The position numbers and the translations under genes were made by a program. A DNA stretch of 64,000 bases, taken from positions 384,001 through 448,000 of the forward strand of contig CP084166.1 in the NCBI GenBank assembly GCA_021513695.1, given 5' to 3'. Positions 1 through 64,000 of this stretch are shown here, piece after piece; positions within the stretch are counted from its first letter, which is position 1; every line of letters starts with the position of its first letter. The DNA is from Candidatus Heimdallarchaeum aukensis. Its GTDB lineage: Archaea; Asgardarchaeota; Heimdallarchaeia; Heimdallarchaeales; Heimdallarchaeaceae. The notes beneath the pieces are model-generated. The model saw only the letters and a list, made by a program, of their open reading frames with translations. It was not told the DNA's origin and ran no database searches.

Positions 1-305
1 ATAGCTTCTTTAACATCTAAAGATAAACGATCCATATTTGCTTTGTGTCCCCACTTAACTTTAGCACTTTTCGTCTCTCTTTTCTCTTGTACATAAAGAT
101 TGTAGTCTTTATAGAGATGACTCCAAAGATCATTCCAAGAAAAAGGACCGGTGTTAAATCCAGGAACGAAAAAAATAGTGTAATCTTTATTCTTGTTAGT
201 GTAATAGTGGAGTAACTCAGCACCATCAGACATTGGAACATATTCTTTTTTTGCTTCATCATAAAAGGATGTATCTTGAATATAATCTTCTGGAAATTTG
301 TGCAT
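1..305 (-). CDS. alpha/beta-hydrolase-fold protein, N-terminal part (gene runs off window start)
   Basis: Reverse complement from ATG (303-305) reads MHKFPEDYIQDTSFYDEAKKEYVPMSDGAELLHYYTNKNKDYTIFFVPGFNTGPFSWNDLW... with no stop down to position 1. Absent from the ORF track because it is edge-truncated. The FFVPGF...W pattern is typical of the alpha/beta-hydrolase N-terminus. Confidence 0.4.
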   Translation of the reverse strand, partial: MHKFPEDYIQDTSFYDEAKKEYVPMSDGAELLHYYTNKNKDYTIFFVPGFNTGPFSWNDLWSHLYKDYNLYVQEKRETKSAKVKWGHKANMDRLSLDVKEA

Positions 306-552
306 GTTAATCAAGAGTAAATGAAGCAATGAGTATTTATTTTTTTGCTTGAAAAGTTGCTAATTTGTTTGAAACAATGCAACAAACTTCTCAATAATTG
401 GCTAATTTAGTATTGTAAGTTTATCAGGTTAAAAATTGTAAAAATAAAAAAATGAAAAATAATTAATAAAAATAAGAGATTTTTTGCTTTAAATGCTTGA
501 TCTTTTATTTAGGCACTATTTATTTAACGAAGAACCTTGATTTTTTTATTAT

Positions 553-900
553 TCATTGTGGCCAAGTTATTCTTATTATAAACTTTTTAGCTCTAGCACG
601 ATAAAATTTCATTAAAATTGAATATTCGTTGATTTTTTCTCTAGAGATAAATATTAAATTATGCTTCAGCAAATCAGTAATATGCCTCTTTATTGTTCCA
701 GGGTTCATTCCTGTTTTATTTTTTATGTCTATAATTGTCATTTCTTTATCTATTAACATTTTTAGAATAAAACCTTTTTTTTCGTGAAACAAAATGGGTA
801 CTACTTCAGGATTAGAAATAATTATCTCCTCTTGTTGTTCATTTCTTTCTTTTTCTTCTCTTGTTTTGCCCATTTTTTCAACTTCCATCTCTTTATTCAT
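553..900 (-). CDS. ArsR-like winged-helix transcriptional regulator
   Basis: Helix-turn-helix-like segment ILKMLIDKEMTIIDIKNKTGMNPGTIKRHITDLLKHNLI. Overlaps the upstream membrane-protein gene by 8 bp, so it is probably co-transcribed with the ABC transporter. Confidence 0.45.
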   Translation of the reverse strand: MNKEMEVEKMGKTREEKERNEQQEEIIISNPEVVPILFHEKKGFILKMLIDKEMTIIDIKNKTGMNPGTIKRHITDLLKHNLIFISREKINEYSILMKFYRARAKKFIIRITWPQ

Positions 901-1837
901 TCTGTTCTTTTTTCTTGTTCATAATTTCTTTCTTTTCCGTTTCTCCTTCTGTTTTTTGAACATTTGCAAAAATCAAACTATTATAAATTCTAGTTGCCAG
1001 CAATGCTCTCATTGGCATTCCAATAAATATAATTAGCAAGTATGATAAAACTACAAAAACTAACATTATTCTTATTAAAATTATATCTATTCCTGCTACA
1101 GTTAATGAAATGGTTAGAAGTGAGAATACCAGCAAGGGTAGCTGAAAGACTAAGAAATATACTCCCCATGTAGTTATCAAACGTTTAGGATTTTCTTTTA
1201 ATATTTTAAATGACTCATCAAAACTTTTAGTAAAACTTCCTTGTGCTGTAACGCTAGGTAAAGTAATACTAAATATAACTAAAAATATCCAAGATAAAAC
1301 AAACTGTAGAATTCTGAGTGTAATTACAAGAGTTATCTCGACAGAGGTAATAGAAGTTATTTTTACAGGATGAATAAACCTCCTATCAGGAATAAACATA
1401 CTTATTCCCATAATAAAAGTGAGTAAAACATATTTCCACCAATGTTTTCTGAAATAGCTAAAAGAACTCTTAAACTCTGCAAACATATCTCCAGAAGAAA
1501 AAATATCATAAGCTAGTCCATATTGGCAGTTCAAAAAACCAACTAACACAATGTATGATAATAAGGTTATTAAAGCAACAAATAATCTTGAAGAATTGTA
1601 ATTTTGCTTTATTGAAACAAAAAGATCACTTACAGATAAATTAGGAAGAATAATATAAATTAGAGATAATATTGAAAATAGAACCATATAAGTAATTAAG
1701 AAAGCAACAATAGCAAATAATTCTGTTGCAATAAAAGCTTTATAATTCTCCTTTAACATAGTAAAACTAACTTTAAAATCAGTTTTTGTACTCTCACCAA
1801 TTGTTTTTTTCTGCGTTTTTTGGTTCATTACTATCAC
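893..1837 (-). CDS. polytopic membrane protein, probably a second permease-like component of the ABC operon
   Basis: Several hydrophobic helices. Lies in a tight same-strand array with the ABC ATPase and permease genes. Confidence 0.45.
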   Translation of the reverse strand: MIVMNQKTQKKTIGESTKTDFKVSFTMLKENYKAFIATELFAIVAFLITYMVLFSILSLIYIILPNLSVSDLFVSIKQNYNSSRLFVALITLLSYIVLVGFLNCQYGLAYDIFSSGDMFAEFKSSFSYFRKHWWKYVLLTFIMGISMFIPDRRFIHPVKITSITSVEITLVITLRILQFVLSWIFLVIFSITLPSVTAQGSFTKSFDESFKILKENPKRLITTWGVYFLVFQLPLLVFSLLTISLTVAGIDIILIRIMLVFVVLSYLLIIFIGMPMRALLATRIYNSLIFANVQKTEGETEKKEIMNKKKEQNE

Positions 1838-2001
1838 TGTAAGTTTTCATTATTTATTTGTTGTGTGATTCTTTTCTTAACTTACTTTATTTTTCTAATT
1901 AACTTCCTAACGAAATTACTATTGGTTCATTGTGCTAAAGGAAAACAAAAGAAAATAAAGAAAACGAAAGAATAGAGAAAAAGCTTACTCTCTTTGTTCA
2001 T

Positions 2002-2883
2002 CTATCCTTGTTTTTGTTGCCTTCTTCTGAAGAAATAGTAAGCAAAGCCAAGTAATATCGCAGAATATACTAACATTCCAATTATTGCTCCTGTAACACT
2101 TGGAGTGATCCAACTCATATAAGTTGGTCCAGTACCTGTTCGAGACCTTAGTGCTCTTTCTACATATCTTTCTTCTGGCATAGCAAAGGATTCTGTGATA
2201 ATTGAACTATAATAAGTCAGTATAAAGAATGGCTCCCATGTTACTCCAGTAAACATAAGTATTGAGTTTACCAAATTGAATACCATTAAAATCATAAGTA
2301 TGCTTGTGACTACTGTTGCACTAGTACTTTTCATAAAACTACTAAAGAATGCTACAAAAGACAATACCAGAAAAGTATATAATAGAGCCCATAGCATTGA
2401 AATCCAAATAGTTCCAGGTAAAGAATTGTATTTTATTGCTGTTGTTATACCAACTAACAAATAGTAGATTATAACTGAAAGCGCTGAAAGTAGGTATCGA
2501 GCTAGCATTCTACCAGTAAAAAGTCGTCCTTTTGTAATTTTGGGGAAAATCAAGTTTCCTGTATGACTGTTATAATCTTCTGCAATTATTGAACCACCAA
2601 AAGTTGTCGCTATAATCATTATTAGAAAGTCAATTAGTATAAGATAACTTTTAATGTAGTCTACGGGATCCTCAGGGGCATCAGCTCCTCTACCTTCTTG
2701 AATAAGATTGATAGCCATTGACATCAAATAAATTAAAAGTAAAGCAATAAACATCATAAAGAAATTCTTTAGATTACGCTTAATTTCAAAATTTACTGTA
2801 GATTTTATCTGAACAAAACCTCTCCTTAACCCAGTTTTTGTTCTTTCTATTTCTAGATTTTCATTTTTATTGATTGTTATCAT
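2002..2883 (-). CDS. ABC-2 type transporter permease
   Basis: Six predicted TM helices. Immediately downstream of the ABC ATPase gene with a 35-bp gap. Confidence 0.6.
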   Translation of the reverse strand: MITINKNENLEIERTKTGLRRGFVQIKSTVNFEIKRNLKNFFMMFIALLLIYLMSMAINLIQEGRGADAPEDPVDYIKSYLILIDFLIMIIATTFGGSIIAEDYNSHTGNLIFPKITKGRLFTGRMLARYLLSALSVIIYYLLVGITTAIKYNSLPGTIWISMLWALLYTFLVLSFVAFFSSFMKSTSATVVTSILMILMVFNLVNSILMFTGVTWEPFFILTYYSSIITESFAMPEERYVERALRSRTGTGPTYMSWITPSVTGAIIGMLVYSAILLGFAYYFFRRRQQKQG

Positions 2884-2917
2884 TTTTTTTACCTCATATG
2901 TATTTTAATTCGTTTGT

Positions 2918-3994
2918 TTAATTCGCTACAGAGACAGCTACCCTTGTTTTTTCAATTTCGCCGTTTTCATGCTCAAAACCCAAGTCAGTTTGTGAAATGT
3001 ATTTAAGATACAAATCTTCCAACAAGTTAGTTCTTGGAACCGAAACTCCCAAAACTTTTAATCCGCTGTGAGCAAGAGCATCAAAAATAACTTGCTGTTT
3101 TTCAGGACTTCCATCAAATGTAACTTCAAACAGTTTTAAATCAGTGTTATAAGTAACTGCTTCTTTACCTAAATTACTTAAACCATTTATTTTACCTATA
3201 ATATCGTTTAAAACAACCAAAGTTTTTTCAGTATCATATGGTTGCAATATCTCTATTTGTAAGACACTTCTCTTTGACATCTTTTCGAGGTTTTCTAAAG
3301 TATCAAAAGCAATTAACTGACCATTATAAATAATACCTATCCTGTCAGCAAGCTCACTAATCTCATATAATAAATGACTACTAATGAAAACAGTCTTACC
3401 TTTGGCTTTTAGGCCTTTTATAAATGCCCGCACCTCTTTCCTCGCTTTAGGATCCAAACCAGTCTGGGGTTCATCAAGAATAACAACTTCAGGATCATGA
3501 ACTATGGCAGAAACAATACCTATTTTCTGTCTCATACCCTTAGAAAAAGTACCAAGCTTTTTGTCAATCCAATCAGACATACCAATTATCTCAACAACCT
3601 CTTCAACTCTGCTATTGATCAACTTTTTAGGATAACCCTTTAACTCAGCAAAATAACTTAAAACCTGTCTAGGAGTCATATGCTTATAAAAAGCAGGATT
3701 TTCAATGAGAAAACCAACATTGTCTAAAAGATAGTCTTTGGACTTATGAGTTAATTTCTGCAAAGAACCATTACCCTTTATCCAAATTTCACCATCGTCA
3801 GGAATTAATAACCTGGCAATCATTTTCATTGTAGTAGATTTTCCTGCTCCATTAGGACCCAAAAAACCTATTATCTCTCCCTTCTTTATGTCCAAGGAGA
3901 TATTATTAACTGCAATAAAACTTCCAAATGTCTTAGTGACATTCCTTAAGCTTATCACAATATCTTCATCATTTTTCAAACTAGCATTGTTCAT
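2918..3994 (-). CDS. ABC transporter ATP-binding protein
   Basis: Walker A GPNGAGKST, ABC signature FSKGMRQKIGI and Walker B VVILDEP. Confidence 0.9.
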   Translation of the reverse strand: MNNASLKNDEDIVISLRNVTKTFGSFIAVNNISLDIKKGEIIGFLGPNGAGKSTTMKMIARLLIPDDGEIWIKGNGSLQKLTHKSKDYLLDNVGFLIENPAFYKHMTPRQVLSYFAELKGYPKKLINSRVEEVVEIIGMSDWIDKKLGTFSKGMRQKIGIVSAIVHDPEVVILDEPQTGLDPKARKEVRAFIKGLKAKGKTVFISSHLLYEISELADRIGIIYNGQLIAFDTLENLEKMSKRSVLQIEILQPYDTEKTLVVLNDIIGKINGLSNLGKEAVTYNTDLKLFEVTFDGSPEKQQVIFDALAHSGLKVLGVSVPRTNLLEDLYLKYISQTDLGFEHENGEIEKTRVAVSVAN

Positions 3995-4347
3995 TTAATC
4001 ACCTTTCTATCTAAGAATAGAACAATTTTCAAGATATAAAAACGTTTGCATTTTTCGCAAACGCTTGACAAATATGAAAAAGGTGGAATAATCAGTGAAT
4101 ATCATTCATAAACTTAAACAACTTTAATCAGATAGTAACTGTTGATAAAGACAATGGGGTTATTCGTTTTCTTAACAAATATAATAATTTATGAAACAGT
4201 GGACGAAGATAAAAAGAAAAGATAGTTGGAAAACATTTTTTTCCTGTAAATTTGTGATTTATTGTTTAAATAGAAATATATTCGAGAATAATCTCTTTTA
4301 TGAATTTTCTAAAAATGCTTTTATGCTAGAACCCTAAGTTTGTTTAT

Positions 4348-4998
4348 ATGAAAAAGTCTTCTGAAAAAATAATTTTGACTATTTGTTATAATAACGAGGA
4401 AACATGTGATAGTTGTTCTCTTTTTGGTAATTTAATGTGTAAGTTAGATCACAAAGACTCGATTATATTTATTTGGCCATTTTTAACAATGATTGGCCTT
4501 TTAACTGCAGGTATTGTAATAACAAGAGTAAAGGTTGGTACTCCTTGGTGGGCAATAATTACTTTCATAGGGGTATATTTTCTGTATATGCTTTTTTTCT
4601 TTAACATCTGGGAAAGTAAGATTCTCTGCAGTCATTGTCCTTTCTATATTATCGACGATTCAAAGATTCTAAAATGTTATGCGAATTATGGTTTCTTAAA
4701 AACAGCTAAATACAACCCTGCACCCATTTCTAAATCTGAGCAAATACAGTTTTTAATAGGAGCTTTGTTGCTTTTTTTTATTCCGATAACTTTTCTTTTG
4801 ATTATTCAGAACTTTCTTTTTGCAGGGTTAGTTTCTTTAAGCACAATAATCTTTTTTGTTAATACTATGAATACTTCTTGTAAGAAATGTCCTAATTTCT
4901 CTTGTATCCTAAATAGGGTTCCTGAAGAGTGGAAAGAAGAATATTTTAAAAAGAATGAACTTATGAAAAAAGCATGGGAAGAAAGCAAACAAAAGTAA
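4348..4998 (+). CDS. Cys-rich membrane protein (hypothetical)
   Basis: N-terminal CxxC-like cluster (CDSCSLFGNLMC), C-terminal CKKCPNFSC and four hydrophobic helices. Confidence 0.4.
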   Translation: MKKSSEKIILTICYNNEETCDSCSLFGNLMCKLDHKDSIIFIWPFLTMIGLLTAGIVITRVKVGTPWWAIITFIGVYFLYMLFFFNIWESKILCSHCPFYIIDDSKILKCYANYGFLKTAKYNPAPISKSEQIQFLIGALLLFFIPITFLLIIQNFLFAGLVSLSTIIFFVNTMNTSCKKCPNFSCILNRVPEEWKEEYFKKNELMKKAWEESKQK

Positions 4999-5082
4999 TT
5001 TTTATTAACATTTTTTCTTCAATTTCTCTTTTTTGTAAATAAAATTAAAAAAATTTAAAAACAACTGACTATTTTAGAAACC

Positions 5083-6525
5083 ATGAGCATTGTAAAAAAA
5101 ACAAATAAAAAGAATGTTTTTCTATTTAGTTTCTACGACATTGCTAATACAGTTTATTCACAAGTTATACAAAGTACAATTATTTTGCGTTATATTCAAA
5201 TTATAGGTCAAGTAGAGAATGGAATGACTAAAGATCAAGCCTATTTTGTTTTTACCACAATTCAAGCTTTGAGTCAAATTTTAGTTGTTGCTCTCATTCC
5301 TCTTTTTGGAGCAATGATGGATAGAGCTGGTAGAAAAAAACCTTTTGTACTTACTATCACTGGAATTACTTTAATTAGCACTTCCCTTTTCTGGATTAAG
5401 AAGAGTATAGCTGTTGTGATGACGCTTTTTATTTTAGCGAACCTCGCTTATTGGGCTGCTCTTGCCGCTTATGATGCGATGATACCTTCTTTGGCTGCAG
5501 AAAAAGATATTGGTAAGACTTCAGGGATAGCAATGGGTTTAGGTTGGGTTTCTATAATTCCCGCTATAGGAATAACTATACTTGCTAATTCTCTTTGGGG
5601 ACAACCAAACGCTGACCCCAATCAAGGACCAGTTGTTTATGGTTATTATGCTAACCCTTGGACATATATTATGACTGTAGGTTTGTTTATTCTATTCTTA
5701 ATACCATTCTTGTTCACAAAAGAAAAAGCTAAACCTGGCGAGTTTCCTAAATTTAAGGAGTTACTAAATGATTCATTTGGAGAACTCTATCGTACCTTTA
5801 GAGATATTAGAAAACATAAAGAGATGTTCAAATTCATAATTGGCTACTTCTTCATTGTTGACATGGCCAACACAGCAAATATCATCCTCTTAGATGTTCT
5901 TAGAGATGCAATAGGTTTTCCTGAAAGTCAAAGTCTAATACTCCAGCTTCCTGTAGTCTTTGCAGCTATATTTGTTATTCCTATAATTGGTTGGATGGGT
6001 GATAAATTTGGTGCTAAAGCAACAGTATGGACTGTAGGAGCACTATATATTACAGGACTTATTTCAGGAATATTTGCTATATGGTATGGTAAGAAATCTG
6101 TCTCTCCTGGACTAACATTAATGTTCATTCTTACTTTCGTTATGATGATCTGTGTAGGTATAGGTTTAGGTTCAACGTGGGTAGTTCAAAGGGTAATGAT
6201 ACTAAAACTTGCTCCACCAGAAAAAGTAGGTGAATACGTGGGTTTCTCTTACATTGCAGGGAGATTGAACGCTTCTGTGGCGATTTTTATCTGGGGAGGA
6301 ATAATTAAGGTGTTCTATCCTATTTTCAATGCTAAAGGGTATGATTATCGAACTTATTCTGTAGGACTACTATTCTTGCTCTTTTTACTAGTTGTAGGAA
6401 TGGTAATAACATTCTTCGTTAAAATACCCACAGATGAAGAAAGAAAGAAGTGGGCAGAGGATTATATAAATAAAGGAATGAAAACACAAACTGAACTAGA
6501 AAAAGAGCAGATGAAGAAATCTTGA
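5083..6525 (+). CDS. MFS transporter
   Basis: About 12 TM helices. MFS signature motif A GAMMDRAGRKKP lies between TM2 and TM3. Confidence 0.75.
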   Translation: MSIVKKTNKKNVFLFSFYDIANTVYSQVIQSTIILRYIQIIGQVENGMTKDQAYFVFTTIQALSQILVVALIPLFGAMMDRAGRKKPFVLTITGITLISTSLFWIKKSIAVVMTLFILANLAYWAALAAYDAMIPSLAAEKDIGKTSGIAMGLGWVSIIPAIGITILANSLWGQPNADPNQGPVVYGYYANPWTYIMTVGLFILFLIPFLFTKEKAKPGEFPKFKELLNDSFGELYRTFRDIRKHKEMFKFIIGYFFIVDMANTANIILLDVLRDAIGFPESQSLILQLPVVFAAIFVIPIIGWMGDKFGAKATVWTVGALYITGLISGIFAIWYGKKSVSPGLTLMFILTFVMMICVGIGLGSTWVVQRVMILKLAPPEKVGEYVGFSYIAGRLNASVAIFIWGGIIKVFYPIFNAKGYDYRTYSVGLLFLLFLLVVGMVITFFVKIPTDEERKKWAEDYINKGMKTQTELEKEQMKKS

Positions 6526-6651
6526 TCCCTCTTTTACTCATAATTTTTTAAAAGAAATCTTAATTTCTCTTTTTTTATCATTTTTTTATCTATAAGAATC
6601 ATTTAAAGCTGAATAAGAAGATTTTTTTATTACGCTTCTATTGTTGTTTTA

Positions 6652-7692
6652 ATGAGGATTCTACAGAATAAAAAAAATAAAATCCTAGTTATCTTTACTT
6701 TTACGGTCTTTTGTTTAATGTTTGCTTACAACATTGTGGGAAAACCCACAAAAGATGAAAATGCAATGCTTTATTCTTATCAGAACATGTTAATCGTTCG
6801 ATATCACGATATAAGAGTAGATATTAGTTCTGTAGATGAGATTTTATGTAAGGAATCTTTTATTATTGAAAACTTTGAAAATAGTAGTCTTGACACAATT
6901 CCTTTGTGGTTCAATTATTCTATTAGTTCAATTAAAATTAAAGACATTAACGGTTCTCTTCTCTATAATTGGAAAGTTGTTGAAACTAATTCTAACTTTG
7001 TAGAAGTTTATTTAAGGAAAAACATAACATTACATGAAATTGCTTCCTTTTCGGTAGAATATGAACTGTTAAAAGATATTCCTCTGATACCAGCAGAAAA
7101 AAATTATTACTTATTTGAGTTTTATACATCTATTACCTATTCAACATCTGTATTAAATGTGGAGTTTTCTCTACCTGAAAATAGTTTTATTCATCAGAGT
7201 GATGAATCAATTTATCCAAACAATGGAGTACAGAAAATAAATTATAATAGAATAACTGTTTCATGGCAAAGCAATAATGTAAGTGCTTTCTCTAATCCCT
7301 TATTTTATGCTAAGTTTAACGAGCCCATAACTGTTGAAGAAAAACAAGGTTTTTTTGAAAAAGCTCTTAATCTTTTTCTTTCTGGTTTATTACTTGGCTT
7401 TTTCTTGGGTATAAGTTTTCTTTCTTGGTTTGCAAGATATAAAGAAAAAAGAGCAAAGAAGCAACTAGGTTTAACTCTTCTAGATGAAAATCAAAAAGAA
7501 TTGATTAAAATAGTTTATGAACACAATGGAAAAATAAGTCAGAAAGAAATGTGTACAGTTACAGGTTTTTCTAAATCAAAGATTAGCAGAAATTTGATTC
7601 CTTTAGAAAAAAGAGGGCTGATTTACAGAGAAAAATGGGGAAGAACATATGTTATCCACCTTACTAAAGAAGGAAAAACAGTTATTGAGTAA
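6652..7692 (+). CDS. membrane-anchored winged-helix regulator with an extracytoplasmic domain
   Basis: N-terminal signal-anchor, a ~250-aa N-glycosylation-sequon-rich domain, a TM helix (LLGFFLGISFLSWF), then a C-terminal MarR/TrmB-like wHTH (LIKIVYEHNGKISQKEMCTVTGFSKSKISRNLIPLEKRGLI). Confidence 0.5.
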   Translation: MRILQNKKNKILVIFTFTVFCLMFAYNIVGKPTKDENAMLYSYQNMLIVRYHDIRVDISSVDEILCKESFIIENFENSSLDTIPLWFNYSISSIKIKDINGSLLYNWKVVETNSNFVEVYLRKNITLHEIASFSVEYELLKDIPLIPAEKNYYLFEFYTSITYSTSVLNVEFSLPENSFIHQSDESIYPNNGVQKINYNRITVSWQSNNVSAFSNPLFYAKFNEPITVEEKQGFFEKALNLFLSGLLLGFFLGISFLSWFARYKEKRAKKQLGLTLLDENQKELIKIVYEHNGKISQKEMCTVTGFSKSKISRNLIPLEKRGLIYREKWGRTYVIHLTKEGKTVIE

Positions 7693-7822
7693 AACAAATG
7701 AAATTATAGATAGCAAATTCTTGTAGACTAGTTACTTTTTCAATTTTAGTTTCTAATTTCCTTTATTTGTTTATTTGTTTATTATAGGCCGTGATTTTAT
7801 ATGATTGTAAGTTTTTCAAATC

Positions 7823-7876
7823 GTTTCACTTTTGTTTCACAAGTCATGCAACCGTTTCTATACTGTTTCACTTTTG
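7823..7876 (+). promoter_or_regulatory. repeated GTTTCA(C) motif array (putative operator) upstream of the surface-protein gene
   Basis: gtttcacttttg occurs at 7823-7834 and 7865-7876. Additional gtttcac and cgtttct copies at 7834 and 7853 give spacings of 11, 20 and 11 bp, within 100 bp of the start at 7921. Confidence 0.3.
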
Positions 7877-7920
7877 ATGAATCCAACTTTTAATAAATCA
7901 TCATTTCAACATTTAATCAG

Positions 7921-9000
7921 GTGAAAAAAATGAACAAGAAACTAACCACATATTTGGCTATTACAGGAGTATTATTTTTAGTACTTATGAGTTCTTTACC
8001 ACTAACTTCTTTGGCTTACAAAGAAGATAATGTAAATGTAGGTAAAGATAATGGATCTTTTATTATTGATACTCCACTATTAAAAGTAAAGCTAATGGAC
8101 AATAAACCTGATATTATGTTCTGGATTGCAAACGATACTGATTCGAATAAAAGAAACCCTGTACCTGCTTATCACGTAGGATTCAACTATGTAACAGAGC
8201 TATTTGGAGATGATTTAGTAGTAGATAACAGAACTGAACTCGGTGGAAAATCATACAATTTAGCAGCAATTGATTGGACTTTAACAACTGAAAATTATAC
8301 TAACGAAATTGTTTCAACTTTAACTTCTGAGATTTTATCTAATGGTGCAACAATTAGTTTTATTTTCCATGTTTTCACAGAAGATACAACTGTTACAAGA
8401 GTATTAAATGATAGCACTACTGTGACCTATGATGTAAAAGCTCTCTCTGAAGTCAAATTTGATATTGTTGTTTCAAATTGGACCTTCACAGAAGGAGCAG
8501 TAGGATTAACTTTTATTACAACTATACATGAACTTGCATATAGACACAGAGTAAGGGCAGGAAATGCTACACATACCCAAGGTGAAACAGAAAATAGAAA
8601 CAGTACTGAAACCTATCCAAGCGATAAAAGAAATAATGACCCTGAAAGATGGGGTGTAGAATTTACTGATGAAAAAGGAAATCTACAAAGCTATTTTGCT
8701 TGGACACCAGAAGCTGATGTTTTTGATGCAGACGACAATTACTTAAAAACGGTAAACGTAACTGCCACTACAGCTGAGAAAGGTTTCAAAGAAACAGATC
8801 ACTTTAACAAAAGATTTGGAATTGATTACTTATTCCTCTACCTTACTTATCCAAATTACGGAGACAATTTAAAACTTGTACACGACCCAACAATTGGAGT
8901 AGTTGAAAGTACAGGCGGTATTTCATGGTCAACAACTGCATCAATAGTCTTACCTTTAGTAATCGTAGGTTTAATAGTAATAAATAGAAGAAGAAAATAA
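7921..9000 (+). CDS. secreted cell-surface protein with C-terminal TM anchor
   Basis: N-terminal signal peptide, many N-x-S/T sequons, and a C-terminal hydrophobic helix followed by RRRK. Confidence 0.55.
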   Translation: MKKMNKKLTTYLAITGVLFLVLMSSLPLTSLAYKEDNVNVGKDNGSFIIDTPLLKVKLMDNKPDIMFWIANDTDSNKRNPVPAYHVGFNYVTELFGDDLVVDNRTELGGKSYNLAAIDWTLTTENYTNEIVSTLTSEILSNGATISFIFHVFTEDTTVTRVLNDSTTVTYDVKALSEVKFDIVVSNWTFTEGAVGLTFITTIHELAYRHRVRAGNATHTQGETENRNSTETYPSDKRNNDPERWGVEFTDEKGNLQSYFAWTPEADVFDADDNYLKTVNVTATTAEKGFKETDHFNKRFGIDYLFLYLTYPNYGDNLKLVHDPTIGVVESTGGISWSTTASIVLPLVIVGLIVINRRRK

Positions 9001-9819
9001 TTATCCTTTTTCTTTCTTTTTACTTTTTTTCATTTTACTTAAACTTTTAGCGTATTCTAAAGCTTCTTTGTATCTTTCTATAGTCTCAACTTGTAATTCG
9101 TCATCTGAATCTAAATTGGAAATTTTTTCTCTTAAAGTTCTTATAAAGAGTTTGAGTTCATCATCAGGAAGTTCTTCAATTATTGTCTTCGCCAAAGAAA
9201 TATTAGCTGTATCGACATTCGGAATGTCTAATTCTAAAGGGTTTTTTTCCCATTCTTCTATAGAATAAGCTAATTGTTCTGTTCCTAAAAGATCTATTAT
9301 TTGATCAATCTTGAAAGGAACAAGTTCTTTAAATCTTTTAAAGGCATTAGCATATTTTTCACTTTCTGCAATCCTAGTTGCAAAAAATCTGTCTGTTGGA
9401 AACAGAATTTTGACAGCACTTAATACAAAAGTACCTGACTGAAAAATCAAAACTAATGAGTTTGCTTCTGTTGAGTTTTCATTTGGTGAGGATAGAAAAG
9501 CCTTTTCCAATCTCTCTTTGTTGGTTAGTTTCCATATTCTTCTTAATAACTTTATTTCAAAAGCTCCTTTTACCTTCTTATTTTTACTTTCAATGAATAT
9601 TATGTAATCTTTTTTTCTAATTGTTCCAGTGTAATTTTTCCTTAATTGAGTTAGATCTACTTCTTCTCCTTCTTCTTTCTTCTCTCTATAATAAAAAATA
9701 ATTTTCTTCTCACTACTAATGAAAGATTTTTTACTTTCAGTTACCTCTCTGTCTGTGTCTCTAAGAAGTAAAATCTTCTCAAGAATAAAAGGAAGATTTT
9801 CTTCAGAAACATCAATCAT
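9001..9819 (-). CDS. hypothetical protein (Lys/Glu-rich)
   Basis: Long ORF with coding-like composition and no recognisable motif. Confidence 0.4.
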   Translation of the reverse strand: MIDVSEENLPFILEKILLLRDTDREVTESKKSFISSEKKIIFYYREKKEEGEEVDLTQLRKNYTGTIRKKDYIIFIESKNKKVKGAFEIKLLRRIWKLTNKERLEKAFLSSPNENSTEANSLVLIFQSGTFVLSAVKILFPTDRFFATRIAESEKYANAFKRFKELVPFKIDQIIDLLGTEQLAYSIEEWEKNPLELDIPNVDTANISLAKTIIEELPDDELKLFIRTLREKISNLDSDDELQVETIERYKEALEYAKSLSKMKKSKKKEKG

Positions 9820-9855
9820 AAAAGAACTATATGAAAATAAGTTTTTAACCTTTGC

Positions 9856-11205
9856 TCAATTTTGACAATATTTTTTAAAAACTTTAAATAGGTATAATTG
9901 TTTGATGTACCAGTCGTGATAAGGTTTAGGATCGTATTCTTTAGGAATTTTAGTATAGTGGTTGAAAATGTAGTTAATTTTTCTCAAACCTTTCAAAAAT
10001 CTATAAGTAGTTTTTATGTCTGTCAGTCCCTTGAAGAATTTAACTAAAAAATCGAAAAATGTCTGTTTGGGATATTTATTAAGAAACATCCTGTGTATTT
10101 CTGCTTTACTAATTAATCCTTTGCTGAATAAAAAGTATAACTTTTCTTTATCAAAACTCAAAATAAGGCTTCTAAAAGCTTCTAAAGCTGCAAGATGTCT
10201 TCCAGCTATTTTGAAAAATTCTACATGATATTTCCATAATCGATAGATTGATACTTCTTTTTTCTGTAAGGCATCTAAAATTACTTCAGATAGAATGTTT
10301 AAAGCAATAAGAGATAAATTCTTCCCTTCAACAGTGAAAGGATTTGTCTGAAATGCTGCTTCTCCAATTGAAAGAAAACCATACCAAGCTAGAGTTATTG
10401 GTCTTCTTACAACAACTTTTTCTGAAAAGGAATTTATAGGTGAAAGGTTTATTCCTTTAGATCTGTTAATTATTTCATTAGTTACAGCTTTTGCTTTTCT
10501 TTTTGTGAGATTCTTGTTAACAACAGTGAAAAAAGATAGAGTATTATTTTCTTTTTCTACATTAGTTACAAACTCTCTATCGAATAAACAGTAGAAAGAA
10601 TCACCTTCTAGCTGGATTTGGTTGAGTATCTTTTCACTTTTCTCGATTTTATTTCTGGAATAAAAAGTATCAACATATTCTTTAGAGGAAATTTTTATGT
10701 TTAGGTCAAGTATTTCGATGTTTTTAGTCAAAATTCGTTCTGTTCCTGAACAGTCGACAATGATTTTTCCATTAACTATTTTCCCTTCTTTTGTTTTTAC
10801 ACCAATAACCCATTGCCCTCTTCCTACAGGGTCAGTAATTTCTGTTTCAAAATTGAACTTTGCTCCCGCTTTAATCGCACTTTCAACCATGTAATTGATA
10901 TATTCCTTAAGGTTGAACCTAACATATTCTCTTTTTTGTAAGGAAATAGAGAAATTTAAATCACTAGAATAAAAGAAAGTTTTTCTAACAACATTTTCTA
11001 TGTCCTTGTAGGTTTGAAGAAGTTTAGAAGAGTTGAAAATTTTTTTATCTAAATATATGATTTGATCTTGTCCAATTTCTTCTCTTTTCTTCTTATCAAA
11101 TACAATCACTTTTTTTCCAGTAATAGCTAAACTAAAAGCTAGAGTTGCTCCTGTGAAACCAGTACCTACAATTATTACATCATATTGTTCTTCTTTCTTT
11201 GACAT
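9856..11205 (-). CDS. FAD-dependent oxidoreductase (geranylgeranyl-reductase-like)
   Basis: N-terminal Rossmann dinucleotide motif DVIIVGTGFTGATLAFSLA...VIVFDKK. Size and layout fit the FAD-dependent reductase family. Confidence 0.55.
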   Translation of the reverse strand: MSKKEEQYDVIIVGTGFTGATLAFSLAITGKKVIVFDKKKREEIGQDQIIYLDKKIFNSSKLLQTYKDIENVVRKTFFYSSDLNFSISLQKREYVRFNLKEYINYMVESAIKAGAKFNFETEITDPVGRGQWVIGVKTKEGKIVNGKIIVDCSGTERILTKNIEILDLNIKISSKEYVDTFYSRNKIEKSEKILNQIQLEGDSFYCLFDREFVTNVEKENNTLSFFTVVNKNLTKRKAKAVTNEIINRSKGINLSPINSFSEKVVVRRPITLAWYGFLSIGEAAFQTNPFTVEGKNLSLIALNILSEVILDALQKKEVSIYRLWKYHVEFFKIAGRHLAALEAFRSLILSFDKEKLYFLFSKGLISKAEIHRMFLNKYPKQTFFDFLVKFFKGLTDIKTTYRFLKGLRKINYIFNHYTKIPKEYDPKPYHDWYIKQLYLFKVFKKYCQN

Positions 11206-11266
11206 TAAGTAAGCTTTCAGAATGAATTATTTGAACATTTTCTATTGCTTTGTTAGAGAGTGGATT

Positions 11267-11896
11267 TTACCCTGTTCCTCCAGTCACTAGTTCAAGCAAA
11301 AATGTTAGTAATGCAAGAATTATAATTGCTGGGAGAATTTTTAATGCGTAGATAATCTTATTTTCTTTTGAAATTGCTCCTAAAAGCATCCCCAGAATCA
11401 CTACTTCTACGACTATTAGAGAAATAGATATAATGTATCCCACTTGCATATTAAAAGCTTTAACTAGAACTAATAGAAACGGTGAAATTGAAATCGTGGC
11501 AAAGAGAAAGGGAGACAATCCATCTACAGCTGAAATGATCCAAGAGACCTTTAAATTTGCTTTGGCGAGCCTGGTGTTATTTAAGTTTGTAATCATATCT
11601 GCTTCCAAATCTTTAATTTCTTTAGTTCTTTCTGCTCGTTCAGTAAGATAAGCTATCCAAAAGCCTGAGATGCCCATAGCCATAGAAGCACTTATTCCAA
11701 GGATCAGCAATGTTTTAGCAGCAACCATGTCTTGTTCAGGGGTGCCAGACTTGAAACCGTGAGCTATCATCGATCCTATTATTAACCCTAAAGCTGTTAA
11801 AGCTCCATCAAAACCATTCATCACAAAATACCTGCGAAGGATATTTTCTCCTCCAGTTAAGGTGAGAATTTTACCTATGTCATTATCACTTTTCAA
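11267..11896 (-). CDS. VIT1/CCC1-family membrane protein
   Basis: RYFVMNGFDGALTALGLIIG segment typical of the VIT/DUF125 family. Five hydrophobic helices. Confidence 0.45.
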   Translation of the reverse strand: MKSDNDIGKILTLTGGENILRRYFVMNGFDGALTALGLIIGSMIAHGFKSGTPEQDMVAAKTLLILGISASMAMGISGFWIAYLTERAERTKEIKDLEADMITNLNNTRLAKANLKVSWIISAVDGLSPFLFATISISPFLLVLVKAFNMQVGYIISISLIVVEVVILGMLLGAISKENKIIYALKILPAIIILALLTFLLELVTGGTG

Positions 11897-12048
11897 TTTT
11901 GTATTCCCAAAGAAAACTTCTAAAATATTTTTTTTTGAATTCTTTAAAGATTTTTCGGAATGAATGTTTTTTTAAATAAGTTACTTTTTCACTTTCAAAC
12001 AAGTGTCTAAAAAAGATTTTAAATAGTATAAGATTTAGAAAAATAAAG

Positions 12049-13362
12049 ATGCAAACTTTCTTTGACTCAGCTTTAGAAGCAGAATTTAATAAAATATACG
12101 AAAAATTGAAAAAACTTGAACGAAAAAACGATGACGAGTATCAAAGTGACTTGTCTTTCCTACTTGAACATTTTAGGATTTTTGAACCACTTGATACTAC
12201 TTGTCAAAGAGAAGACTTTAGCGTTTCTGCAATAGATGGGAGTGGAGCCAGCGATTTAATTAAATTGAATAATATTTCAGTACACCTTATCACTGCAGGC
12301 TTTTCTGCAGATCAAACAGATTTTAAAAAAGGAACCACAACAGAATTAGATATTAGACCTGAAATTAGTACATATCCCAACGGTGTAACTAAACTTGTTT
12401 TAATAAGAGAAGATGAAGAACTAGAAGTATGGGAAGAAATTACCAATTTTGTAAGAGAAAATTATGGTAAAGAACCAAAAGAAATAGTTTTTGATGTTCT
12501 TAGGACCATGATTTTAAGAAAAATGGAAAATGAAGGTAAAGATATTTCCAAAATACGAATAAAAAACACTTTCGAATTATTACATCAAGCTAAACTTGCA
12601 GGTTTTACTCTTTATAATAAACCATTAGAAAAATTTCATGAATGGATGATAAGTCCGAGACCACAGACTGGATGGTATGACCAGTTTAGAGAAATATTAG
12701 AATATTCTCTGGCATTTTCTATTTTGAAAACTAATAAAAAAATAAAATATTTATTCATTGATGGTTCAATGAACATGCTAATCTCAAAGAATCATAATCA
12801 ACCAAGATTAATTTCTAATTACCTTTTACGTGATTTATGTACAGAAGCTCTAAAGCGAGACACATGTGTAGTAGCTGTAAGTAAAACAACTACTTTTCCT
12901 TTTATTTACAAAATAGCTCAAGATGTTAGAAATCATCTTAAAGGAGAAAAAAAATGGTTTTTCCGTGTTCCTTCTAAGGAATTAGGAGAGACTCCTCTTC
13001 GTCTGTTAGAAGGAAAAAGTATTCCTCCAGAGAATGCTATTACTTATCTTTTCCATTTTTCTGCAGATTTACCTGTTTTAAGGATAGACTTCGATTTAGA
13101 TTGGTGGAAGAAGAATATTCATTCAGAAGATAAAGAAAAAGAGAAAGAGAGAGAAGTTGAGATGTTTAAAGAAATTGATTGGTTGTCTCGAGATGTAAGA
13201 TATCATGGTTATCTTTTTGATCTTGCTTTCTCTCATTTTAATGCTCTAATAACTTTCAAAGAGAGAGATTTAATTGCGGATAGATTAATTGATTTCTTTA
13301 CTGAAAAAGGTGAAGATCCAAGGAGATATATACACCCAAGAAAAAGATTAGGATTAATGTAA
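12049..13362 (+). CDS. nurA: NurA-like 5'-3' nuclease
   Basis: Conserved IDGS motif (SAIDGSGASD) near the N-terminus as in NurA. Sits directly upstream of herA-mre11-rad50. A TATA-like ttttaaata lies ~30 nt before the ATG, suggesting a leaderless first gene. Confidence 0.5.
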   Translation: MQTFFDSALEAEFNKIYEKLKKLERKNDDEYQSDLSFLLEHFRIFEPLDTTCQREDFSVSAIDGSGASDLIKLNNISVHLITAGFSADQTDFKKGTTTELDIRPEISTYPNGVTKLVLIREDEELEVWEEITNFVRENYGKEPKEIVFDVLRTMILRKMENEGKDISKIRIKNTFELLHQAKLAGFTLYNKPLEKFHEWMISPRPQTGWYDQFREILEYSLAFSILKTNKKIKYLFIDGSMNMLISKNHNQPRLISNYLLRDLCTEALKRDTCVVAVSKTTTFPFIYKIAQDVRNHLKGEKKWFFRVPSKELGETPLRLLEGKSIPPENAITYLFHFSADLPVLRIDFDLDWWKKNIHSEDKEKEKEREVEMFKEIDWLSRDVRYHGYLFDLAFSHFNALITFKERDLIADRLIDFFTEKGEDPRRYIHPRKRLGLM

Positions 13363-13374
13363 AAAGGTGAAAAA

Positions 13375-15255
13375 ATGGTAAAATTAGAATTAACAGAACC
13401 AATAGGAATATTAGCAGAAGGAGATATCTCATCGTTAAAAGTGATATCAAAGGATATTAGATATCAAGTTGGTGAAATATTAATTATCACCCATCCTGAA
13501 ACTCCGGAAATCTATTTGTTTCGGGTGATGAATTATGAAAATATTCTCCGATCAAGTTCTGATATGAGCTATGTTGCTTCAAATATTTTGAAAAACAGAA
13601 CAGCATATATTGCGAGGGTAGAAAATGAGAAAATGGTAAAAGTATCTGGAATCTTGATGGGTTACTCTCTTTATGATGAAAATAAGAAAAAGTGGATTCT
13701 ACATAAACCTCGCTCTCTCCCTCCTCATTTTTCATATGTTTATCGAGGGTCTGAGTGTAAAGCAGCCTTACAAGATCTCTTATGGTCAGAATTTGGTAAT
13801 GATATAGAAATAGGAAAATTACAAGTAGGTGCTACAACCTTAGATATCCCAATTAAACTAGATGTAGAAGCTCTTCCAATGCATGTACAAGTAGCAGGAA
13901 CAACAGGAGCAGGAAAATCTTTCTTCATGTTGACAATGATTACTTCAAGTCTTAAAAATAATGTAATTAACGCTTTAAAACCTTCAAAGGCAGATACTAT
14001 TAACAAGAAAATTTCTTTCTTCATGGTAGACGTACATGATGAATACATGAGAGGAATGAAAGAACCTGAAACAAATGCAAGATATGGTATAAAAGATATA
14101 GCTGAAGCAAGCTTAAAGCAAGATAAAGATATTTACAACCTTCTATTTGGAAAGAATTTCTATCTTACTTCTGATATGGAAAGTGTAGAAAAAGATATGC
14201 AAAAATATGCTAAAGCCTTACGTTTCAGACTTGAAGATATAGAGGTAAGTGATATCATTTCAGTAATGGAAGTCACAGATCAAATGGCTTCATTCATGTA
14301 TTGGATTAAATCTCATAATGAAAATTGGATTTCAACTATTTTAGAATTAGGAGAAGAAGATGATCAAGGAGGATTTTCTAAAGGGACAGTAAATGCAGTA
14401 AAAAGAAGGCTCAGGAGTATATACAACTCTCCTATTTTCAGAGAGTCGAGAACTATCACAACTTCTGATGAAAAAAATCAAGAACAATCAAGCGTTAGTT
14501 TTAGTGATTTAGCAGAAATAGTTTACAATTTAGAACAAGGACATTTCTATAATTTTAGTTCAGCACTATTAAGTTCGACAGAACAATTTATCGTTTTAAC
14601 TATGTTAGCAAGAACAATCTTTGCTTTAAGACAATCTTTAATGTCTTCTACAAGATGGTCTCAGTTTGAAAAACAAGTAGAGTCAAGATTACCAAGACAA
14701 ATAAGTAACGAATTGCTAGGAAAAACAAATTCTTCTTTTTCGATAAAGGATCTCTATATTAAAAATAAAGAAGGAAACGACTATATTCTTAAAAAAGTGA
14801 ATGAACTTCCTGTAATTCTTCTCACAATTGAAGAAGCTCCAAGTATTTTGGGAGTACAGATGTCTAAACAAGGAAATGTGTTCGTTGACATTAGTAGACA
14901 AGGAAGAAAGTTTGGAATAGGCATGTTACTTATTACTCAAAATATTTCAGCGATGGAACCTTTGATTTTAGCCAATACAAACACAGAAATAAACATGATG
15001 CTAGGAAATGAGATAGAGATAAAACAAGCAATCATCAACGCCAGTAACAACATTACAGGATACGAACATGAGTTTAGAGTATTAAACAGAGGTGAAGCTA
15101 TAGTTACTAACTCTTTACGCAATATTCCCATGCCTGTGAAGATACACAATGCACCAGTTTTAATTAAAGAAAATTTGTCTTTCTTTGAAAATCCTTATGA
15201 TAGTTTGAAAATAAAAAAAGAAAAAAGGATATCTAAAGATATTCCTCTTCTTTAA
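13375..15255 (+). CDS. herA: HerA-type hexameric ATPase/helicase
   Basis: N-terminal HAS-barrel-like region, Walker A VAGTTGAGKSFF, Walker B LLTIEEAP, and GRKFGIGMLLITQ. SD aggtga lies 6 nt before the ATG. Confidence 0.7.
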   Translation: MVKLELTEPIGILAEGDISSLKVISKDIRYQVGEILIITHPETPEIYLFRVMNYENILRSSSDMSYVASNILKNRTAYIARVENEKMVKVSGILMGYSLYDENKKKWILHKPRSLPPHFSYVYRGSECKAALQDLLWSEFGNDIEIGKLQVGATTLDIPIKLDVEALPMHVQVAGTTGAGKSFFMLTMITSSLKNNVINALKPSKADTINKKISFFMVDVHDEYMRGMKEPETNARYGIKDIAEASLKQDKDIYNLLFGKNFYLTSDMESVEKDMQKYAKALRFRLEDIEVSDIISVMEVTDQMASFMYWIKSHNENWISTILELGEEDDQGGFSKGTVNAVKRRLRSIYNSPIFRESRTITTSDEKNQEQSSVSFSDLAEIVYNLEQGHFYNFSSALLSSTEQFIVLTMLARTIFALRQSLMSSTRWSQFEKQVESRLPRQISNELLGKTNSSFSIKDLYIKNKEGNDYILKKVNELPVILLTIEEAPSILGVQMSKQGNVFVDISRQGRKFGIGMLLITQNISAMEPLILANTNTEINMMLGNEIEIKQAIINASNNITGYEHEFRVLNRGEAIVTNSLRNIPMPVKIHNAPVLIKENLSFFENPYDSLKIKKEKRISKDIPLL

Positions 15256-15288
15256 TAATAGAATCAAAAATAATTTGAATGAAAGAAG

Positions 15289-16570
15289 GTGAAATTAGTG
15301 GTAAAAATAGCTCATATGTCTGATACTCATTTATCACATAGAAGAGTAAGAAATGTTAGAGATAGTTGGAAAGAAAGATATAGAGTAAGTTGGATAGAGA
15401 ATGACTTTTCATTAGCTTTTCAAAGAGCTTTAGATGCAGCTATTGAAACTAAATGTGATTTTCTAGTTCATTCAGGAGATTTGTTTGATGTTCCTGTAAA
15501 AAGAAATACAACTTCACCTTCTGAATATGCAAGAGCTATTGCAATAAGTGAAATAAGAAGATTTTTGGAAGCTACACATTTTAAAGTACCTATAATTATA
15601 ATTGATGGAAATCATGGAACTTATCTTTACAGGAATAATAGTACTATAGAATTCATAAAATCAGCTTTCCCTGAAAATGTGTTTATAGCCACAAATTATG
15701 ACCTTAAACGAGCAATAGTAAAAAATGAACCTTTGAAAGTAGAGTTTGAAGAGATTAACTTTTATCTGTTTCCTTATTTAGAATTCAAATCTATGGCTAA
15801 TTATGAAGAACTCTATGATGAATGGATAAGTAAATGCCAAGAGCCTGAAGACGGAAAAATTAATGTTGCAGTAGCTCACGGAATGTTTAGGAATTTGGAT
15901 TTGCATGAAAAATTATTCTCTTTTCCTTATGATTATGTAGCTTTAGGACACGATCACCAACAAAGAAAATATGCTCCAAACGCTTGGCAAGCAGGAAGTA
16001 CAGAAAAATATACCTTTGCTGAAAGAGGACAAGAAAAGTATTTTAGAAGTTATTATTGAGAAAGGAAAAAATTTACACATTAATCCAATAAAGGTTGTTA
16101 GCCAAAGAGAAATGAAACAATTCGAAGTAGAATTAAGTTCAGACATGAGTGCATTAACTGTAGAAGAAAAAATAAGAGAACTTGTAGCAAGTTATAGAAA
16201 GAACTTTGATGGAAACACAGCTGCGAGAATAAAAGTTAAGTTACAAGGAAAAACTTCTCTCTCCTACTGGTGGACAATAGAAGATCGTTTAGTAGAAATA
16301 CAGAAAAATGTTCTAACTGAAGAATATAACATCCTAGAATTTAGATGGGATGAAGAAGAGTTAAAGAAATCTATACCTCAAAGCCTAGCCAAAACACCAC
16401 AAATGGATCAATACCTAATTGAAGATCCAGTCAGGGATTTTGTAAATTATTTGAAAAACTTAGAAATAGATGATGAAGTAAAATTTGAACAATATGCAAA
16501 ACTAGGACCAGAAATAATTAAAGAGGTTTTTAGTGAAGGATTTATTTCTTCAAAGGAGGAGTTAGAATGA
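15289..16570 (+). pseudogene. mre11: Mre11 nuclease, copy 1, frameshifted
   Basis: Same sequence as the intact 427-aa copy, but caagaaaaaggtatttt is caagaaaagtatttt here (-2 bp). This splits the gene into the 15289-16059 and 15971-16570 ORFs. Phosphoesterase motifs HMSDTHL, GDLFD and GNHG are in the first part and GHDHQ is in the second. Confidence 0.65.
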
Positions 16571-18699
16571 AAATTCTTTGGATACACATGGAGAATTTTA
16601 AATGCTACCGCAATGAGAGGATTCCAGAAACAGGTATCCTTCCAAAAGGATTGATTTTTGTAGAGGGAGAGAATTCGGTAGGAAAAACTTCTTTGTTTGA
16701 TGCAATATATTACGCTCTTTTTTACGAACCTACAAAGGACAAAGCCATTTTAGGTACAAAAGATATGCTAGTAAAAAGAGGAGAAAAAGAGACTATCGTA
16801 GAAGTTGCTTTTGAAATAATGAATAAATACTTTGTAGTACAAAAGCAACATGGAATATCAACTCCTCTAAAAGTAGTTTTACTTCAAATTGATAGAGAGA
16901 TGGCTGAAAAAGGAGAATTAAAAAATCCCATTAAAATAGCAGAAGGACTAGAGGATGTAAACAAGAAATTGTTTGAACTATTAAATATCACAAGCGAAAG
17001 CGTGTTGAGCACTCTAATAGTAAATCAAGGAGAAGTGCAAAAACTAGCAGAAGCTAAAGGAGCAGAACTTAGAGATATAATTTACAAACTTTTTCATTTA
17101 GATGATATAAGAGAAAAGTTGAAACGTGTGATTAATAGAAAAATGGAGATTTTAGATGAAGAATGGGAAAAATACAAAATTGAGCGCACAACAGAGAATA
17201 TTCTTGAAGAAATTAAAGAAATAGAGATAGAGAAAGAAACGAAAGAGAAAGAGTTAGTAAAAGCAAAAAATGAACTGGAAAAAATAGAAGAGAAAATCTC
17301 TCAATATCCTAAACATGAAGATATTCAATCAATAAGCAATATTTTAACTCAAATACAGCAAACCAAAGAAACTATTTCTAAGCAAGAAAGAATAATTAAA
17401 CAAAAATCTGAAACTTTAGAAATCAAGGAACTAACACAAGAAGAAATAAAGGATAAAATCTTAGAAATAGAGAAGATTATTCAGAAAACTAACAATAACA
17501 TAGAAAATTTAAGAAACAAAAGAGATAAAGTCCAGAAAAAGTTGCATAGTCTCCAAAGAGATCTTGCTGAAATAAAAGAAAAAATCAAGAAACTAGAAAG
17601 TCATGAAGTAGGACATGAAGAAGATTTTACTTGCGAATTATGCGAACAAACGATGCCCTACTCGAAATTTAAGGAATTAGTAGAGAGTAAAAAACAATCA
17701 ATTACAAATATTGAATTAGGGATTAAGAAAAGAACTGCAGAAAAAAGAGAAGTAGAGAAACAAATTGAAAAAGAAAGCAATTATATTAATAAGCTAAAAG
17801 AACAAATTTTTTCACTTAATAATGTCAAAGATAGGCTAGATAATCTAGAGAATAACAAGAAAGAATTGGATAAAAAACAAAATAATTTAATAACACAACT
17901 TAAAAAATTCAAAGTCCAGACAGTTGATCAGCTTTCAAAGAAATATAATGTCGAAAACTTTGAGGAATTCTTTTCAATTATAAGTCAACTGAAATCTGAT
18001 AAAGCTAGTCTAAATGCATCAATAAGTCATCTAAATAAAACTATTGAAAAACTAAAACAAAGGAAAAATCAATTAGAAAAAGAAATAGACAAAAATAAGG
18101 AAAAGGAAGAGAAACAAGAGAGTATTCTTCAAGAACAAGCTGCACTAAAAGATGTAGAAGGTGTAGTTTCAAGTTTTATAGCTGAGGAGCTAATCTCCAA
18201 TAGATTGCTTGCAGGAATACAGCAGACAACTAATCCTAATATAAACTTGTTTACGAGAGGAAAATACTCAGAGATATATCTAGAAGCAACTACAAAGAAA
18301 ACTTTAAGGTTAAGCGTTTTAGACAAAGAAGAAGAATTCGTAAAAAATCAAGAGTTCCTTTCAGGAGGAGATAAAGCAGCTATAGGACTAGGATTGAGAT
18401 TAGGTATAAGCGAATTACTAAAACAAATTAGACCATTCAAAGATTCTCCTCATAATCCTCCAAGGATGGATATAATGATACTTGATGAGCCTTTGGGTTC
18501 ACTTGATAGTGAAAGAAGGAAAAAAGTTCTAGAAGGATTGTTGATACAGAAGAAATTCAGTCAAATATTTCTGATTACACATACAAATGTTAGAGAAGAA
18601 CTTCGAGCTCCTTCAATTCGAGTAAGTAGAACAGAAAAAGGTAGCTCTACAGCCTATTACCCTGCTCCAAGTAAAATAGAGTTAGAATCTGAAGAATGA
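16567..18699 (+). CDS. rad50: Rad50 ABC-type ATPase, copy 1
   Basis: Walker A GENSVGKTS, central coiled coil with CxxC zinc hook (FTCELCEQ), signature LSGGDKAA and Walker B MILDEP. SD ggagg lies 8 nt upstream. Start overlaps the mre11 stop. Confidence 0.8.
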   Translation: MKILWIHMENFKCYRNERIPETGILPKGLIFVEGENSVGKTSLFDAIYYALFYEPTKDKAILGTKDMLVKRGEKETIVEVAFEIMNKYFVVQKQHGISTPLKVVLLQIDREMAEKGELKNPIKIAEGLEDVNKKLFELLNITSESVLSTLIVNQGEVQKLAEAKGAELRDIIYKLFHLDDIREKLKRVINRKMEILDEEWEKYKIERTTENILEEIKEIEIEKETKEKELVKAKNELEKIEEKISQYPKHEDIQSISNILTQIQQTKETISKQERIIKQKSETLEIKELTQEEIKDKILEIEKIIQKTNNNIENLRNKRDKVQKKLHSLQRDLAEIKEKIKKLESHEVGHEEDFTCELCEQTMPYSKFKELVESKKQSITNIELGIKKRTAEKREVEKQIEKESNYINKLKEQIFSLNNVKDRLDNLENNKKELDKKQNNLITQLKKFKVQTVDQLSKKYNVENFEEFFSIISQLKSDKASLNASISHLNKTIEKLKQRKNQLEKEIDKNKEKEEKQESILQEQAALKDVEGVVSSFIAEELISNRLLAGIQQTTNPNINLFTRGKYSEIYLEATTKKTLRLSVLDKEEEFVKNQEFLSGGDKAAIGLGLRLGISELLKQIRPFKDSPHNPPRMDIMILDEPLGSLDSERRKKVLEGLLIQKKFSQIFLITHTNVREELRAPSIRVSRTEKGSSTAYYPAPSKIELESEE

Positions 18700-18775
18700 T
18701 TCTTTTTTCATTATCTTTATCTTTTTTGAGAATAATATTTATATCTAAAAATGGAAATGTTCTCTAGGGTTTGAA

Positions 18776-20146
18776 ATGATACCTGGAACACTTAGACCTT
18801 TACCAAAAAGATTAGCTAAAGTAAAAACAGAAGCTGAAAGGCTTTTTAGAGCAGTGGACTATGATTACGAGACTATTAAAGAAATACTAAAATCTAGTAA
18901 AAATTTTGAATTTGAAGAAATAAGAAGACAATATATTAATTGTATAAATCATCACATAAGAATAGTTCCACTCGTAAAAGAAGCAGATAAATTGTTAGTT
19001 AAATATTCAAGAGATCCACTTCTAAAAGAAATGGTTTTCAAACTATTTGATAAGTTGGAAAAATATGAATACAGATTGAATGGTGATATTCAACGACTTG
19101 ATACTATTTTAATGTCGAAAAGAAAAGAATACATCAATAAAACAATTCCACTAGTGAAATCAGAAATAAGAAGCAAGTTATCTTTCTTAAGAGACCTAGA
19201 TTTTGAGCAATTACTCGCTGACAGTGAAAAATATTCTGCTATTATTTCAGGCATCGTAGATCGTGTAAATATATTAAAAGACGAGTATCAAAAATTAATC
19301 GAAAATGCTCTTGAAAGCGCAGTAGAAGCTTATAAAGAGTTAAAAGAAAAACTAGACGAACTTGAAGATGAACTAAAAGAGTATGTTCTTATTCTTGCTA
19401 CTTGTAAGATGGAATTGCTAATTAACGATTCAAAAACTTTGCTTGAAGAAGGAGTTAAAATATTCGAACGTTTTGAATTAGAACAAACAACTGAACTCAT
19501 AGAAGAAGCACAAGAGTACCTAGAAAAAGCAAAACCAACTCTAAAAGAGATGAATGAATTAAAGGTAGATATTCCTAAAAAAGCAATGAAAAAGAGCTTT
19601 GAAACAAAATTCCGAGAATTAAGAAATAAATTCGAAGAAAATAAATTTACTCTAGATGAATTGATAAACAACATCGAAACTAGAAATAGGTTACTATCGA
19701 CAAATATTGAAAGAATTGATGCATTAAAAGAGCTAGCAAAATCAATGTCGAGTGACATCAAAGAAACAGGAGAAATATTAAAAATAAAAAGAATGGGTAC
19801 ATTTAAACTATACTTGAAAGAAAATCTTATTCCACACATGGAGTTGCAAGAAAATGGTATAGTAAAAATACCAAAGGCAGAAGAACTCACGGCAACTTTT
19901 ATAGATGAAATAATCTTGACTCTTGAAGATGTAGATAATAAAAATATAGTTAAGGACTGGTTCAATGCTTTTAGAGCAACAAAAGTAGGTAAGTGGATAT
20001 ATGAAACTTCAATCAAAATTAAAAATAAAATAGTAGACATAACAAAGAAGATTGTAAAAAAAACTAAAAAATGGATCCAAGAAATGAAAGAAAAAAGAGA
20101 ACAGAAAAAATCGCAAGAAAATCAACAAAAAGAAGAGAAGAAATAG
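18776..20146 (+). CDS. coiled-coil protein of unknown function, copy 1
   Basis: 456 aa, highly alpha-helical and E/K-rich. Co-duplicated with mre11-rad50. Confidence 0.55.
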   Translation: MIPGTLRPLPKRLAKVKTEAERLFRAVDYDYETIKEILKSSKNFEFEEIRRQYINCINHHIRIVPLVKEADKLLVKYSRDPLLKEMVFKLFDKLEKYEYRLNGDIQRLDTILMSKRKEYINKTIPLVKSEIRSKLSFLRDLDFEQLLADSEKYSAIISGIVDRVNILKDEYQKLIENALESAVEAYKELKEKLDELEDELKEYVLILATCKMELLINDSKTLLEEGVKIFERFELEQTTELIEEAQEYLEKAKPTLKEMNELKVDIPKKAMKKSFETKFRELRNKFEENKFTLDELINNIETRNRLLSTNIERIDALKELAKSMSSDIKETGEILKIKRMGTFKLYLKENLIPHMELQENGIVKIPKAEELTATFIDEIILTLEDVDNKNIVKDWFNAFRATKVGKWIYETSIKIKNKIVDITKKIVKKTKKWIQEMKEKREQKKSQENQQKEEKK

Positions 20147-20311
20147 CAACATTATGTGATTTTGTGTTTTTGTGTAAAAATTCTCTATTTTTTTGTTAAA
20201 TTTATTACTATATAATAATGAATACAAAAAGAAATTAGGTTGAAATTATATCATTCATTGAATTTTTGAAAAAATTTTTGCCAAAAAAAATAAATATTTA
20301 GTTATATATAT

Positions 20312-20542
20312 GTGGTATGTATTAAAATGACTTCAGATTCATCTTGTTATTGTATTGTAAGAATAACTTGGCCTAAATGGATAGTTGCAACTGGACAGAT
20401 AGCTTTAGGTATTGGAATACTCTTATTGATCATTTTTTCGATCTTTTACACAAAGACAAGTTGGGAAAATTTTTCGCTATACGGAATCTACGTGGGAGCA
20501 GGTTTTTTGCTACTTGGGGCACTAATTAGCTATAGTTACTAA
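20312..20542 (+). CDS. small two-TM membrane protein, copy 1 with chimeric 3' end created by the duplication junction
   Basis: Identical to 25743-25979 up to ...LLGALI, then reads into the junction (SYSY*) instead of LSSNDW*. Confidence 0.4.
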   Translation: MVCIKMTSDSSCYCIVRITWPKWIVATGQIALGIGILLLIIFSIFYTKTSWENFSLYGIYVGAGFLLLGALISYSY

Positions 20543-20687
20543 CTCTTTACGCAATATTCCCATGCCTGTGAAGATACACAATGCACCAGTTTTAATTAAA
20601 GAAAATTTGTCTTTCTTTGAAAATCCTTATGATAGTTTGAAAATAAAAAAAGAAAAAAGGATATCTAAAGATATTCCTCTTCTTTAA
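20528..20687 (+). pseudogene. duplicated 3' fragment of herA (last ~53 codons)
   Basis: Exact copy of 15096-15255 (…TNSLRNIPMPVKIHNAPVLIKENLSFFENPYDSLKIKKEKRISKDIPLL*) with no 5' part. Confidence 0.6.
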
Positions 20688-20720
20688 TAATAGAATCAAA
20701 AATAATTTGAATGAAAGAAG

Positions 20721-22004
20721 GTGAAATTAGTGGTAAAAATAGCTCATATGTCTGATACTCATTTATCACATAGAAGAGTAAGAAATGTTAGAGATAGTTG
20801 GAAAGAAAGATATAGAGTAAGTTGGATAGAGAATGACTTTTCATTAGCTTTTCAAAGAGCTTTAGATGCAGCTATTGAAACTAAATGTGATTTTCTAGTT
20901 CATTCAGGAGATTTGTTTGATGTTCCTGTAAAAAGAAATACAACTTCACCTTCTGAATATGCAAGAGCTATTGCAATAAGTGAAATAAGAAGATTTTTGG
21001 AAGCTACACATTTTAAAGTACCTATAATTATAATTGATGGAAATCATGGAACTTATCTTTACAGGAATAATAGTACTATAGAATTCATAAAATCAGCTTT
21101 CCCTGAAAATGTGTTTATAGCCACAAATTATGACCTTAAACGAGCAATAGTAAAAAATGAACCTTTGAAAGTAGAGTTTGAAGAGATTAACTTTTATCTG
21201 TTTCCTTATTTAGAATTCAAATCTATGGCTAATTATGAAGAACTCTATGATGAATGGATAAGTAAATGCCAAGAGCCTGAAGACGGAAAAATTAATGTTG
21301 CAGTAGCTCACGGAATGTTTAGGAATTTGGATTTGCATGAAAAATTATTCTCTTTTCCTTATGATTATGTAGCTTTAGGACACGATCACCAACAAAGAAA
21401 ATATGCTCCAAACGCTTGGCAAGCAGGAAGTACAGAAAAATATACCTTTGCTGAAAGAGGACAAGAAAAAGGTATTTTAGAAGTTATTATTGAGAAAGGA
21501 AAAAATTTACACATTAATCCAATAAAGGTTGTTAGCCAAAGAGAAATGAAACAATTCGAAGTAGAATTAAGTTCAGACATGAGTGCATTAACTGTAGAAG
21601 AAAAAATAAGAGAACTTGTAGCAAGTTATAGAAAGAACTTTGATGGAAACACAGCTGCGAGAATAAAAGTTAAGTTACAAGGAAAAACTTCTCTCTCCTA
21701 CTGGTGGACAATAGAAGATCGTTTAGTAGAAATACAGAAAAATGTTCTAACTGAAGAATATAACATCCTAGAATTTAGATGGGATGAAGAAGAGTTAAAG
21801 AAATCTATACCTCAAAGCCTAGCCAAAACACCACAAATGGATCAATACCTAATTGAAGATCCAGTCAGGGATTTTGTAAATTATTTGAAAAACTTAGAAA
21901 TAGATGATGAAGTAAAATTTGAACAATATGCAAAACTAGGACCAGAAATAATTAAAGAGGTTTTTAGTGAAGGATTTATTTCTTCAAAGGAGGAGTTAGA
22001 ATGA
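20721..22004 (+). CDS. mre11: Mre11 nuclease (intact, 427 aa)
   Basis: Calcineurin-like phosphoesterase motifs I-V present (D-x-H, GDLFD, GNHG, VAVAHG and GHDHQ), followed by the Mre11 capping/C-terminal region. Confidence 0.85.
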   Translation: MKLVVKIAHMSDTHLSHRRVRNVRDSWKERYRVSWIENDFSLAFQRALDAAIETKCDFLVHSGDLFDVPVKRNTTSPSEYARAIAISEIRRFLEATHFKVPIIIIDGNHGTYLYRNNSTIEFIKSAFPENVFIATNYDLKRAIVKNEPLKVEFEEINFYLFPYLEFKSMANYEELYDEWISKCQEPEDGKINVAVAHGMFRNLDLHEKLFSFPYDYVALGHDHQQRKYAPNAWQAGSTEKYTFAERGQEKGILEVIIEKGKNLHINPIKVVSQREMKQFEVELSSDMSALTVEEKIRELVASYRKNFDGNTAARIKVKLQGKTSLSYWWTIEDRLVEIQKNVLTEEYNILEFRWDEEELKKSIPQSLAKTPQMDQYLIEDPVRDFVNYLKNLEIDDEVKFEQYAKLGPEIIKEVFSEGFISSKEELE

Positions 22005-24130
22005 AAATTCTTTGGATACACATGGAGAATTTTAAATGCTACCGCAATGAGAGGATTCCAGAAACAGGTATCCTTCCAAAAGGATTGATTTTTGTAGAGG
22101 GAGAGAATTCGGTAGGAAAAACTTCTTTGTTTGATGCAATATATTACGCTCTTTTTTACGAACCTACAAAGGACAAAGCCATTTTAGGTACAAAAGATAT
22201 GCTAGTAAAAAGAGGAGAAAAAGAGACTATCGTAGAAGTTGCTTTTGAAATAATGAATAAATACTTTGTAGTACAAAAGCAACATGGAATATCAACTCCT
22301 CTAAAAGTAGTTTTACTTCAAATTGATAGAGAGATGGCTGAAAAAGGAGAATTAAAAAATCCCATTAAAATAGCAGAAGGACTAGAGGATGTAAACAAGA
22401 AATTGTTTGAACTATTAAATATCACAAGCGAAAGCGTGTTGAGCACTCTAATAGTAAATCAAGGAGAAGTGCAAAAACTAGCAGAAGCTAAAGGAGCAGA
22501 ACTTAGAGATATAATTTACAAACTTTTTCATTTAGATATAAGAGAAAAGTTGAAACGTGTGATTAATAGAAAAATGGAGATTTTAGATGAAGAATGGGAA
22601 AAATACAAAATTGAGCGCACAACAGAGAATATTCTTGAAGAAATTAAAGAAATAGAGATAGAGAAAGAAACGAAAGAGAAAGAGTTAGTAAAAGCAAAAA
22701 ATGAACTGGAAAAAATAGAAGAGAAAATCTCTCAATATCCTAAACATGAAGATATTCAATCAATAAGCAATATTTTAACTCAAATACAGCAAACCAAAGA
22801 AACTATTTCTAAGCAAGAAAGAATAATTAAACAAAAATCTGAAACTTTAGAAATCAAGGAACTAACACAAGAAGAAATAAAGGATAAAATCTTAGAAATA
22901 GAGAAGATTATTCAGAAAACTAACAATAACATAGAAAATTTAAGAAACAAAAGAGATAAAGTCCAGAAAAAGTTGCATAGTCTCCAAAGAGATCTTGCTG
23001 AAATAAAAGAAAAAATCAAGAAACTAGAAAGTCATGAAGTAGGACATGAAGAAGATTTTACTTGCGAATTATGCGAACAAACGATGCCCTACTCGAAATT
23101 TAAGGAATTAGTAGAGAGTAAAAAACAATCAATTACAAATATTGAATTAGGGATTAAGAAAAGAACTGCAGAAAAAAGAGAAGTAGAGAAACAAATTGAA
23201 AAAGAAAGCAATTATATTAATAAGCTAAAAGAACAAATTTTTTCACTTAATAATGTCAAAGATAGGCTAGATAATCTAGAGAATAACAAGAAAGAATTGG
23301 ATAAAAAACAAAATAATTTAATAACACAACTTAAAAAATTCAAAGTCCAGACAGTTGATCAGCTTTCAAAGAAATATAATGTCGAAAACTTTGAGGAATT
23401 CTTTTCAATTATAAGTCAACTGAAATCTGATAAAGCTAGTCTAAATGCATCAATAAGTCATCTAAATAAAACTATTGAAAAACTAAAACAAAGGAAAAAT
23501 CAATTAGAAAAAGAAATAGACAAAAATAAGGAAAAGGAAGAGAAACAAGAGAGTATTCTTCAAGAACAAGCTGCACTAAAAGATGTAGAAGGTGTAGTTT
23601 CAAGTTTTATAGCTGAGGAGCTAATCTCCAATAGATTGCTTGCAGGAATACAGCAGACAACTAATCCTAATATAAACTTGTTTACGAGAGGAAAATACTC
23701 AGAGATATATCTAGAAGCAACTACAAAGAAAACTTTAAGGTTAAGCGTTTTAGACAAAGAAGAAGAATTCGTAAAAAATCAAGAGTTCCTTTCAGGAGGA
23801 GATAAAGCAGCTATAGGACTAGGATTGAGATTAGGTATAAGCGAATTACTAAAACAAATTAGACCATTCAAAGATTCTCCTCATAATCCTCCAAGGATGG
23901 ATATAATGATACTTGATGAGCCTTTGGGTTCACTTGATAGTGAAAGAAGGAAAAAAGTTCTAGAAGGATTGTTGATACAGAAGAAATTCAGTCAAATATT
24001 TCTGATTACACATACAAATGTTAGAGAAGAACTTCGAGCTCCTTCAATTCGAGTAAGTAGAACAGAAAAAGGTAGCTCTACAGCCTATTACCCTGCTCCA
24101 AGTAAAATAGAGTTAGAATCTGAAGAATGA
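22001..24130 (+). CDS. rad50: Rad50 ABC-type ATPase, copy 2
   Basis: Identical to copy 1 except for a one-Asp deletion (HLDIREK versus HLDDIREK). Confidence 0.8.
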   Translation: MKILWIHMENFKCYRNERIPETGILPKGLIFVEGENSVGKTSLFDAIYYALFYEPTKDKAILGTKDMLVKRGEKETIVEVAFEIMNKYFVVQKQHGISTPLKVVLLQIDREMAEKGELKNPIKIAEGLEDVNKKLFELLNITSESVLSTLIVNQGEVQKLAEAKGAELRDIIYKLFHLDIREKLKRVINRKMEILDEEWEKYKIERTTENILEEIKEIEIEKETKEKELVKAKNELEKIEEKISQYPKHEDIQSISNILTQIQQTKETISKQERIIKQKSETLEIKELTQEEIKDKILEIEKIIQKTNNNIENLRNKRDKVQKKLHSLQRDLAEIKEKIKKLESHEVGHEEDFTCELCEQTMPYSKFKELVESKKQSITNIELGIKKRTAEKREVEKQIEKESNYINKLKEQIFSLNNVKDRLDNLENNKKELDKKQNNLITQLKKFKVQTVDQLSKKYNVENFEEFFSIISQLKSDKASLNASISHLNKTIEKLKQRKNQLEKEIDKNKEKEEKQESILQEQAALKDVEGVVSSFIAEELISNRLLAGIQQTTNPNINLFTRGKYSEIYLEATTKKTLRLSVLDKEEEFVKNQEFLSGGDKAAIGLGLRLGISELLKQIRPFKDSPHNPPRMDIMILDEPLGSLDSERRKKVLEGLLIQKKFSQIFLITHTNVREELRAPSIRVSRTEKGSSTAYYPAPSKIELESEE

Positions 24131-24206
24131 TTCTTTTTTCATTATCTTTATCTTTTTTGAGAATAATATTTATATCTAAAAATGGAAATGTTCTCTAGGG
24201 TTTGAA

Positions 24207-25577
24207 ATGATACCTGGAACACTTAGACCTTTACCAAAAAGATTAGCTAAAGTAAAAACAGAAGCTGAAAGGCTTTTTAGAGCAGTGGACTATGATTACG
24301 AGACTATTAAAGAAATACTAAAATCTAGTAAAAATTTTGAATTTGAAGAAATAAGAAGACAATATATTAATTGTATAAATCATCACATAAGAATAGTTCC
24401 ACTCGTAAAAGAAGCAGATAAATTGTTAGTTAAATATTCAAGAGATCCACTTCTAAAAGAAATGGTTTTCAAACTATTTGATAAGTTGGAAAAATATGAA
24501 TACAGATTGAATGGTGATATTCAACGACTTGATACTATTTTAATGTCGAAAAGAAAAGAATACATCAATAAAACAATTCCACTAGTGAAATCAGAAATAA
24601 GAAGCAAGTTATCTTTCTTAAGAGACCTAGATTTTGAGCAATTACTCGCTGACAGTGAAAAATATTCTGCTATTATTTCAGGCATCGTAGATCGTGTAAA
24701 TATATTAAAAGACGAGTATCAAAAATTAATCGAAAATGCTCTTGAAAGCGCAGTAGAAGCTTATAAAGAGTTAAAAGAAAAACTAGACGAACTTGAAGAT
24801 GAACTAAAAGAGTATGTTCTTATTCTTGCTACTTGTAAGATGGAATTGCTAATTAACGATTCAAAAACTTTGCTTGAAGAAGGAGTTAAAATATTCGAAC
24901 GTTTTGAATTAGAACAAACAACTGAACTCATAGAAGAAGCACAAGAGTACCTAGAAAAAGCAAAACCAACTCTAAAAGAGATGAATGAATTAAAGGTAGA
25001 TATTCCTAAAAAAGCAATGAAAAAGAGCTTTGAAACAAAATTCCGAGAATTAAGAAATAAATTCGAAGAAAATAAATTTACTCTAGATGAATTGATAAAC
25101 AACATCGAAACTAGAAATAGGTTACTATCGACAAATATTGAAAGAATTGATGCATTAAAAGAGCTAGCAAAATCAATGTCGAGTGACATCAAAGAAACAG
25201 GAGAAATATTAAAAATAAAAAGAATGGGTACATTTAAACTATACTTGAAAGAAAATCTTATTCCACACATGGAGTTGCAAGAAAATGGTATAGTAAAAAT
25301 ACCAAAGGCAGAAGAACTCACGGCAACTTTTATAGATGAAATAATCTTGACTCTTGAAGATGTAGATAATAAAAATATAGTTAAGGACTGGTTCAATGCT
25401 TTTAGAGCAACAAAAGTAGGTAAGTGGATATATGAAACTTCAATCAAAATTAAAAATAAAATAGTAGACATAACAAAGAAGATTGTAAAAAAAACTAAAA
25501 AATGGATCCAAGAAATGAAAGAAAAAAGAGAACAGAAAAAATCGCAAGAAAATCAACAAAAAGAAGAGAAGAAATAG
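24207..25577 (+). CDS. coiled-coil protein of unknown function, copy 2
   Basis: Identical to 18776-20146. Confidence 0.55.
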   Translation: MIPGTLRPLPKRLAKVKTEAERLFRAVDYDYETIKEILKSSKNFEFEEIRRQYINCINHHIRIVPLVKEADKLLVKYSRDPLLKEMVFKLFDKLEKYEYRLNGDIQRLDTILMSKRKEYINKTIPLVKSEIRSKLSFLRDLDFEQLLADSEKYSAIISGIVDRVNILKDEYQKLIENALESAVEAYKELKEKLDELEDELKEYVLILATCKMELLINDSKTLLEEGVKIFERFELEQTTELIEEAQEYLEKAKPTLKEMNELKVDIPKKAMKKSFETKFRELRNKFEENKFTLDELINNIETRNRLLSTNIERIDALKELAKSMSSDIKETGEILKIKRMGTFKLYLKENLIPHMELQENGIVKIPKAEELTATFIDEIILTLEDVDNKNIVKDWFNAFRATKVGKWIYETSIKIKNKIVDITKKIVKKTKKWIQEMKEKREQKKSQENQQKEEKK

Positions 25578-25742
25578 CAACATTATGTGATTTTGTGTTT
25601 TTGTGTAAAAATTCTCTATTTTTTTGTTAAATTTATTACTATATAATAATGAATACAAAAAGAAATTAGGTTGAAATTATATCATTCATTGAATTTTTGA
25701 AAAAATTTTTGCCAAAAAAAATAAATATTTAGTTATATATAT

Positions 25743-25979
25743 GTGGTATGTATTAAAATGACTTCAGATTCATCTTGTTATTGTATTGTAAGAATAACTT
25801 GGCCTAAATGGATAGTTGCAACTGGACAGATAGCTTTAGGTATTGGAATACTCTTATTGATCATTTTTTCGATCTTTTACACAAAGACAAGTTGGGAAAA
25901 TTTTTCGCTATACGGAATCTACGTGGGAGCAGGTTTTTTGCTACTTGGGGCACTAATTCTATCAAGTAATGACTGGTAG
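25743..25979 (+). CDS. small two-TM membrane protein (native copy)
   Basis: 78 aa with two hydrophobic helices. Its 3' end lies beyond the duplication boundary. Confidence 0.45.
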   Translation: MVCIKMTSDSSCYCIVRITWPKWIVATGQIALGIGILLLIIFSIFYTKTSWENFSLYGIYVGAGFLLLGALILSSNDW

Positions 25980-26014
25980 GTAGAAGAAAGAAAAAGAAAA
26001 GGAAAAAAGAAACT

Positions 26015-28051
26015 TTAGAAAAATGCAAACGTGATAAACAAAGGAAGAAGAGTGATTGAAAGTATATTTTGGAGTTTGATTAAAATATGTAGAGAAGGTC
26101 CGGCAGTATCTTTTAGAGGATCACCTACTGTGTCTCCTATTACTGCCGCATCATGCGTTTCTGTTCCTTTACCTCCAAAATGTCCAAGTTCTATGTATTT
26201 CTTAGCGTTATCCCATGCTCCACCAGCGTTAAACATAAACATCGCTAATATTCCAGAAACCACCTTAACTGCAACAAGATAAGCTGCTAGGTACCATACA
26301 CCAACAAGGAAACCCATTATTATTGGTGCCAAAATAGCTATGAAAGTGGGTACAATCATTTCTTTTAAAGCATTTGTTGTGCTTATTCCCACACATCGAG
26401 AATAATCTGCATTGGATTCTCCCTTCAAAATACCAGGGTTTTCTCTAAATTGTCTTCTTACTTCATCAGCCATTTTGAAAGAAGCTCTTCCAACAGCTTT
26501 GATGATTAATGCAGAGAAAAGAAAAGGCATCGTTGCTCCAATGAATATAGCAGCAATACCAATGGGACTTGCAATGTTAACAACAAGATTAGATAAATCA
26601 GAAGCATCCATTCCGAGTAAATCAGCTGCTTGTGTAAGAAAAGCAAACAAGATAACTACAGAAGTTAATATACAAGTGGACATGGCATAACCTTTGGTTA
26701 TTGCTTTAGTTACGTTTCCCACACCATCTAATTCTTCTAAAGCAGAGCCTACTTCATCATTTATACCAGACATTGTAGCTATTCCTTCTGCATTATCTGC
26801 AATTGGCCCAAAAGTATCTGAACTCATTATTATTCCTGTAGAAGCGAGAACACCCATAGTAGCAGCAGCTACTCCGAAAACTCCAAGCATTCCTCCTCCC
26901 ATAATGAAATATGAAGCTACAGAGACTCCAGCAACAACAATTAAGGGAATAACAGGACTTTCAAGACCATAAGCTAAACCTATTATTATGTTTAAAGCTG
27001 GCCCACTCTGAGAACTTTTAGCAATTTCTTTTGTTACTCTCCCTCCAGTAATTGTGTAATAATTTACAAGCATAGAAACTACAAGAGTAAGCACTAAACC
27101 TAAGCCTAAAGTATAAAATAATCGAATATCCTTCATTAACCAGAAAGCAATAGCAAAAAATCCAGCCAATGAAATGAGACCAGAGACCAAAAATGACATG
27201 TAAACATTAGTACTTGTTTTACTTTTTGTTGCACGAACAAAGAAGACTCCTACGATTGAGCTTATTATTCCCACAGATTCAATTAAAAGAGGAAATATAA
27301 GCGCATTGTAGCCATAAACAGGAATAAAAACTAAACCAAGTATCATTGTTGCGATAATATTGTCTGAAAATGATTCAAAGAGATCAGCTCCTCTGCCTGC
27401 GCAATCTCCTACATTATCTCCTACTTGGTCTGCTATAGCTGCTGGATTTCTAGGGTCATCTTCAGGAATCTTGTTTTCGACTTTACCAACGAGATCAGCT
27501 CCAACATCTGCTGCTTTTGTATATATTCCTCCTCCAATCTGAGCAAATAAAGCGGCCAAACTCGCTCCAAAACCATATCCTACAAGAACAGTAGGATCTT
27601 CGCCGAATATCATAAACAAAATACCAATTCCCAGTAAACTTAAACCAACGATTGAAATACCTGTAACAGCTCCTCCTCTAAAAGCTACAACTACAGCTTT
27701 TCGACTATCAGTTCGAGCTTTATTTGCGGTACGAACATTAGCTCTAACAGCAATGCTCATTCCAATATACGCTGCAACAAGAGAAGAAATTGAACCAATA
27801 ACAAAGCTTAAAGCCACTTCCCACTGTAAAACTAACCACAACAGTATAGCAAGCAGTACTATAAACACTCCTATAGTAATGAATTCTCTCTTAAGAAAGG
27901 CTTTGGCCCCTTCGCGTATGAAACCTGCAATTTCTTTCATTCTATCTGTTCCTTCATCTTCTTTCATTACTAGATAAATCAAAAGGAAGACTACTAAAAT
28001 AGCAACAGAGCCAACTATTATACTTATGTACGCCAAATCCACCGTTTTCAC
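26015..28051 (-). CDS. hppA: membrane-bound H+/Na+-translocating pyrophosphatase
   Basis: V-PPase motifs DNVGDCAGRGADLFES and GDTVGDPLKDTAGPSLHILIKL, with about 15 TM helices. Confidence 0.9.
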   Translation of the reverse strand: MKTVDLAYISIIVGSVAILVVFLLIYLVMKEDEGTDRMKEIAGFIREGAKAFLKREFITIGVFIVLLAILLWLVLQWEVALSFVIGSISSLVAAYIGMSIAVRANVRTANKARTDSRKAVVVAFRGGAVTGISIVGLSLLGIGILFMIFGEDPTVLVGYGFGASLAALFAQIGGGIYTKAADVGADLVGKVENKIPEDDPRNPAAIADQVGDNVGDCAGRGADLFESFSDNIIATMILGLVFIPVYGYNALIFPLLIESVGIISSIVGVFFVRATKSKTSTNVYMSFLVSGLISLAGFFAIAFWLMKDIRLFYTLGLGLVLTLVVSMLVNYYTITGGRVTKEIAKSSQSGPALNIIIGLAYGLESPVIPLIVVAGVSVASYFIMGGGMLGVFGVAAATMGVLASTGIIMSSDTFGPIADNAEGIATMSGINDEVGSALEELDGVGNVTKAITKGYAMSTCILTSVVILFAFLTQAADLLGMDASDLSNLVVNIASPIGIAAIFIGATMPFLFSALIIKAVGRASFKMADEVRRQFRENPGILKGESNADYSRCVGISTTNALKEMIVPTFIAILAPIIMGFLVGVWYLAAYLVAVKVVSGILAMFMFNAGGAWDNAKKYIELGHFGGKGTETHDAAVIGDTVGDPLKDTAGPSLHILIKLQNILSITLLPLFITFAFF

Positions 28052-28350
28052 CTTAATATTTTCTTTTCAATATTTTACAAAAAACCAAAAAACATTACTT
28101 TCTTTTAAATGTATTGCTAATTTTTGTACAGAAATGTTAATTAATTAACTATTATAATAGTTGTCTATGATGCTTTATAGACATAAACCGTTAATAAACG
28201 TTAAAAGCTAATAAGAATTGAAAAACGATAATAAAAATAGAATAATACATATTGTTATTAAAACAATTTTAAGGTTAATAAAACAAAGATTGTGTTATAG
28301 AGCAAAGAAAAAAGTTAAATGTAATTATATGAAATAAATTTGTTAATAGT

Positions 28351-29121
28351 GTGGATAAAATGGTTGAAAATAACTTTTTAAACAATCTAAATAGCTTTTT
28401 GAAAGAGTTTAGTTTGGAAAGTTCTAAGATTATGGAGAATATTAATTTCTTCTTTTTATTCTTCAATGATCTAAATGTAGAGATAGAAAAAAGCAATTTT
28501 TCTGAAATTGATAAAAAACTTGTTTCTTATTCTTTTGAAGCTTTTGATTTAACCTTAAAAAAAACCTATAGATTTATTCAAGATAACTGTTTGTATATTT
28601 TTGAAAAAAAACAAGATTACAATAATGATGTGAAAAAACTAGACATGTATGAAACAATCGTAAAAGAGATTTATTATGCCTTAGGAGATTTTTATTTAGA
28701 GAAATATGCTGGGTTAGTTTCATTTATTAAGGATAATGATATTAAAATAAATCTCAAATTATACTCTAAATTTAGGACTATTTTTCTCAGATTACTAAAT
28801 CAAATCCAATCTTTGAAACAATATATAATCAAAGATGAAGAACTAAACAAATTAACTAATTGGAGAAAAAGTAAATTACAAGAATTGATTCACTCTTCAA
28901 CTTCAATTAATCTTGAAAAATTATCTGAACAACTACATTTTGATAACTCTATTGAACTTGAGCAGTGGATAATACAGATTTCTTCAGACATTTTTCTTAT
29001 TGATGATAATATTCTCAAAATATCAAGGTCTGTTACTGATGACGAAATAGCTGAATCTATAGATTCTTTGCTAAACGAGTTTAAGAAATATGAAACATTA
29101 GGTTTAGGAAAAAAAATCTGA
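28351..29121 (+). CDS. hypothetical protein, member of a local family with a shared C-terminal module
   Basis: C-terminus ...DDEIAESIDSLLNEFKKYETLGLGKKI* parallels ...KKEIAEAIDSLLKDYEKWVKQGVGKKT* in the 40621-41511 product. Confidence 0.5.
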   Translation: MDKMVENNFLNNLNSFLKEFSLESSKIMENINFFFLFFNDLNVEIEKSNFSEIDKKLVSYSFEAFDLTLKKTYRFIQDNCLYIFEKKQDYNNDVKKLDMYETIVKEIYYALGDFYLEKYAGLVSFIKDNDIKINLKLYSKFRTIFLRLLNQIQSLKQYIIKDEELNKLTNWRKSKLQELIHSSTSINLEKLSEQLHFDNSIELEQWIIQISSDIFLIDDNILKISRSVTDDEIAESIDSLLNEFKKYETLGLGKKI

Positions 29122-29130
29122 GGAGTTAAA

Positions 29131-29931
29131 ATGGATTTAGTAGAAATTAATTTCATAGTAGACGATAGGAATGAAATTATAACTGTAGAATCATCAGTTG
29201 AAGAATTAGATTTATCGAATAGAAACATCAAGGACATCAATTTAGCAGGGGTAGAAAGACTTCCTTTTCTCAAAAAGATTGATCTTTCAAACAATAGTAT
29301 TGAAAAAATATATGAAAAACCTTTGAAATATTGTCCAAGCTTACAAATAGTTAACTTGTCAAATAATGAATTAGATGAAATAGATCTATCTTTCTGTTAT
29401 TATTTACCTGACTTAAGAGTTTTAGATTTATCAAAAAACAAATTAAGAAAAGTAAACCTTTATCACCTTCTTTTGTGCAACTTTCTAAATACATTAGATT
29501 TACAAGAAAATAATTTCGAAGAAATTGATTTAACTCCACTTATTTCTTTGCCTTCTCTTAATCATCTTTCACTCTCTGAAAAAGAAAAGAAAGTGATGAA
29601 GTTAGAAGGAATGCTATCTTCTTATTTAAAATCCAACTCTCCTATAAAAACCCAACTAGTTGAACTAAAAAAGCTATATACACAGAATAATAGGATGCTG
29701 CTAATTAAACAAATAGTCAAAACCTACAAAAAAATAAGGAAATCTAAAATAGCTCAGTTTCTTTCTTTTGAAAGTGAAATTGAGTTTGAGAATTGGTTAC
29801 TTACTGAATATGGAGATATAAAAGCTTTTGAAATGACTGAAGAGTATCTTATTATTCACAAAGAAGCAGTAAATGAGTTAGACGAGATGCTCTCAAAATT
29901 AGAGAAATCGTTTGAATCTCTACGTAGATGA
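29131..29931 (+). CDS. leucine-rich-repeat protein carrying the same C-terminal module
   Basis: Five or six LxxLxLxxNxL repeats ([50 protein letters not shown] and [13 protein letters not shown]). GGAG SD 7 nt upstream and a 9-bp gap to the preceding gene. C-terminal ~70 aa align with the module of the other two family members. Confidence 0.7.
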
Positions 29932-30369
29932 CAATCTATTGTTTTCTTTCACTTTTTTTTCAAATTTTAAAGACGTTGAATTAATACAATAGCGTAAACC
30001 TGTTTTATCTTTAGGCCCATCGTCAAAAACGTGTCCTAAATGACCTCCACAATTACTACAGACTATTTCTGTTCTAATCATTCCGTGAGAAGTATCTAAT
30101 TGTTCTTTTACGGCGTTTGGATCGACTGGTTCAAAAAAACTAGGCCATCCACAACCTGATTTGAATTTTGCAGATGATCTAAATAATTGTTGACCGCAAC
30201 CAGCACAACTGTAAATTCCACTTTCAAAATGGTCGTAATATTCTCCAGAAAAAGGTCTCTCTGTTCCCTTTAACCTTAAGATGTAATATTGGTCTTTGGT
30301 CAGCTTTTTTTTCCAATATTCATCTGTTGAATTTCCATTTTTAAATTTATTCACATTATAAAGTAGCAA
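29920..30369 (-). CDS. msrB: peptide-methionine (R)-S-oxide reductase
   Basis: Two CxxC zinc motifs (CAGCGQQLF and [12 protein letters not shown]) and the catalytic RYCINS. Confidence 0.9.
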
Positions 30370-30408
30370 TCGAGCTTTAAATCAATATTGATTTCACAAA
30401 TTTAAAAA

Positions 30409-30930
30409 ATGAATAAAAAGTTTAAACAAATAATAGGTGACAATATGCACTTTGAAATTGGTGACAATATGCACTTTGAAATTAAACAAATTGGAATAAT
30501 TCATTCTCCTTTTAAAAAAATGGAAGAAGCTCCTATTCAACCTCGTTTTTCAGATAAGCCTGGCAAAATAGAAGTTTTTCCTGAATACAAAGAAGGATTA
30601 AAAGATCTTGAAGGTTTTTCTCATATAATCTTGCTTTATTACTTCCATCTAGTAAAAGAAGAACAGTTAACTATTCGACCTTTTATGGAGCCAGATAAAC
30701 CAAAAGGTGTTTTTGCAACGCGGTACAATAAAAGACCCAATAAAATAGGTTTATCCATTTGCGAAATTGATAGAATTGAGGATAATATAATTTATGTTAA
30801 ATATATAGACGTGCTGGATAATACTCCTCTAATTGATATTAAACCTCTTGTTCCTTTATTTGATTTCAGAAATATTGAAAACATAAAAGTAGGTTGGTTA
30901 TCTAATAAAAAAGAAAGACCTAAAGAGTAA
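30409..30930 (+). CDS. trmO: TsaA/TrmO-family tRNA methyltransferase
   Basis: IGIIHSPFK...PIQPRF...GFSHIILLYYFH...TIRP...RPNKIGLS, characteristic of the YaeB/TsaA family. The true start is probably ATG 30469, inside the duplicated RBS unit. Confidence 0.8.
   Translation: MNKKFKQIIGDNMHFEIGDNMHFEIKQIGIIHSPFKKMEEAPIQPRFSDKPGKIEVFPEYKEGLKDLEGFSHIILLYYFHLVKEEQLTIRPFMEPDKPKGVFATRYNKRPNKIGLSICEIDRIEDNIIYVKYIDVLDNTPLIDIKPLVPLFDFRNIENIKVGWLSNKKERPKE
30436..30483 (+). repeat. perfect 24-bp tandem duplication (x2) spanning RBS plus start codon
   Basis: ggtgacaatatgcactttgaaatt occurs twice back to back. This produces GDNMHFEIGDNMHFEI in the long ORF. Confidence 0.85.
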
Positions 30931-31051
30931 TATTTCTTTTCCAAATTTCAGCTCTTTTGTACAATGTTTTAAACAGACAAAAATAATTAATTTCAATTTT
31001 TGAAATATGTGTTTCAAGATAGCTATTTATTATATTTCTTAAGGTATTAAA

Positions 31052-31483
31052 TTGAGAAAAATGGCTACACTTGAAGCAATGAAAATAATTCCTGACAGAA
31101 CTGTTGAAGAGTTAGAAAAAATTGATGTTGAAATTGGTAAGATTTTAACTAAAATACTTAATGAAGATGGAAATAATTTAGATTTTATAGAAAAACAAAT
31201 TTATGCTATTCTTCTAATCTCAAAAGCTGGATTACCAATGTATTCAAACGTAAATGCTGATTTTAAAGTAAATGAACTTTTGCTGTCAGGATTGCTAGGG
31301 GCTTTACAAATAGTAGGAAATTCAATTTTCAGAGACGATACAGTTATATGTTCGATAAATTATAAAGGTTTCACGATTTTATTTGAAGAAATGTCGTTTG
31401 GAAGTTTGGTTTTAATTGTTTCAGAAAATAATCAATTAACAAGAAAAATAATTAAGATAATTAAAGAAACTTTAACTGAATAA
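31052..31483 (+). CDS. Roadblock/LC7 (MglB-like) domain protein (tentative)
   Basis: About 140 aa. The segment AILLISKAGLPMYSNV...LLGALQIVG...GSLVLIVSE matches the alpha-beta-beta-alpha-beta pattern of Roadblock/LC7 domains. Assignment is by pattern only. Confidence 0.35.
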   Translation: MRKMATLEAMKIIPDRTVEELEKIDVEIGKILTKILNEDGNNLDFIEKQIYAILLISKAGLPMYSNVNADFKVNELLLSGLLGALQIVGNSIFRDDTVICSINYKGFTILFEEMSFGSLVLIVSENNQLTRKIIKIIKETLTE

Positions 31484-31487
31484 TGTC

Positions 31488-31580
31488 TGCTTCGATAATT
31501 CAATTAATCTGATAACATTATTGGGGTTATTTCTTACAAGGATAACATCTGCACTTTCTATTGCAACATCAGTTCCTGCC
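31488..31580 (+). pseudogene. about 93-bp remnant of a copB-like P-type ATPase 3' region
   Basis: About 93% identical to 32492-32583 inside copB (first 31 bp identical). Lies opposite in strand to copB and directly after the stop of the 31052-31483 gene. Confidence 0.5.
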
Positions 31581-31621
31581 TTAAGCACAATTTTTGAAAA
31601 AATTAAAGAGTTTGCAAAACA

Positions 31622-31981
31622 TTAATTGAGAAAAGAATCCCAAAAAATATTAAGTTTACAAAACTCAAAAAAAAAACCAATAAAGAATATTGACCAAGCT
31701 ATATTAGTTCTTTTTTTATCTATTTTTGATTTTCGTGATTTATCTTTTTGAAATGTGAATTCTATTAATGGATAAGCTTCTATTAACATTCCTGAGACCA
31801 TAATAATTATACTTATTACAAGAATAAGTATATATACTGTATACTTGATAGTCCAGGATAATTCTATAAGAATGTTATCAATAAATGATGCTAGTAATAA
31901 AGATCCAAAGATTCCTATTATGGAAAGAAAAGATTGAATCTGTAGATTTTTTACATCAAAGTTAATATTTGTTTCATTCAT
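31622..31981 (-). CDS. small membrane protein (hypothetical)
   Basis: 119 aa with three hydrophobic helices. Confidence 0.35.
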   Translation of the reverse strand: MNETNINFDVKNLQIQSFLSIIGIFGSLLLASFIDNILIELSWTIKYTVYILILVISIIIMVSGMLIEAYPLIEFTFQKDKSRKSKIDKKRTNIAWSIFFIGFFFEFCKLNIFWDSFLN

Positions 31982-32250
31982 TAATACTACCTACCTTATT
32001 TGTTACAAACCTATTGCTATATAGAATAGCCTCTTATAAGTGTTGGTCTAGCGAAAATGCAGATGATAAGGAAAATATCTATTGACATAATAATGTGTGC
32101 TGTCAGGCCCACGCTTTCATATGTTCTTAATGATTACTAGAAGTTTTCAAATAGTAGTGAATTTAATTTTTAGCGATAATATAGTCATTTATTCAAATTA
32201 TATGACATCACTATCCTATTTTTTTTTAAAAAAAAGAATAGAGTAAAAAG

Positions 32251-34464
32251 TTACGATTTATCTTTTTGTTCTTTCTTTGCAGATTTTTTATTGTTTTTTG
32301 GAGATATATCATATTTTCTTAAAGTTTGGGAATTGATAGCGACGATTACTGTACTCAAAGACATCAAAATTGCGCCTATAGCAGGGTTTATTATTACACC
32401 TACACTTGCTAGAACTCCTGCAGCTAAAGGAATAGCGATTATATTATATCCTGCTGCCCACCATAAATTTTGAATCATTTTCTTGTATGTTTGCTTCGAT
32501 AATTCAATTAATCTGATAACATCATTTGGGTTATTTCTTACAAGGATAATATCTGCGCTTTCTATTGCAACATCAGTTCCTGCCCCTACTGCAATTCCTA
32601 CATCAGCAGTAACTAATGCAGGAGCATCATTAATTCCGTCTCCGACCATAGCGACTTTGTATCCTTCCTCTTTTAATTTTGTAATTTTATCAGCTTTCTC
32701 ATGTGGAAGAACTTCTGCAAAATAGTCATCCATTTCTAATTCTTTTGCTACCCATTTTGCTACTTCTTCTGCATCGCCTGTAAGCATGTATGTTCTTATT
32801 CCTAAAGATTTTAACTTCTCAATAGCAATTCTTGAATCTTCTCTTATTTTATCTGCTAGAGCAAATGCGCCAGCAAGTTTGTCATCAATTATTGTAAAGA
32901 TTACAGTTTTTCCTTGTTGTTGCACTTGTTTTATCTTCTCATCTTCTATTTCTATTTTCAACTCGTCAAGTAAGTTTGGGCTACCAACATAGACTGTTTT
33001 TCCATTTATTTTACCTTTTACACCTTTACCTGGCATTACAGTAAAATCAATAGTTGAAGGGATCTTTATTTTCTTCTCTTTTGCATAATCTACTATAGCT
33101 TTTGCAATTATATGCTCAGAGTTAATCTCTAACGCTGCAGTTAACTCCAATAACTCTTCTTCAGGAATGTACGAGATAACATCAGTTACTCCAAAGTTTC
33201 CTTCAGTCAAAGTTCCTGTTTTATCAAAAACTATAGCATCTATGTTTCGAACGTTTTCAAATCCAGTTCTGTCTCTTATAAGTACTCCACTTTTAGCAGT
33301 AATAGAAGTAGATAAAGCAACAACTAGAGGAATAGCTAAACCTAACGCATGGGGGCAAGCAATAACTAATACTGTTACAGCTCTCTCTAAAGCGAAATCA
33401 GGAAAACCAAGAAGGAACCATGTAGTATAAGTTATGATTCCTGCGATAAGTGCTACATAAAATAATAATGCTGCTGCACGATTAGCTAAATCTTGTGTTC
33501 TTGATTTACTCATTTGTGCTTTTCTTACTAAGTCTATTACTTGAGCAAGATAATTTTCTTCACCAGTTTTAGTTATTTTTACATGTAAAATTCCTTCTGA
33601 ATTTATAGATCCACCAATAACCATGTCATCCACAGTTTTGGATACAGGCATTGATTCTCCAGTCAAAAAAGCTTCATTTACATATGAAGAACCGTCTATA
33701 ACTACACCATCTGAAGGAATTTTTTCTCCAGGTCTAACAAGTGTAACATCATTGATTTTAAGCTCGGAAACGGAGACATCAATGATTTCTCCATCCTTGA
33801 TTAAGTGAGCAGTAGTAGGCATAATCTTTACTAATTCCTCTAATGCTCTCGAAGCTCCCATAATACTTTTTGCTTCCACCCAGTGACCTAGTAGCATAAC
33901 ATCGATCAATGTAGCAAGCTCCCAAAAGAAATCTACTCCTTCAATGAAAAACACAGTAGCAGCCGAATAAAAGAAAGCTACAGATATTGCCATTGCAATA
34001 AGTGTCATCATACCAGGAAGTTTTTTCTTGATTTCGTTAAATAAGCCTTTTAGAAATGGCCAACCACCATAAAAATAGATAAGTGATGAGATTGCAAGAA
34101 CTAATTCTCTTTGAAAATTAAAGGTAATCTCAAAGTTTAACCATAGCTGAATTGTTTCAGATAGAAGTAAAACTGGAATGGTTAAAATTAAAGAGACAAA
34201 AAATCTTTTCTTGAAGTCAGAAATGTGAGCAGAATGGTCATGAGATTTGTGGTCCTGATGATCTCCATGTTTCATTTTAGTTCCTGTAGATCCATGATCT
34301 TTGTGTTCTTGATGATTTTGATGCGTAGTATGTGCTTCTGCAGAAACATGACTTTTATGATCCTTATGATCTTTATGTTTCATATGAGATTCTGAAGAAT
34401 CATGTTTTTTGTGATTTTGGTTATCATGATCTTGATTTTTATTTCCTTTGTTCATTTTTTTCAC
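32251..34464 (-). CDS. copB: copper-translocating P1B-type ATPase, His-rich N-terminus, CPH motif
   Basis: N-terminal His-rich metal-binding stretch (HKDHKDHKSH...), CPH in TM6 (ACPHALGLA), phosphorylation site DKTGTLT and hinge GDGINDAP. Confidence 0.9.
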   Translation of the reverse strand: MKKMNKGNKNQDHDNQNHKKHDSSESHMKHKDHKDHKSHVSAEAHTTHQNHQEHKDHGSTGTKMKHGDHQDHKSHDHSAHISDFKKRFFVSLILTIPVLLLSETIQLWLNFEITFNFQRELVLAISSLIYFYGGWPFLKGLFNEIKKKLPGMMTLIAMAISVAFFYSAATVFFIEGVDFFWELATLIDVMLLGHWVEAKSIMGASRALEELVKIMPTTAHLIKDGEIIDVSVSELKINDVTLVRPGEKIPSDGVVIDGSSYVNEAFLTGESMPVSKTVDDMVIGGSINSEGILHVKITKTGEENYLAQVIDLVRKAQMSKSRTQDLANRAAALLFYVALIAGIITYTTWFLLGFPDFALERAVTVLVIACPHALGLAIPLVVALSTSITAKSGVLIRDRTGFENVRNIDAIVFDKTGTLTEGNFGVTDVISYIPEEELLELTAALEINSEHIIAKAIVDYAKEKKIKIPSTIDFTVMPGKGVKGKINGKTVYVGSPNLLDELKIEIEDEKIKQVQQQGKTVIFTIIDDKLAGAFALADKIREDSRIAIEKLKSLGIRTYMLTGDAEEVAKWVAKELEMDDYFAEVLPHEKADKITKLKEEGYKVAMVGDGINDAPALVTADVGIAVGAGTDVAIESADIILVRNNPNDVIRLIELSKQTYKKMIQNLWWAAGYNIIAIPLAAGVLASVGVIINPAIGAILMSLSTVIVAINSQTLRKYDISPKNNKKSAKKEQKDKS

Positions 34465-34655
34465 TAAAGAGTTTTTATTATTTTTAAGATATTAAAGCTA
34501 TTGGTTAAACAATTTTTGAAATAATAATATCTTTCTCTTTAAGTGATATTGTTTTTCTACTCTAATTTGAGTAAAATCTCCTATTTTAGTTGTAATTCTT
34601 TCATTATTTTTTTAAGTCAAGAGATAAACCAATTTAAAAATTTAAATAATGTTAG

Positions 34656-37600
34656 TTAGTTCATGCTTTCTTTTAGATAAACCCAAGTATAACCCATTTG
34701 TTTTTGGACTATTTCTTCTGGTTTTCCTTCTGAGATTATGTACCCTCCTAGCTCTCCTCCTTCTAGACCTAAATCTATAACATAGTCTGCCTGTTTAATT
34801 AAATTCATTTCGTGATCAATTAGAACCACACTGTGTCCTTTATTTGCTAATCTATGAAGAATTTCAATAAGTTTTTCTAAATCAAAAAAGTGTAATCCTT
34901 GAGAAGGTTCATCTAGGATGTAAATACTATTTCCATAGGTTCTTTTAGATAGTTCTCTTACAATCTTTAATCTTTCAGCTTCTCCACCACTTATTGTTGT
35001 TGTTGGTTGTCCCATTTTCAAATAACCTAAACCTGCTTCAACAGCTAATTTTAATGGAGCACTTATTTTTTCTAGATCCCTAAATAACTCATATGCTTCT
35101 TCAATAGTCATCTCAAGAATATCAGAGATAGATTTTTGTTTGTACTTTACAGCTAGAACTTTTTTGTTATACCTTTTCCCCTTACAAATAGGACAAGTTA
35201 ACCATACATCAGATAAGAAAAGTAATTCTACCTTCTTTTGCCCTAATCCTTTACATTCTGGGCATTGTCCTTTTTTTACATTAAAACTAAAATGAGCAGA
35301 GCTCATTCCTCTGTTTCTTGATTCAGGTAGTTCAGCATAAAACTTTCTTATCTCGTCAAAAACTCCAAGATAAGTTGCTGGAGTTGAACGAACAGATTTA
35401 CTCATTGCAGATTGATCTACAGCAATAACTTTTTTGATATCTTCAAAACCTTTAATTTCTTTATGTTTTCCTGCTTCTATCTTCTTTTTAGAAATTTTTT
35501 TCTCTAAAGCTTTTTGTAAAGTATCTATAACCAAAGAAGATTTACCCGCACCTGATACTCCAGAAACAGCAGTAATAATTCCCTTTCCAAACTTTGCTGT
35601 AATATTTTTAAGATTATTTTCTTGTGCTCCTACTAAAGTTATATTTTCTGAAGTTTTTCTTCTTTTAGTAGGCGTTTTTATTTTTCTCTTGCCATAAATA
35701 TAGCTACCAGTAAGAGAAGATTCGCTTTTAAGAACCTCATTGGTTGAACCAAAGTTAATTATTTCTCCTCCTTCTTCTCCTCCCCTTGGTCCTAACTCAA
35801 TTATATAATCAGACTCTTTAATTATTGTATCGTCATGTTCTACTACTATTACGTGATTGCCATTTTCTTTTAATTTCTTCATGGTGTCTAATAGCCTGTT
35901 AATGTCTCTTGGATGTAAACCAATAGTGGGTTCGTCTAAGCAATAAGTTACCCCTATTAATCCACTTCCTATTTGAGAAGCTAAGCGTATTCTTTGTGCT
36001 TCTCCATTGGATAATGTACTTGCTCTTCGATCAAGAGTTAAATATTCTAACCCTACATCTACTAAATATTGAGCTCTTTTCTTTAATTCGGAAAGGATTC
36101 GCTCTGCTATTTTCGACCTTCTTTTATCTAATATTATATTATTCAGAAATACAAGAAAGTCTTTAACTGAATATTTTGTCAAATCTGTAATTGATTTGTT
36201 ATTAATTGTAATAGCTAAAACTTCTGGTTTAAGTTTTTCTCCCTTACAGTCGGGGCAAAGATACTCTGAATAATATTGGTTCATTTTTTCTTTATATTTA
36301 AGTGACCAAGTCGAATCTGTTTCAGATTTCATCCAATCATCCCAACGAGGAATTAATCCTTCCCAAGGTTTTTCTCTAATATACTCTGATACAGATTTAC
36401 GACTTTCTTGACGATAAACTATTTCTACTATTTCGCCATCTGAACCATAAAATAAAGCATGTAGTTGTTGAGGAGTAAAATCTTTTAGAGGAGTAGAGAG
36501 AGTGAAACCAAAGTGTTTTCCTACTGATTCTAACATACTTCGTCTCCAAGAGTTAGGATTACTCATTCTTTGTGCAGTATAAGGACCAATTGCTCCTTCA
36601 ATTATTGATTTATTCCAATCTGTAACTATCTTTCTAATATCAAATTTTCTGATCATTCCCAATCCTGTACAAGTTGGGCAAGCTCCTGAATAGTGATTAA
36701 AACTAAATAACCTTGGGTGAATCTCTTCTGGGACTTCAATTCCATGCTCTAAACATTCAGCATTGAATGAATACCTTTTTCCTTTTTTATCTGTAGAATA
36801 GACTTCTATTCTCCCTTTTCCAAGTTCTCTAGCTATTTCTAATGAATCAACAAATCTCGTATCTTCAACTTTTGATAAATCTATTCTATCAATCACAACT
36901 GAAAGTGTTTTAACATTATCAACACTAAACTCTTCATCTAAATGTAATAGTTTCTCATTTAGTAAAATCCTTGTATATCCTTCTTTCTTTAGTTCTTTTA
37001 CAATTTTAGATATATCTACTTGCTCTCCATTTAATACTGAAGCAGCAAGGTATATTTTCTTATCTTTGAACTCTTTTCTAATCAATTTTGCTATTTCTGT
37101 TTCTGTCCTTTGTTTTAATTCAATAGAACATTTAGGACAATGAGGAATACCTACTTTTGCAAAAAGAAGACGAAGATAATCATAAATTTCAGTAGTTGTG
37201 GCAACAGTGGAACGAGGATTATGTGAAATTGAATGTTGATCTATTGCAATTGAAGGAGTTAAGCCTACTATTTCTTCTACTTCTGTCCTTTCTGCCCGAT
37301 TTAGAAACTGTCTAGCATAACTGCTCAAACTTTCAATAAATCTTCTTTGCCCTTCAGCAAATAGTGTATCAATAACTAAACTACTTTTTCCACTACCAGA
37401 AACTCCAGTAACAACAACAAGATTATTTTTTGGAATAGTAAGATCAAGATTTTTTAGATTGTTCTTTTTTGCTCCTTTTACATAAAGAAAACTGCTTGGA
37501 TCTAATTCTTTATCTGATGTGGAAATAGAATTTTTACTTACTGTTTGCTCTTTTTCTAATTCTCTCTTTTCTCCTTCTAAAACCTTTTTTAGAGCTTGAC

Positions 37601-40445
37601 CTGTATATGACTCTTTAATTTTCACAATTTCTTCGGGAGTACCAAAACCAACTAAATATCCTCCCTTTTCTTCTCCTCCTTCAGGACCTAAATCAATGAT
37701 ATAATCTGCAGTCTTAATTACATCTAACTGATGCTCTATTACAAGAACGGTGTTTCCTTTATCTACTAATTCTTGTAAAACTTTGATTAGTTTCTTGATA
37801 TCTTCAAAACTTAAACCTGTAGTTGGTTCATCTAAGATATACAGAGTCTTACCAGTAGCTCTTTTAGCTAATTCTCTACTCAATTTTATTCTTTGCGCTT
37901 CTCCTCCAGAGAGAGTAGTAGAAGACTGACCTAATTTTATATAGTCTAAACCTACAGCTTCAAGAGTTTTGAGTATTCTAACAATTTTAGGTTGGTTCTC
38001 AAAAACATTTAATGCTTCACTTACAGTCAAGTTAAGTATATCTGCGATAGAATATCCTTTGTATTTAACTTTAAGTGTTTCATCATCATATCTGTTTCCT
38101 TTACAAATTTCACACTCTACCTCAACATCAGGTAAAAGAGACATCTCTATAGTGTTAAAACCTTTTCCTTGACAAGCTTCACATCTACCAGGGCTGTTAT
38201 TAAAACTAAATCTAGTTTTTGTATATCCTCTCAGTTTAGCAGTAGGAAGAGAAGCAAATAAGTCTCTAATAGGGTCAAGCATCTTTGTGTAAGTTGCAGG
38301 ATTTGAACGAGTAGTTCTACCTATAGGTGATTGGTCAATAACAACTACTTTATCGATATTCTCGACTCCTTTCAAAGTCTTGAATTTTCCTGCTTTCTGT
38401 TTTCCATGATGTAACTTATTTACTAAAGCGGGATAAAGGGTATCAGAAACTAAACTACTTTTACCGCTTCCAGAAACTCCAGTTACGCAAACAAATGTTC
38501 CTAAAGGTATCTTTACATCTATATTCTTTAGGTTATTGTGCTGAGCTCCTTTTAATTCAAGAAAAATATTGCTCTTTCTTCTCTTTTTAGGAACTGAAAT
38601 TGAGTCAAGGTTTAGTAAATATCTAGCTGTAAAAGAGCGTTTAGCGTCTTTTTCACTTATATCTCTAGGGTTTTTAGCAAAAAGTAATTCTCCGCCTAAA
38701 CTACCTGCTCGAGGTCCTAAATCTATTAAAACATCTGCACTCTGTAAAGTGTCTTCGTCATGTTCAACAACAATAACTGTATTCCCACCATCACGTAGAG
38801 TCTTTAAAGAAGAAAGAAGCTTTTCATTATCTCTATTTGCTAAACCTATGCTAGGTTCATCTAGAACATAATTAACTCCTTGAAGTTTAGCTCCTATTTG
38901 TGTTGCTAATCTAGTTCTTTGAGCTTCTCCGCCACTTAAATCAACAGCACTTCTATCTAAAGTGAGATAATGAAGACCCACCTCGATTAAAAAATATAAT
39001 CTGCTTATGATTTCCCTAAGAAGGGGTTTTGCTATCTTTTCTTCCTCTGGAGATAACTTTAAACTGTTAAAGAAATTGTAACATTCTTCTATAGACATTT
39101 GATTAAGTTCAGCAATATTTTTTCCATGGAAAAGTACAGATAGACTTTCATTCTTTAACCTTAGCCCTTTACAATCAGGACAAGTTTGAAGTTCCATATA
39201 TTGTTCTAAACGTTCTTTCATGCTTTTAGAAGAAGTTCTGTAATAACCCTCCATTGTTGCAGGAATAAAACCTTTCCATTTTACATCTGAAGTTCCCCGG
39301 GCTTTCCAGACACTATCTCTTGCTCCCCATTTCCAATTAATGGTATACTCTTTACTTCCAGTACCGTACATCAAGATTTGTTTGTGTTCTTCAGGCAAGT
39401 CCTTCCAAGGAATAGAAATATCAATACCTAACTGTTTAGCAATCTGTGCAATAGAATTTTTGCTCAATCCAGTATAAGTAAAGTGATCTCCACTTTTCGT
39501 CTGTAAAGCTATTGCATGTTCTAATAAAGGATTATCAGGATTAGTAACAAGTTTGTCGGGAACAATTTGAGGAAGCTTACCTAAACCTTTACATCTTGGA
39601 CAAGCTCCAACAGAAGAATTATAAGAAAAATCTCGAGGGTGAAATTCATTAACAGATAAACCACATTGAGGACAAACAAGCTTATTAGAAAAAATCTTTT
39701 TTTCCTTTTCTCCAATAATCTTTACTTTCCCATCAGCGAGATCTAAGCAAAGATCTACACTATCACGGATACTAGCTTCATTTTTCCTCAAACATTTATT
39801 TCTATCTACAACTATTTCAATATCATGGGCGACATATCTTTCCAATTTTGGAAACTTTTCATCCAGATTAATCTCTTCTCCATCAATGATTAAACGAGTA
39901 AAACCTTCTTCTTTCCATTTTGCTAGTTCTTTCCTGTACTCACCTTTTCTTTTTTTAAACATTGGTGCAACAATCTTGACTTTTTGTCCTTCAAAAGAAG
40001 CGAATATTTGATCTATTATCTGATCAGAAGGTTGTGCATCTATTTTAATATTACATATTGGACAATGAGGAACACCTACTCTAGCAAAAAGAACACGCAA
40101 GTAATCATATATTTCTGTTAAAGTTCCAACAGTACTTCGGGGATTCCTAGAAATGGTTTTCTGGTCAATAGAAATGGTAGGTCTTAAACCTTCAATATGT
40201 TCAACATCTGGACGATCAAAGTTGCCAATAAATTGTCTAGCATAAGCAGATAGAGTTTCCATATATCTTCTCTGAGCTTCTGAAAAAATAGTATTGAAAG
40301 CTAGTGAACTCTTCCCACTACCTGAAACGCCAGAAATTACCACTAGTTTATCATGTGGAATAGAAATAGTTATGTCTTTCAAGTTATTTTCTTTAGCTCT
40401 AATAATTTTAATACTGTCAGTACTAGAAGTCATATGATTATTCAC
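34656..40445 (-). CDS. uvrA: tandem-fused double UvrA (two complete UvrA units in one 1929-aa polypeptide)
   Basis: Four ABC Walker-A sites (GVSGSGKSSLAF, GVSGSGKSSLVSD, GVSGSGKSSLVID and GVSGAGKSSLVID), four LSGGE signatures and repeated Zn modules (CPIC, CPQC, CPRC / CPKC, CPTC and so on). Unit 2 starts around FLYVKGAKKNNLKNL. Confidence 0.85.
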   Translation of the reverse strand: MNNHMTSSTDSIKIIRAKENNLKDITISIPHDKLVVISGVSGSGKSSLAFNTIFSEAQRRYMETLSAYARQFIGNFDRPDVEHIEGLRPTISIDQKTISRNPRSTVGTLTEIYDYLRVLFARVGVPHCPICNIKIDAQPSDQIIDQIFASFEGQKVKIVAPMFKKRKGEYRKELAKWKEEGFTRLIIDGEEINLDEKFPKLERYVAHDIEIVVDRNKCLRKNEASIRDSVDLCLDLADGKVKIIGEKEKKIFSNKLVCPQCGLSVNEFHPRDFSYNSSVGACPRCKGLGKLPQIVPDKLVTNPDNPLLEHAIALQTKSGDHFTYTGLSKNSIAQIAKQLGIDISIPWKDLPEEHKQILMYGTGSKEYTINWKWGARDSVWKARGTSDVKWKGFIPATMEGYYRTSSKSMKERLEQYMELQTCPDCKGLRLKNESLSVLFHGKNIAELNQMSIEECYNFFNSLKLSPEEEKIAKPLLREIISRLYFLIEVGLHYLTLDRSAVDLSGGEAQRTRLATQIGAKLQGVNYVLDEPSIGLANRDNEKLLSSLKTLRDGGNTVIVVEHDEDTLQSADVLIDLGPRAGSLGGELLFAKNPRDISEKDAKRSFTARYLLNLDSISVPKKRRKSNIFLELKGAQHNNLKNIDVKIPLGTFVCVTGVSGSGKSSLVSDTLYPALVNKLHHGKQKAGKFKTLKGVENIDKVVVIDQSPIGRTTRSNPATYTKMLDPIRDLFASLPTAKLRGYTKTRFSFNNSPGRCEACQGKGFNTIEMSLLPDVEVECEICKGNRYDDETLKVKYKGYSIADILNLTVSEALNVFENQPKIVRILKTLEAVGLDYIKLGQSSTTLSGGEAQRIKLSRELAKRATGKTLYILDEPTTGLSFEDIKKLIKVLQELVDKGNTVLVIEHQLDVIKTADYIIDLGPEGGEEKGGYLVGFGTPEEIVKIKESYTGQALKKVLEGEKRELEKEQTVSKNSISTSDKELDPSSFLYVKGAKKNNLKNLDLTIPKNNLVVVTGVSGSGKSSLVIDTLFAEGQRRFIESLSSYARQFLNRAERTEVEEIVGLTPSIAIDQHSISHNPRSTVATTTEIYDYLRLLFAKVGIPHCPKCSIELKQRTETEIAKLIRKEFKDKKIYLAASVLNGEQVDISKIVKELKKEGYTRILLNEKLLHLDEEFSVDNVKTLSVVIDRIDLSKVEDTRFVDSLEIARELGKGRIEVYSTDKKGKRYSFNAECLEHGIEVPEEIHPRLFSFNHYSGACPTCTGLGMIRKFDIRKIVTDWNKSIIEGAIGPYTAQRMSNPNSWRRSMLESVGKHFGFTLSTPLKDFTPQQLHALFYGSDGEIVEIVYRQESRKSVSEYIREKPWEGLIPRWDDWMKSETDSTWSLKYKEKMNQYYSEYLCPDCKGEKLKPEVLAITINNKSITDLTKYSVKDFLVFLNNIILDKRRSKIAERILSELKKRAQYLVDVGLEYLTLDRRASTLSNGEAQRIRLASQIGSGLIGVTYCLDEPTIGLHPRDINRLLDTMKKLKENGNHVIVVEHDDTIIKESDYIIELGPRGGEEGGEIINFGSTNEVLKSESSLTGSYIYGKRKIKTPTKRRKTSENITLVGAQENNLKNITAKFGKGIITAVSGVSGAGKSSLVIDTLQKALEKKISKKKIEAGKHKEIKGFEDIKKVIAVDQSAMSKSVRSTPATYLGVFDEIRKFYAELPESRNRGMSSAHFSFNVKKGQCPECKGLGQKKVELLFLSDVWLTCPICKGKRYNKKVLAVKYKQKSISDILEMTIEEAYELFRDLEKISAPLKLAVEAGLGYLKMGQPTTTISGGEAERLKIVRELSKRTYGNSIYILDEPSQGLHFFDLEKLIEILHRLANKGHSVVLIDHEMNLIKQADYVIDLGLEGGELGGYIISEGKPEEIVQKQMGYTWVYLKESMN

Positions 40446-40620
40446 TTAAAAGCGACTAGTAAGTGTAAAAAATGCCTAGATTTCAATATTTAAACTTGTA
40501 TATTTAACAAGAAATAAAGAATCAGAATAAAAGTTAATGTTTAGTTGCTGAAATAAGAGCGTTGATTCTTTGTTAAAAACAAAAGATTGAACAAAATTTA
40601 TAATAGTTAATCAAATTAAA

Positions 40621-41511
40621 TTGTTGGTTATCTTTATGTTCATCTTTAAAAGAGTAAAAAGAAGAATTATTCTGAAAAGATTTTTTGTTACGCAAAACCA
40701 ACTATTAAGTGAATTTTTTGAAGAAACAGAGAAAGCATTGGGGAAAAAAATTACAATAATAGAATTTAATGAAGCCTTTAATCCAATAATAGAAAAATTA
40801 AATCAGATTATAGAAAACCATTCCAAAAGTAAAATCCTTAAAAAAACTATGAAAAAAAGATGGGCTAGGATTCTGTGGAGAAAGAAAGGAAAGGCTAAAG
40901 AAATTGAAAAGAGTCTTGTTAATATAACAGCAATTTTGGACAAATTAGATTTTTCAATTATTAATAATGATTTAGAAGAAATTGAATATTTATTAGAAGA
41001 TATAATAGAGATCGATTATGCATATGAAAAATTAAATAAATTAAAAAACGCAATAAATAGCTTCGATATTTTGTTAGAAAAAATGCTTTCAGTATTCAAC
41101 TTTTATGCAATACTAATTTCAAACGAGTCAATAAAAAATTTTGACAATTTAATAGTTAGAATTGAGAAAGATAGTTTAAGATGGAAAGCAGAAATAGATA
41201 CTTACGAAATATTAAAAGAAGCTATAGAAGAAAGAGCAGAACGAATAAACAGGCTTAAAGTATTTAATGATATGCTTGTTAAGAAAGAAAGTGTAAGCAT
41301 TACTGAAATGATGGACAAATTGGATTTTGAAAATAGAGAAAATCTAGAAAAATGGTTATTAGAAAATGTTCCTGCTAATACAATACTAATTAGCAGAGAG
41401 ATAATACAATTTAATAAAAATGTAAGTAAAAAAGAAATAGCTGAAGCAATAGATTCTTTGTTAAAAGATTACGAAAAATGGGTTAAGCAAGGAGTAGGAA
41501 AAAAAACCTAA
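40621..41511 (+). CDS. hypothetical protein, member of the local family with a shared C-terminal module
   Basis: C-terminal FENRENLEKWLLENV...KKEIAEAIDSLLKDYEKWVKQGVGKKT* aligns with the 28351 and 29131 products. Confidence 0.5.
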   Translation: MLVIFMFIFKRVKRRIILKRFFVTQNQLLSEFFEETEKALGKKITIIEFNEAFNPIIEKLNQIIENHSKSKILKKTMKKRWARILWRKKGKAKEIEKSLVNITAILDKLDFSIINNDLEEIEYLLEDIIEIDYAYEKLNKLKNAINSFDILLEKMLSVFNFYAILISNESIKNFDNLIVRIEKDSLRWKAEIDTYEILKEAIEERAERINRLKVFNDMLVKKESVSITEMMDKLDFENRENLEKWLLENVPANTILISREIIQFNKNVSKKEIAEAIDSLLKDYEKWVKQGVGKKT

Positions 41512-41722
41512 AAATTTTTGATGTTCTTCTTTTTGGAATTAAAGATATTTTAGATAAAATTAAAGAAATAAATGTACAGGAAATGATTTCTTTCTAATTC
41601 TTTATGTTTTTAGAATTTATGATTGATGCAGTGCTGATCATTGAAAAGCATTTTCTGTAAAGAATAAGAGAAAATAAGGAAAAAAACAAAAATATTTAAT
41701 TTTCAATAAAAAAGTAAAAAAA

Positions 41723-42121
41723 CTAACAATTACTAGAAATTAAACAGTTAATCTTTTCTAATATTGTCTTTAGTCTAAAGGGTTTTCTAAGATAATGTAA
41801 CCCTAATTCTTCAACTTGTTTCTGAATTGAACCTTGAAATGCTGTTATTGCAATAATAGGAAGATTAGCATTAGAAAGAATAATTCTAGAAGCTTCAATT
41901 CCACTCATTTCTGGCATCTTAATGTCCATCAAGATAAGATCTGGTTTCCATTCTCTTGCAATAACTACAGCCTCTTTGCCGTTTTTTGCCATCCTAACTT
42001 CAAAAGAATCTTTCAAAAATTCATGGAATATTTTTCTTATATCCTCTTCGTCATCTGCTACAAGAATCTTCTTTGTTGGGTTAGAAAAAGGAGCAAGATT
42101 GTTTGATAAATTTAATAACAT
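41723..42121 (-). CDS. single-domain response regulator (CheY-like receiver)
   Basis: KILVADDEEDIRKIF...PDLILMDIKMPEMSGIEA, with the phospho-acceptor Asp in LILMD and the conserved Lys in YLRKPF. Confidence 0.8.
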   Translation of the reverse strand: MLLNLSNNLAPFSNPTKKILVADDEEDIRKIFHEFLKDSFEVRMAKNGKEAVVIAREWKPDLILMDIKMPEMSGIEASRIILSNANLPIIAITAFQGSIQKQVEELGLHYLRKPFRLKTILEKINCLISSNC

Positions 42122-42229
42122 AATAACCTGTCTATGAAAACAGAATTATCTATACTTAAAAGCACTATTATGTTACAAAAATAAATAACTATAGAAAAAG
42201 GATTTAAGTTCAAAAAACTATTTTTTATT

Positions 42230-42706
42230 ATGAATGAAATTTCAAAAGCTCTCGAAATAGAGATGAAGTCAGTTTTTAAAATGTTAAAAAACGCAGTAAG
42301 CAGAATCGAAGGAGATTATTGGAAAAAAAAGGAAAATAACTGGATGTACGGATATGTTTTATTTCATACGATAGAAGCAATTGATTACTATCTCTCTGAA
42401 TCAGCAGAAGAGTGGAAACCTCTAAATGATGTTTCTAACTATTCAGAAGAAAAAGAAACAGAAGCATTAAAAACAAAAGATAAGCATTTCTTTGAAGAAT
42501 ATTTAAGAAAAATAGAAGAAAAAACCTTTGAAACTCTTGAAAAACTTTCTGATGAAAAATTATTAGAAAAAGACGGGTTTGGAAAAAAAGGATTTACTTC
42601 AAGATTGCACAAATATATTTACTTGATAAGACATTGTATGGTGCATTTAGGAGAATTATCTAAAACTTTGAGAGACAAAGGAGAAGAAAACATTAAGTGG
42701 GAATAA
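42230..42706 (+). CDS. DinB/YfiT-like four-helix-bundle protein (tentative)
   Basis: His-containing helices (FHTIEAIDYY and RHCMVHLGEL) resembling the DinB_2 metal-binding triad. Low certainty. Confidence 0.3.
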   Translation: MNEISKALEIEMKSVFKMLKNAVSRIEGDYWKKKENNWMYGYVLFHTIEAIDYYLSESAEEWKPLNDVSNYSEEKETEALKTKDKHFFEEYLRKIEEKTFETLEKLSDEKLLEKDGFGKKGFTSRLHKYIYLIRHCMVHLGELSKTLRDKGEENIKWE

Positions 42707-42890
42707 ATTCAAAGAATCTCTATCAGTTAATTCATTTCTAGAAATAGTAAAATAGAAAATCCCATTTAGTAGCTTCAAATAGAAGTTCTTAAGCTAAAAA
42801 TATTGATTAATTATAGATTATTTGAAAAATGGATATTCTTTTTGCATTGTACTGATAAATAAAAAAAAGAGAAAATTGTTTTCTACAAGC

Positions 42891-43439
42891 TTAATCTAAA
42901 AATGGAAATTTCTTTGAAACCTTTTCCCAAATTTTTAATCTCCAGCCAATGTTTGTTCCATGTGCAAAGAGTAAGAGAAATGCGCCATATACTAGATGAT
43001 CGTCGAATACAGGATTATGACCTGTACCTTTTTCAGTCCAGGGAGCAACAGCTAACCACATAAGCAATAGTAAAATGAATCCTCCGTAGCCAGCAATCTT
43101 TCGACCAATACCAAAAATCAATGAAAAGCCTAATCCGTATAAAGCAATCATAAATAGCCAGTCAAGAACAGCATTTCCAGCCATAGCATCAAAAACCTTG
43201 TACAAAGGACTGTTAACAGCACCAAAATGTAAAAAACCATAGGTAGGAGAACCAGGACCGAATCCAAAAAGCCATTTATTTTCAGGAGAAGTACTATAGT
43301 TAAGCCCAAAAGTTTTGTCCAATGCAGCCCATAGAAAAATTCCAGCAAGAAAAATTCTAGTTAACATAAAGAAGATGTATTCTAAAAGATTCTTTTTTGG
43401 ATCAGTTAAATCTATTTTTTCATCCAATTTTATCACCAT
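42891..43439 (-). CDS. DoxX-like membrane protein (tentative)
   Basis: Four hydrophobic helices. LAGIFLWAALDK resembles the DoxX/TQO small-subunit family. Confidence 0.3.
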   Translation of the reverse strand: MVIKLDEKIDLTDPKKNLLEYIFFMLTRIFLAGIFLWAALDKTFGLNYSTSPENKWLFGFGPGSPTYGFLHFGAVNSPLYKVFDAMAGNAVLDWLFMIALYGLGFSLIFGIGRKIAGYGGFILLLLMWLAVAPWTEKGTGHNPVFDDHLVYGAFLLLFAHGTNIGWRLKIWEKVSKKFPFLD

Positions 43440-44043
43440 TTAATAATTTGAAAGAGCGAATTATGATGTTTAATTCCGTTCTTCTCTTTCAATCGATTAC
43501 GATACGAATGCTTGCTTTAATAGTGCATCATTAAAATAATTAAGTAAACCATATTTTAGAAAAAAAAACGATAACTGTGCATCATCTTGTCTAAGACTGC
43601 AATGTTCTTACATTTAATCAAAAAGGAGTCTAGTCTTTTTATTGTATTACTTAATAAATGCCTTTTTTGACTTTACTTTTTAAATAGAAAAAATATTGTC
43701 AAAAGTTAAGAAAATAACAAGTTCAACCTTCGAAACAAGAATTAAACTGAGAAATTAGGTAATTAATATATTTAAAAATATATTATGGTTGACATACCTT
43801 ATTATTAGGAGCTACTTTATTAAATGGATATATGTTTTGGTATGGACATCCTTGTTAGAAGAACAAGCATTTACAAAAAAATGGAAACTATACCCTTACA
43901 AGAAGGTAGGGAAAAATCAGTAAAAACAAGAAAAATGGAGAAAATAGACGCAGAAACAGAGAAATATAAATAAGGTTAATTTGTTAAAGCTGAATGTAAA
44001 GTTAATATGATCATCAGAATTTTTAAAAAGACAATAACAAATA

Positions 44044-44529
44044 TTGTTTTCCATGTCTTACCAAACTTTTGCTGAGAAGTGCGAACCTGCTGTTCCAAAG
44101 TATGTACATTACATTATTGCAGGTCTTGCATGGTTAGGAGTAGGAATAATGTTATCTAATTTTGCTATTCAATGGTTAATCGTTGCAGAGGTACCTCTTG
44201 TTTGGATTTATGGTTTAATTGGAACAATTGCTGGTTTTATCATCTACTACTTTGGTTTTTCGCATATTGCCAAAAAGAATGTTAAAAGAATAGTTGAAAA
44301 AAGGCATAAATTCTGTGTTTTTGCTTTTATTTCTTGGAAATCATACTTGACAATACTTGTTATGGTTGCAATGGGGATAGGATTGAGATTGTCTCCTATA
44401 CCTAAACACTATCTAGCCGTCTTATACATTGGTTTAGGAATAGGTTTAGGTCTGTCTAGTTTTGTTTATTTTGGAAAAACTATTCTTCATTTCAGAAATA
44501 ACCAACCAGATCAAATAACAAACAATTAG
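44044..44529 (+). CDS. membrane protein (hypothetical)
   Basis: Four hydrophobic helices. Its stop overlaps the methyltransferase stop by 4 bp (convergent genes). Confidence 0.4.
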   Translation: MFSMSYQTFAEKCEPAVPKYVHYIIAGLAWLGVGIMLSNFAIQWLIVAEVPLVWIYGLIGTIAGFIIYYFGFSHIAKKNVKRIVEKRHKFCVFAFISWKSYLTILVMVAMGIGLRLSPIPKHYLAVLYIGLGIGLGLSSFVYFGKTILHFRNNQPDQITNN

Positions 44530-45422
44530 TTTTTTTCTCTTTTATCATTAGTTCTTTCTGAATATGGGGTATAGAATTCTCCCAATTTAATCTTGCTCAG
44601 GTTCCACTCTATTATTTCTTGCAATTGTTTGTTTATTTCGTATCCTATATAATGTCTATAAGCTCCTTTACACACCACTGCTGTTGTACCGTTTCCCATA
44701 AAAGGGTCTAGAATTATATCTCCAGGTTTGCTTCCAAAATCTATACATCTTAAAACAACATCTGTTGGAAGTTTTGTTGCATTCTTTTTTATTCCCGTGT
44801 GATATACTCTTTTTATATTCCAAACATCTTCTGGGTAGTGTTCAATTTTATTAAAAAAATAGTTTCTTTTGTTTTTTACAGCAAAAAGAATATGATAATG
44901 ACTTGTAACAAATTTTCTTTTTGTAAAAACTCCAAATTGATATTTCCAAATTATGTGATTAATTAACTCCAAATTGTTTTTTTCCAGAGCAAATAGTATA
45001 TCTTTTAAATTTGTCCACCCACTGAAAATCCACACTCCTCCACTTTTTTTTAATATTCTCGGCAGTTCACTTATCCATCTATTTGTAAATTCAGAGTAAT
45101 TACTAATTTCTACCTCTTTGTAACCCTCAATTACATTATTTTTGTCTCTATTGTATATACCTTCTTTTCCGTTAAAATTTATTCCAAAGGGAGGATCAGC
45201 AACAACCATGTCAATGCTATTATCAGGAAGTTTTCGCATACCTTCAATGCAATCTTCATAATGGATAATATCAATATCAAAATTACATTTAGAACTCTCA
45301 TAAAGAGCTCTAGCTTCTGAAATAGTCCAATCATAAGTGGGTTTAAACTTTTTAGAGCTTTTTTTAGTGCTATGCTTATTTTTTCCTTTTTTGGTTGTTT
45401 GAGATTCCATAGATTTCTTCAT
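44526..45422 (-). CDS. beta-class N6-adenine/N4-cytosine DNA methyltransferase
   Basis: Motif IV DPPF (VVADPPFGINF) precedes motif I FxGxG (ILDPFMGNGTTAVV). This order defines beta-class amino-methyltransferases. Confidence 0.85.
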   Translation of the reverse strand: MKKSMESQTTKKGKNKHSTKKSSKKFKPTYDWTISEARALYESSKCNFDIDIIHYEDCIEGMRKLPDNSIDMVVADPPFGINFNGKEGIYNRDKNNVIEGYKEVEISNYSEFTNRWISELPRILKKSGGVWIFSGWTNLKDILFALEKNNLELINHIIWKYQFGVFTKRKFVTSHYHILFAVKNKRNYFFNKIEHYPEDVWNIKRVYHTGIKKNATKLPTDVVLRCIDFGSKPGDIILDPFMGNGTTAVVCKGAYRHYIGYEINKQLQEIIEWNLSKIKLGEFYTPYSERTNDKREKN

Positions 45423-45582
45423 ACCTCTTCACAGATACAATAAAGATTTATCGGTTGAATAAATTAGAATATTACAACAAAAGTAAGACAATTGCTTTTT
45501 TCTTTACATTTAAAGGAAATTCAATATAAAAAACAGAAACAATTATCCCTAAACAAAGAATAGAAAAAAAGAAAAAAACTAA

Positions 45583-46020
45583 TTATATATCGAAGGATTC
45601 TCCTTTAACTTGTTTAATATGGTGTAAATCGTGTTTCCATAGACCAAATAAATCTGCAGCTTTTTCCTCAAGATTCTTTTCTATAAGTAATTTATAGTTT
45701 TTAATTAATTCTTCTCTTTTTTCTTTAAACATGTCTACTACTTCATTCAGACTTTTTTCTTTATATTGTTCTAGTTGTTTATCGTTCCATTCGTCAAGCT
45801 TTGAACCTGAATATTCTTCAGACCATACAACTTCTTTACCCTCAAATACATCTTTTACAATTCTCAAAATTTCAATGTCCCAGACTAATAAGTGTGCAAT
45901 AAGTTCTTTCTTTCCCCAACCGTTTGATAAACTAAAATCTTCGGAAAGATCTAACACAATTTCAGTTGTTTTTTCAAATTTGTTTATATGCTCAGTTGGT
46001 TTAATTTTTTCTTGAGTCAT
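45583..46020 (-). CDS. hypothetical protein
   Basis: 145 aa with no PD-(D/E)xK or other nuclease motif recognisable. Confidence 0.4.
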   Translation of the reverse strand: MTQEKIKPTEHINKFEKTTEIVLDLSEDFSLSNGWGKKELIAHLLVWDIEILRIVKDVFEGKEVVWSEEYSGSKLDEWNDKQLEQYKEKSLNEVVDMFKEKREELIKNYKLLIEKNLEEKAADLFGLWKHDLHHIKQVKGESFDI

Positions 46021-46191
46021 AAAAACAATGTTAAAATTGTATTTTTATCTTTTTCTTTAGGTATTTAAACTGTTATTTTCTCTTATTTTCAATTGATTCA
46101 TTGGTTGTTTTTTTCTCACTTTATTCTTGTAAAGTAGTATACTTTACTTTTCTAAATAGTAAAGTATTCATAAAAGAATGATAATTGTCAT

Positions 46192-47262
46192 TTGGTGAAA
46201 AAAATGTTCACAAAAACAAAAATTATTGGTTTGGGAATACTTCTTTCAATGCTGGTAAGCTCTTTAGCTATATCAGCTGAAAGTCAAGGGTTGCAATATT
46301 CAGAACAAAATAAGCTCGTAACAATAAGCTATGAGGATCTTACACTCATGGTTAATGCTGGAGGTCAAGTACCTAAGTTTCATATCATTCAGGATGGTGG
46401 AATAGAGTTCCAAGTAATGTTCAAGCTTCTAGCCGAATATTATGACGAAAACGGAGATGGAGCTTTTCAATATGATGAACTAAATATAGCCCAAACGGGA
46501 CAGACAGGTCCTCCTACTGCTAGAACTAACATTTTAGCTCTACCAAGTGTCATCTGGTCATTCAGCGGTTTTGAAGCAGAATACGAAGAAGGAACAGAAA
46601 ATATTGTAGCTATACACTTCAGTTTTGTCAGTGATCAAATACTTATTCCATTTTACGCTGATTTTTCTATGGAAATAAAGGCCCATTTCTATCTAGATAA
46701 CAAGACCATTGATGGATATGAGATCATTGGCGGAAGAGAACTCAAATTTGATATAATCATGAACAATTGGCCATGGGAAAGAGATGATACTTACCTTGCT
46801 TTAAGATTTGACATTTCCCCTCAAAATGATGTTGCAGAAGTAAAAGATGCTGAAGGAAAACCTATTGACACAAAAACTAACTCTACAGGTGCTGAACACA
46901 AAGTCAATAATCAAAATAAAATGAAAAATTCTTTTGAGTTAGGGAATGCTACAGATAAAGGATTCTTTGCTTACTCTAATACGGCCAACTATTCCTATCA
47001 AAATGAATACCAACAAGGAACAGTAAATTGCTCTTATGCTACAAACGGAGATAACACAATTCAAACTTATTTAAGTTTCGAGCATTTCGATGAAGAAGTT
47101 GTTTATGATCCTTCACTAGGAATCGTTTCTGATACTGAAGAAGATACAGAAGGAGATACTGACGAAGATACAAGTGGTCTAGGAAATATTGAAATATTGA
47201 CAATCAGCGTATTTTCGATATCAGCCATTACTGCTGTAGCTATCATAAGAAAGAAGAAATAA
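46192..47262 (+). CDS. secreted cell-surface protein with acidic stalk and C-terminal TM anchor
   Basis: Signal peptide, then a C-terminal DTEEDTEGDTDEDTSG stalk, a hydrophobic helix and RKKK. Confidence 0.55.
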   Translation: MVKKMFTKTKIIGLGILLSMLVSSLAISAESQGLQYSEQNKLVTISYEDLTLMVNAGGQVPKFHIIQDGGIEFQVMFKLLAEYYDENGDGAFQYDELNIAQTGQTGPPTARTNILALPSVIWSFSGFEAEYEEGTENIVAIHFSFVSDQILIPFYADFSMEIKAHFYLDNKTIDGYEIIGGRELKFDIIMNNWPWERDDTYLALRFDISPQNDVAEVKDAEGKPIDTKTNSTGAEHKVNNQNKMKNSFELGNATDKGFFAYSNTANYSYQNEYQQGTVNCSYATNGDNTIQTYLSFEHFDEEVVYDPSLGIVSDTEEDTEGDTDEDTSGLGNIEILTISVFSISAITAVAIIRKKK

Positions 47263-47300
47263 TATCCTTTTTTTCTTTTTTTCTTTTTTTTTCTTTTTTT
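47263..47300 (+). terminator. poly-T transcription terminator
   Basis: tatcctttttttctttttttcttttttttcttttttttg immediately after the stop codon. Archaeal-type oligo-T terminator. Confidence 0.4.
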
Positions 47301-47394
47301 TGATTTTAATCAAAAATCTTTAGAAAATAAGACCATTCAAAACTTAATTTTGTATTATATTGAAAAAAAAAGGATTTTAGTTTAACCACTAAAA

Positions 47395-49251
47395 TTAATA
47401 TTTCTTTCCACAGATATCAATTTCTTCAAAAGTTTCCTTAACTTTATTTTTCTTTTGTTTTGTTCTGAAGATAATTTCAAATAAAACAATTGAAAAAATG
47501 AAAATCATCCAAACTATACTTTTACTGATAATTTCTTTTCTTCTAGTAATACCTATGTTTGAATTAGGATCTAATGGGTCAAAATCATTCATTACTTCTT
47601 CATAATCAGTATATGAATCTCCATCTGTATCAGGATCGTTGGGATCAGTATTATAAAATTTTACTTCTTCAAAATCGTCCAATCCATCAAAGTCACTATC
47701 TATGCGTAAAGGATTAGTATGGTAAATAAATAATTCTTCATAATCATCTAGTAAGTCACCATCTGTATCACGATTTAGGGGACTAGTATTGTAATTATTT
47801 ACTTCTTCTCCGTCTTTTAATCCATCATTATCAGAATCACTATCATTGGGGTCAGTATCGTACATGTAAATTTCAAGATTATCAGACAAACCATCCAAAT
47901 CTGAATCTTTTAATGTAGGATTTGTTCCATAAACAAATACTTCTACTCCATCATCTATTCCATCATTATCTGAATCATCATTTGTAGGATCTGTTCCATA
48001 AGCGTATATTTCATCACCATCTAATAATCCATCAAAGTCAGTATCATTATTCCTTGGATCAGTATTGTTTTCAAATTCGTGAATATTATATAATTCATCA
48101 TTATCAAAGTCAACATAGGCATCAATTGGATTAGCAACATCTAAACCATAGTAATATTCCCAGTAATTTGTCATTCCATCGCTGTCTAAATCTCCATCAG
48201 CATCGCTTGGATCATCAGGATCTAATCCTACACTAACTTCCCAGTAATCAGGCATTTTATCGTTATCACTATCTCTTACTAGTTTTATGATAAAAGCATC
48301 AATATATCCTTCCAAAGTGGAATTTAAAGGGCTTTTTAAAAGAAGATCATTACTCTCTGTACTCCCTACTATGTAGATAGAACCATCACTATCCACTGCT
48401 ATATCTCTACCTACATCTTCTTCTCTTCCACCAAAATATGTGCTAAAAACTAAATTTGTTCCACTTCTGTTTAACATAGAAACAAAAATATCGGAATAAT
48501 AAGTAGGATTTCTTTCTTCAATTGCATTTTTAATCGGAAAATCATTGCTCCATGTTCCACCTGTTAAATAGACGTTTTGATCATTATCTACCGTTATTGA
48601 CAAACAAGTATCATTTGATGAACCACCTAAAAATGTACTATAGATTATATTATCAGCTGTTGAACTTATTTTTGTTAAAAATATGTTAGAATATCCATTT
48701 AGTGTGTCATCAAAGGCATTTTTTGTTGGAAAGTCAGTACTATTTGTAACACCAGTGATATATACATAACCTTCACTATCAATAGTTATTCCTCTGGCAT
48801 AATCATTATACTTTCCCCCTAAATAAGTGCTAAAGATTAACCCATTTCCTGTAGAGTTAATATAGGATAAATAAACATCAAAAAAGCTTCCACCACCATA
48901 AGTAGAATTAAAAGCATTTACAGTCGGAAAATCATCACTTCTTGTAGATCCAGTAATGAAAATAGAACCATTAGAGAAAACTTTACCTTTAGCAAAGTAT
49001 TCAGCATCACTTCCCCCTATTATTGTGGTGAAAATAGGTTCAAGAGTTTCTCCATCAAGTTTAGTAACAAAAGCATCATAATCATCATCTGAAATATTTC
49101 CAAAAGCAAAGTTGTTGAATAAAGAAGTGCTCATAGTATCTCCAAAAATGTATATATTTCCATCATTTCCTATTTCTATCTTGCGTCCATAATCAAAAAT
49201 ATCCCCGCTTAAATAAGAACTAAAATCTACTAAATAAGGATCAATAATCAA
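47395..49251 (-). CDS. SBBP beta-propeller-repeat / thrombospondin-type-3-like Ca-binding surface protein, C-terminal part (after an in-frame TAA)
   Basis: Repeated ...GG..D.A.GI..D..G..YITG.T.S.DFP... (SBBP) units, then more than ten DxDxDGxxDxxE repeats, then a C-terminal TM helix. The track start is TTG. Confidence 0.6.
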   Translation of the reverse strand: MIIDPYLVDFSSYLSGDIFDYGRKIEIGNDGNIYIFGDTMSTSLFNNFAFGNISDDDYDAFVTKLDGETLEPIFTTIIGGSDAEYFAKGKVFSNGSIFITGSTRSDDFPTVNAFNSTYGGGSFFDVYLSYINSTGNGLIFSTYLGGKYNDYARGITIDSEGYVYITGVTNSTDFPTKNAFDDTLNGYSNIFLTKISSTADNIIYSTFLGGSSNDTCLSITVDNDQNVYLTGGTWSNDFPIKNAIEERNPTYYSDIFVSMLNRSGTNLVFSTYFGGREEDVGRDIAVDSDGSIYIVGSTESNDLLLKSPLNSTLEGYIDAFIIKLVRDSDNDKMPDYWEVSVGLDPDDPSDADGDLDSDGMTNYWEYYYGLDVANPIDAYVDFDNDELYNIHEFENNTDPRNNDTDFDGLLDGDEIYAYGTDPTNDDSDNDGIDDGVEVFVYGTNPTLKDSDLDGLSDNLEIYMYDTDPNDSDSDNDGLKDGEEVNNYNTSPLNRDTDGDLLDDYEELFIYHTNPLRIDSDFDGLDDFEEVKFYNTDPNDPDTDGDSYTDYEEVMNDFDPLDPNSNIGITRRKEIISKSIVWMIFIFSIVLFEIIFRTKQKKNKVKETFEEIDICGKKY

Positions 49252-49335
49252 TTTTTTAGCTGTATCATATTGTTCAATATTAAAAATATAACAGTTGTCA
49301 TCAAGAGTAAAATAAGCGGGGATAATTTTTCCTTC

Positions 49336-50067
49336 TTAAAAAACTTTTAAGTTTCTATCATTAAAAATTCTATATTCTGTATTTCCGATTCTTGAGATTC
49401 CAACTATATTAGTTTCATCTTCTTGTTTTAAGTAAAACTTTGAATCTGATGATAGTTGAACCTTAATAACTGAAGGATCAGCGTTTGGTTCAACAATAAA
49501 TTCGTATTTCAGAAATGAACCTGTAAAATAGTATCTTAAAGATATTCCGGGGTATATATCTTCATATATTATTTCTTGATAACAGCTTATTTGAGTAATT
49601 GCTTTATCTTTGTAAAAAAAGTTAGAATAGTAATTTGCTAATGCTTTTGCCTGTGGTACAACGATATTTGAATCAGGAAAAGAGACATTAATTAAGAAAA
49701 ATTTAGTATTTTCTTCTTTATTCGGTTTAAGATTCTGAATAAAGTAGACCTTAGATTCTCCAAAGTAAACATTTGTTAAAGGAGATTGAGCATAATAAAA
49801 AACTGTCTTGTCAAATATATGCCCTTTATTTTTCATAAAAAAGTATTTAGAATTGTAATCACTGACATAGTTCTCTTCAATTTCGCCGGAAACACTGTAA
49901 AAATTAATTTTTGCTTTATTTTGCTGTTGTGAATATTTTATGCTGTAAGAGCCAACTAAAGTGTTATTTTTGACATAAAATCCAGATAAACTGCTCACAC
50001 TTACAAGAAAGATTAAAAACAAACAAACAATAAATGAAACATTTCCTTTGCTTTGATTTTCATTCAT
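49336..50067 (-). CDS. N-terminal part of the same surface protein (signal peptide plus N-domain)
   Basis: Signal peptide MNENQSKGNVSFIVCLFLIFLVSVSS. Same reading frame as 47395-49251, separated only by TAA (49336-49338) and 28 sense codons that already show SBBP-like sequence (YFTLDDNCYIFNIEQYDTAKK). Confidence 0.55.
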   Translation of the reverse strand: MNENQSKGNVSFIVCLFLIFLVSVSSLSGFYVKNNTLVGSYSIKYSQQQNKAKINFYSVSGEIEENYVSDYNSKYFFMKNKGHIFDKTVFYYAQSPLTNVYFGESKVYFIQNLKPNKEENTKFFLINVSFPDSNIVVPQAKALANYYSNFFYKDKAITQISCYQEIIYEDIYPGISLRYYFTGSFLKYEFIVEPNADPSVIKVQLSSDSKFYLKQEDETNIVGISRIGNTEYRIFNDRNLKVF

Positions 50068-50350
50068 TTTTCTAAATATTTTAGGTTGAAAAATATTATA
50101 TAAATATTATCAAATGATTTTTGGATAGTTTTTTATTTAAAGTTTAAAATAAAGCTTGAATAGATTTTAGAATAAAAAGAAAAATTTTGCCAATTATATC
50201 TTTTTTGTAAGATTTAATCTAAAAAAGATAAATTCAAATTATAAGAAATAAGACAGATAATATTAGGCTAATTATCAGTTTTTCTATTAAATTCAAAATA
50301 GTGTTCTAGAAATCTAAAAAAATAGAATGAGGAAAACAGTAAAAAGCTAT

Positions 50351-50458
50351 AGTACTTCCGCAATAAGTTGACTGATTTCTATAGGTTAAAATTATAGGAG
50401 TTCATACTATCATTGGTGTGTTCTCAATTCATACTTTTTGAGATAATTCGGAAGTACT
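50351..50458 (+). mobile_element. MITE-like 108-bp element with 10-11-bp terminal inverted repeats, copy A
   Basis: agtacttccg......cggaagtact. 106/108 identical to the reverse complement of 60436-60543. Lies 47 bp upstream of the 50505 start codon. Flanks aaagcta / aagcta form a possible short target-site duplication. Confidence 0.6.
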
Positions 50459-50504
50459 AAAGCTAATAACAATTTTTTTAAGTATAATTATTAAATAAAA
50501 CACA

Positions 50505-51326
50505 ATGGACAATTCTAATGATTCAATCAAGGAAATGAAACTTTTTTCAAATCAAACAAGAAGGGATTTGTTAAAACTTCTTGGAGAATCAGGAGGATTG
50601 TCTTTTACTAACATTAAAGAAGAATTGAGACTTACAGATGGAAGATTATATTTCCATCTAAAGAAATTAGAAGGCTATATTGAGAAAGATACACAAAATA
50701 ATTACAAATTAACTTTAGATGGTAAGAAAATCTATGATTCTTTGTTTTTTAGTCATATTAAAGAACAGAAAAAATTTGAAGAAGATGTTTCATCGAAATC
50801 TCTTAACAAAATCTTTCCAGAAGACATTGTTTATTATTTAATTGGAACAAAAACGAGAAGTATGATAGAATTAAATATGTTATTGTTAATTTTATGTTGG
50901 TTTTTTGCAGTTACAGACAGTTACTTTAGTTCTATTGAAACAATAGTTTTGGGGGGAGCTATAGTCAATTTTGTCATTAACCTTATCCATTGGTATTTTT
51001 ACTGTTTACTCATTTATATAATATTAAAAATTGCAAAGAAAGGAATAGACTTTGTAGAATTAACTATTGTTACAATAATAGGAATTGCCCCATATTTCCT
51101 CTATTTACTAATAAAAGGGATTTTGCAATTATTGAATATAGAAATAATTGGTTTGATAAATATTGTTCTGGTAATTTTATTTGTTATTTGTAAGATATGG
51201 TCTTCACTAATAATAGCACAAGGATTAACAGTCGTCTCAAAGATCCATCCATCACAATCTTTACTAGCTGTAATTTCATTAACAATTATTGATTATTTGT
51301 ATTTGTTTATTACTTTATCAATGTAA
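50505..51326 (+). CDS. N-terminal winged-helix DNA-binding domain fused to a polytopic membrane domain
   Basis: NQTRRDLLKLLGESGGLSFTNIKEELRLTDGRLYFHLKKLEGYI (ArsR/PadR-like wHTH), followed by about five hydrophobic helices. Confidence 0.45.
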   Translation: MDNSNDSIKEMKLFSNQTRRDLLKLLGESGGLSFTNIKEELRLTDGRLYFHLKKLEGYIEKDTQNNYKLTLDGKKIYDSLFFSHIKEQKKFEEDVSSKSLNKIFPEDIVYYLIGTKTRSMIELNMLLLILCWFFAVTDSYFSSIETIVLGGAIVNFVINLIHWYFYCLLIYIILKIAKKGIDFVELTIVTIIGIAPYFLYLLIKGILQLLNIEIIGLINIVLVILFVICKIWSSLIIAQGLTVVSKIHPSQSLLAVISLTIIDYLYLFITLSM

Positions 51327-51401
51327 TGATAGAACTTTAGAAAAATAAATAAGAAGAATAATAAAAAAGAAAGAGAAAAAATAAATAGAGAGCTGAAAAA
51401 C

Positions 51402-52070
51402 ATGGAAAAAAGAAATATACTGTCTCTGTTTCTACTAGTTGTAATAACTAGTTCTATAGTCGTCTCTGGGATGCTTACAATTAGAAATTATGAAGAAATA
51501 GTCGAAGATTTACATAACACTAATATTTTTCCTACCGAACCAATAGATAATGGAGATGACGATATAAAAACAGGAATATTAGAATTGTTTTATCTCGGCT
51601 CTGTTTCTGAAAATCAAGTTTTAAAAAGTATGACCAGTTATGGTCCCCCGAATGCGACAGAAACTTTGCAGAATGTTTGGATAAATGTTACAAAAATTGA
51701 ACTGGTAGGAAATGATTCAAGTTTAGTTAAGTTGTTTGAAGACCATGTCCAGCTTGATATAAAAAAGGCAGAAGAAGAAACAATATTCTTGTTTTCATTT
51801 AACATCACAGAAGGAACATACCCTGCAATTAAAATATTCTATGAAAACACTTTGATAGTAAAAACAACAGAAGGAACGGTTAAAACATATATAATTCAAG
51901 GATCGAACTTTCTAGTTATACCTTTCATGCAAGATAAGTACTCCACTAACCAATCAAATCTAGAAATATCGAAGAATGTAAAAAAATCTACCTACTTAGA
52001 TTTCAACGTGAATTTAATTTCATTTACTCAGTCAGCAGTAATAAATATACAAGCATTCTTAAGCCTTTAA
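51402..52070 (+). CDS. secreted/anchored hypothetical protein
   Basis: N-terminal hydrophobic signal/anchor and several N-x-S/T sequons. Confidence 0.4.
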   Translation: MEKRNILSLFLLVVITSSIVVSGMLTIRNYEEIVEDLHNTNIFPTEPIDNGDDDIKTGILELFYLGSVSENQVLKSMTSYGPPNATETLQNVWINVTKIELVGNDSSLVKLFEDHVQLDIKKAEEETIFLFSFNITEGTYPAIKIFYENTLIVKTTEGTVKTYIIQGSNFLVIPFMQDKYSTNQSNLEISKNVKKSTYLDFNVNLISFTQSAVINIQAFLSL

Positions 52071-52241
52071 GTAAAAAAAATTATTTTGCAGAGTCTATTT
52101 ATTTTTAGATATTTACAGTTTTAATTCTCACAGATTCACTTCATTATTTTTAAGAGATTATATCATATAAATAATTAATAGAAAATTTATAGAAGATACT
52201 AAGATAGTTTTTTATATCTTCTTTAATTTGAATGTATAATA

Positions 52242-53156
52242 ATGAAAATTGGTTTTTCTATTCCAATATCAGAAAATAATAAAAATCAGTTACATTATGT
52301 TAAAAATCTTAACGATTTAGGAATAGAACAATTTTGGATAGGAGATAATCCTCCTGTAAACAACGCTTTTCTCACTATTGAACATATTTTAAGTAGAATA
52401 GAAAAAATTACTTTAGGAACAGGAATTACTTCTCCCTTTTATTATTCTAAACAGACTTTAGTAGGCACAGTAGAGTATTTCATAAAAAATTATGGTAAAA
52501 GATTCATTTTGGGGTTGGGTTTTGGAAAAAAGAAGTCTTTTTTTGACAGTAATGAGAGATTAGATTTTAGAAAATTTCAATCTTACACTCATGAATTAGT
52601 AGAAACAGTTAGACACAGATTACAGAAAAACAATTTGCAAGATTCTTTTTCTTATGCTATAGGAGGTTTAGGTAATAGTATATCAAAATTTGCTATTCTC
52701 AATGCTGACATATTCTTGGTGAATAGTGCTTCTAAATATGATCTCAAGCGAATAAATAAGATATTCAACAGTTTTGATGATAAAAAGAAAAGCCAAGTGT
52801 TTCTTTATTGTATGATGGAAATAAGAGAGAAGAAAGAAAACATTTCTCTCAAATTATGGAATATAGTTAAAGACATAGCTCGCAACTCATCTCTAAATAT
52901 ATTGGAAGAGCATAACTACTCTCAAAGTATGATAGAAAAAATAAAGCAATTACCTCCAGAATACATGTTTAAAATTCCTGAAGGAGAAGTAGTTCATATA
53001 GTCAATGATTTTGCTTTGGTTGGTAAAATCGATGAATTAGCGGAAAAGGTTTCTAATTTAATGAAAACTTCTAAAATAATCGATGGCTTAATTTTTGGGT
53101 GGACCAACGAAATTTATGACTACAAAAAAATAGCTGATTTTCTAGAATTGCTTTGA
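52242..53156 (+). CDS. luciferase-like monooxygenase-family (F420-dependent-like) oxidoreductase
   Basis: MKIGFSIP...LGIEQFWIGDNPP...LGTGITSP...ILGLGFGKK matches the conserved N-terminal TIM-barrel pattern of LLM-family enzymes. Confidence 0.5.
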   Translation: MKIGFSIPISENNKNQLHYVKNLNDLGIEQFWIGDNPPVNNAFLTIEHILSRIEKITLGTGITSPFYYSKQTLVGTVEYFIKNYGKRFILGLGFGKKKSFFDSNERLDFRKFQSYTHELVETVRHRLQKNNLQDSFSYAIGGLGNSISKFAILNADIFLVNSASKYDLKRINKIFNSFDDKKKSQVFLYCMMEIREKKENISLKLWNIVKDIARNSSLNILEEHNYSQSMIEKIKQLPPEYMFKIPEGEVVHIVNDFALVGKIDELAEKVSNLMKTSKIIDGLIFGWTNEIYDYKKIADFLELL

Positions 53157-53211
53157 ATTACGCCAATTTATTTGAATATATTTAAATATTTAATTATTAA
53201 GCGAAAAATCT

Positions 53212-54174
53212 ATGAGCTCTTCAGATTTTGCTGTAGAAACCAATAGGTTAACAAAAGATTATGGATCATTAAGGGCAGTAAATGAAATTGATCTATCTAT
53301 TGAAAAATCAGAAATTTTTGGTTTGCTTGGTCCAAACGGTGCAGGAAAAACTACTACCATCAGGCTTCTTTCTGGAATGCTAACACCTACTTTTGGAAAA
53401 GCTAAAGTTTTAGGTATGGATTCTGTGGAAAAATCCCTCCAAATCAGAGAAAAAACAGGATTACTGACTGAAACCCCTTCGATTTATGACAGATTAACTG
53501 TTAGAGAAAACCTTACTTTCTTTGGTAGAATATATGGAGTTAAAACTGATTCCTTGAGAAAGAACATTGATAAATTGTTGGATATTTTTGATTTAGAGGA
53601 GAAAATAGATACAAAGGCAGGTACCTTATCAAAGGGTATGCGACAGAAAGTAGCAATAGCAAGAACACTTATTCATGATCCTGAACTCATATTTCTTGAT
53701 GAACCTACAGCTTCTCTTGCTCCTGAATCAGCTAAAGTTGTTAGAGATCTAATCCTTAATTTAGCAAAGGAGAGTAAAAAAACTTTCTTTATTGCAACAC
53801 ACAACCTCTATGAAGCTGAAATACTTTGTGATAGAGTAGCAATTATAAACAGAGGAAAAATTCTTGCAGTAGGAAAGCCTAAAGAACTCAAAGAAATGAT
53901 GAAGGGAGAAACATATACGATTATTAAATTCCAAGAATGGAACAAGGAAATAGAAAACTTTCTTGAAGCACATAATTACAAGATAAGTAATCTTGCCAAA
54001 GAAGAAAGAAAAATACACATAAAATTAAAGGACATTGAAAAAGAAACACCAGCTTTAATTAAAAAATTAATTGAGAATAATTACAACATTGTAGAAGTTT
54101 TCCACGAGAGACCTTCTTTAGAAAAGATCTATCTTGAACTAATAGAAAAAGAATCAAATGGAGGATTGAATTAG
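53212..54174 (+). CDS. ABC transporter ATP-binding protein
   Basis: Walker A GPNGAGKTT, signature LSKGMRQKVAIA and Walker B IFLDEPT. Confidence 0.9.
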   Translation: MSSSDFAVETNRLTKDYGSLRAVNEIDLSIEKSEIFGLLGPNGAGKTTTIRLLSGMLTPTFGKAKVLGMDSVEKSLQIREKTGLLTETPSIYDRLTVRENLTFFGRIYGVKTDSLRKNIDKLLDIFDLEEKIDTKAGTLSKGMRQKVAIARTLIHDPELIFLDEPTASLAPESAKVVRDLILNLAKESKKTFFIATHNLYEAEILCDRVAIINRGKILAVGKPKELKEMMKGETYTIIKFQEWNKEIENFLEAHNYKISNLAKEERKIHIKLKDIEKETPALIKKLIENNYNIVEVFHERPSLEKIYLELIEKESNGGLN

Positions 54175-54990
54175 ATGAGATGGGATAGAATTTGGGCTTT
54201 AGCTAAAAAAGATATTAAAGATTATACTAAATCTAAATATGTTTTCTTTACAATTATCTTCATGCCATTATTTCTTTCTCTTATAATGGCAATATCAGGT
54301 GTTTTACCACTAGTTAGTATTCCTGAAGATGAGGTCGATGAAGATGATTTTGCTTCTATCGATAATATTGTAGCAAATGTGGTAAAAGGCTGGAATGACT
54401 TTAATCCCAAACAGAAAATGCTAATTATTAGTGCTTATGGGATGCTATTCTTTGTTGCTCTCATACCAATAATTATACCGTCAATAATAGCTTCGGAAAC
54501 AATAGTAGGCGAAAAAGAAAGGAAAACAATGGAAGGATTAATTGCGTCTCCTCTCAGCGAAGGAGAGATAGTAGTAGGAAAAATAGTTTCTGCTTTTCTA
54601 CCCTCAATTATAGGAACAATTGTTGCTTCAATTGTTTATGCGGTAAGTGTTGATATTATGCTATATCGTGAGATAGGAAGACTTCTCTTTCCAGATCCTT
54701 TGATTATTTTATTTACATTCGTTATCAGCCCCATAACAACTATCCTTTGCGTAGAACTGATGATAATGATTTCAACAAAGATGTCAAGTGTAAGAGATGC
54801 CTATCAAATTGGTTCGCTTGTAGTTATGCCTGTGTTCTTCTTTGTTTTTCTTCAGATGGTGACCTTCTTCTTTTCAAGTTTATTATCAATACTAGCAGGA
54901 ACTACAATACTTATCCTATCTACAATTTTCTTCTACAAGCTTGCAGAGAATATTTTTGACAGAGAAAAAGCATTGGTAAAATTAGTTTGA
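54175..54990 (+). CDS. ABC-2 type transporter permease
   Basis: Start overlaps the ATPase stop (ttagATGa). Six hydrophobic helices. Confidence 0.65.
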   Translation: MRWDRIWALAKKDIKDYTKSKYVFFTIIFMPLFLSLIMAISGVLPLVSIPEDEVDEDDFASIDNIVANVVKGWNDFNPKQKMLIISAYGMLFFVALIPIIIPSIIASETIVGEKERKTMEGLIASPLSEGEIVVGKIVSAFLPSIIGTIVASIVYAVSVDIMLYREIGRLLFPDPLIILFTFVISPITTILCVELMIMISTKMSSVRDAYQIGSLVVMPVFFFVFLQMVTFFFSSLLSILAGTTILILSTIFFYKLAENIFDREKALVKLV

Positions 54991-55063
54991 TTTTCTTTTC
55001 TCTTTTTTATTTTTATTTTCAGAAAAATTTTTATTAAATATATAAGGATATAATTGAAGGGGT

Positions 55064-57118
55064 TTGAACAGAGCAAAAAAAATAGTACCTTTAGCTATAA
55101 TATTTGTTCAAATAATTCTTTTTACTAGCTTACAGTATAGTTCCGTCAATGCAGATGAGATTCAGTATAACGTAATTGGAATAAACATCAATTCCGATAG
55201 TGATTTTATTGATTTTGCAAGGACAGGAGCAGGAACTAAAGAAGATCCCTACATAATTTCAGGGTATCACTTTGAGTACTATGAAATTGGGATATTTATT
55301 TCACAAACAAGTAAATATGTCATAATAACTAACTGTTCTTTTTCTAACATCAAATATGAAGCAATAAGATTGTGGTCTGTCAAATCTGGAACAGTAAGAA
55401 TAGAAAACAATACGATTGTTAATGCAAAAGTGGGAATATTCCTATATGAAGCTCCAGATTGTACAATAATAAGTAATAAAATAATGAACTGTTCTGCTTT
55501 TGCAATTAAAGATGATTTTTCTAGAATAGGATCAAAAATTATGAACAATACACTTTATAACAACGAAGAAGGAATAACCATAAGTGAAACTAATTACACT
55601 CAAATACTGAATAATTACATAATTTACAGTAGAAATGTTGGCATTTATTTAATGGATACCACAAATGGAACAGAAATACATCATAACTTCTTCTTAAATG
55701 CTAACAAACCTGCTTTTACAACAGCTTGTAGTTATGGATATTATAATAATTGGACATCAAATTATTGGAGTGATTGGGATGGTTCAAGTCCATATAAAAT
55801 AGAGAGTAAATATGAACAAACTTTTGACACAAATCCTTTAAGTTTCGATGACTCTGATGGAGACAAAATAATCGATATTTTAGAACTTGTTATGGATATG
55901 AATCCAGAATCAACCGACAACGACTCTGATGAAATTTCAGATTATGATGAATTACTTATTTATGCAACAAACCCTAATACAATAGATACAGATGAAGATG
56001 GAATAACAGATTATGATGAAATATTTGTATATTTAACAAATCCGAATACACAAGATACAGATAAAGATGGAATAACAGATTATGATGAAGTATTTGTATA
56101 TCATACAGATCCGAATAAAAAAGACTCAGATGGTGATACCTTTTCAGATTATGAAGAAATATTACAGAAAACCAATCCTAGGAAAAGTTATAGTAATCCA
56201 ATTACAAAAAAATATTTGACAATCTTTCTTCCAATTTTTTCAGGTTTATTTGGTGTTGCATTTCTTTCAACTAGATATTACTCTAACTCAAAGAAAAACA
56301 AAATTAAGGTAATCTTTGACACATGGAATGAATTTTTCAATGAATGGGAAAAAATAATTGAACAGATAAATAAATCAGGAAATTCAGAAATAGAAGAAAT
56401 AATCTTTGAGGTAAATCAGTTAAAAGAAAAAAAAGTAGATGAGCTTGAATTTGTCAAAAAAATAGTAGCTCAATCAAAGAAACTACTTATAGAACATATG
56501 AAATTCAACGTTGAATTAAGTTTACAAAAATACAAAAAGCAAATAGAAATTTTTGTTAACCTACAGAGTAATTTGATTGATAAAGCTTTAATTACCCTTA
56601 ATCAAATAACAGAAAATACAATTCTTAATGCTGTAAAAGATTATTTGTGGATGAGATTCGTTTATTTGTATAGTACTACTAGCAAATCAGAAGCAATTAC
56701 CACTATTGAAGATGTGAGTGGAGATGCACTTTTTAACAAGTTCATTAAATTTTATAGATCTTTAGATTATGAGGAAAGACTGAAAAAAGAAATATCCAAC
56801 TTAGCAGAAGAAGTAAAATTTCAGATAAATCAAGCAAAAAAATATGAAATTGAGCTTATAGAAAGTTCAATAAACTCTATTATTGATTCTCTATTTGATA
56901 AATTTAATAAACTTGAGATCGATATAAATATTCTTCAAGAAAAAATCAAGGATATAAACATCGCTCAGATTAAACTAGATAATCCTTCCGAAACTTTTGT
57001 TAGAATCGAAAATATAGTAAAAGAAGAAGTGAACATACAAATGAAAGATAAAGAAGAGTCTATTCAGTCTAATCTTTTCTCTAATCAAGAAAAAGGGTTA
57101 AAGAATCCGCGTGAATAG
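55064..57118 (+). CDS. receptor-like type-I membrane protein: beta-helix plus TSP3-like Ca-binding repeats, TM, cytoplasmic coiled-coil domain
   Basis: Signal peptide. Parallel beta-helix-like repeats (NNTIVNAKVGIFLYEAPDCTIISNKIMNC...). Three or four D-x-D-x-DGxxDYDE repeats. TM helix YLTIFLPIFSGLFGVAFLS. About 290-aa cytoplasmic domain conserved with the next gene. TTG start with GGGG SD. Confidence 0.6.
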   Translation: MNRAKKIVPLAIIFVQIILFTSLQYSSVNADEIQYNVIGININSDSDFIDFARTGAGTKEDPYIISGYHFEYYEIGIFISQTSKYVIITNCSFSNIKYEAIRLWSVKSGTVRIENNTIVNAKVGIFLYEAPDCTIISNKIMNCSAFAIKDDFSRIGSKIMNNTLYNNEEGITISETNYTQILNNYIIYSRNVGIYLMDTTNGTEIHHNFFLNANKPAFTTACSYGYYNNWTSNYWSDWDGSSPYKIESKYEQTFDTNPLSFDDSDGDKIIDILELVMDMNPESTDNDSDEISDYDELLIYATNPNTIDTDEDGITDYDEIFVYLTNPNTQDTDKDGITDYDEVFVYHTDPNKKDSDGDTFSDYEEILQKTNPRKSYSNPITKKYLTIFLPIFSGLFGVAFLSTRYYSNSKKNKIKVIFDTWNEFFNEWEKIIEQINKSGNSEIEEIIFEVNQLKEKKVDELEFVKKIVAQSKKLLIEHMKFNVELSLQKYKKQIEIFVNLQSNLIDKALITLNQITENTILNAVKDYLWMRFVYLYSTTSKSEAITTIEDVSGDALFNKFIKFYRSLDYEERLKKEISNLAEEVKFQINQAKKYEIELIESSINSIIDSLFDKFNKLEIDINILQEKIKDINIAQIKLDNPSETFVRIENIVKEEVNIQMKDKEESIQSNLFSNQEKGLKNPRE

Positions 57119-57302
57119 CTTTATTTCTCTTTTATAGTTGATACTTTTATTACAATGAACTTACTCACAATCTCTCTCCAAAAATATGAAATATAATCTT
57201 TCTTCCTAATGAATCAAACATTATTTATAATCTAATTTCACTTTTCTTTTTTCAATTTTAGAAAAATTTTTATTAAAGGTACAAAGATATGATTGAAGGG
57301 GT

Positions 57303-59288
57303 TTGAAAATAAAAAAGTCAAAATCTAATCTGTTAGTTTTGTTTTTAATATTGTTCTTTACTAGTTCTACCTATTTTCATATAAAAGCAGATGATAATAC
57401 AAAATCAGGTTTTGCAATTCAAATCTCTTCTAACGATGAATTTTCTTTATTTTCAAAAGCAGGTAACGGAACTAAAGAAAATCCCTATGTTATCTCAGGA
57501 TATATCATTGAACACTTCGAAGCAGGTATTTTTATATCTCAAACAACCAAATTTTTCGTTATTACTAATTGTACTTTTCTTAATCTAAAATATGAAGCCA
57601 TACGAATAATGACAGTAGATGTTGGTAATGTTAGAATAGAAAATAATACGATTATTAATACAAAGTTTGGAATTTATATATATCAAGCTCCAAAAAGTAT
57701 TATTGTAAATAACAAAATCGTTAATTGCACTGTATCAGGAATAAGAGACGAATTTTCAGGAATAGGTTCTAAAATTGAAAACAACACTCTTTACAACAAT
57801 GAAGAAGCTATTACAATTTATTCAACAAATTATACTCAAATATTAAATAATTATATAATCAAAAGTCGGAAAGCTGGCATATTTCTATTGTGGAAACCAA
57901 ATGGAACAGAAATACATTATAACTTTATTCTAAACTCAGTAAAACCTTATATTGCAACTGCTCACAACGAAGGATTCAATAATAATTGGACATCAAATTA
58001 TTGGAATGACTGGAATGGAACAGGAGATTATCAAATAAGTAGCATTTATGAAACAACATTTGATAAAAATCCTTTGAGTTTTAATGACACTGATGGAGAT
58101 AAAATAATTGATATTTTGGAACTTGTAATGAATACAGATCCTTATGTGGTAGATAGCGACAATGACGGAATTGATGACTATAATGAATTGCTTAATTATG
58201 CAACAAACCCTAATGCCCAAGACAGTGATGGAGATGGAATATCTGATTATGACGAAATAATTGTATATACAACAAATCCCAATGCACAAGACACTGATGG
58301 AGATGGAATAACAGATTATGATGAAGTATTTGTTTATGGAACTGATGCAAAGAAACGAGATACTGATGGCGATACTTTTTCTGATTATGAAGAAATATTA
58401 ATGAAAACTAACCCTAAAAAAAGTTACAGTAATCCTATTATTAGAAGATATCTAACCATCTTAATTCCTACTTTTTCAGGAGTACTTGTTATTGCAGCTT
58501 TTTCAACTAGATACTATACCAACTCAAGGAGAAACAAAATTAAGGTGATTTTTGAAACATGGAATGAATTTTTCACTGAGTGGGAGAAAATAATTGAGCA
58601 GATAAACAATACAAAAAATTCAGAAGTTGAAGAAATAATATTTGAGGTAAAGGAACTTAAAAATAAGAAAATTGACGAACTTGAGCTTGTAAAGAAAATA
58701 ATCAGTCAAGCTAAAAAATTACTTATCAATCATATGAAGTTCAATGTTGAATTAAGCTTACAAAGATATAAAAAGCAAGCTGAAATTGTAATTAATCTAC
58801 AGAATAACTTAATTAGCCAAGCATTAACTGCTCTTAATCAAATAACAAAGAATACAATACTAAACGCTGTAAAAGATTACTTGTGGATGAGATTTGTTTA
58901 TCTATATAGCACAACAGAAAAATCTGAAGCCATAACTACTATTGAAGATATAAGTGGAGACACTCTTTTTAACAAGTTTGTCAAATTTTACAAATCATTA
59001 GATTATGAAGAGAGATTGAAAGAAGAAGTTGCTCATTTGGCAGAAGAAATCAAATATCAAATAAGAAAAGCCAAAGATTATGAAATTGATCTTTTAGAGA
59101 GTTCAATAAATTCAATTATAGACTCTTTACTTGATAAGTTTAACAAGCTTGAAGTTGATATTAATTTTCTTGAAGAAAAAATAAAAGACATTAGTGTTGA
59201 ACAGTCCAAGATCGATAATCCAAAAGATGCCTTCTTAAAAATAGAAAAAATAGTTAAAGAAGAAGTGAAAGAACAAAAAAGCAATTAA
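57303..59288 (+). CDS. receptor-like type-I membrane protein, tandem paralog of the previous gene
   Basis: Same architecture. The cytoplasmic domain is about 75% identical and the 5' UTR / start region is also conserved (aattgaaggggtttgaa). Confidence 0.6.
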   Translation: MKIKKSKSNLLVLFLILFFTSSTYFHIKADDNTKSGFAIQISSNDEFSLFSKAGNGTKENPYVISGYIIEHFEAGIFISQTTKFFVITNCTFLNLKYEAIRIMTVDVGNVRIENNTIINTKFGIYIYQAPKSIIVNNKIVNCTVSGIRDEFSGIGSKIENNTLYNNEEAITIYSTNYTQILNNYIIKSRKAGIFLLWKPNGTEIHYNFILNSVKPYIATAHNEGFNNNWTSNYWNDWNGTGDYQISSIYETTFDKNPLSFNDTDGDKIIDILELVMNTDPYVVDSDNDGIDDYNELLNYATNPNAQDSDGDGISDYDEIIVYTTNPNAQDTDGDGITDYDEVFVYGTDAKKRDTDGDTFSDYEEILMKTNPKKSYSNPIIRRYLTILIPTFSGVLVIAAFSTRYYTNSRRNKIKVIFETWNEFFTEWEKIIEQINNTKNSEVEEIIFEVKELKNKKIDELELVKKIISQAKKLLINHMKFNVELSLQRYKKQAEIVINLQNNLISQALTALNQITKNTILNAVKDYLWMRFVYLYSTTEKSEAITTIEDISGDTLFNKFVKFYKSLDYEERLKEEVAHLAEEIKYQIRKAKDYEIDLLESSINSIIDSLLDKFNKLEVDINFLEEKIKDISVEQSKIDNPKDAFLKIEKIVKEEVKEQKSN

Positions 59289-59295
59289 AAAGTTT

Positions 59296-60411
59296 CTAAT
59301 GTATCCTTAGATTAGGTGGAATAAGGTTTAGAACTCCACAGGCTGGACATTCTATTACTCCATTTTCGTTCATGTCTTTTAGATCTAAGAGTTCTCCACA
59401 ATTCCCTGCACAATACATGGGAATTAATTCTGGTCCTTCCTTTACTCCTTCAATTGCACTATTAATCTTTGGAATAACTTCTTTGTAGAGCCTTTCGTGT
59501 ATTTGATCCACTTCATAACCGTAGACCCATATAGCTATATTTCCACTTTTTTCTTTTCCTGTGATTATAAGTTCAACTATAGAAATATCTTTTTTTCCGA
59601 TTTGGGAGACAAACATCAGGTTTCCAATGAAATTTTCACTTGTATCCATTACTATCTGTTCGTTCACTGTTTTATAAGAATCAAATAAGGTTTTTAAAAC
59701 TTTAAAAGCGACTTTTGGCTTTGCATGGAATTCTATTGATCTTCCTAATGAATCGAGCTTGTTGTTCTTTAATTCCATTAAAGCTTCATAATAACCATTT
59801 TCTATTCTTTCTTTAAGTATTAAAGCTCGTTCCTCTCTTTTTTTGTAAGCTTCATAGATTAGTTCTGTAAATTCAGCTTGTTTTTTCTTAACTATTGTAA
59901 ATTTCGTTCCTTCATGTATCTTTACAGGGGGAAAAGGCAAGCTACCTATTATTTGAGACTGAACAATATATGGTTCTCTTAAAGTTGAAGGAACAATAAA
60001 GCTTAACGAAGTACCGTAATCGATTATTTTTCCAATGTTTCCCTCTCTTACTATTGAACTCCAATCTCCTCCAGGAATTGTAACTGTATCTGGAACAGCC
60101 AAAAACACAACATCTGCTCTCGGGGGAGCAGAAGATATTAAAGCTGTTACTTCTTCTCCATCACCTATTTCTCCTGCAATTCTTTTGTCCAAGTATATTA
60201 AAGGATTTTTTCCTTTTTTTACTATCTCATTGATTTCAGCAAAAACTGAACTAGTCCTTCCAATTGTAGAAGAAAAGAGAAGAGCATATTTTTCATCATC
60301 TGCAAGTTCTAATTCAGTATCTTCTGGTAAAACTATACCTATACCGTTTCTAAAAACTAGTTTAACTTTACATGTAACCGTTTTCACATTCCTCTCTAAG
60401 AAAATCCTCAC
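59296..60411 (-). CDS. hypothetical protein with C-terminal zinc ribbon
   Basis: C-terminal CAGNCGELLD...CPACG four-Cys ribbon. No other motif recognised. Confidence 0.45.
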   Translation of the reverse strand: MRIFLERNVKTVTCKVKLVFRNGIGIVLPEDTELELADDEKYALLFSSTIGRTSSVFAEINEIVKKGKNPLIYLDKRIAGEIGDGEEVTALISSAPPRADVVFLAVPDTVTIPGGDWSSIVREGNIGKIIDYGTSLSFIVPSTLREPYIVQSQIIGSLPFPPVKIHEGTKFTIVKKKQAEFTELIYEAYKKREERALILKERIENGYYEALMELKNNKLDSLGRSIEFHAKPKVAFKVLKTLFDSYKTVNEQIVMDTSENFIGNLMFVSQIGKKDISIVELIITGKEKSGNIAIWVYGYEVDQIHERLYKEVIPKINSAIEGVKEGPELIPMYCAGNCGELLDLKDMNENGVIECPACGVLNLIPPNLRIH

Positions 60412-60435
60412 ATTTATATTTTCCTATAAGAAAAT

Positions 60436-60543
60436 AGTACTTCCGAATTATCTCAAAAAGTATGAATTGAGAACACGCCAATGATAGTATGAACTCCTAT
60501 AATTTTAACCTATAGAAATCGGTCAACTTATTGCGGAAGTACT
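60436..60543 (-). mobile_element. MITE-like 108-bp element, copy B (inverted relative to copy A)
   Basis: Its reverse complement matches 50351-50458 with 2 mismatches. Lies 24 bp upstream of the start codon of the 59296-60411 gene. Confidence 0.6.
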
Positions 60544-60752
60544 AAAGAAAAAGAAAAAATAAAATTCTAAAAAGGTAGTTGGGGAAGAAATTCCAGAAAA
60601 TTAGCTAAAGTCCCATATAAGCCAAATAAAGAACCTAGAATTGAATAAACAAGTAAAGCATATTTTTGAAACCCAGAAATATTTATGCCTAACAAGGCTT
60701 CAAATTGTTTTTTATAGAATTTAACAGGAATATTAACAACAAAAAGTTGTTT

Positions 60753-61529
60753 TTAATTTTGTTCAAATTCTATTCTAATCTCATATGCAGTTTTTGAAGT
60801 CCAAATAGTTGGTGTGATGAAAAATTCTGCAACTATTTCTTCTTTATCTGGATCAAAATATACATTTCTTTCAGACGGGACAATATAACCAATTCCATTT
60901 GTAAAATAAGCTCTTACAGTCATTGAACCTTGATTAAGTCCATTTAGTTTTACTGTTGCTTCAGTTAATTTTTTACCCAATTTTTCTGTTGTCAAACTAT
61001 AAAGTCTAGCTTCTTCAGAACTAACTCTAGAGCAAGTAATTTCTAACTCATCCAGAGCATAACCAGTTTTTTTGATAAAAATAACTAATTTAAAGACTTC
61101 ATTAATACAAAAATTATATGGTACTTTTATCATTAAATTTCTACTATAGGTCTTTTCTTCTTTATCAACAGAGAGTGAAAGAGATTCTGTTTCTTCTGCT
61201 TCTTCGATCATTTCCAATTCAGGAGATTCAATTAATTTCTCATCAAGTGTCATAGGAGCAAAAGGAATAGGAGAGCGTACAGATTTTGGAAGTTCAGTTT
61301 CTTCTTCTGATGACATTGTTTTTACTGAAGAAGGAATAGAACGTCTTCTTTTTTTCTTACTTTTCTTATCTTTTCTAGATAATCTCATTTTATCCGTTAT
61401 TAGATCCTTTACATTTGAAGTGAAAATTTTCTCTTTTTGAAAATCTATCTTCTTAGAACTGAAAACAATAACAAATGTTACTAAGCTACTAACTAGAAAA
61501 ATTATTCCTAAAATAAAAGATGTTGACAT
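60753..61529 (-). CDS. N-terminally membrane-anchored hypothetical protein
   Basis: Single N-terminal TM helix (ILGIIFLVSSLVTFVIVF), followed by a basic/acidic linker and a globular domain. Confidence 0.4.
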   Translation of the reverse strand: MSTSFILGIIFLVSSLVTFVIVFSSKKIDFQKEKIFTSNVKDLITDKMRLSRKDKKSKKKRRRSIPSSVKTMSSEEETELPKSVRSPIPFAPMTLDEKLIESPELEMIEEAEETESLSLSVDKEEKTYSRNLMIKVPYNFCINEVFKLVIFIKKTGYALDELEITCSRVSSEEARLYSLTTEKLGKKLTEATVKLNGLNQGSMTVRAYFTNGIGYIVPSERNVYFDPDKEEIVAEFFITPTIWTSKTAYEIRIEFEQN

Positions 61530-61702
61530 TTATATGAGGATATATATTATGTTTGATGAAAATATATTCCTAATAACAAAAATAATTGAAATATCAACTT
61601 TAAAGTTATACAGAAGACAAAAAAAAGTTTTTTTGATAATTATGTAGTACCCATTAATTTTAAAAATAAATAAATAGATTTGTTTTTTGAGCAAATGGGA
61701 TA

Positions 61703-62755
61703 ATGATGAGTAAACAAAAAAACAAAAAAACAAATAACACAGAAGTATACAAGAAAATTTTTCAGACGGCTCAAGATTCAATTTTTTTGCTTAATAAGAA
61801 TAATGTCTTTATAGATTGCAATCCTTATACTTGTGATATGTTTAATTGTGAGAAAGAAGATATTATTGGAACAACCCCAGTTGAATGGTCTCCTGAACTA
61901 CAGTTTGATGAAGTTCCTTCAGAAAAAAAGGCTAAACAATATATAAACAAAGCCTTTTCTGGAACACCTCAACGCTTTGAGTGGATTCACAAAAAAAAGA
62001 CAGGAGAATTATTTTATTGCGAAGTTTCTCTTAATAAGGTTGTAATAGATGGAGAAGATTTTTTACAAGCAATAGTACGTGAGATAACAGAAAAAAAATT
62101 TATTGAAGAAGTTGATTTAATATTCTCAAAAATAATTGACCATGATACCAGAAATATAGCCTTTGCAACTACTTCATACATCAATCTAATTCGAAATAAC
62201 TTTGAAGTAAATGAAAAACTAGATAATTATCTTAAAAGAATAGAAGATAATTTAGAAGAATTAATGAGTATTATAAATAAATTTTCAATTTTACATGAAG
62301 TCATGTATGAAACAAAAAAGCAAGTAATAAACCTTTATGAGACTGTTTGCAAAAGCATTCAACTTTTTGAAGAGAAATTAGGAGAAAAAAAAGTTGTAGT
62401 TGAAAACAAGATTAACAAAAATCACAAAGTAATTGCGGGGAATTTATTGATTGAAGTAATTAACAATTTAATAAGTAATTCCCTTCGGCACGCAAATGCT
62501 AATAAAGTTTTAATAAAAAGCAAAGAAACTCCAGAAAAAATAATTCTTGTTTTTGCAGATGATGGAAAAGGTTTTGACGAAAATTTATTACCTAATTTAT
62601 TTAAAGAAGGAATAAAAGGTCGTGATTCAAAAGGATCTGGTCTCGGTTTATATATTTCTAAAAAAATAATTAATTTATATGAAGGACATATTTCAGCAAG
62701 AAATGCAAGTAAAGGCGGAGCTGAATTTATTATTGAATTAGAAAAAGCAGATTGA
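61703..62755 (+). CDS. cytoplasmic PAS-domain sensor histidine kinase
   Basis: N-terminal PAS-like region. H-box IIDHDTRN. HATPase N/G boxes NLISNSLRHAN, DDGKGFDE and GSGLGLYISKKII. Confidence 0.7.
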   Translation: MMSKQKNKKTNNTEVYKKIFQTAQDSIFLLNKNNVFIDCNPYTCDMFNCEKEDIIGTTPVEWSPELQFDEVPSEKKAKQYINKAFSGTPQRFEWIHKKKTGELFYCEVSLNKVVIDGEDFLQAIVREITEKKFIEEVDLIFSKIIDHDTRNIAFATTSYINLIRNNFEVNEKLDNYLKRIEDNLEELMSIINKFSILHEVMYETKKQVINLYETVCKSIQLFEEKLGEKKVVVENKINKNHKVIAGNLLIEVINNLISNSLRHANANKVLIKSKETPEKIILVFADDGKGFDENLLPNLFKEGIKGRDSKGSGLGLYISKKIINLYEGHISARNASKGGAEFIIELEKAD

Positions 62756-62829
62756 TTTAAACAAATTTAAACCCAAAAAATATAATAAAGATAAAAGAAT
62801 AATATTCGCTAACTCACGCAAAAATTCAT

Positions 62830-63693
62830 GTGAAAGATATGAATGATAAAAAAAGATACTTAAGGTTAAAGAATTTAAAAGAATTTGGAGTAGATATTAC
62901 TTGGGAAAATCTTTTTTCAAAAACCGTTTTATTTGCAGGAGTAGGTGGAGTAGGAAGTATTGCTGCTGAAATGTTTGCTCGATGTGGAATAGGAAAAATG
63001 ATTTTGATAGACTTAGATATTGTAGAAGAAGTAAATTTAAACAGACTATTTTATACTCAGGAAAATATAGGAAAGCCAAAAGTAGAAGTAGCAAAAGAAA
63101 TTTTAACAAAAATTAATAGAGACGTGGAAATTGAAACATATCATTCTGATATCTGTGCAATCGATTTTGAAGAAAAATTTGAACAATTGATAAAAGAATC
63201 AGATTTAGTTATTTCTAGTTTAGACAATATACCTGCAAGATTATATATTAATGAAAAATGCGTTCAACTAAGAAAAGAGTATATCGATTCAGGAGCAAGC
63301 AGATCAGGTTTAGGAGGATATGTTCATTTAGTTATTCCATTTAAAACTGCTTGCTATCAATGTACAGGTTCAATAGATTTAGGAGAAAAAAAGCATGGAG
63401 AACCATGTACTGCTTCTTTACCTTCTACAATAGCTATTATAGCTTCACTCACAGTGGAAATTGCACTTAAACATTTGTTAAATTTTGGAGTGATTCCTGA
63501 TTATATCGGTTTTAACGCTTTGACCGACCAGTATATAATACAAAAGATGAATAGAGATCCTTCATGTTATATATGTGGAGAAAGAAAAACGAATCTAAAA
63601 GAGCAGAGGAAATCTTTGCAAGAAATTGATGAATTAACGGAAGGAAAAACTGTAGATGAGTTAATTCAAAATTTGGATTCTCATGAGAAGTAG
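62830..63693 (+). CDS. E1-like ThiF/MoeB-family adenylyltransferase
   Basis: Nucleotide-binding GVGGVGSIAAEMFARCGIGKMILIDLD. Two CxxC pairs (CYQCTG and CYICGE), as in the MoeB/E1 zinc site. Confidence 0.85.
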   Translation: MKDMNDKKRYLRLKNLKEFGVDITWENLFSKTVLFAGVGGVGSIAAEMFARCGIGKMILIDLDIVEEVNLNRLFYTQENIGKPKVEVAKEILTKINRDVEIETYHSDICAIDFEEKFEQLIKESDLVISSLDNIPARLYINEKCVQLRKEYIDSGASRSGLGGYVHLVIPFKTACYQCTGSIDLGEKKHGEPCTASLPSTIAIIASLTVEIALKHLLNFGVIPDYIGFNALTDQYIIQKMNRDPSCYICGERKTNLKEQRKSLQEIDELTEGKTVDELIQNLDSHEK

Positions 63694-63715
63694 AACTAAT
63701 TAAAAAGTGGTAAGA

Positions 63716-64000
63716 ATGGTTAAAGTTCAAATTTCTAAACATATCTTAAAAGCAATAGAGAAACACGCTATTGAATTTAAAGGAAAAGAAATCTATGGTT
63801 GGTTGTTAGGATACGATAATGGTTCAAATTTGAAAGTTATTGCAAGTGTTCCTTGTAAAATGTACAAAATTCAAAATGAAGTAAGAGCAGAACCATCAAC
63901 AGAAGAAGCTTTTGAAATTGTAAAGAACATTCCTAAAGGAATAGGAATCATAGGTATTTATCATAGTCATCCAAATAAGGTTTATCACAGCGTAACTGAT
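63716..64000 (+). CDS. JAB/MPN+ (JAMM) metalloprotease, N-terminal part (runs off window end)
   Basis: ATG 63716. Translation ...GYDNGSNLKVIASVPCKMYKIQNEVRAEPS...IIGIYHSHPNKVYHSVTD contains the JAMM E...HxH...S..D motif. Absent from the ORF track because it is edge-truncated. Confidence 0.75.
   Translation, partial: MVKVQISKHILKAIEKHAIEFKGKEIYGWLLGYDNGSNLKVIASVPCKMYKIQNEVRAEPSTEEAFEIVKNIPKGIGIIGIYHSHPNKVYHSVTD

Follow-up and report, generated by a model that had tools for sequence, protein, structure and literature searches.

A probable recent nonsense mutation within the DUF7948 domain of a membrane-anchored surface-protein gene of Candidatus Heimdallarchaeum aukensis

Surface proteins in which a DUF7948 domain is joined to SBBP repeats (PF25778 and PF06739) occur in bacteria and in Asgard archaea. 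With the databases that we used, we found no experimentally known function for any member of this family, and a search of the literature on SBBP in archaea returned nothing relevant. Among solved structures, CylK, a cyanobacterial Friedel-Crafts alkylating enzyme, is the one that best matches the model of an intact archaeal member (P0001, described below; 7ron and 7fh6; Foldseek E = 3e-22; rmsd of 3.0 over 452 columns for 7fh6; 19-20% identity); a search of the PDB by sequence gave no match. Judged from the model, the likeness to CylK appears to be one of propeller fold only, and it is not evidence for an enzymatic role. A second point of comparison is provided by the ordinary pseudogenes of bacteria and archaea that were broken by a single nonsense mutation: the stop has arisen through one transition in a conserved domain, the relatives are intact, and two coding sequences are called where there was one.

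Here we analyse a gene of H. aukensis strain PM71 that lies in a stretch of 64,000 nucleotides, hereafter the window, with positions counted from its first letter. The gene has the same domain order as most of the listed homologues of the DUF7948-SBBP family, but its DUF7948 domain is cut by a stop codon. Compared with the ordinary nonsense pseudogenes it shows no difference of substance, the only additions being a repeat-mediated deletion of propeller blades and a nearby MITE. We propose, with a probability of roughly 0.86, that this gene for a type-I-anchored surface protein carries a recent and real CAA-to-TAA nonsense mutation at codon 244. The features of the locus are as follows.

49339..50067, minus strand: upstream fragment, codons 1-243, with the signal peptide/N-terminal hydrophobic helix and the first three quarters of DUF7948; GenBank UJG41188.1 / K9W45_01685, 'hypothetical protein'
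49336..49338, minus strand: premature TAA, codon 244, read here as CAA (Gln) changed to TAA via C-to-T on the coding strand
49237..49335, minus strand: C-terminal end of DUF7948, codons 245-277, now 3' of the stop and including the 28 codons that precede the annotated TTG
48280..49230, minus strand: SBBP beta-propeller of five blades (Pfam; AlphaFold2 model)
48716..48741, minus strand: in-register loss of 384 bp (128 codons, two blades), its junction lying in a 22-nt direct repeat
47563..48270, minus strand: Asp-rich TSP3-like (bacterial thrombospondin type 3) repeats (Pfam TSP3_bac)
47467..47520, minus strand: C-terminal TM helix (about aa 850-867); a basic tail and the normal TAA at 47395-47397 come after it
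50350..50459, strand not assigned: MITE-like insertion of 110 bp in the upstream intergenic region of the gene

An earlier note on this DNA had described two open reading frames in the same frame, parted by a single TAA, which together would encode a secreted protein of about 890 aa with a signal peptide, SBBP and TSP3-like repeats and a C-terminal TM segment. This description is borne out. The minus-strand ORFs 49336-50067 (243 aa, starting with ATG) and 47395-49251 (618 aa, starting with TTG) share one frame, and translation of 47395-50067 meets only one internal stop, the TAA at 49336-49338, before the terminal TAA; the protein ends in GKKY there, like the proteins of the relatives. The 618-aa ORF is 100% identical to a known H. 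aukensis protein. Together the two ORFs and the codons between them encode 890 aa. The pieces match the Pfam families DUF7948, SBBP and TSP3_bac, and the joined protein has only two hydrophobic segments, at about aa 8-31 (roughly 49975-50046) and at about aa 850-867. The annotated TTG is separated from the internal stop by exactly 28 sense codons (49252-49335), as the note had counted, but their sequence is not the SBBP-like one that it had supposed: they belong to the end of DUF7948.

The upstream piece matches the DUF7948 profile from 1 to 157 (84.9 bits), and residues 4-33 past the stop match its tail, at profile positions 184-213. When Q is substituted for the stop, a single DUF7948 match at aa 77-277 extends over profile positions 1-213 of 214 and reaches 101.6 bits (cut-off 27), followed in order by SBBP at 104.9 bits (cut-off 20.5). 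The TAA therefore interrupts a single domain, since the profile is split on either side of it and is whole once Q is restored. According to the AlphaFold2 model of the intact orthologue, codon 244 belongs to a strand (242-244) of the beta domain DUF7948, and the alignment of DUF7948-SBBP proteins from archaea and bacteria has Gln in the stop column, within a [YF]Q motif, in 59 sequences out of 64.

Three relatives possess one uninterrupted gene. The first encodes P0122 (1018 aa, MHA1416378.1) and lies on contig Ga0366833_1016828 (L038) of a Heimdallarchaeaceae MAG; this contig is 97.2-99.7% identical to window positions 42859-52174 and has the same neighbour genes, and it thus represents a population of the same species, the gene itself being 97-99% identical in DNA to that of the window. 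The second, on L003, encodes P0002, which is partial (901 aa). The third is the gene of an SBBP repeat-containing protein of H. endolithica (P0001, 1018 aa; CP084167.1, L004), syntenic with the window gene and flanked by an HTH-Yip1 gene and by the genes for a 348-aa protein and a DUF1706 protein. These close relatives were found via protein cluster look-ups. A protein-guided scan of metagenomes returned distant relatives only (25-55% identity), and a search for the exact pattern, with Y in the variable position, yielded no match among the metagenome contigs and only H. endolithica, with CAA, among the genome contigs.

At the site itself, all three relatives read AAA GTT TTT CAA GAA/GAG GGA where the window reads AAA GTT TTT TAA GAA GGA, so that a single C-to-T transition on the coding strand, from an ancestral CAA, accounts for the lesion. 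The orthologue comparison that the earlier note had proposed for this position thus returns a sense codon, CAA, in every case, and its suggestion of a nonsense-mutated gene is supported by this Gln codon and by the single genes in the orthologues. None of them is divided into two genes with a start and signal peptide on the downstream part, an arrangement that the note had named as contrary to its reading; all three are single ORFs. In syntenic position and in the order of signal peptide, DUF7948, SBBP propeller, TSP3 repeats and TM segment, the genes for P0001 and P0122 are like the window gene; they differ from it in having CAA, seven propeller blades and no upstream MITE, whereas the window gene has TAA, five blades and a MITE.

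We also asked how old the lesion may be, by polarising the changes of the window lineage with H. endolithica as outgroup. On the 3' side of the stop, 20 changes are synonymous and 10 non-synonymous, where about 80% non-synonymous changes are expected under neutrality (binomial P = 4e-8); relaxed selection past the stop, with a dN/dS near 1, is thus not seen. This proportion indicates that purifying selection acted on the codons past the stop during almost the whole period after the lineage separated from the same-species contig L038, and since its trace is still visible, the nonsense lesion would be recent. On the 5' side, the window-specific changes (0 synonymous and 3 non-synonymous; Fisher P = 0.05) are too few to interpret. 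A low dN/dS past the stop is also what one expects if the downstream part is still translated.

Is the TAA real in the DNA? Strain PM71 is known from an alkane-fed sediment enrichment of the Auka vent field (PMC8813620), and the possibility that a sequencing, polishing or consensus artefact hides a true CAA and an intact gene, which the earlier note had listed as sequencing error, deserves consideration: the source is a low-biomass enrichment metagenome, MDA was used for the Nanopore library (PMC8813620), and there is some noise at the level of the runs, one of the per-run assemblies differing from the window at two places, both of them intergenic homopolymer lengths. The lesion, however, is a substitution and not a homopolymer indel, and the genome was assembled with SPAdes from Illumina PE150 reads, Nanopore reads serving for scaffolding (PMC8813620). 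Moreover, the same TAA is present in the Logan per-run assemblies of SRR15988954 (L001) and SRR15988958 (L002), which come from another pipeline; L001 is 100% identical to the window over 6042 bp, unbroken through the stop site, L002 is the one with the two homopolymer differences, and both carry the 384-bp deletion junction as well. A substitution that is found in an Illumina-based assembly and again in two run-level assemblies makes an artefact quite improbable. Both runs share their BioProject, PRJNA721962, with the genome, so that they exclude an assembler artefact, not a variant specific to the culture, and a CAA minority allele or a mixed population may exist at codon 244.

If the TAA is real, the gene could still be partly functional through leaky or programmed readthrough, a near-cognate tRNA-Gln inserting Gln and restoring the wild-type protein. 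Near-cognate insertion of Gln at UAA is a common route of readthrough, the stop is placed exactly at a Gln codon, and the purifying selection past it on the window lineage would suit this explanation, which the earlier note had ranked as the less likely one. Yet the stop is not conserved, as both the same-species and the sister-species relatives have CAA, and TAA is in full use as a terminator: it is the commonest one in the window, ending 23 of the 42 long ORFs, and it ends this gene itself. Nor is there a sign of an RNA structure: the fold of the 126 nt starting 7 nt before the stop is no better than that of shuffles (z = +0.51), and when 47000-50600 was scanned against Rfam by E-value, nothing came up but a miRNA match at chance level. 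Given the CAA of the relatives, the usual role of TAA and the lack of an RNA structure, readthrough has no support, and we hold it to be less probable still than an artefact.

The GenBank record has two coding sequences for the broken gene, UJG41188.1 and UJG41187.1 (the latter an 'SBBP repeat-containing protein'), and it could accordingly be proposed that they are two functional genes, one for a small secreted DUF7948 protein and the other for an SBBP/TSP3 protein starting at TTG 49251; the propeller region of five blades in the second is moreover predicted, with high confidence, to fold. Several observations contradict this proposal, to which we attach a smaller chance again. The split falls within a Pfam domain, in a predicted strand. 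In the intact relatives the annotated TTG (49249-49251) encodes an internal Leu, and no Shine-Dalgarno-like motif precedes it, whereas six window ORFs with a close upstream gene on the same strand have one. The downstream product would have no signal peptide, as the only other hydrophobic segment is the C-terminal TM. DUF7948 and SBBP are together in one protein in 103 of the best 120 homologues listed (precomputed Pfam), besides the single ORFs of the three close relatives. Upstream of the TTG, moreover, neither ATG nor GTG occurs as far as the stop. We therefore reject an independent start of the downstream ORF, for which an SD-like motif, another start codon and a signal peptide of its own are all missing. 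A scan for sigma-70 promoters and terminators gave counts equal to those of shuffles, with a model that is uninformative for an archaeon.

We further scanned all six frames of the window, which has 30% GC, for stops flanked on each side by 100 or more open codons of the same frame, and identified five, codon 244 among them. At the other four the downstream ORF starts 1-37 nt past the stop, with an SD-like motif in three of the four, and no Pfam domain spans any of these stops (3 of the 8 ORFs concerned are without any Pfam match). Systematic recoding was ruled out, as these four look like ordinary neighbouring genes. Only the stop at codon 244 splits a Pfam domain, and this arrangement is more than chance. 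One might speculate that ribosomes read the UAA of codon 244 as Gln often enough to be of use, through a near-cognate tRNA-Gln or a suppressor tRNA, the protein being made at a lower dose, which if true would be a first hint of ciliate-like decoding of UAA as Gln in the archaeal relatives of eukaryotes, but we regard this as the least probable of all the explanations. No tRNA genes lie within the 64-kb window. In our view the stop at codon 244 is an ordinary gene-inactivating mutation, which has no bearing on questions of genetic code or gene expression and represents no new coding mechanism.

The intact protein consists of a signal peptide, a beta-rich DUF7948 domain, a seven-bladed SBBP propeller, a TSP3 stalk, a C-terminal TM anchor and a short basic cytoplasmic tail. 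In the model of P0001 the propeller has 28 strands, which make seven blades (aa 280-724), the C-terminal TM segment is a helix at 972-1005, and the region matching the TSP3 repeats has a low pLDDT and no regular secondary structure; repeats of this type would form a calcium-binding stalk. The architecture is the build of a putative surface-displayed binding protein. With the nonsense mutation that we favour, translation from ATG 50067 would stop after 243 residues, inside DUF7948, and yield a secreted fragment with an incomplete domain that is most likely unstable. The remaining 646 codons would have neither a start signal of their own nor a signal peptide, which suggests that propeller and stalk are either not produced or fail to get to the surface. 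The broken gene has thus probably lost its function.

For annotation, this means that UJG41188.1 (K9W45_01685) and UJG41187.1 represent the two parts of a single broken gene. In analyses of the Asgard pangenome or surface proteome they should count neither as two proteins nor, in the case of the first, as a small stand-alone DUF7948 protein. The locus also shows, on a small scale, how a closed Asgard genome has changed recently.

Two other changes at this locus were not part of the earlier note, the 384-bp deletion and the upstream MITE. The window gene is without 384 bp (128 codons) that are found in L038 and in H. endolithica, the deletion being in register. At the junction (48716-48741) stands a 22-nt direct repeat, CTGACTTTCCAACAAAAAATGC, of which L038 has two copies, in two SBBP units 384 bp apart. 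The 128 codons correspond to two blades of the seven, and the version in the window therefore has five. We considered this loss as a second inactivating lesion and do not claim it as such, since the AlphaFold2 prediction for the version with five blades is of high confidence (pLDDT 92.3, pTM 0.87).

This one locus thus combines three changes, namely the nonsense mutation, the repeat-mediated removal of two blades and the fresh insertion of a MITE, and none of them is present in the environmental relative that is 97-99.7% identical. Such a set of changes would fit a rapid turnover of surface proteins, or else a relaxed need for this protein in the enrichment culture. The MITE (50350-50459) has perfect 11-bp terminal inverted repeats, TAGTACTTCCG and CGGAAGTACTA, and a duplicated TAGCTT, and its site is empty in L038 and in L003. 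Its sequence had no match in viral contigs. A second copy of the element lies in the window itself, at 60435-60544.

The SBBP propeller of the split surface-protein gene (47395-50067, minus strand) carries a lesion of its own:

48716-48741, inside the gene: junction of a 384-bp in-register deletion between 22-nt direct repeats, relative to the same-species contig L038 and to the sister species H. endolithica

The deletion reduces the blades from the seven of L038 and H. endolithica to five. The partial orthologue P0002, encoded on the short metagenome contig L003 of a close relative, has a 78-aa gap in the same propeller region, distinct from the 384-bp deletion, so that blade number would differ between close relatives, unless the short contig is misassembled. 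Differences from L003 are also unevenly distributed along the gene, with 0 synonymous and 3 non-synonymous differences over codons 1-243 and a dS of 0.15 downstream of them. This mosaic divergence suggests either intragenic recombination between strains or a chimeric metagenome contig.

The gene lies near a putative mobile element present twice in the window:

50350-50459 and 60435-60544: copies, in opposite orientation to each other, of a 110-bp MITE-like element with perfect terminal inverted repeats of 11 bp (TAGTACTTCCG / CGGAAGTACTA)

The two copies are 98% identical, and the one at 50350 has TAGCTT duplicated at its flanks. This insertion is recent, because the site is empty in L038 (97-99.7% identical) and in L003; the element was not found in the remaining loci compared, nor in viral_contigs. 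Both Logan contigs (the per-run assemblies) end within the element, as expected for a multi-copy repeat. A further difference from L038 adjoins the N6_N4 methyltransferase gene, where that contig (8090-9518) has about 1.4 kb more than the window at about 44467-44501. The extra segment, bordered by about 35 bp of overlapping homology, is an insertion/deletion polymorphism and holds an ORF of 375 aa for which Pfam gives no match.

Three other genes would make this a surface-protein gene neighbourhood:

46192-47262: ORF with a signal peptide and a C-terminal TM
54997-56946 and 57236-59182: adjacent paralogous genes, the products 684 and 661 aa long and the DNA about 76% identical

Against this pair H. 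endolithica has a single syntenic gene of 662 aa, with NosD/beta-helix matches and faint TSP3 matches; this gene could be orthologous to either paralogue.

A much larger repeat involves putative genes of DNA repair:

13375-15255: HerA-like gene, adjoining the duplication
15289-16059: Mre11-like metallophosphoesterase gene, adjoining the duplication
15096-20527 and 20528-25958: units, 99.9% identical, of a tandem duplication (head to tail, about 5.43 kb)

The doubled genes include one for a Rad50/SMC-like ATPase, with products of 710 and 709 aa, and an ORF of 456 aa. Either the segment is genuinely duplicated within a DNA-repair operon, or the doubling is an artefact of scaffolding. Elsewhere in the window, a 98-bp direct repeat (31483-31580 and 32487-32584) recurs with 95% identity at a spacing of about 1 kb.

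Follow-up and report, generated by a model that had tools for sequence, protein, structure and literature searches.

The question raised by this locus is whether a short sequence, found twice in opposite orientation and each time directly ahead of a gene, is a mobile element or a regulatory sequence of its host and, if it is mobile, from what it was derived and by what it could be moved. The stretch of Candidatus Heimdallarchaeum aukensis DNA that was analysed (64 kb; hereafter the window) had been described in a first-pass annotation as containing a 108-bp element of the miniature inverted-repeat transposable element (MITE) type, with perfect terminal inverted repeats (TIRs) of 10-11 bp. Proteins encoded in the window are identical to those of H. 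aukensis (UJG41189.1, UJG41192.1). A repeat search of the window recovered the two copies, here called A and B, as inverted arms at 50347-50459 and 60435-60544 (113 nt, 97% complementary). The termini agtacttccg...cggaagtact, read directly from the sequence, were exact in both copies as had been reported, and the decamer AGTACTTCCG occurred exactly four times in the window, in every case at an end of copy A or copy B.

Further copies with these termini were sought by a paired-TIR scan (AGTACTTCCG-N80-108-CGGAAGTACT) of one genome per prokaryotic species, which returned 46 loci. Eighteen were located in Candidatus H. endolithica PR6 (CP084167.1) as 108-nt copies between the scan boundaries, all with perfect TIRs; they were 94-100% identical to one another and 94.5-98.2% identical to copy A over 110 nt. 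Twelve related loci of 106-108 nt belonged to a second archaeal genome, the uncultured archaeal MAG CAZHRF01, and are referred to below as the sister family. Only about 17 bp at each end (TAGTACTTCCGAAATAG... and ...TTAATTCGGAAGTACTA) were conserved in that family, and the interiors fell into several unrelated sequence types of near-constant length, which is the pattern expected if selection acts solely on the transposase-binding ends. The other 16 of the 46 loci were rejected as GC-rich chance matches or unrelated bacterial repeats. Among these is a 114-nt Bacillota repeat, which has the terminal 12-mer in common and forms part of a longer repeat that is itself conserved. Blastn searches of the window and of all archaeal loci revealed no degenerate or partial copies beyond those with perfect TIRs. 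When metagenome and viral collections were searched with the 14-base pattern TAGTACTTCCGNAAT, no second end was found within 3 kb among the approximately 240 matches listed, and the matches were put down to chance. The paired-TIR scan of viral contigs gave five unrelated GC-rich matches only, and thus no evidence of the element riding on a known virus. The counts used below are two copies for H. aukensis, taken from the 64-kb window, and at least 18 copies for PR6, all of the perfect-TIR type.

The boundaries of the element were fixed by aligning these 20 copies. A T before and an A after the 108-bp boundaries were invariant in 20/20 copies from H. aukensis and PR6, and the element is therefore 110 bp long (TAGTACTTCCG...CGGAAGTACTA) with a TIR of 11 bp. 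The 11-bp TIR was perfect in all 20 copies and, if a single bulged base is allowed, extended to about 17 bp. The repeat and its 10-11-bp perfect TIR thus stood as first described, and the length of 108 bp was replaced by 110 bp; the identity of 106/108 reported for the two copies corresponds to 108/110 over the full element. The distances to the adjacent genes were about as given earlier, with small corrections to 45 nt (not 47) for the ATG at 50505 and 23 nt (not 24) for the GTG at 60411. The only coding remnant within the MITE is the ATG of a transposase with about eight in-frame codons, followed by a stop, and tblastn confirmed that no transposase is encoded in the 64-kb window. Coordinates of the features are collected in Table 1.

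Table 1. Coordinates of the MITE copies, their flanking features and the related full-length insertion sequences (ISs). Positions without a locus name refer to the window.
Feature	Position	Strand	Remarks
MITE copy A, 110 bp	50350..50459	+	written from CAAT end to AATTCGG end; remnant of transposase 5' end reads on minus strand
MITE copy B, 110 bp	60435..60544	-	inverted relative to copy A
Copy A, left TIR TAGTACTTCCG	50350..50360	+	corresponds to right end of parent IS
Copy A, right TIR (CGGAAGTACTA on + strand)	50449..50459	-	corresponds to left, transposase-proximal end of parent IS
Copy A, left duplication, AAGCTA	50344..50349	.	single copy in empty sites
Copy A, right duplication, AAGCTA	50460..50465	.	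single copy in empty sites
Copy B, gene-proximal duplication, AAGAAAA on + strand (TTTTCTT on element strand)	60428..60434	.	
Copy B, distal duplication, AAGAAAA on + strand	60545..60551	.	
TATA-like box TTTTTTTAAGTATAATT	50473..50489	+	upstream of HTH/DUF7347 membrane-protein gene, ATG 50505; putative promoter element
TATA-like box AAAATATAAA	60413..60422	-	upstream of gene 59296-60411; putative promoter element
Intact PR6 IS	L049:2447-3663		1217-1218 bp in the three intact copies, ends TAGTACTTCCG / CGGAAGTACTA; duplication TTCTAT
Intact PR6 IS	L050:2447-3664		ends as above; duplication TAATAT
Intact PR6 IS	L051:2447-3664		ends as above; duplication AATTTTA
Decayed PR6 IS, 1230 bp	L045:4231-5460		ends as above; a MITE copy lies about 2 kb away

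The short repeats aagcta and aagaaaa that flank copies A and B had been put forward as a possible target-site duplication, with the reservation that they were ambiguous. They are duplications of 6 and 7 bp, respectively, present at both ends of each copy, and the ambiguity disappears once it is seen that they are set off from the 108-bp boundaries by the T and the A. A 'W-element-W' model that kept the 108-bp boundaries was tried and rejected; it failed in all but a few copies, and the T and A had to be placed inside the element. Among the 20 copies from H. aukensis and PR6, a duplication of 6 bp was present in 17 (copy A and 16 of the 18 PR6 copies) and one of 7 bp in two (copy B and the copy at L025), 5 bp was never found, and the single copy with no perfect repeat (L036) had an imperfect one that matched at 5 of 6 positions. 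The sister family (n = 12) gave 5 bp in nine copies, 6 bp in two, 7 bp in none and no perfect repeat in one. As a control, left and right flanks from different copies were paired; a direct repeat of at least 5 bp was found in 30 of the 32 real MITE copies versus 2.0% of the mismatched-flank pairs.

Both window sites were found precisely empty in related genomes. At site A, a 12-kb JGI metagenome contig (L047), which is 98.8-99.65% identical to the window across approximately 3.3 kb flanking the site, was without exactly 116 bp, corresponding to the 110-bp element plus one AAGCTA. Sites A and B were both empty at the syntenic locus of PR6 (L297) and in a Logan contig (L298), and the breakpoints obtained by blastn of PR6 against the window were 50349|50459 and 60436|60544. 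A further Logan contig (L048), carrying the gene next to copy B, stopped within that copy, and the element is thus able to break contigs when short reads are assembled. The two insertions in the window are young, being missing from the sister species and, in the case of site A, from a strain that is 99% identical. MITE copies were 97.5% identical between the two species and 98.0% within PR6, as compared with 83% for syntenic DNA between the species, a difference from which we infer that spread or exchange of the family came long after divergence of the species.

An IS whose TIRs match those of the MITE was present in PR6 in three intact copies and one decayed copy, with identical TIRs in all four. 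Each intact copy has a single ORF, encoding a transposase of 355 or 381 aa, and the duplications measured 6 bp at L049, L050 and L045 and 7 bp at L051. The ORF of the decayed copy is broken and DDE-like (YADRGFY..., HRWSIETSYRLLK); the protein pieced together from it matched Pfam DDE_Tnp_1, and its best match was the NCBIfam model 'ISH3 family transposase'. A protein search yielded an intact homologue of 355 aa in PR6 (P0001, UJG42406.1), the 90%-identity cluster of which also held a 381-aa PR6 protein that is present twice (P0006, UJG43520.1 and UJG43563.1) and a 342-aa protein of H. aukensis (P0007, UJG40423.1). The latter is on the H. aukensis genome record outside the window and is 98% identical to P0006; an exact-sequence look-up of P0007 returned no locus. 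The intact transposases scored 134 bits (E 5e-39) against NF033541 (ISH3) over positions 2-298 of the 298-position model, the curated cut-off being 225, and the next-best family was IS4 at 38 bits. The DDE triad (D128, D204, E300) was invariant in five homologues and the motif IETSYRLLK was present. The score below the cut-off marks a divergent lineage, and the parent IS is closest to the ISH3 family, from which it diverges in profile score and in duplication length. A stretch at L044:3878-5024 was considered as the parent IS of the sister family and was rejected, having no transposase similarity and a 'right end' with a mismatch.

Written in the sense of the transposase, nucleotides 1-92 of the MITE span the left TIR, the 5' leader and the transposase ATG with about 12 codons, and were 74-77% identical to the left end of the IS, ATG included. 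The last 18 nt (CTTATTGCGGAAGTACTA) are the right end of the IS, right TIR included. By this comparison of sequences the MITE is the first 92 bp of the IS joined to its last 18 bp. The deletion junction (...AAATCGGTCAA|CTTATTGCGG...) was common to 20/20 copies; the deletion therefore took place a single time, after which the 110-bp form multiplied. The subterminal sequence of the MITE is only about 75% identical to the ISs that were found, and the direct parent is therefore taken to be a different or older IS variant.

The window repeats are accordingly read as a 110-bp MITE, an internal-deletion derivative of a 1.2-kb ISH3-like IS of Candidatus Heimdallarchaeum, with a probability that we place at about 0.93, and in all respects that can be tested the element is a classical MITE. 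The first-pass annotation had called it a small non-autonomous transposable element, and had held that a regulatory palindrome would be favoured by the presence of only two copies genome-wide with no matching IS. The further copies, the TIR-matching IS and the empty sites all bear out its mobility; the 18 copies in PR6 and an IS with the same TIRs are the reverse of what the regulatory case called for.

All copies from H. aukensis and PR6 were intergenic, or at most touched the ends of mechanically called ORFs. Flank positions start at the ends of the 110-bp element and so include the duplication. The CAAT-end side was characterized by a T-tract (T at -13 and at -12, in 18/20 copies each), and the AATTCGG-end side by an A-tract (A at +12 in 19/20 and at +13 in 20/20). 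The element does not insert at random; the unoccupied site is approximately TT-N5-[6 bp]-N5-AA, which is roughly palindromic, as expected for a dimeric transpososome. At copy A the hexamer TTTTAA starts at +17 and the ATG follows at 45 nt; the box was unchanged in the empty site of L047 and conserved in PR6. At copy B the box AAAATATAAA lies 13-22 nt outside the AATTCGG end, and the sequence AGGAAAATATAAATGTGA was conserved in PR6. Since the TATA-like boxes are present in empty alleles, they are part of the host flank and not of the element. The gene downstream of copy B (59296-60411, minus strand, unannotated, 371 aa) has an ortholog of 363 aa in PR6, shorter by 8 codons, and so the in-frame GTG at 60387, which is 47 nt from copy B, is probably its true start.

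TATA-like hexamers were scored with a hand-made regular expression (TTTAWA, TTTTAA or TTAWAA), and all statistics on them and on start codons are post hoc, the pattern having been noticed first, with n = 20 copies. On the AATTCGG side a hexamer started at +16 to +18 in 11/20 copies, against an intergenic background of 3.5% for the same positions, and on the CAAT side one started at +13 to +24 in 2/20; the post hoc p values were approximately 1e-11 for the enrichment (binomial) and 0.006 for the difference between sides (Fisher). The start codon of an ORF of at least 90 aa was found 23-56 nt from the AATTCGG end in 9/20 copies and from the CAAT end in 1/20, with a background of 6.8% (23-57 nt) and a post hoc p of approximately 3e-6 for enrichment at the AATTCGG end. 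By these statistics, the placement in promoter regions that had been proposed for the two window copies generalises across the family, as placement ahead of putative promoters. Typically, some 17 nt separated the box from the element end and the ATG was 43-47 nt away, so that the box preceded the start codon by 28-30 nt; in agreement with this spacing, TATA-like hexamers were weakly enriched genome-wide at -38 to -25. Judged by general archaeal promoter geometry, the arrangement would agree with leaderless or short-leader transcripts. No ORF of at least 90 aa was near 5 of the 11 TATA-like sites, and some of them may therefore match the target sequence without being promoters. In the sister family, TATA-like sites showed no side asymmetry (4 vs 4 of 11). 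At two of the four IS copies (L045 and L050) a start codon lay 45-46 nt away, with the IS oriented as the MITEs are, and at a further one (L049) the TATA-like box was on the other side.

The shared ends and the co-occurrence of MITE and IS suggest that the ISH3-like DDE transposase of the full-length IS moves the MITE in trans, presumably by binding its ends of about 17 bp. Insertion with a staggered cut of 6 bp, sometimes 7 bp, would then produce the target-site duplication. The choice of target may be guided by the palindrome of T-tract and A-tract, the A-rich half of which would often coincide with the BRE/TATA region of a promoter. The element would in this manner land directly upstream of putative core promoters, with its transposase-5' end toward the gene, in about half of the copies. 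The two ends have different sequences from position 12 on (CAATAAG vs AATTATC), which makes an asymmetric contact between transpososome and target plausible as the source of the orientation bias; alternatively, the bias may arise if insertions whose retained transposase leader reads out into the gene are selected against. A more specific proposal is that the transposase senses the archaeal promoter, whether as BRE/TATA sequence, as its bend or as bound TBP/TFB, and integrates 16-18 bp upstream of the TATA in a fixed orientation. We offer this tentatively and consider it unlikely.

The oriented, promoter-proximal pattern could also have been made by selection and not by target choice, if the element were a domesticated regulatory module that supplied the adjacent gene with an upstream activating or insulating sequence, with a terminator of read-through or with a divergent promoter from the transposase leader. 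Such a role would fit the one-sided enrichment of TATA-like boxes and gene starts, which is confined to the AATTCGG side, the retention of the transposase leader and ATG in the element, and a run of five T (CATACTTTTTGAG) in the strand read in the direction of the gene. The fixed 16-18 bp spacing to the TATA and the palindromic T- and A-tracts are, however, signatures of target selection by a transposase, and full-length ISs, at L045 and L050, are placed in the same way. The insertions are moreover very young and polymorphic, which leaves little time for selection, and domestication is judged improbable.

The window itself offers some grounds for regarding the sequence as the gene of a structured small RNA, or as a cis-regulatory palindrome (operator) common to both flanking genes, and in either case as not mobile. 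Both copies adjoin gene starts, and a 130-nt region at copy A folds into a closing stem and three hairpins with z = -5.85 on the plus strand and -4.48 on the minus strand. The fold signal, however, is that of the TIR stem: the 76-nt interior of copy A gave z values of -1.89 and +0.64, no better than shuffles, the interior of the commonest family sequence gave -0.11 and +1.25, and two of the three hairpins are disrupted by the bases that most copies have at positions 50 and 68. Rfam (at the gathering threshold) and an ARAGORN tRNA scan of the whole window yielded no match. Neither an RNA gene nor an operator would be expected to have target-site duplications, empty sites and a parent IS, nor would unrelated interiors with conservation of the ends alone, as in the sister family, be expected of them, and the odds of either are very small indeed.

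Independent internal deletion of a full-length IS at each site, with a 110-bp form that never transposed, agrees with the element being clearly a deletion derivative of the IS but would give differing junctions and IS-like sequence, and it is ruled out by the one junction in all 20 copies, which are 94-100% alike mutually and only 74-77% identical to the left end of the IS.

The MITE derived from an ISH3-like IS can be set beside several known systems. ISs of the ISH3 family are about 1.2-1.5 kb in length (ISfinder), a range that includes the 1217-1218-bp IS described here, and their duplication is usually 4-5 bp (ISfinder). The Heimdallarchaeum IS shares with members of this family (ISHsal1, ISH3B/C/D of Halobacterium) a single-ORF DDE transposase, short TIRs and a short duplication. 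That of the Heimdallarchaeum IS and MITE is 6-7 bp, in contrast to the 5 bp of ISHsal1 (PMC7002104), and the CAZHRF01 sister family does give 5 bp. The MITEHsal elements of Halobacterium salinarum are likewise short and non-coding, carry the TIRs of resident ISs, are flanked by duplications and occur in several copies that are optional between close strains, and optional copies with duplications have been described for MITEHsal2 (PMC7002104). Copies of this kind, there as here, are read as recent transposition. MITEHsal2 is about 405-413 bp long, compared with 110 bp for the Heimdallarchaeum MITE. From the ISH/ISC MITEs of other archaea the latter differs in its Asgard host and in its oriented association, at a fixed distance, with a TATA-like sequence. 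The elements SM1-SM4 of Sulfolobus solfataricus, reportedly described by Redder and co-workers in 2001, are said to be archaeal IS-derived MITEs as well.

Outside the archaea, the Correia elements (CREE) of Neisseria, and bacterial MITEs like them that adjoin promoters, are also TIR repeats of about 100-150 bp that are mostly intergenic and often directly upstream of genes. Long hairpins form in their transcripts. Correia elements duplicate TA, and carry functional promoters and IHF/RNase III sites; the TATA-like box of the Heimdallarchaeum sites differs in being in the pre-existing flank and not inside the element. Among eukaryotic elements, Ty3 integrates at TFIIIB-bound Pol III starts, Tf1 at Pol II promoters and mPing upstream of genes. 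By analogy, the Heimdallarchaeum MITE may be likened to these in integrating a short, fixed distance ahead of the regions where transcription starts, with coding sequence spared. The enzymes are unrelated, being retroviral-type integrases or the PIF/Harbinger transposase, and tethering to transcription factors has been demonstrated for these elements, whereas for the Heimdallarchaeum MITE the association is a correlation at the level of sequence.

In the paper describing the Heimdallarchaeum genomes, non-tandem repeats were said to account for 3% of the genome, and the transposases and integrases were assigned to 11 families (PMC8813620); neither MITEs nor insertion sequences nor inverted repeats are mentioned in it. 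In a survey of archaeal ISs from 2026, MITEs are named only in passing (PMC13343696). A full-text literature search for Asgard together with 'miniature inverted' gave nothing relevant, and no Asgard MITE has been described in the searchable literature.

Taken alone, the MITE is of modest interest, to which its recent activity, its spread across Asgard species and its oriented, TATA-proximal placement add somewhat. The present analysis is the first characterisation of an active transposon pair, consisting of an autonomous ISH3-like IS and its MITE, in Heimdallarchaeum, which is among the archaea known to be most closely related to eukaryotes. Filled and empty alleles can be used to track strains in metagenomes from Pescadero and Guaymas, and the identity of 97.5% in the element against 83% in the surrounding DNA is direct evidence of a recent flow of elements between two Asgard species. 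Should the transposase indeed sense promoters, it would be a prokaryotic, Asgard counterpart of the promoter/PIC-tethered integration of Ty3 and Tf1, and each jump of the MITE would rewire an upstream regulatory region with the core promoter spared. If the oriented placement at a fixed distance holds genome-wide, it would be a rare archaeal example of target choice directed at promoters, and a natural source of regulatory variation.

At a locus of the sister genome Candidatus Heimdallarchaeum endolithica PR6 (L045), a copy of the 110-bp ISH3-like-derived MITE and a frameshifted IS copy of the MITE's own family were located 2 kb from each other. The decayed IS retains perfect terminal inverted repeats (TIRs) and a 6-bp duplication, GAAAAT.

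A sister MITE family was found in the uncultured archaeal MAG CAZHRF01 (loci L001, L003, L008-L010, L016, L021, L026, L030, L031, L043 and L044). Its members share their ends of approximately 17 bp with the Heimdallarchaeum MITE and have a target-site duplication of 5 bp. The interiors belong to several unrelated sequence types, yet their length is nearly constant at 106-108 nt, measured without the outer T and A. An additional copy with a degenerate TIR was located at about L010:1611-1717. No parent IS of this family was found among the loci retrieved. A 114-nt repeat in the Bacillota MAG OH_PFB_52 (L007, L012, L015 and L041) has the same 12-mer termini as the MITE, AGTACTTCCGAA and TTCGGAAGTACT. 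It sits inside an inverted repeat that is longer and conserved (ccattgc...gta / tac...gcagctcgga), and is probably an unrelated element whose common terminus is coincidental.

Coordinates of genes and repeats in the window and in Candidatus H. endolithica PR6 (CP084167.1; L297, region syntenic to the window)
Feature	Location	Strand	Remarks
Tandem duplication, 5.43 kb	window 15096-20527 and 20528-25958		repeat search and alignment
DUF7948/SBBP/TSP3-repeat gene	window 47395-50067	minus	diverges from copy-A intergenic region
NosD/beta-helix/TSP3 surface-protein genes	window 55064-57118 and 57303-59288		tandem paralogous pair
MITE copy	L045:2151-2260 (PR6)
Frameshifted IS copy	L045:4231-5460 (PR6)		1230 bp; MITE's own family
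232-aa gene	L297:1258-1956 (PR6)	minus	faint rve_3 integrase-core match
232-aa gene	L297:16176-16874 (PR6)	plus	faint rve_3 integrase-core match

The DUF7948/SBBP/TSP3-repeat gene is a single 1018-aa ORF in PR6 and in L047, a JGI metagenome contig near-identical to the window around copy A. The window version comprises two ORFs (243 and 618 aa), split at about position 49338, where the plus strand shows a G-to-A difference (coding strand: CAA to TAA); it is either a pseudogene or the product of a sequencing error. The paired NosD/beta-helix/TSP3 genes show 68-80% nucleotide identity at a spacing of 2236 nt, and only one such gene occupies the orthologous place in PR6 (L297:11877-13865).

The copies of the 5.43-kb duplication were 99.9% identical over 5434 aligned nt, with no mismatches and two indels; the duplication could be either a very recent event or an assembly artefact. 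It encodes a calcineurin-like phosphoesterase (Pfam Metallophos), an AAA_23/SMC_N ATPase and a 456-aa ORF. From the pairing of the first two genes, their products might be guessed to be Mre11-like and Rad50-like, respectively. The phosphoesterase gene is broken into ORFs of 256 and 199 aa in the first copy and is intact (427 aa) in the second. A 98-nt direct repeat of 95% identity was also observed at window 31483-31580 and 32487-32584, 1004 nt apart.

In PR6, approximately 14 kb of DNA syntenic to the window is flanked by the two 232-aa genes with faint rve_3 matches, which are mutually inverted. The second of these is missing at the corresponding place in the window (about 61535-61645), which suggests a further IS family that differs between H. 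aukensis and PR6.

Follow-up and report, generated by a model that had tools for sequence, protein, structure and literature searches.

The right-handed β-helix fold of the CASH/NosD type is characteristic of proteins that bind or process glycans, and archaeal surface proteins with a C-terminal transmembrane (TM) anchor normally have few cytoplasmic residues. Described proteins that resemble the pair analyzed here include AlgG, a mannuronan C5-epimerase (PDB 4nk8; CASH/PbH1), bacterial TSP3 surface/adhesion proteins (PF18884), and, by NCBIfam naming, the gliding-motility and cell-cohesion proteins CglD and MtsD. Canonical NosD carries a His-Met-Met transient copper-binding motif, and non-canonical NosD-like proteins have been argued to serve adhesion (PMC13452462). 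Here, we describe two adjacent genes, A and B, in a 64-kb stretch of DNA (hereafter the window) from Candidatus Heimdallarchaeum aukensis, whose genus has been described as a member of the clade of Asgard archaea nearest to eukaryotes (PMC8813620). Both genes are predicted to encode type I single-pass surface proteins with an unusually large cytoplasmic tail (Table 1).

Table 1. Genes, domains and upstream elements at the A/B locus (positions in the window)
Feature	Position	Protein extent	Strand	Basis or remark
Separate surface protein	47395..49251	20-aa tail	−	SBBP beta-propeller, 10 TSP3 motifs, C-terminal TM
DrrA/ABCA-type ABC ATPase, directly upstream	53212..54174		+	Pfam ABC_tran plus DrrA1-3_C; NCBIfam drrA 297 bits
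ABC-2 permease	54175..54990		+	Pfam ABC2_membrane_2; PDB 7o0y_D (NosY)
A, promoter-like 5′ block	55021..55063		+	AGAAAAATTTTTATTAAA (TATA/BRE-like), 32 nt on ATTGAAGGGGTTTGAA running into TTG start
Gene A	55064..57118	684 aa	+	ORF, TTG start
A, signal peptide		aa 1-30		Cleavage between …SVNA and DE
A, NosD/CASH-type right-handed β-helix head	55238..55783	about aa 59-240	+	Pfam NosD E 1.2e-16, Beta_helix E 4.4e-15
A, five TSP3-type Ca-binding repeats (stalk)	55850..56158	aa 263-365	+	TSP3_bac E 3e-9; motifs at aa 263, 285, 308, 331, 354
A, single TM helix, then RYYSNSKKNKIK	56210..56272	aa 383-403	+	Kyte-Doolittle scan
A, cytoplasmic all-helical domain (predicted topology)	56273..57115	aa 404-684	+	76% identical to B
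B, promoter-like 5′ block	57260..57302		+	Duplicate of block before A
Gene B	57303..59288	661 aa	+	ORF, TTG start
B, signal peptide		aa 1-29		Cleavage between …HIKA and DD
B, NosD/CASH-type β-helix head	57474..58019	about aa 58-239	+	Pfam Beta_helix E 1.5e-16, NosD E 2.6e-13
B, five TSP3-type Ca-binding repeats	58086..58394	aa 262-364	+	TSP3_bac E 6.1e-14; motif matches
B, single TM helix, then RYYTNSRRNKIK	58437..58508	aa 379-402	+	Kyte-Doolittle scan
B, cytoplasmic helical domain (predicted topology)	58509..59285	aa 403-661	+	Predicted structure, invariant motifs
Convergent gene	59296..60411	371 aa	−	C-terminal zinc-ribbon-like CxxxC…CxxC

A and B, both intact in this genome, share 438 of 639 aligned residues (69%; BLASTP, 0 gaps, E = 0), with identity ranging from 28% in the signal peptide to 54% in the TM helix, 60% in the β-helix, 75% in the TSP3 region, and 76% in the cytoplasmic region, for which the preliminary description had given ~75%. 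The similarity extends upstream of the coding regions. Specifically, the 18-mer AGAAAAATTTTTATTAAA occurs exactly twice in the 64-kb window (55021 and 57260), as does the 16-mer ATTGAAGGGGTTTGAA (55053 and 57292), and the two are identically spaced upstream of both TTG codons. This block, which may function as a promoter, is kept in PR6 and L001 and partly in L006 and L007 (with ATG in place of TTG). The conservation of the 5′ regions, TTG start included, thus holds, and the tandem duplication proposed earlier is supported, with the promoter-like block as part of the duplicated unit.

The same Pfam families were found in both proteins, namely NosD (E 1e-13 to 1e-16), Beta_helix (E 1e-15 to 1e-16), and TSP3_bac. 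ORFs, BLASTP, Pfam, and the hydrophobicity scan agree with the initial view of adjacent paralogs with a signal peptide, a β-helix, calcium-binding repeats, and one TM helix, although two figures changed: the tail, put at ~290 aa, measures 281 aa in A and 259 aa in B, and the repeats, counted as three or four, number five per protein by the motif D-x-[DNS]-x-[DN]-x3-[DN]-x2-E (spacing 22-23 residues; by eye, four canonical and one degenerate). Both proteins match PF18884 (tandem D-x-D-x-D-G-x-x-D-x-x-E repeats), and calcium binding by these repeats is putative. Such repeats had also been noted in the surface protein at 47395-49251; this is correct, except that the gene lies on the minus strand, and the protein has the TSP3-stalk/TM-anchor module in common with A and B but lacks their cytoplasmic domain.

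All rule-based indicators of topology place the C-terminal domain inside the cell. Both proteins begin with a signal-peptide-like hydrophobic segment (basic n-region, V/I at −3, A at −1), and the 15 residues directly after the TM helix include five K+R and no acidic residue. In comparison, the ectodomain is acidic (D+E 52-60 vs K+R 24-25), harbors all Cys residues, and is built from domain types (β-helix, TSP3) of kinds known as extracytoplasmic. N-x-S/T sequons number 8-10 outside, where about 6 are expected, and 1 inside, where 2-3 are expected. By these sequence rules, A and B have the cleavable signal peptide, single TM helix, and positive-inside flank of type I proteins, in support of the proposed layout with the β-helix and TSP3 repeats outside and the helical domain inside. 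An inverted or non-membrane topology with an extracellular helical domain, or ORFs that are annotation artefacts, would be in line with the TTG starts of both genes, but this is highly improbable and already disfavoured: all topology indicators speak against it, the corresponding start codon is ATG in the L006 and L007 orthologs, every region has a dN/dS well under 1, and orthologs are kept in several independent assemblies.

The tail had been left unassigned, and indeed no relatives were found in Pfam, NCBIfam, or PDB, with no Pfam family C-terminal of the TM helix in A or B. An AlphaFold2 model of the B tail (6-sequence alignment; pLDDT 64, pTM 0.33) predicts a β-α-β unit, a helix of ~88 residues, a short insert, a helix of ~62 residues, and a terminal helix. 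The earlier label of a coiled-coil domain is thus accurate as to helices but finds no heptad support: the power at period 3.5 did not exceed that of shuffles in helices 45-132 and 163-224, the best hydrophobic periods of the long helices are 3.7-3.9, and a canonical coiled coil is not supported. Fold searches returned generic hairpins and helix bundles of the sort found in oligomerisation modules, and Foldseek gave no significant match (E at least 0.23, TM-score at most 0.33), so that the likeness of the model to chemoreceptors (3g6b, 1qu7, 2ch7), SMC arms, and SH3BP5 hairpins is one of shape only. Although these three soluble/cytoplasmic chemoreceptor domains were the top Foldseek matches, an MCP signalling domain was rejected as the identity of the tail, with no Pfam match (MCPsignal) even at E = 10, a best Foldseek E of 0.23, and TM-scores of 0.25-0.29.

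Conservation of the tail is nevertheless not limited to low-complexity coiled coil. Across members 27-36% identical, 39 positions are invariant, including two Trp and three Phe, and the motifs W22, IIFE, LQ..L...AL, KD.LW (KD[YF]LW), and KF are unchanged down to 27% identity. Because dN/dS is low (0.08 between paralogs and 0.13 between orthologs), the aromatic motifs are invariant, and no internal repeats were found, the tail is, on sequence grounds, a genuine domain and a new unannotated family.

When 1.84 billion representative proteins were searched exhaustively, three clusters carrying the tail were recovered, all with the same signal peptide, β-helix, TSP3 repeats, TM helix, and tail. Fusion of the tail to another ectodomain, a possibility raised in the preliminary description, was seen in none of the family members found among these representatives. 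The best contexts of the clusters are Heimdallarchaeum or Heimdallarchaeaceae, and the very small family to which the tandem paralogs A and B belong has so far been seen on no other type of contig. The closest parallel in layout is a 1,198-aa Heimdallarchaeaceae protein (L011) with a signal peptide, a NosD/β-helix region, eight TSP3 repeats, a TM helix, and a 296-aa cytoplasmic tail, although that tail has no detectable homology to the A/B tail (hhalign E 0.18). Since this second, unrelated tail type occurs in another Heimdallarchaeaceae genome, the β-helix/TSP3/TM layout recurs in the lineage. The last 90 residues of the L011 tail are related to a window ORF at 40621-41511 (pairwise E 4e-5).

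The locus is dynamic and subject to recombination. In the closed PR6 genome, where one family locus was found, A and B are represented by a single A-head/B-tail chimera with the crossover in the TSP3 repeat region, and copy A is frameshifted in two further assemblies. The B-type tail is intact in every assembly, the PR6 chimera included. The between-species dS of the B β-helix is 0.04, versus about 0.7 in flanking genes, and head segments look to have been exchanged between species recently.

Next to these family members, the described systems share only parts with A and B. AlgG is the best solved sequence relative of the head (family profile, E 2.9e-9), which also matches the parallel β-helix repeat model TIGR03804; however, identity is low and confined to the repeat scaffold, and A and B, unlike AlgG, are predicted to be membrane-anchored type I proteins with a cytoplasmic domain. 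The tandem 23-residue calcium-binding repeats recall bacterial TSP3 surface proteins, but the CglD and MtsD models match the repeat region only (23-37 bits vs cut-offs of 400 and 800), and the remaining architecture is unrelated. For NosD, the Pfam scores (PF05048; A, 61.3 bits; B, 50.3 bits) exceed the gathering cut-off of 23.6, and the family profile matches the solved structure (7o0y_A, E 1.2e-7). In contrast, the NCBIfam NosD model TIGR04247 reaches no more than 30-34 bits (cut-off 300), the β-helix match spans about 180 aa versus a NosD chain of 436 aa, and after it come the TSP3 stalk, TM helix, and 255-aa cytoplasmic domain. An identity of A and B as canonical NosD is not supported: besides the low TIGR04247 score, the invariant columns of five-member ectodomain sequence alignments contain no His or Met, and no Nos proteins occur among the neighbours scanned (about 46.2-63.7 kb), which thus do not form a nosZ/nosL/nosR context. 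These neighbours comprise an ArsR-type HTH protein, a luciferase-like oxidoreductase, the ABC pair, a 371-aa orphan, a PAS histidine kinase, ThiF, and proteins of no family. The 371-aa orphan has no Pfam, NCBIfam, or PDB match, is 93% identical in L001/L003 and 66% in L005/L006, and falls into eight clusters found only on Heimdallarchaeaceae-type contigs (the two named ones being Heimdallarchaeaceae). PADLOC anti-phage models matched neither A, B, the permease, nor this orphan.

We tentatively regard A and B as most likely being lineage-specific type I adhesins or receptors of the cell surface, equipped with a new cytoplasmic domain. In the proposed model, a Sec-type signal peptide would export the CASH/NosD-type head, which, on an acidic five-repeat TSP3 stalk stiffened by calcium, would engage an extracellular glycan or partner surface. 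One TM helix would join the stalk to an all-α cytoplasmic domain of ~255 aa with two very long helices, which may oligomerise and/or bind an intracellular partner, and the surface module would thereby be physically coupled to the cell interior. The type of ligand, oligomerisation, and any coupling or signalling are proposals, and because neither profile nor fold searches revealed a recognisable signalling or output domain in the tail, the receptor role is one that we infer.

The ABC genes directly upstream, which the preliminary description did not mention, suggest another role, in which A and B would be extracytoplasmic β-helix partners of the ABC-2 transporter. As in NosD-NosF-NosY, ATP hydrolysis would be relayed through the permease to the β-helix protein for work outside the cell, e.g., handing over or processing a surface substrate; the partner would be held at the membrane by a TM helix of its own, with a cytoplasmic domain that could touch the C-terminal regulatory domain of the ATPase. 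We consider this rather unlikely, despite several points in its favor. The ATPase, permease, and receptor genes are co-stranded with a 73-nt gap, and the ABC pair adjoins the receptor gene in L001, L003, and the distant L006 (receptor 39%, ABC proteins 68-72% identical; a different gene upstream of the pair). Two lineages show the transporter directly upstream. The ectodomain lies above the Pfam NosD threshold, the closed PR6 genome yielded only one locus, and NosY (7o0y_D) is the only significant PDB match of the permease. However, that match is weak, at 21.8-23.4 bits (E 1.2e-3 for the permease sequence by itself, 3.1e-4 for a profile), and the ATPase is a generic DrrA/ABCA-type NBD, nearest to ABCA NBDs (242 bits) and 4yer (204 bits) with drrA as its best NCBIfam match, whereas NosF ranks only ~54th (126 bits). 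No ABC genes lie within 2-6 kb of the most distant family member (P0006; L007-L010), A and B each possess their own promoter-like block, duplicated along with the gene, and a 28%-identical permease homolog on a high-GC bacterial contig has no β-helix neighbour. The lack of an invariant His or Met in the family β-helix, in which the His-Met-Met site is not conserved, also weighs against this role. To our knowledge, TM helix and cytoplasmic domain are both absent from canonical NosD.

A and B may instead be passive surface proteins, i.e., ordinary cell-envelope adhesins, glycan lyases/hydrolases, or structural components of the envelope, whose cytoplasmic helices only anchor or multimerise the protein and transmit neither information nor force across the membrane. 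The generic hairpins and bundles returned by fold searches would suit this role, numerous β-helix proteins occur in these genomes, and other surface proteins with a TSP3-stalk/TM anchor (47395-49251 in the window; L003 867-3923) make do with tails of 19-20 aa. Moreover, at least one of the copies seems dispensable, as two assemblies have a disrupted copy A and another has it fused. Yet a ~255-aa domain under such purifying selection and with invariant aromatic motifs goes far beyond the needs of an anchor, the B-type tail has stayed intact throughout, and a simple coiled-coil multimeriser would be expected to show the heptad periodicity that is missing here, which makes a purely passive role unlikely.

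A bolder extension of the adhesin or receptor reading, which we consider improbable, is that the tail is an Asgard-specific cytoplasmic adaptor. It would make a glycan- and calcium-dependent adhesin an outside-in receptor, one that links contact outside the cell (e.g., with a mineral surface or a syntrophic partner) to machinery within, for instance the cytoskeleton or the ubiquitin-like/ESCRT system nearby. The position of the L011 protein, with the same layout and an unrelated tail, inside a ubiquitin/ESCRT gene cluster is compatible with this idea. If true, the archaeal lineage closest to eukaryotes would have, in A and B, a prokaryotic counterpart to the type I adhesion receptors of eukaryotes. 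If A and B were instead tethered NosD-like partners of an ABC-2 transporter, the NosDFY principle would extend beyond copper-enzyme maturation.

The locus is a clear small-scale case of surface-gene dynamics, with duplication, unequal crossover within repeats, and apparent between-species head exchange. The tail defines a new domain family, absent from all curated family and structure libraries searched, which could be added to databases. This conserved domain of ~255 aa, which sits behind a β-helix/TSP3 ectodomain and within the genus is under strong purifying selection, is extremely rare among public sequences, and if the tail couples the surface to the interior, these proteins would be candidates for sensing or holding partners and substrates.

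Alignment of the proteins encoded by A and B, the tandem paralogous genes under study, was gapless over 639 residues, with 69% identity. Specifically, identity was 28% in the signal-peptide region, 60% in the beta-helix (the head), 75% in the TSP3 region, 54% in the TM segment and 76% in the C-terminal cytoplasmic domain (the tail), the last value matching the ~75% given in the preliminary description. Pfam assigned residues ~59 to 240 of both proteins to NosD and Beta_helix and the acidic repeats that follow to TSP3_bac, with no family found C-terminal of the TM helix, while NCBIfam added just a parallel beta-helix repeat model and sub-threshold CglD/MtsD matches in the TSP3 parts. The calcium-binding repeats described previously are present, but number five per protein rather than three or four, counted as matches to D-x-[DNS]-x-[DN]-x3-[DN]-x2-E, spaced 22 to 23 residues apart. 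Upstream, AGAAAAATTTTTATTAAA and ATTGAAGGGGTTTGAA each occur twice in the whole window (G+C of ~30%), before A and before B, at an identical distance of 32 nt from each other, in promoter-like blocks that include TTTTTATTAAA boxes and run into the TTG codons. This arrangement corroborates the proposed conservation of the 5′ regions, including the TTG start, and, together with the gapless alignment, the origin of A and B by tandem duplication. The block is retained in L001, a comparison locus, and in the closed PR6 chromosome (L003), and partly in distant orthologs with ATG at the equivalent start; we infer that it would serve as an archaeal promoter of the TATA/BRE type, the leader being very short.

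Coordinates of the features described in the text (window positions unless a locus is given)
Feature	Position	Strand	Description
A	55064-57118	same as B	684 aa, TTG start
B	57303-59288	same as A	661 aa, TTG start
Beta-helix core of A	55300-55780		dS vs L001/L003
Beta-helix core of B	57540-58020		dS vs L001/L003
g371	59296-60411	-	371-aa orphan, downstream, convergent; C-terminal CxxxC…CxxC
PAS histidine kinase	61703-62755	+	near g371
ThiF (E1-like) gene	62830-63693	+	near g371
ATPase repeat, first copy	16567-20146	+	710-aa ATPase and 456-aa ORF
ATPase repeat, second copy	22001-25577	+	710-aa ATPase and 456-aa ORF
UvrA-like ORF	34656-40445	-	1929 aa
L011-tail-like ORF	40621-41511	+	296 aa
SBBP surface protein	47395-49251	-	10 TSP3 motifs
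DUF7948 protein	49336-50067	-	hydrophobic N-terminus
PR6 chimera	L003 8783-10771 (CP084167.1, ~525.3-527.3 kb)		A-head/B-tail
PR6 counterpart of SBBP protein	L003 867-3923		1018 aa
L002 copy A	86-2033		107-nt deletion
L001 copy A	1904-3816		97-nt deletion
L002 copy B	2218-4197		mosaic
L011 protein	L011 1156-4752 (GCA_023705905.1, BPTK01000014.1)	-	1198 aa

TSP3 motifs also occur in the window in an SBBP beta-propeller surface protein with a TM anchor, whose ORF as listed begins without a hydrophobic segment. The DUF7948 gene adjoins it upstream on the same strand, and the PR6 counterpart is a single protein; the two ORFs may be pieces of a single gene.

Membrane topology was assessed with rule-based sequence indicators. 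Both N-termini combine a basic n-region with a hydrophobic core and a V/I-x-A motif (SVNA followed by DE in A, HIKA followed by DD in B), and each protein has one internal hydrophobic segment, followed within 15 residues by five K/R and no acidic residues. Domain types familiar from extracytoplasmic proteins make up the N-terminal part, which is strongly acidic (D+E of 52 to 60 vs K+R of 24 to 25) and contains all of the Cys residues. N-x-S/T sequons number 8 to 10 outside vs 1 inside (expected: ~6 and 2 to 3, respectively), a difference that is mostly compositional. All of these indicators point to an N-out, C-in orientation and agree with the cytoplasmic placement proposed for the conserved C-terminal domain; its location outside the cell was thus not borne out, and an inverted topology or an artefact is a highly improbable explanation.

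Next to the ectodomain parts, with a dN/dS of ~0.2 between A and B, the tail has a value of 0.08 (0.13 between orthologs). Across the depth of the family, conservation of the tail (25 to 36%) lies below that of the ectodomain (31 to 41%). In an alignment with some members at only 27 to 36% identity, 39 of 256 tail positions do not vary among B, P0005 and P0006, the three that diverge most; the invariant motifs include W22, IIFE(40-43), LQxxLxxxAL, KD[YF]LW(119-123) and KF. The long tail helices lack a 3.5-residue periodicity (best periods, 3.7 to 3.9), no internal repeats were found in the tail and its sequence is just slightly less complex than that of the ectodomain, indicating, together with the invariant motifs, that conservation is not confined to low-complexity coiled coil. 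The conserved cytoplasmic helical domain of the preliminary description therefore stands, but its coiled-coil label is not supported. An AlphaFold2 model of the tail from a six-sequence alignment was of moderate quality (pLDDT 64, pTM 0.33) and predicted a beta-alpha-beta unit next to the membrane, then helices of 88 and 62 residues separated by a short insert, and a terminal helix; a single-sequence model of full-length B was discarded (pLDDT 35).

The tail had no credible match in Pfam, NCBIfam, PADLOC or PDB sequences. A DAD3 match (21 bits, E-value of 1e-3) to a single K/E/I/L-rich helix was rejected as compositional. A published description of the family was not found in the literature searched, and the sole named homolog is called "hypothetical protein" by NCBI. 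The tail is a real, undescribed domain family, the ectodomain modules are well known, and their combination is a new variation on the archaeal TM-anchored surface-protein theme.

A tail-only search of 5.8 billion clusters recovered three proteins, two of them A and B fragments in near-identical assemblies, and HMMER, run exhaustively with a profile against 1.84 billion representatives, recovered three clusters, all with the same layout (signal peptide, beta-helix, TSP3, TM and tail). In genome scans, the family also turned up in the closed chromosome of Ca. Heimdallarchaeum endolithica PR6, with a single locus found, and in one uncultured archaeon MAG. The family is thus tiny, and the taxon-named contigs that carry it belong to Heimdallarchaeum or Heimdallarchaeaceae. 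The tail was not found in viral contigs, a metagenome pattern scan for it returned nothing, and neither the window nor any fetched locus contained a further occurrence. Fusion of the tail to other ectodomains, a possibility raised earlier, was not encountered among the protein clusters, in the window or in the fetched loci, and the architecture is fixed.

The same layout with an unrelated tail was observed in the L011 protein, which comprises a signal peptide, NosD/beta-helix, eight TSP3 repeats, a TM segment and a 296-aa cytoplasmic tail; its gene has an EAP30 (ESCRT-II-like) gene on one side and, on the other, a set of ubiquitin-like system genes (87-aa/JAB/ThiF). The L011-tail-like ORF of the window has just a 9-residue hydrophobic stub (MLVIFMFIF) and KRVKRR ahead of a helical domain and matches neither Pfam nor NCBIfam. 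Its last ~90 residues match the end of the L011 tail at the same positions (pairwise BLASTP E-value of 4e-5, 27% identity; "…AIDSLLKDYEKWVKQGVGKKT" vs "…AIDDLLEQFSNWEETGTGKKK"), and the ORF appears to be a relative, lacking an ectodomain, of this second receptor-tail family. Remote homology of either to the A/B tail was not significant (hhalign E-value of 0.18 to 0.27).

Synonymous divergence from PR6 of ~0.7 in the adjoining ABC and g371 genes indicates that the window comes from a congener of a different species; its identity is about 80 to 90% to PR6 and 95 to 99% to L002, a Heimdallarchaeaceae MAG. P0005 is equidistant from A (39.5%) and B (39.3%), and L001 has orthologs of both, which places the duplication after the split of the distant L006 lineage and before that of the window and PR6; A-B dS is saturated (0.8 to 1.7). 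PR6 has one gene here, a chimera whose 5′ ~900 nt are 99 to 100% identical to L001 copy A and whose 3′ ~900 nt are 97 to 100% identical to L001 copy B, with the switch within the TSP3 repeats, reflecting either unequal crossover or assembly collapse. Copy A carries out-of-frame deletions at the beta-helix/TSP3 junction in L002 and L001, and an intact copy B or B-type tail is present everywhere. Such variation in copy number and integrity reflects either genuine recombination and decay or errors in the assembly of repeats. Between-species dS of the beta-helix cores is 0.04 for B and 0.17 to 0.21 for A, low in comparison with the flanking genes (~0.7) and the rest of A and B (0.4 to 0.6), which suggests that the head segment recently passed between co-occurring Heimdallarchaeum species by homologous exchange. 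L002 copy B is also a mosaic, with 99% identity to B of the window in the ectodomain and 85% in the cytoplasmic domain.

A second tandem duplication in the window, apparently very recent, involves an AAA_23/SMC_N-type ATPase (709 of 710 aligned positions identical), with a 456-aa ORF after each copy and no Pfam match for the first of these ORFs; the repeat could be genuine or an artefact of assembly. The UvrA-like ORF resembles, by eye, two UvrA proteins joined head to tail, i.e., a duplicated double-ABC ATPase with zinc-finger-like motifs.

Downstream of B, the orphan gene g371 (93% identity in L001/L003 and 66% in L005/L006) forms eight clusters, including two named Heimdallarchaeaceae, and was seen on Heimdallarchaeaceae-type contigs alone. 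Elsewhere, its orthologs adjoin ThiF/JAB/EAP30 genes or, in L014, a DrrA-like ABC ATPase.

Directly upstream of A, after a 73-nt gap, lie genes for a DrrA-type ABC ATPase and an ABC-2 permease, an adjacency retained in L001, L003 and distant L006, where the ABC proteins are 68 to 72% identical, the receptor just 39%, and a different gene precedes the pair. Among solved structures, the sole relative of the permease is NosY (E-value of 1.2e-3; 3.1e-4 with a profile), and the head profile matches AlgG (2.9e-9) and NosD of the 7o0y complex (1.2e-7). A NosDFY-like partnership, with A and B as tethered NosD-like partners of the adjacent transporter, is therefore a serious rival, albeit a rather unlikely one: the most distant member (P0006) lacks ABC neighbors, A and B each have their own promoter-like block, the ATPase shows no specific likeness to NosF, the head has no invariant His or Met and the permease homolog in a bacterium has no beta-helix neighbor. 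Canonical NosD carries a His-Met-Met site (PMC13452462), and motif, gene context and ATPase led us to reject canonical NosD/NosDFY membership. A permease-profile metagenome scan, a narrow test of co-occurrence, returned just two short contigs resembling PR6 and a bacterial locus that is unrelated.

That A and B are passive surface proteins whose tail is a mere anchor seems less probable still. The sequence evidence supports lineage-specific type I surface proteins with a glycan-type beta-helix head, a calcium-binding-type stalk and, in the cytoplasm, a new domain under constraint. Tentatively, and at somewhat short of even chances, we favor an adhesin or receptor with the head outside the cell on the TSP3 stalk and a tail that would oligomerize and/or bind a partner inside it. 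The family is both real and rare, has a dynamic evolutionary history and occurs in an organism of high interest.
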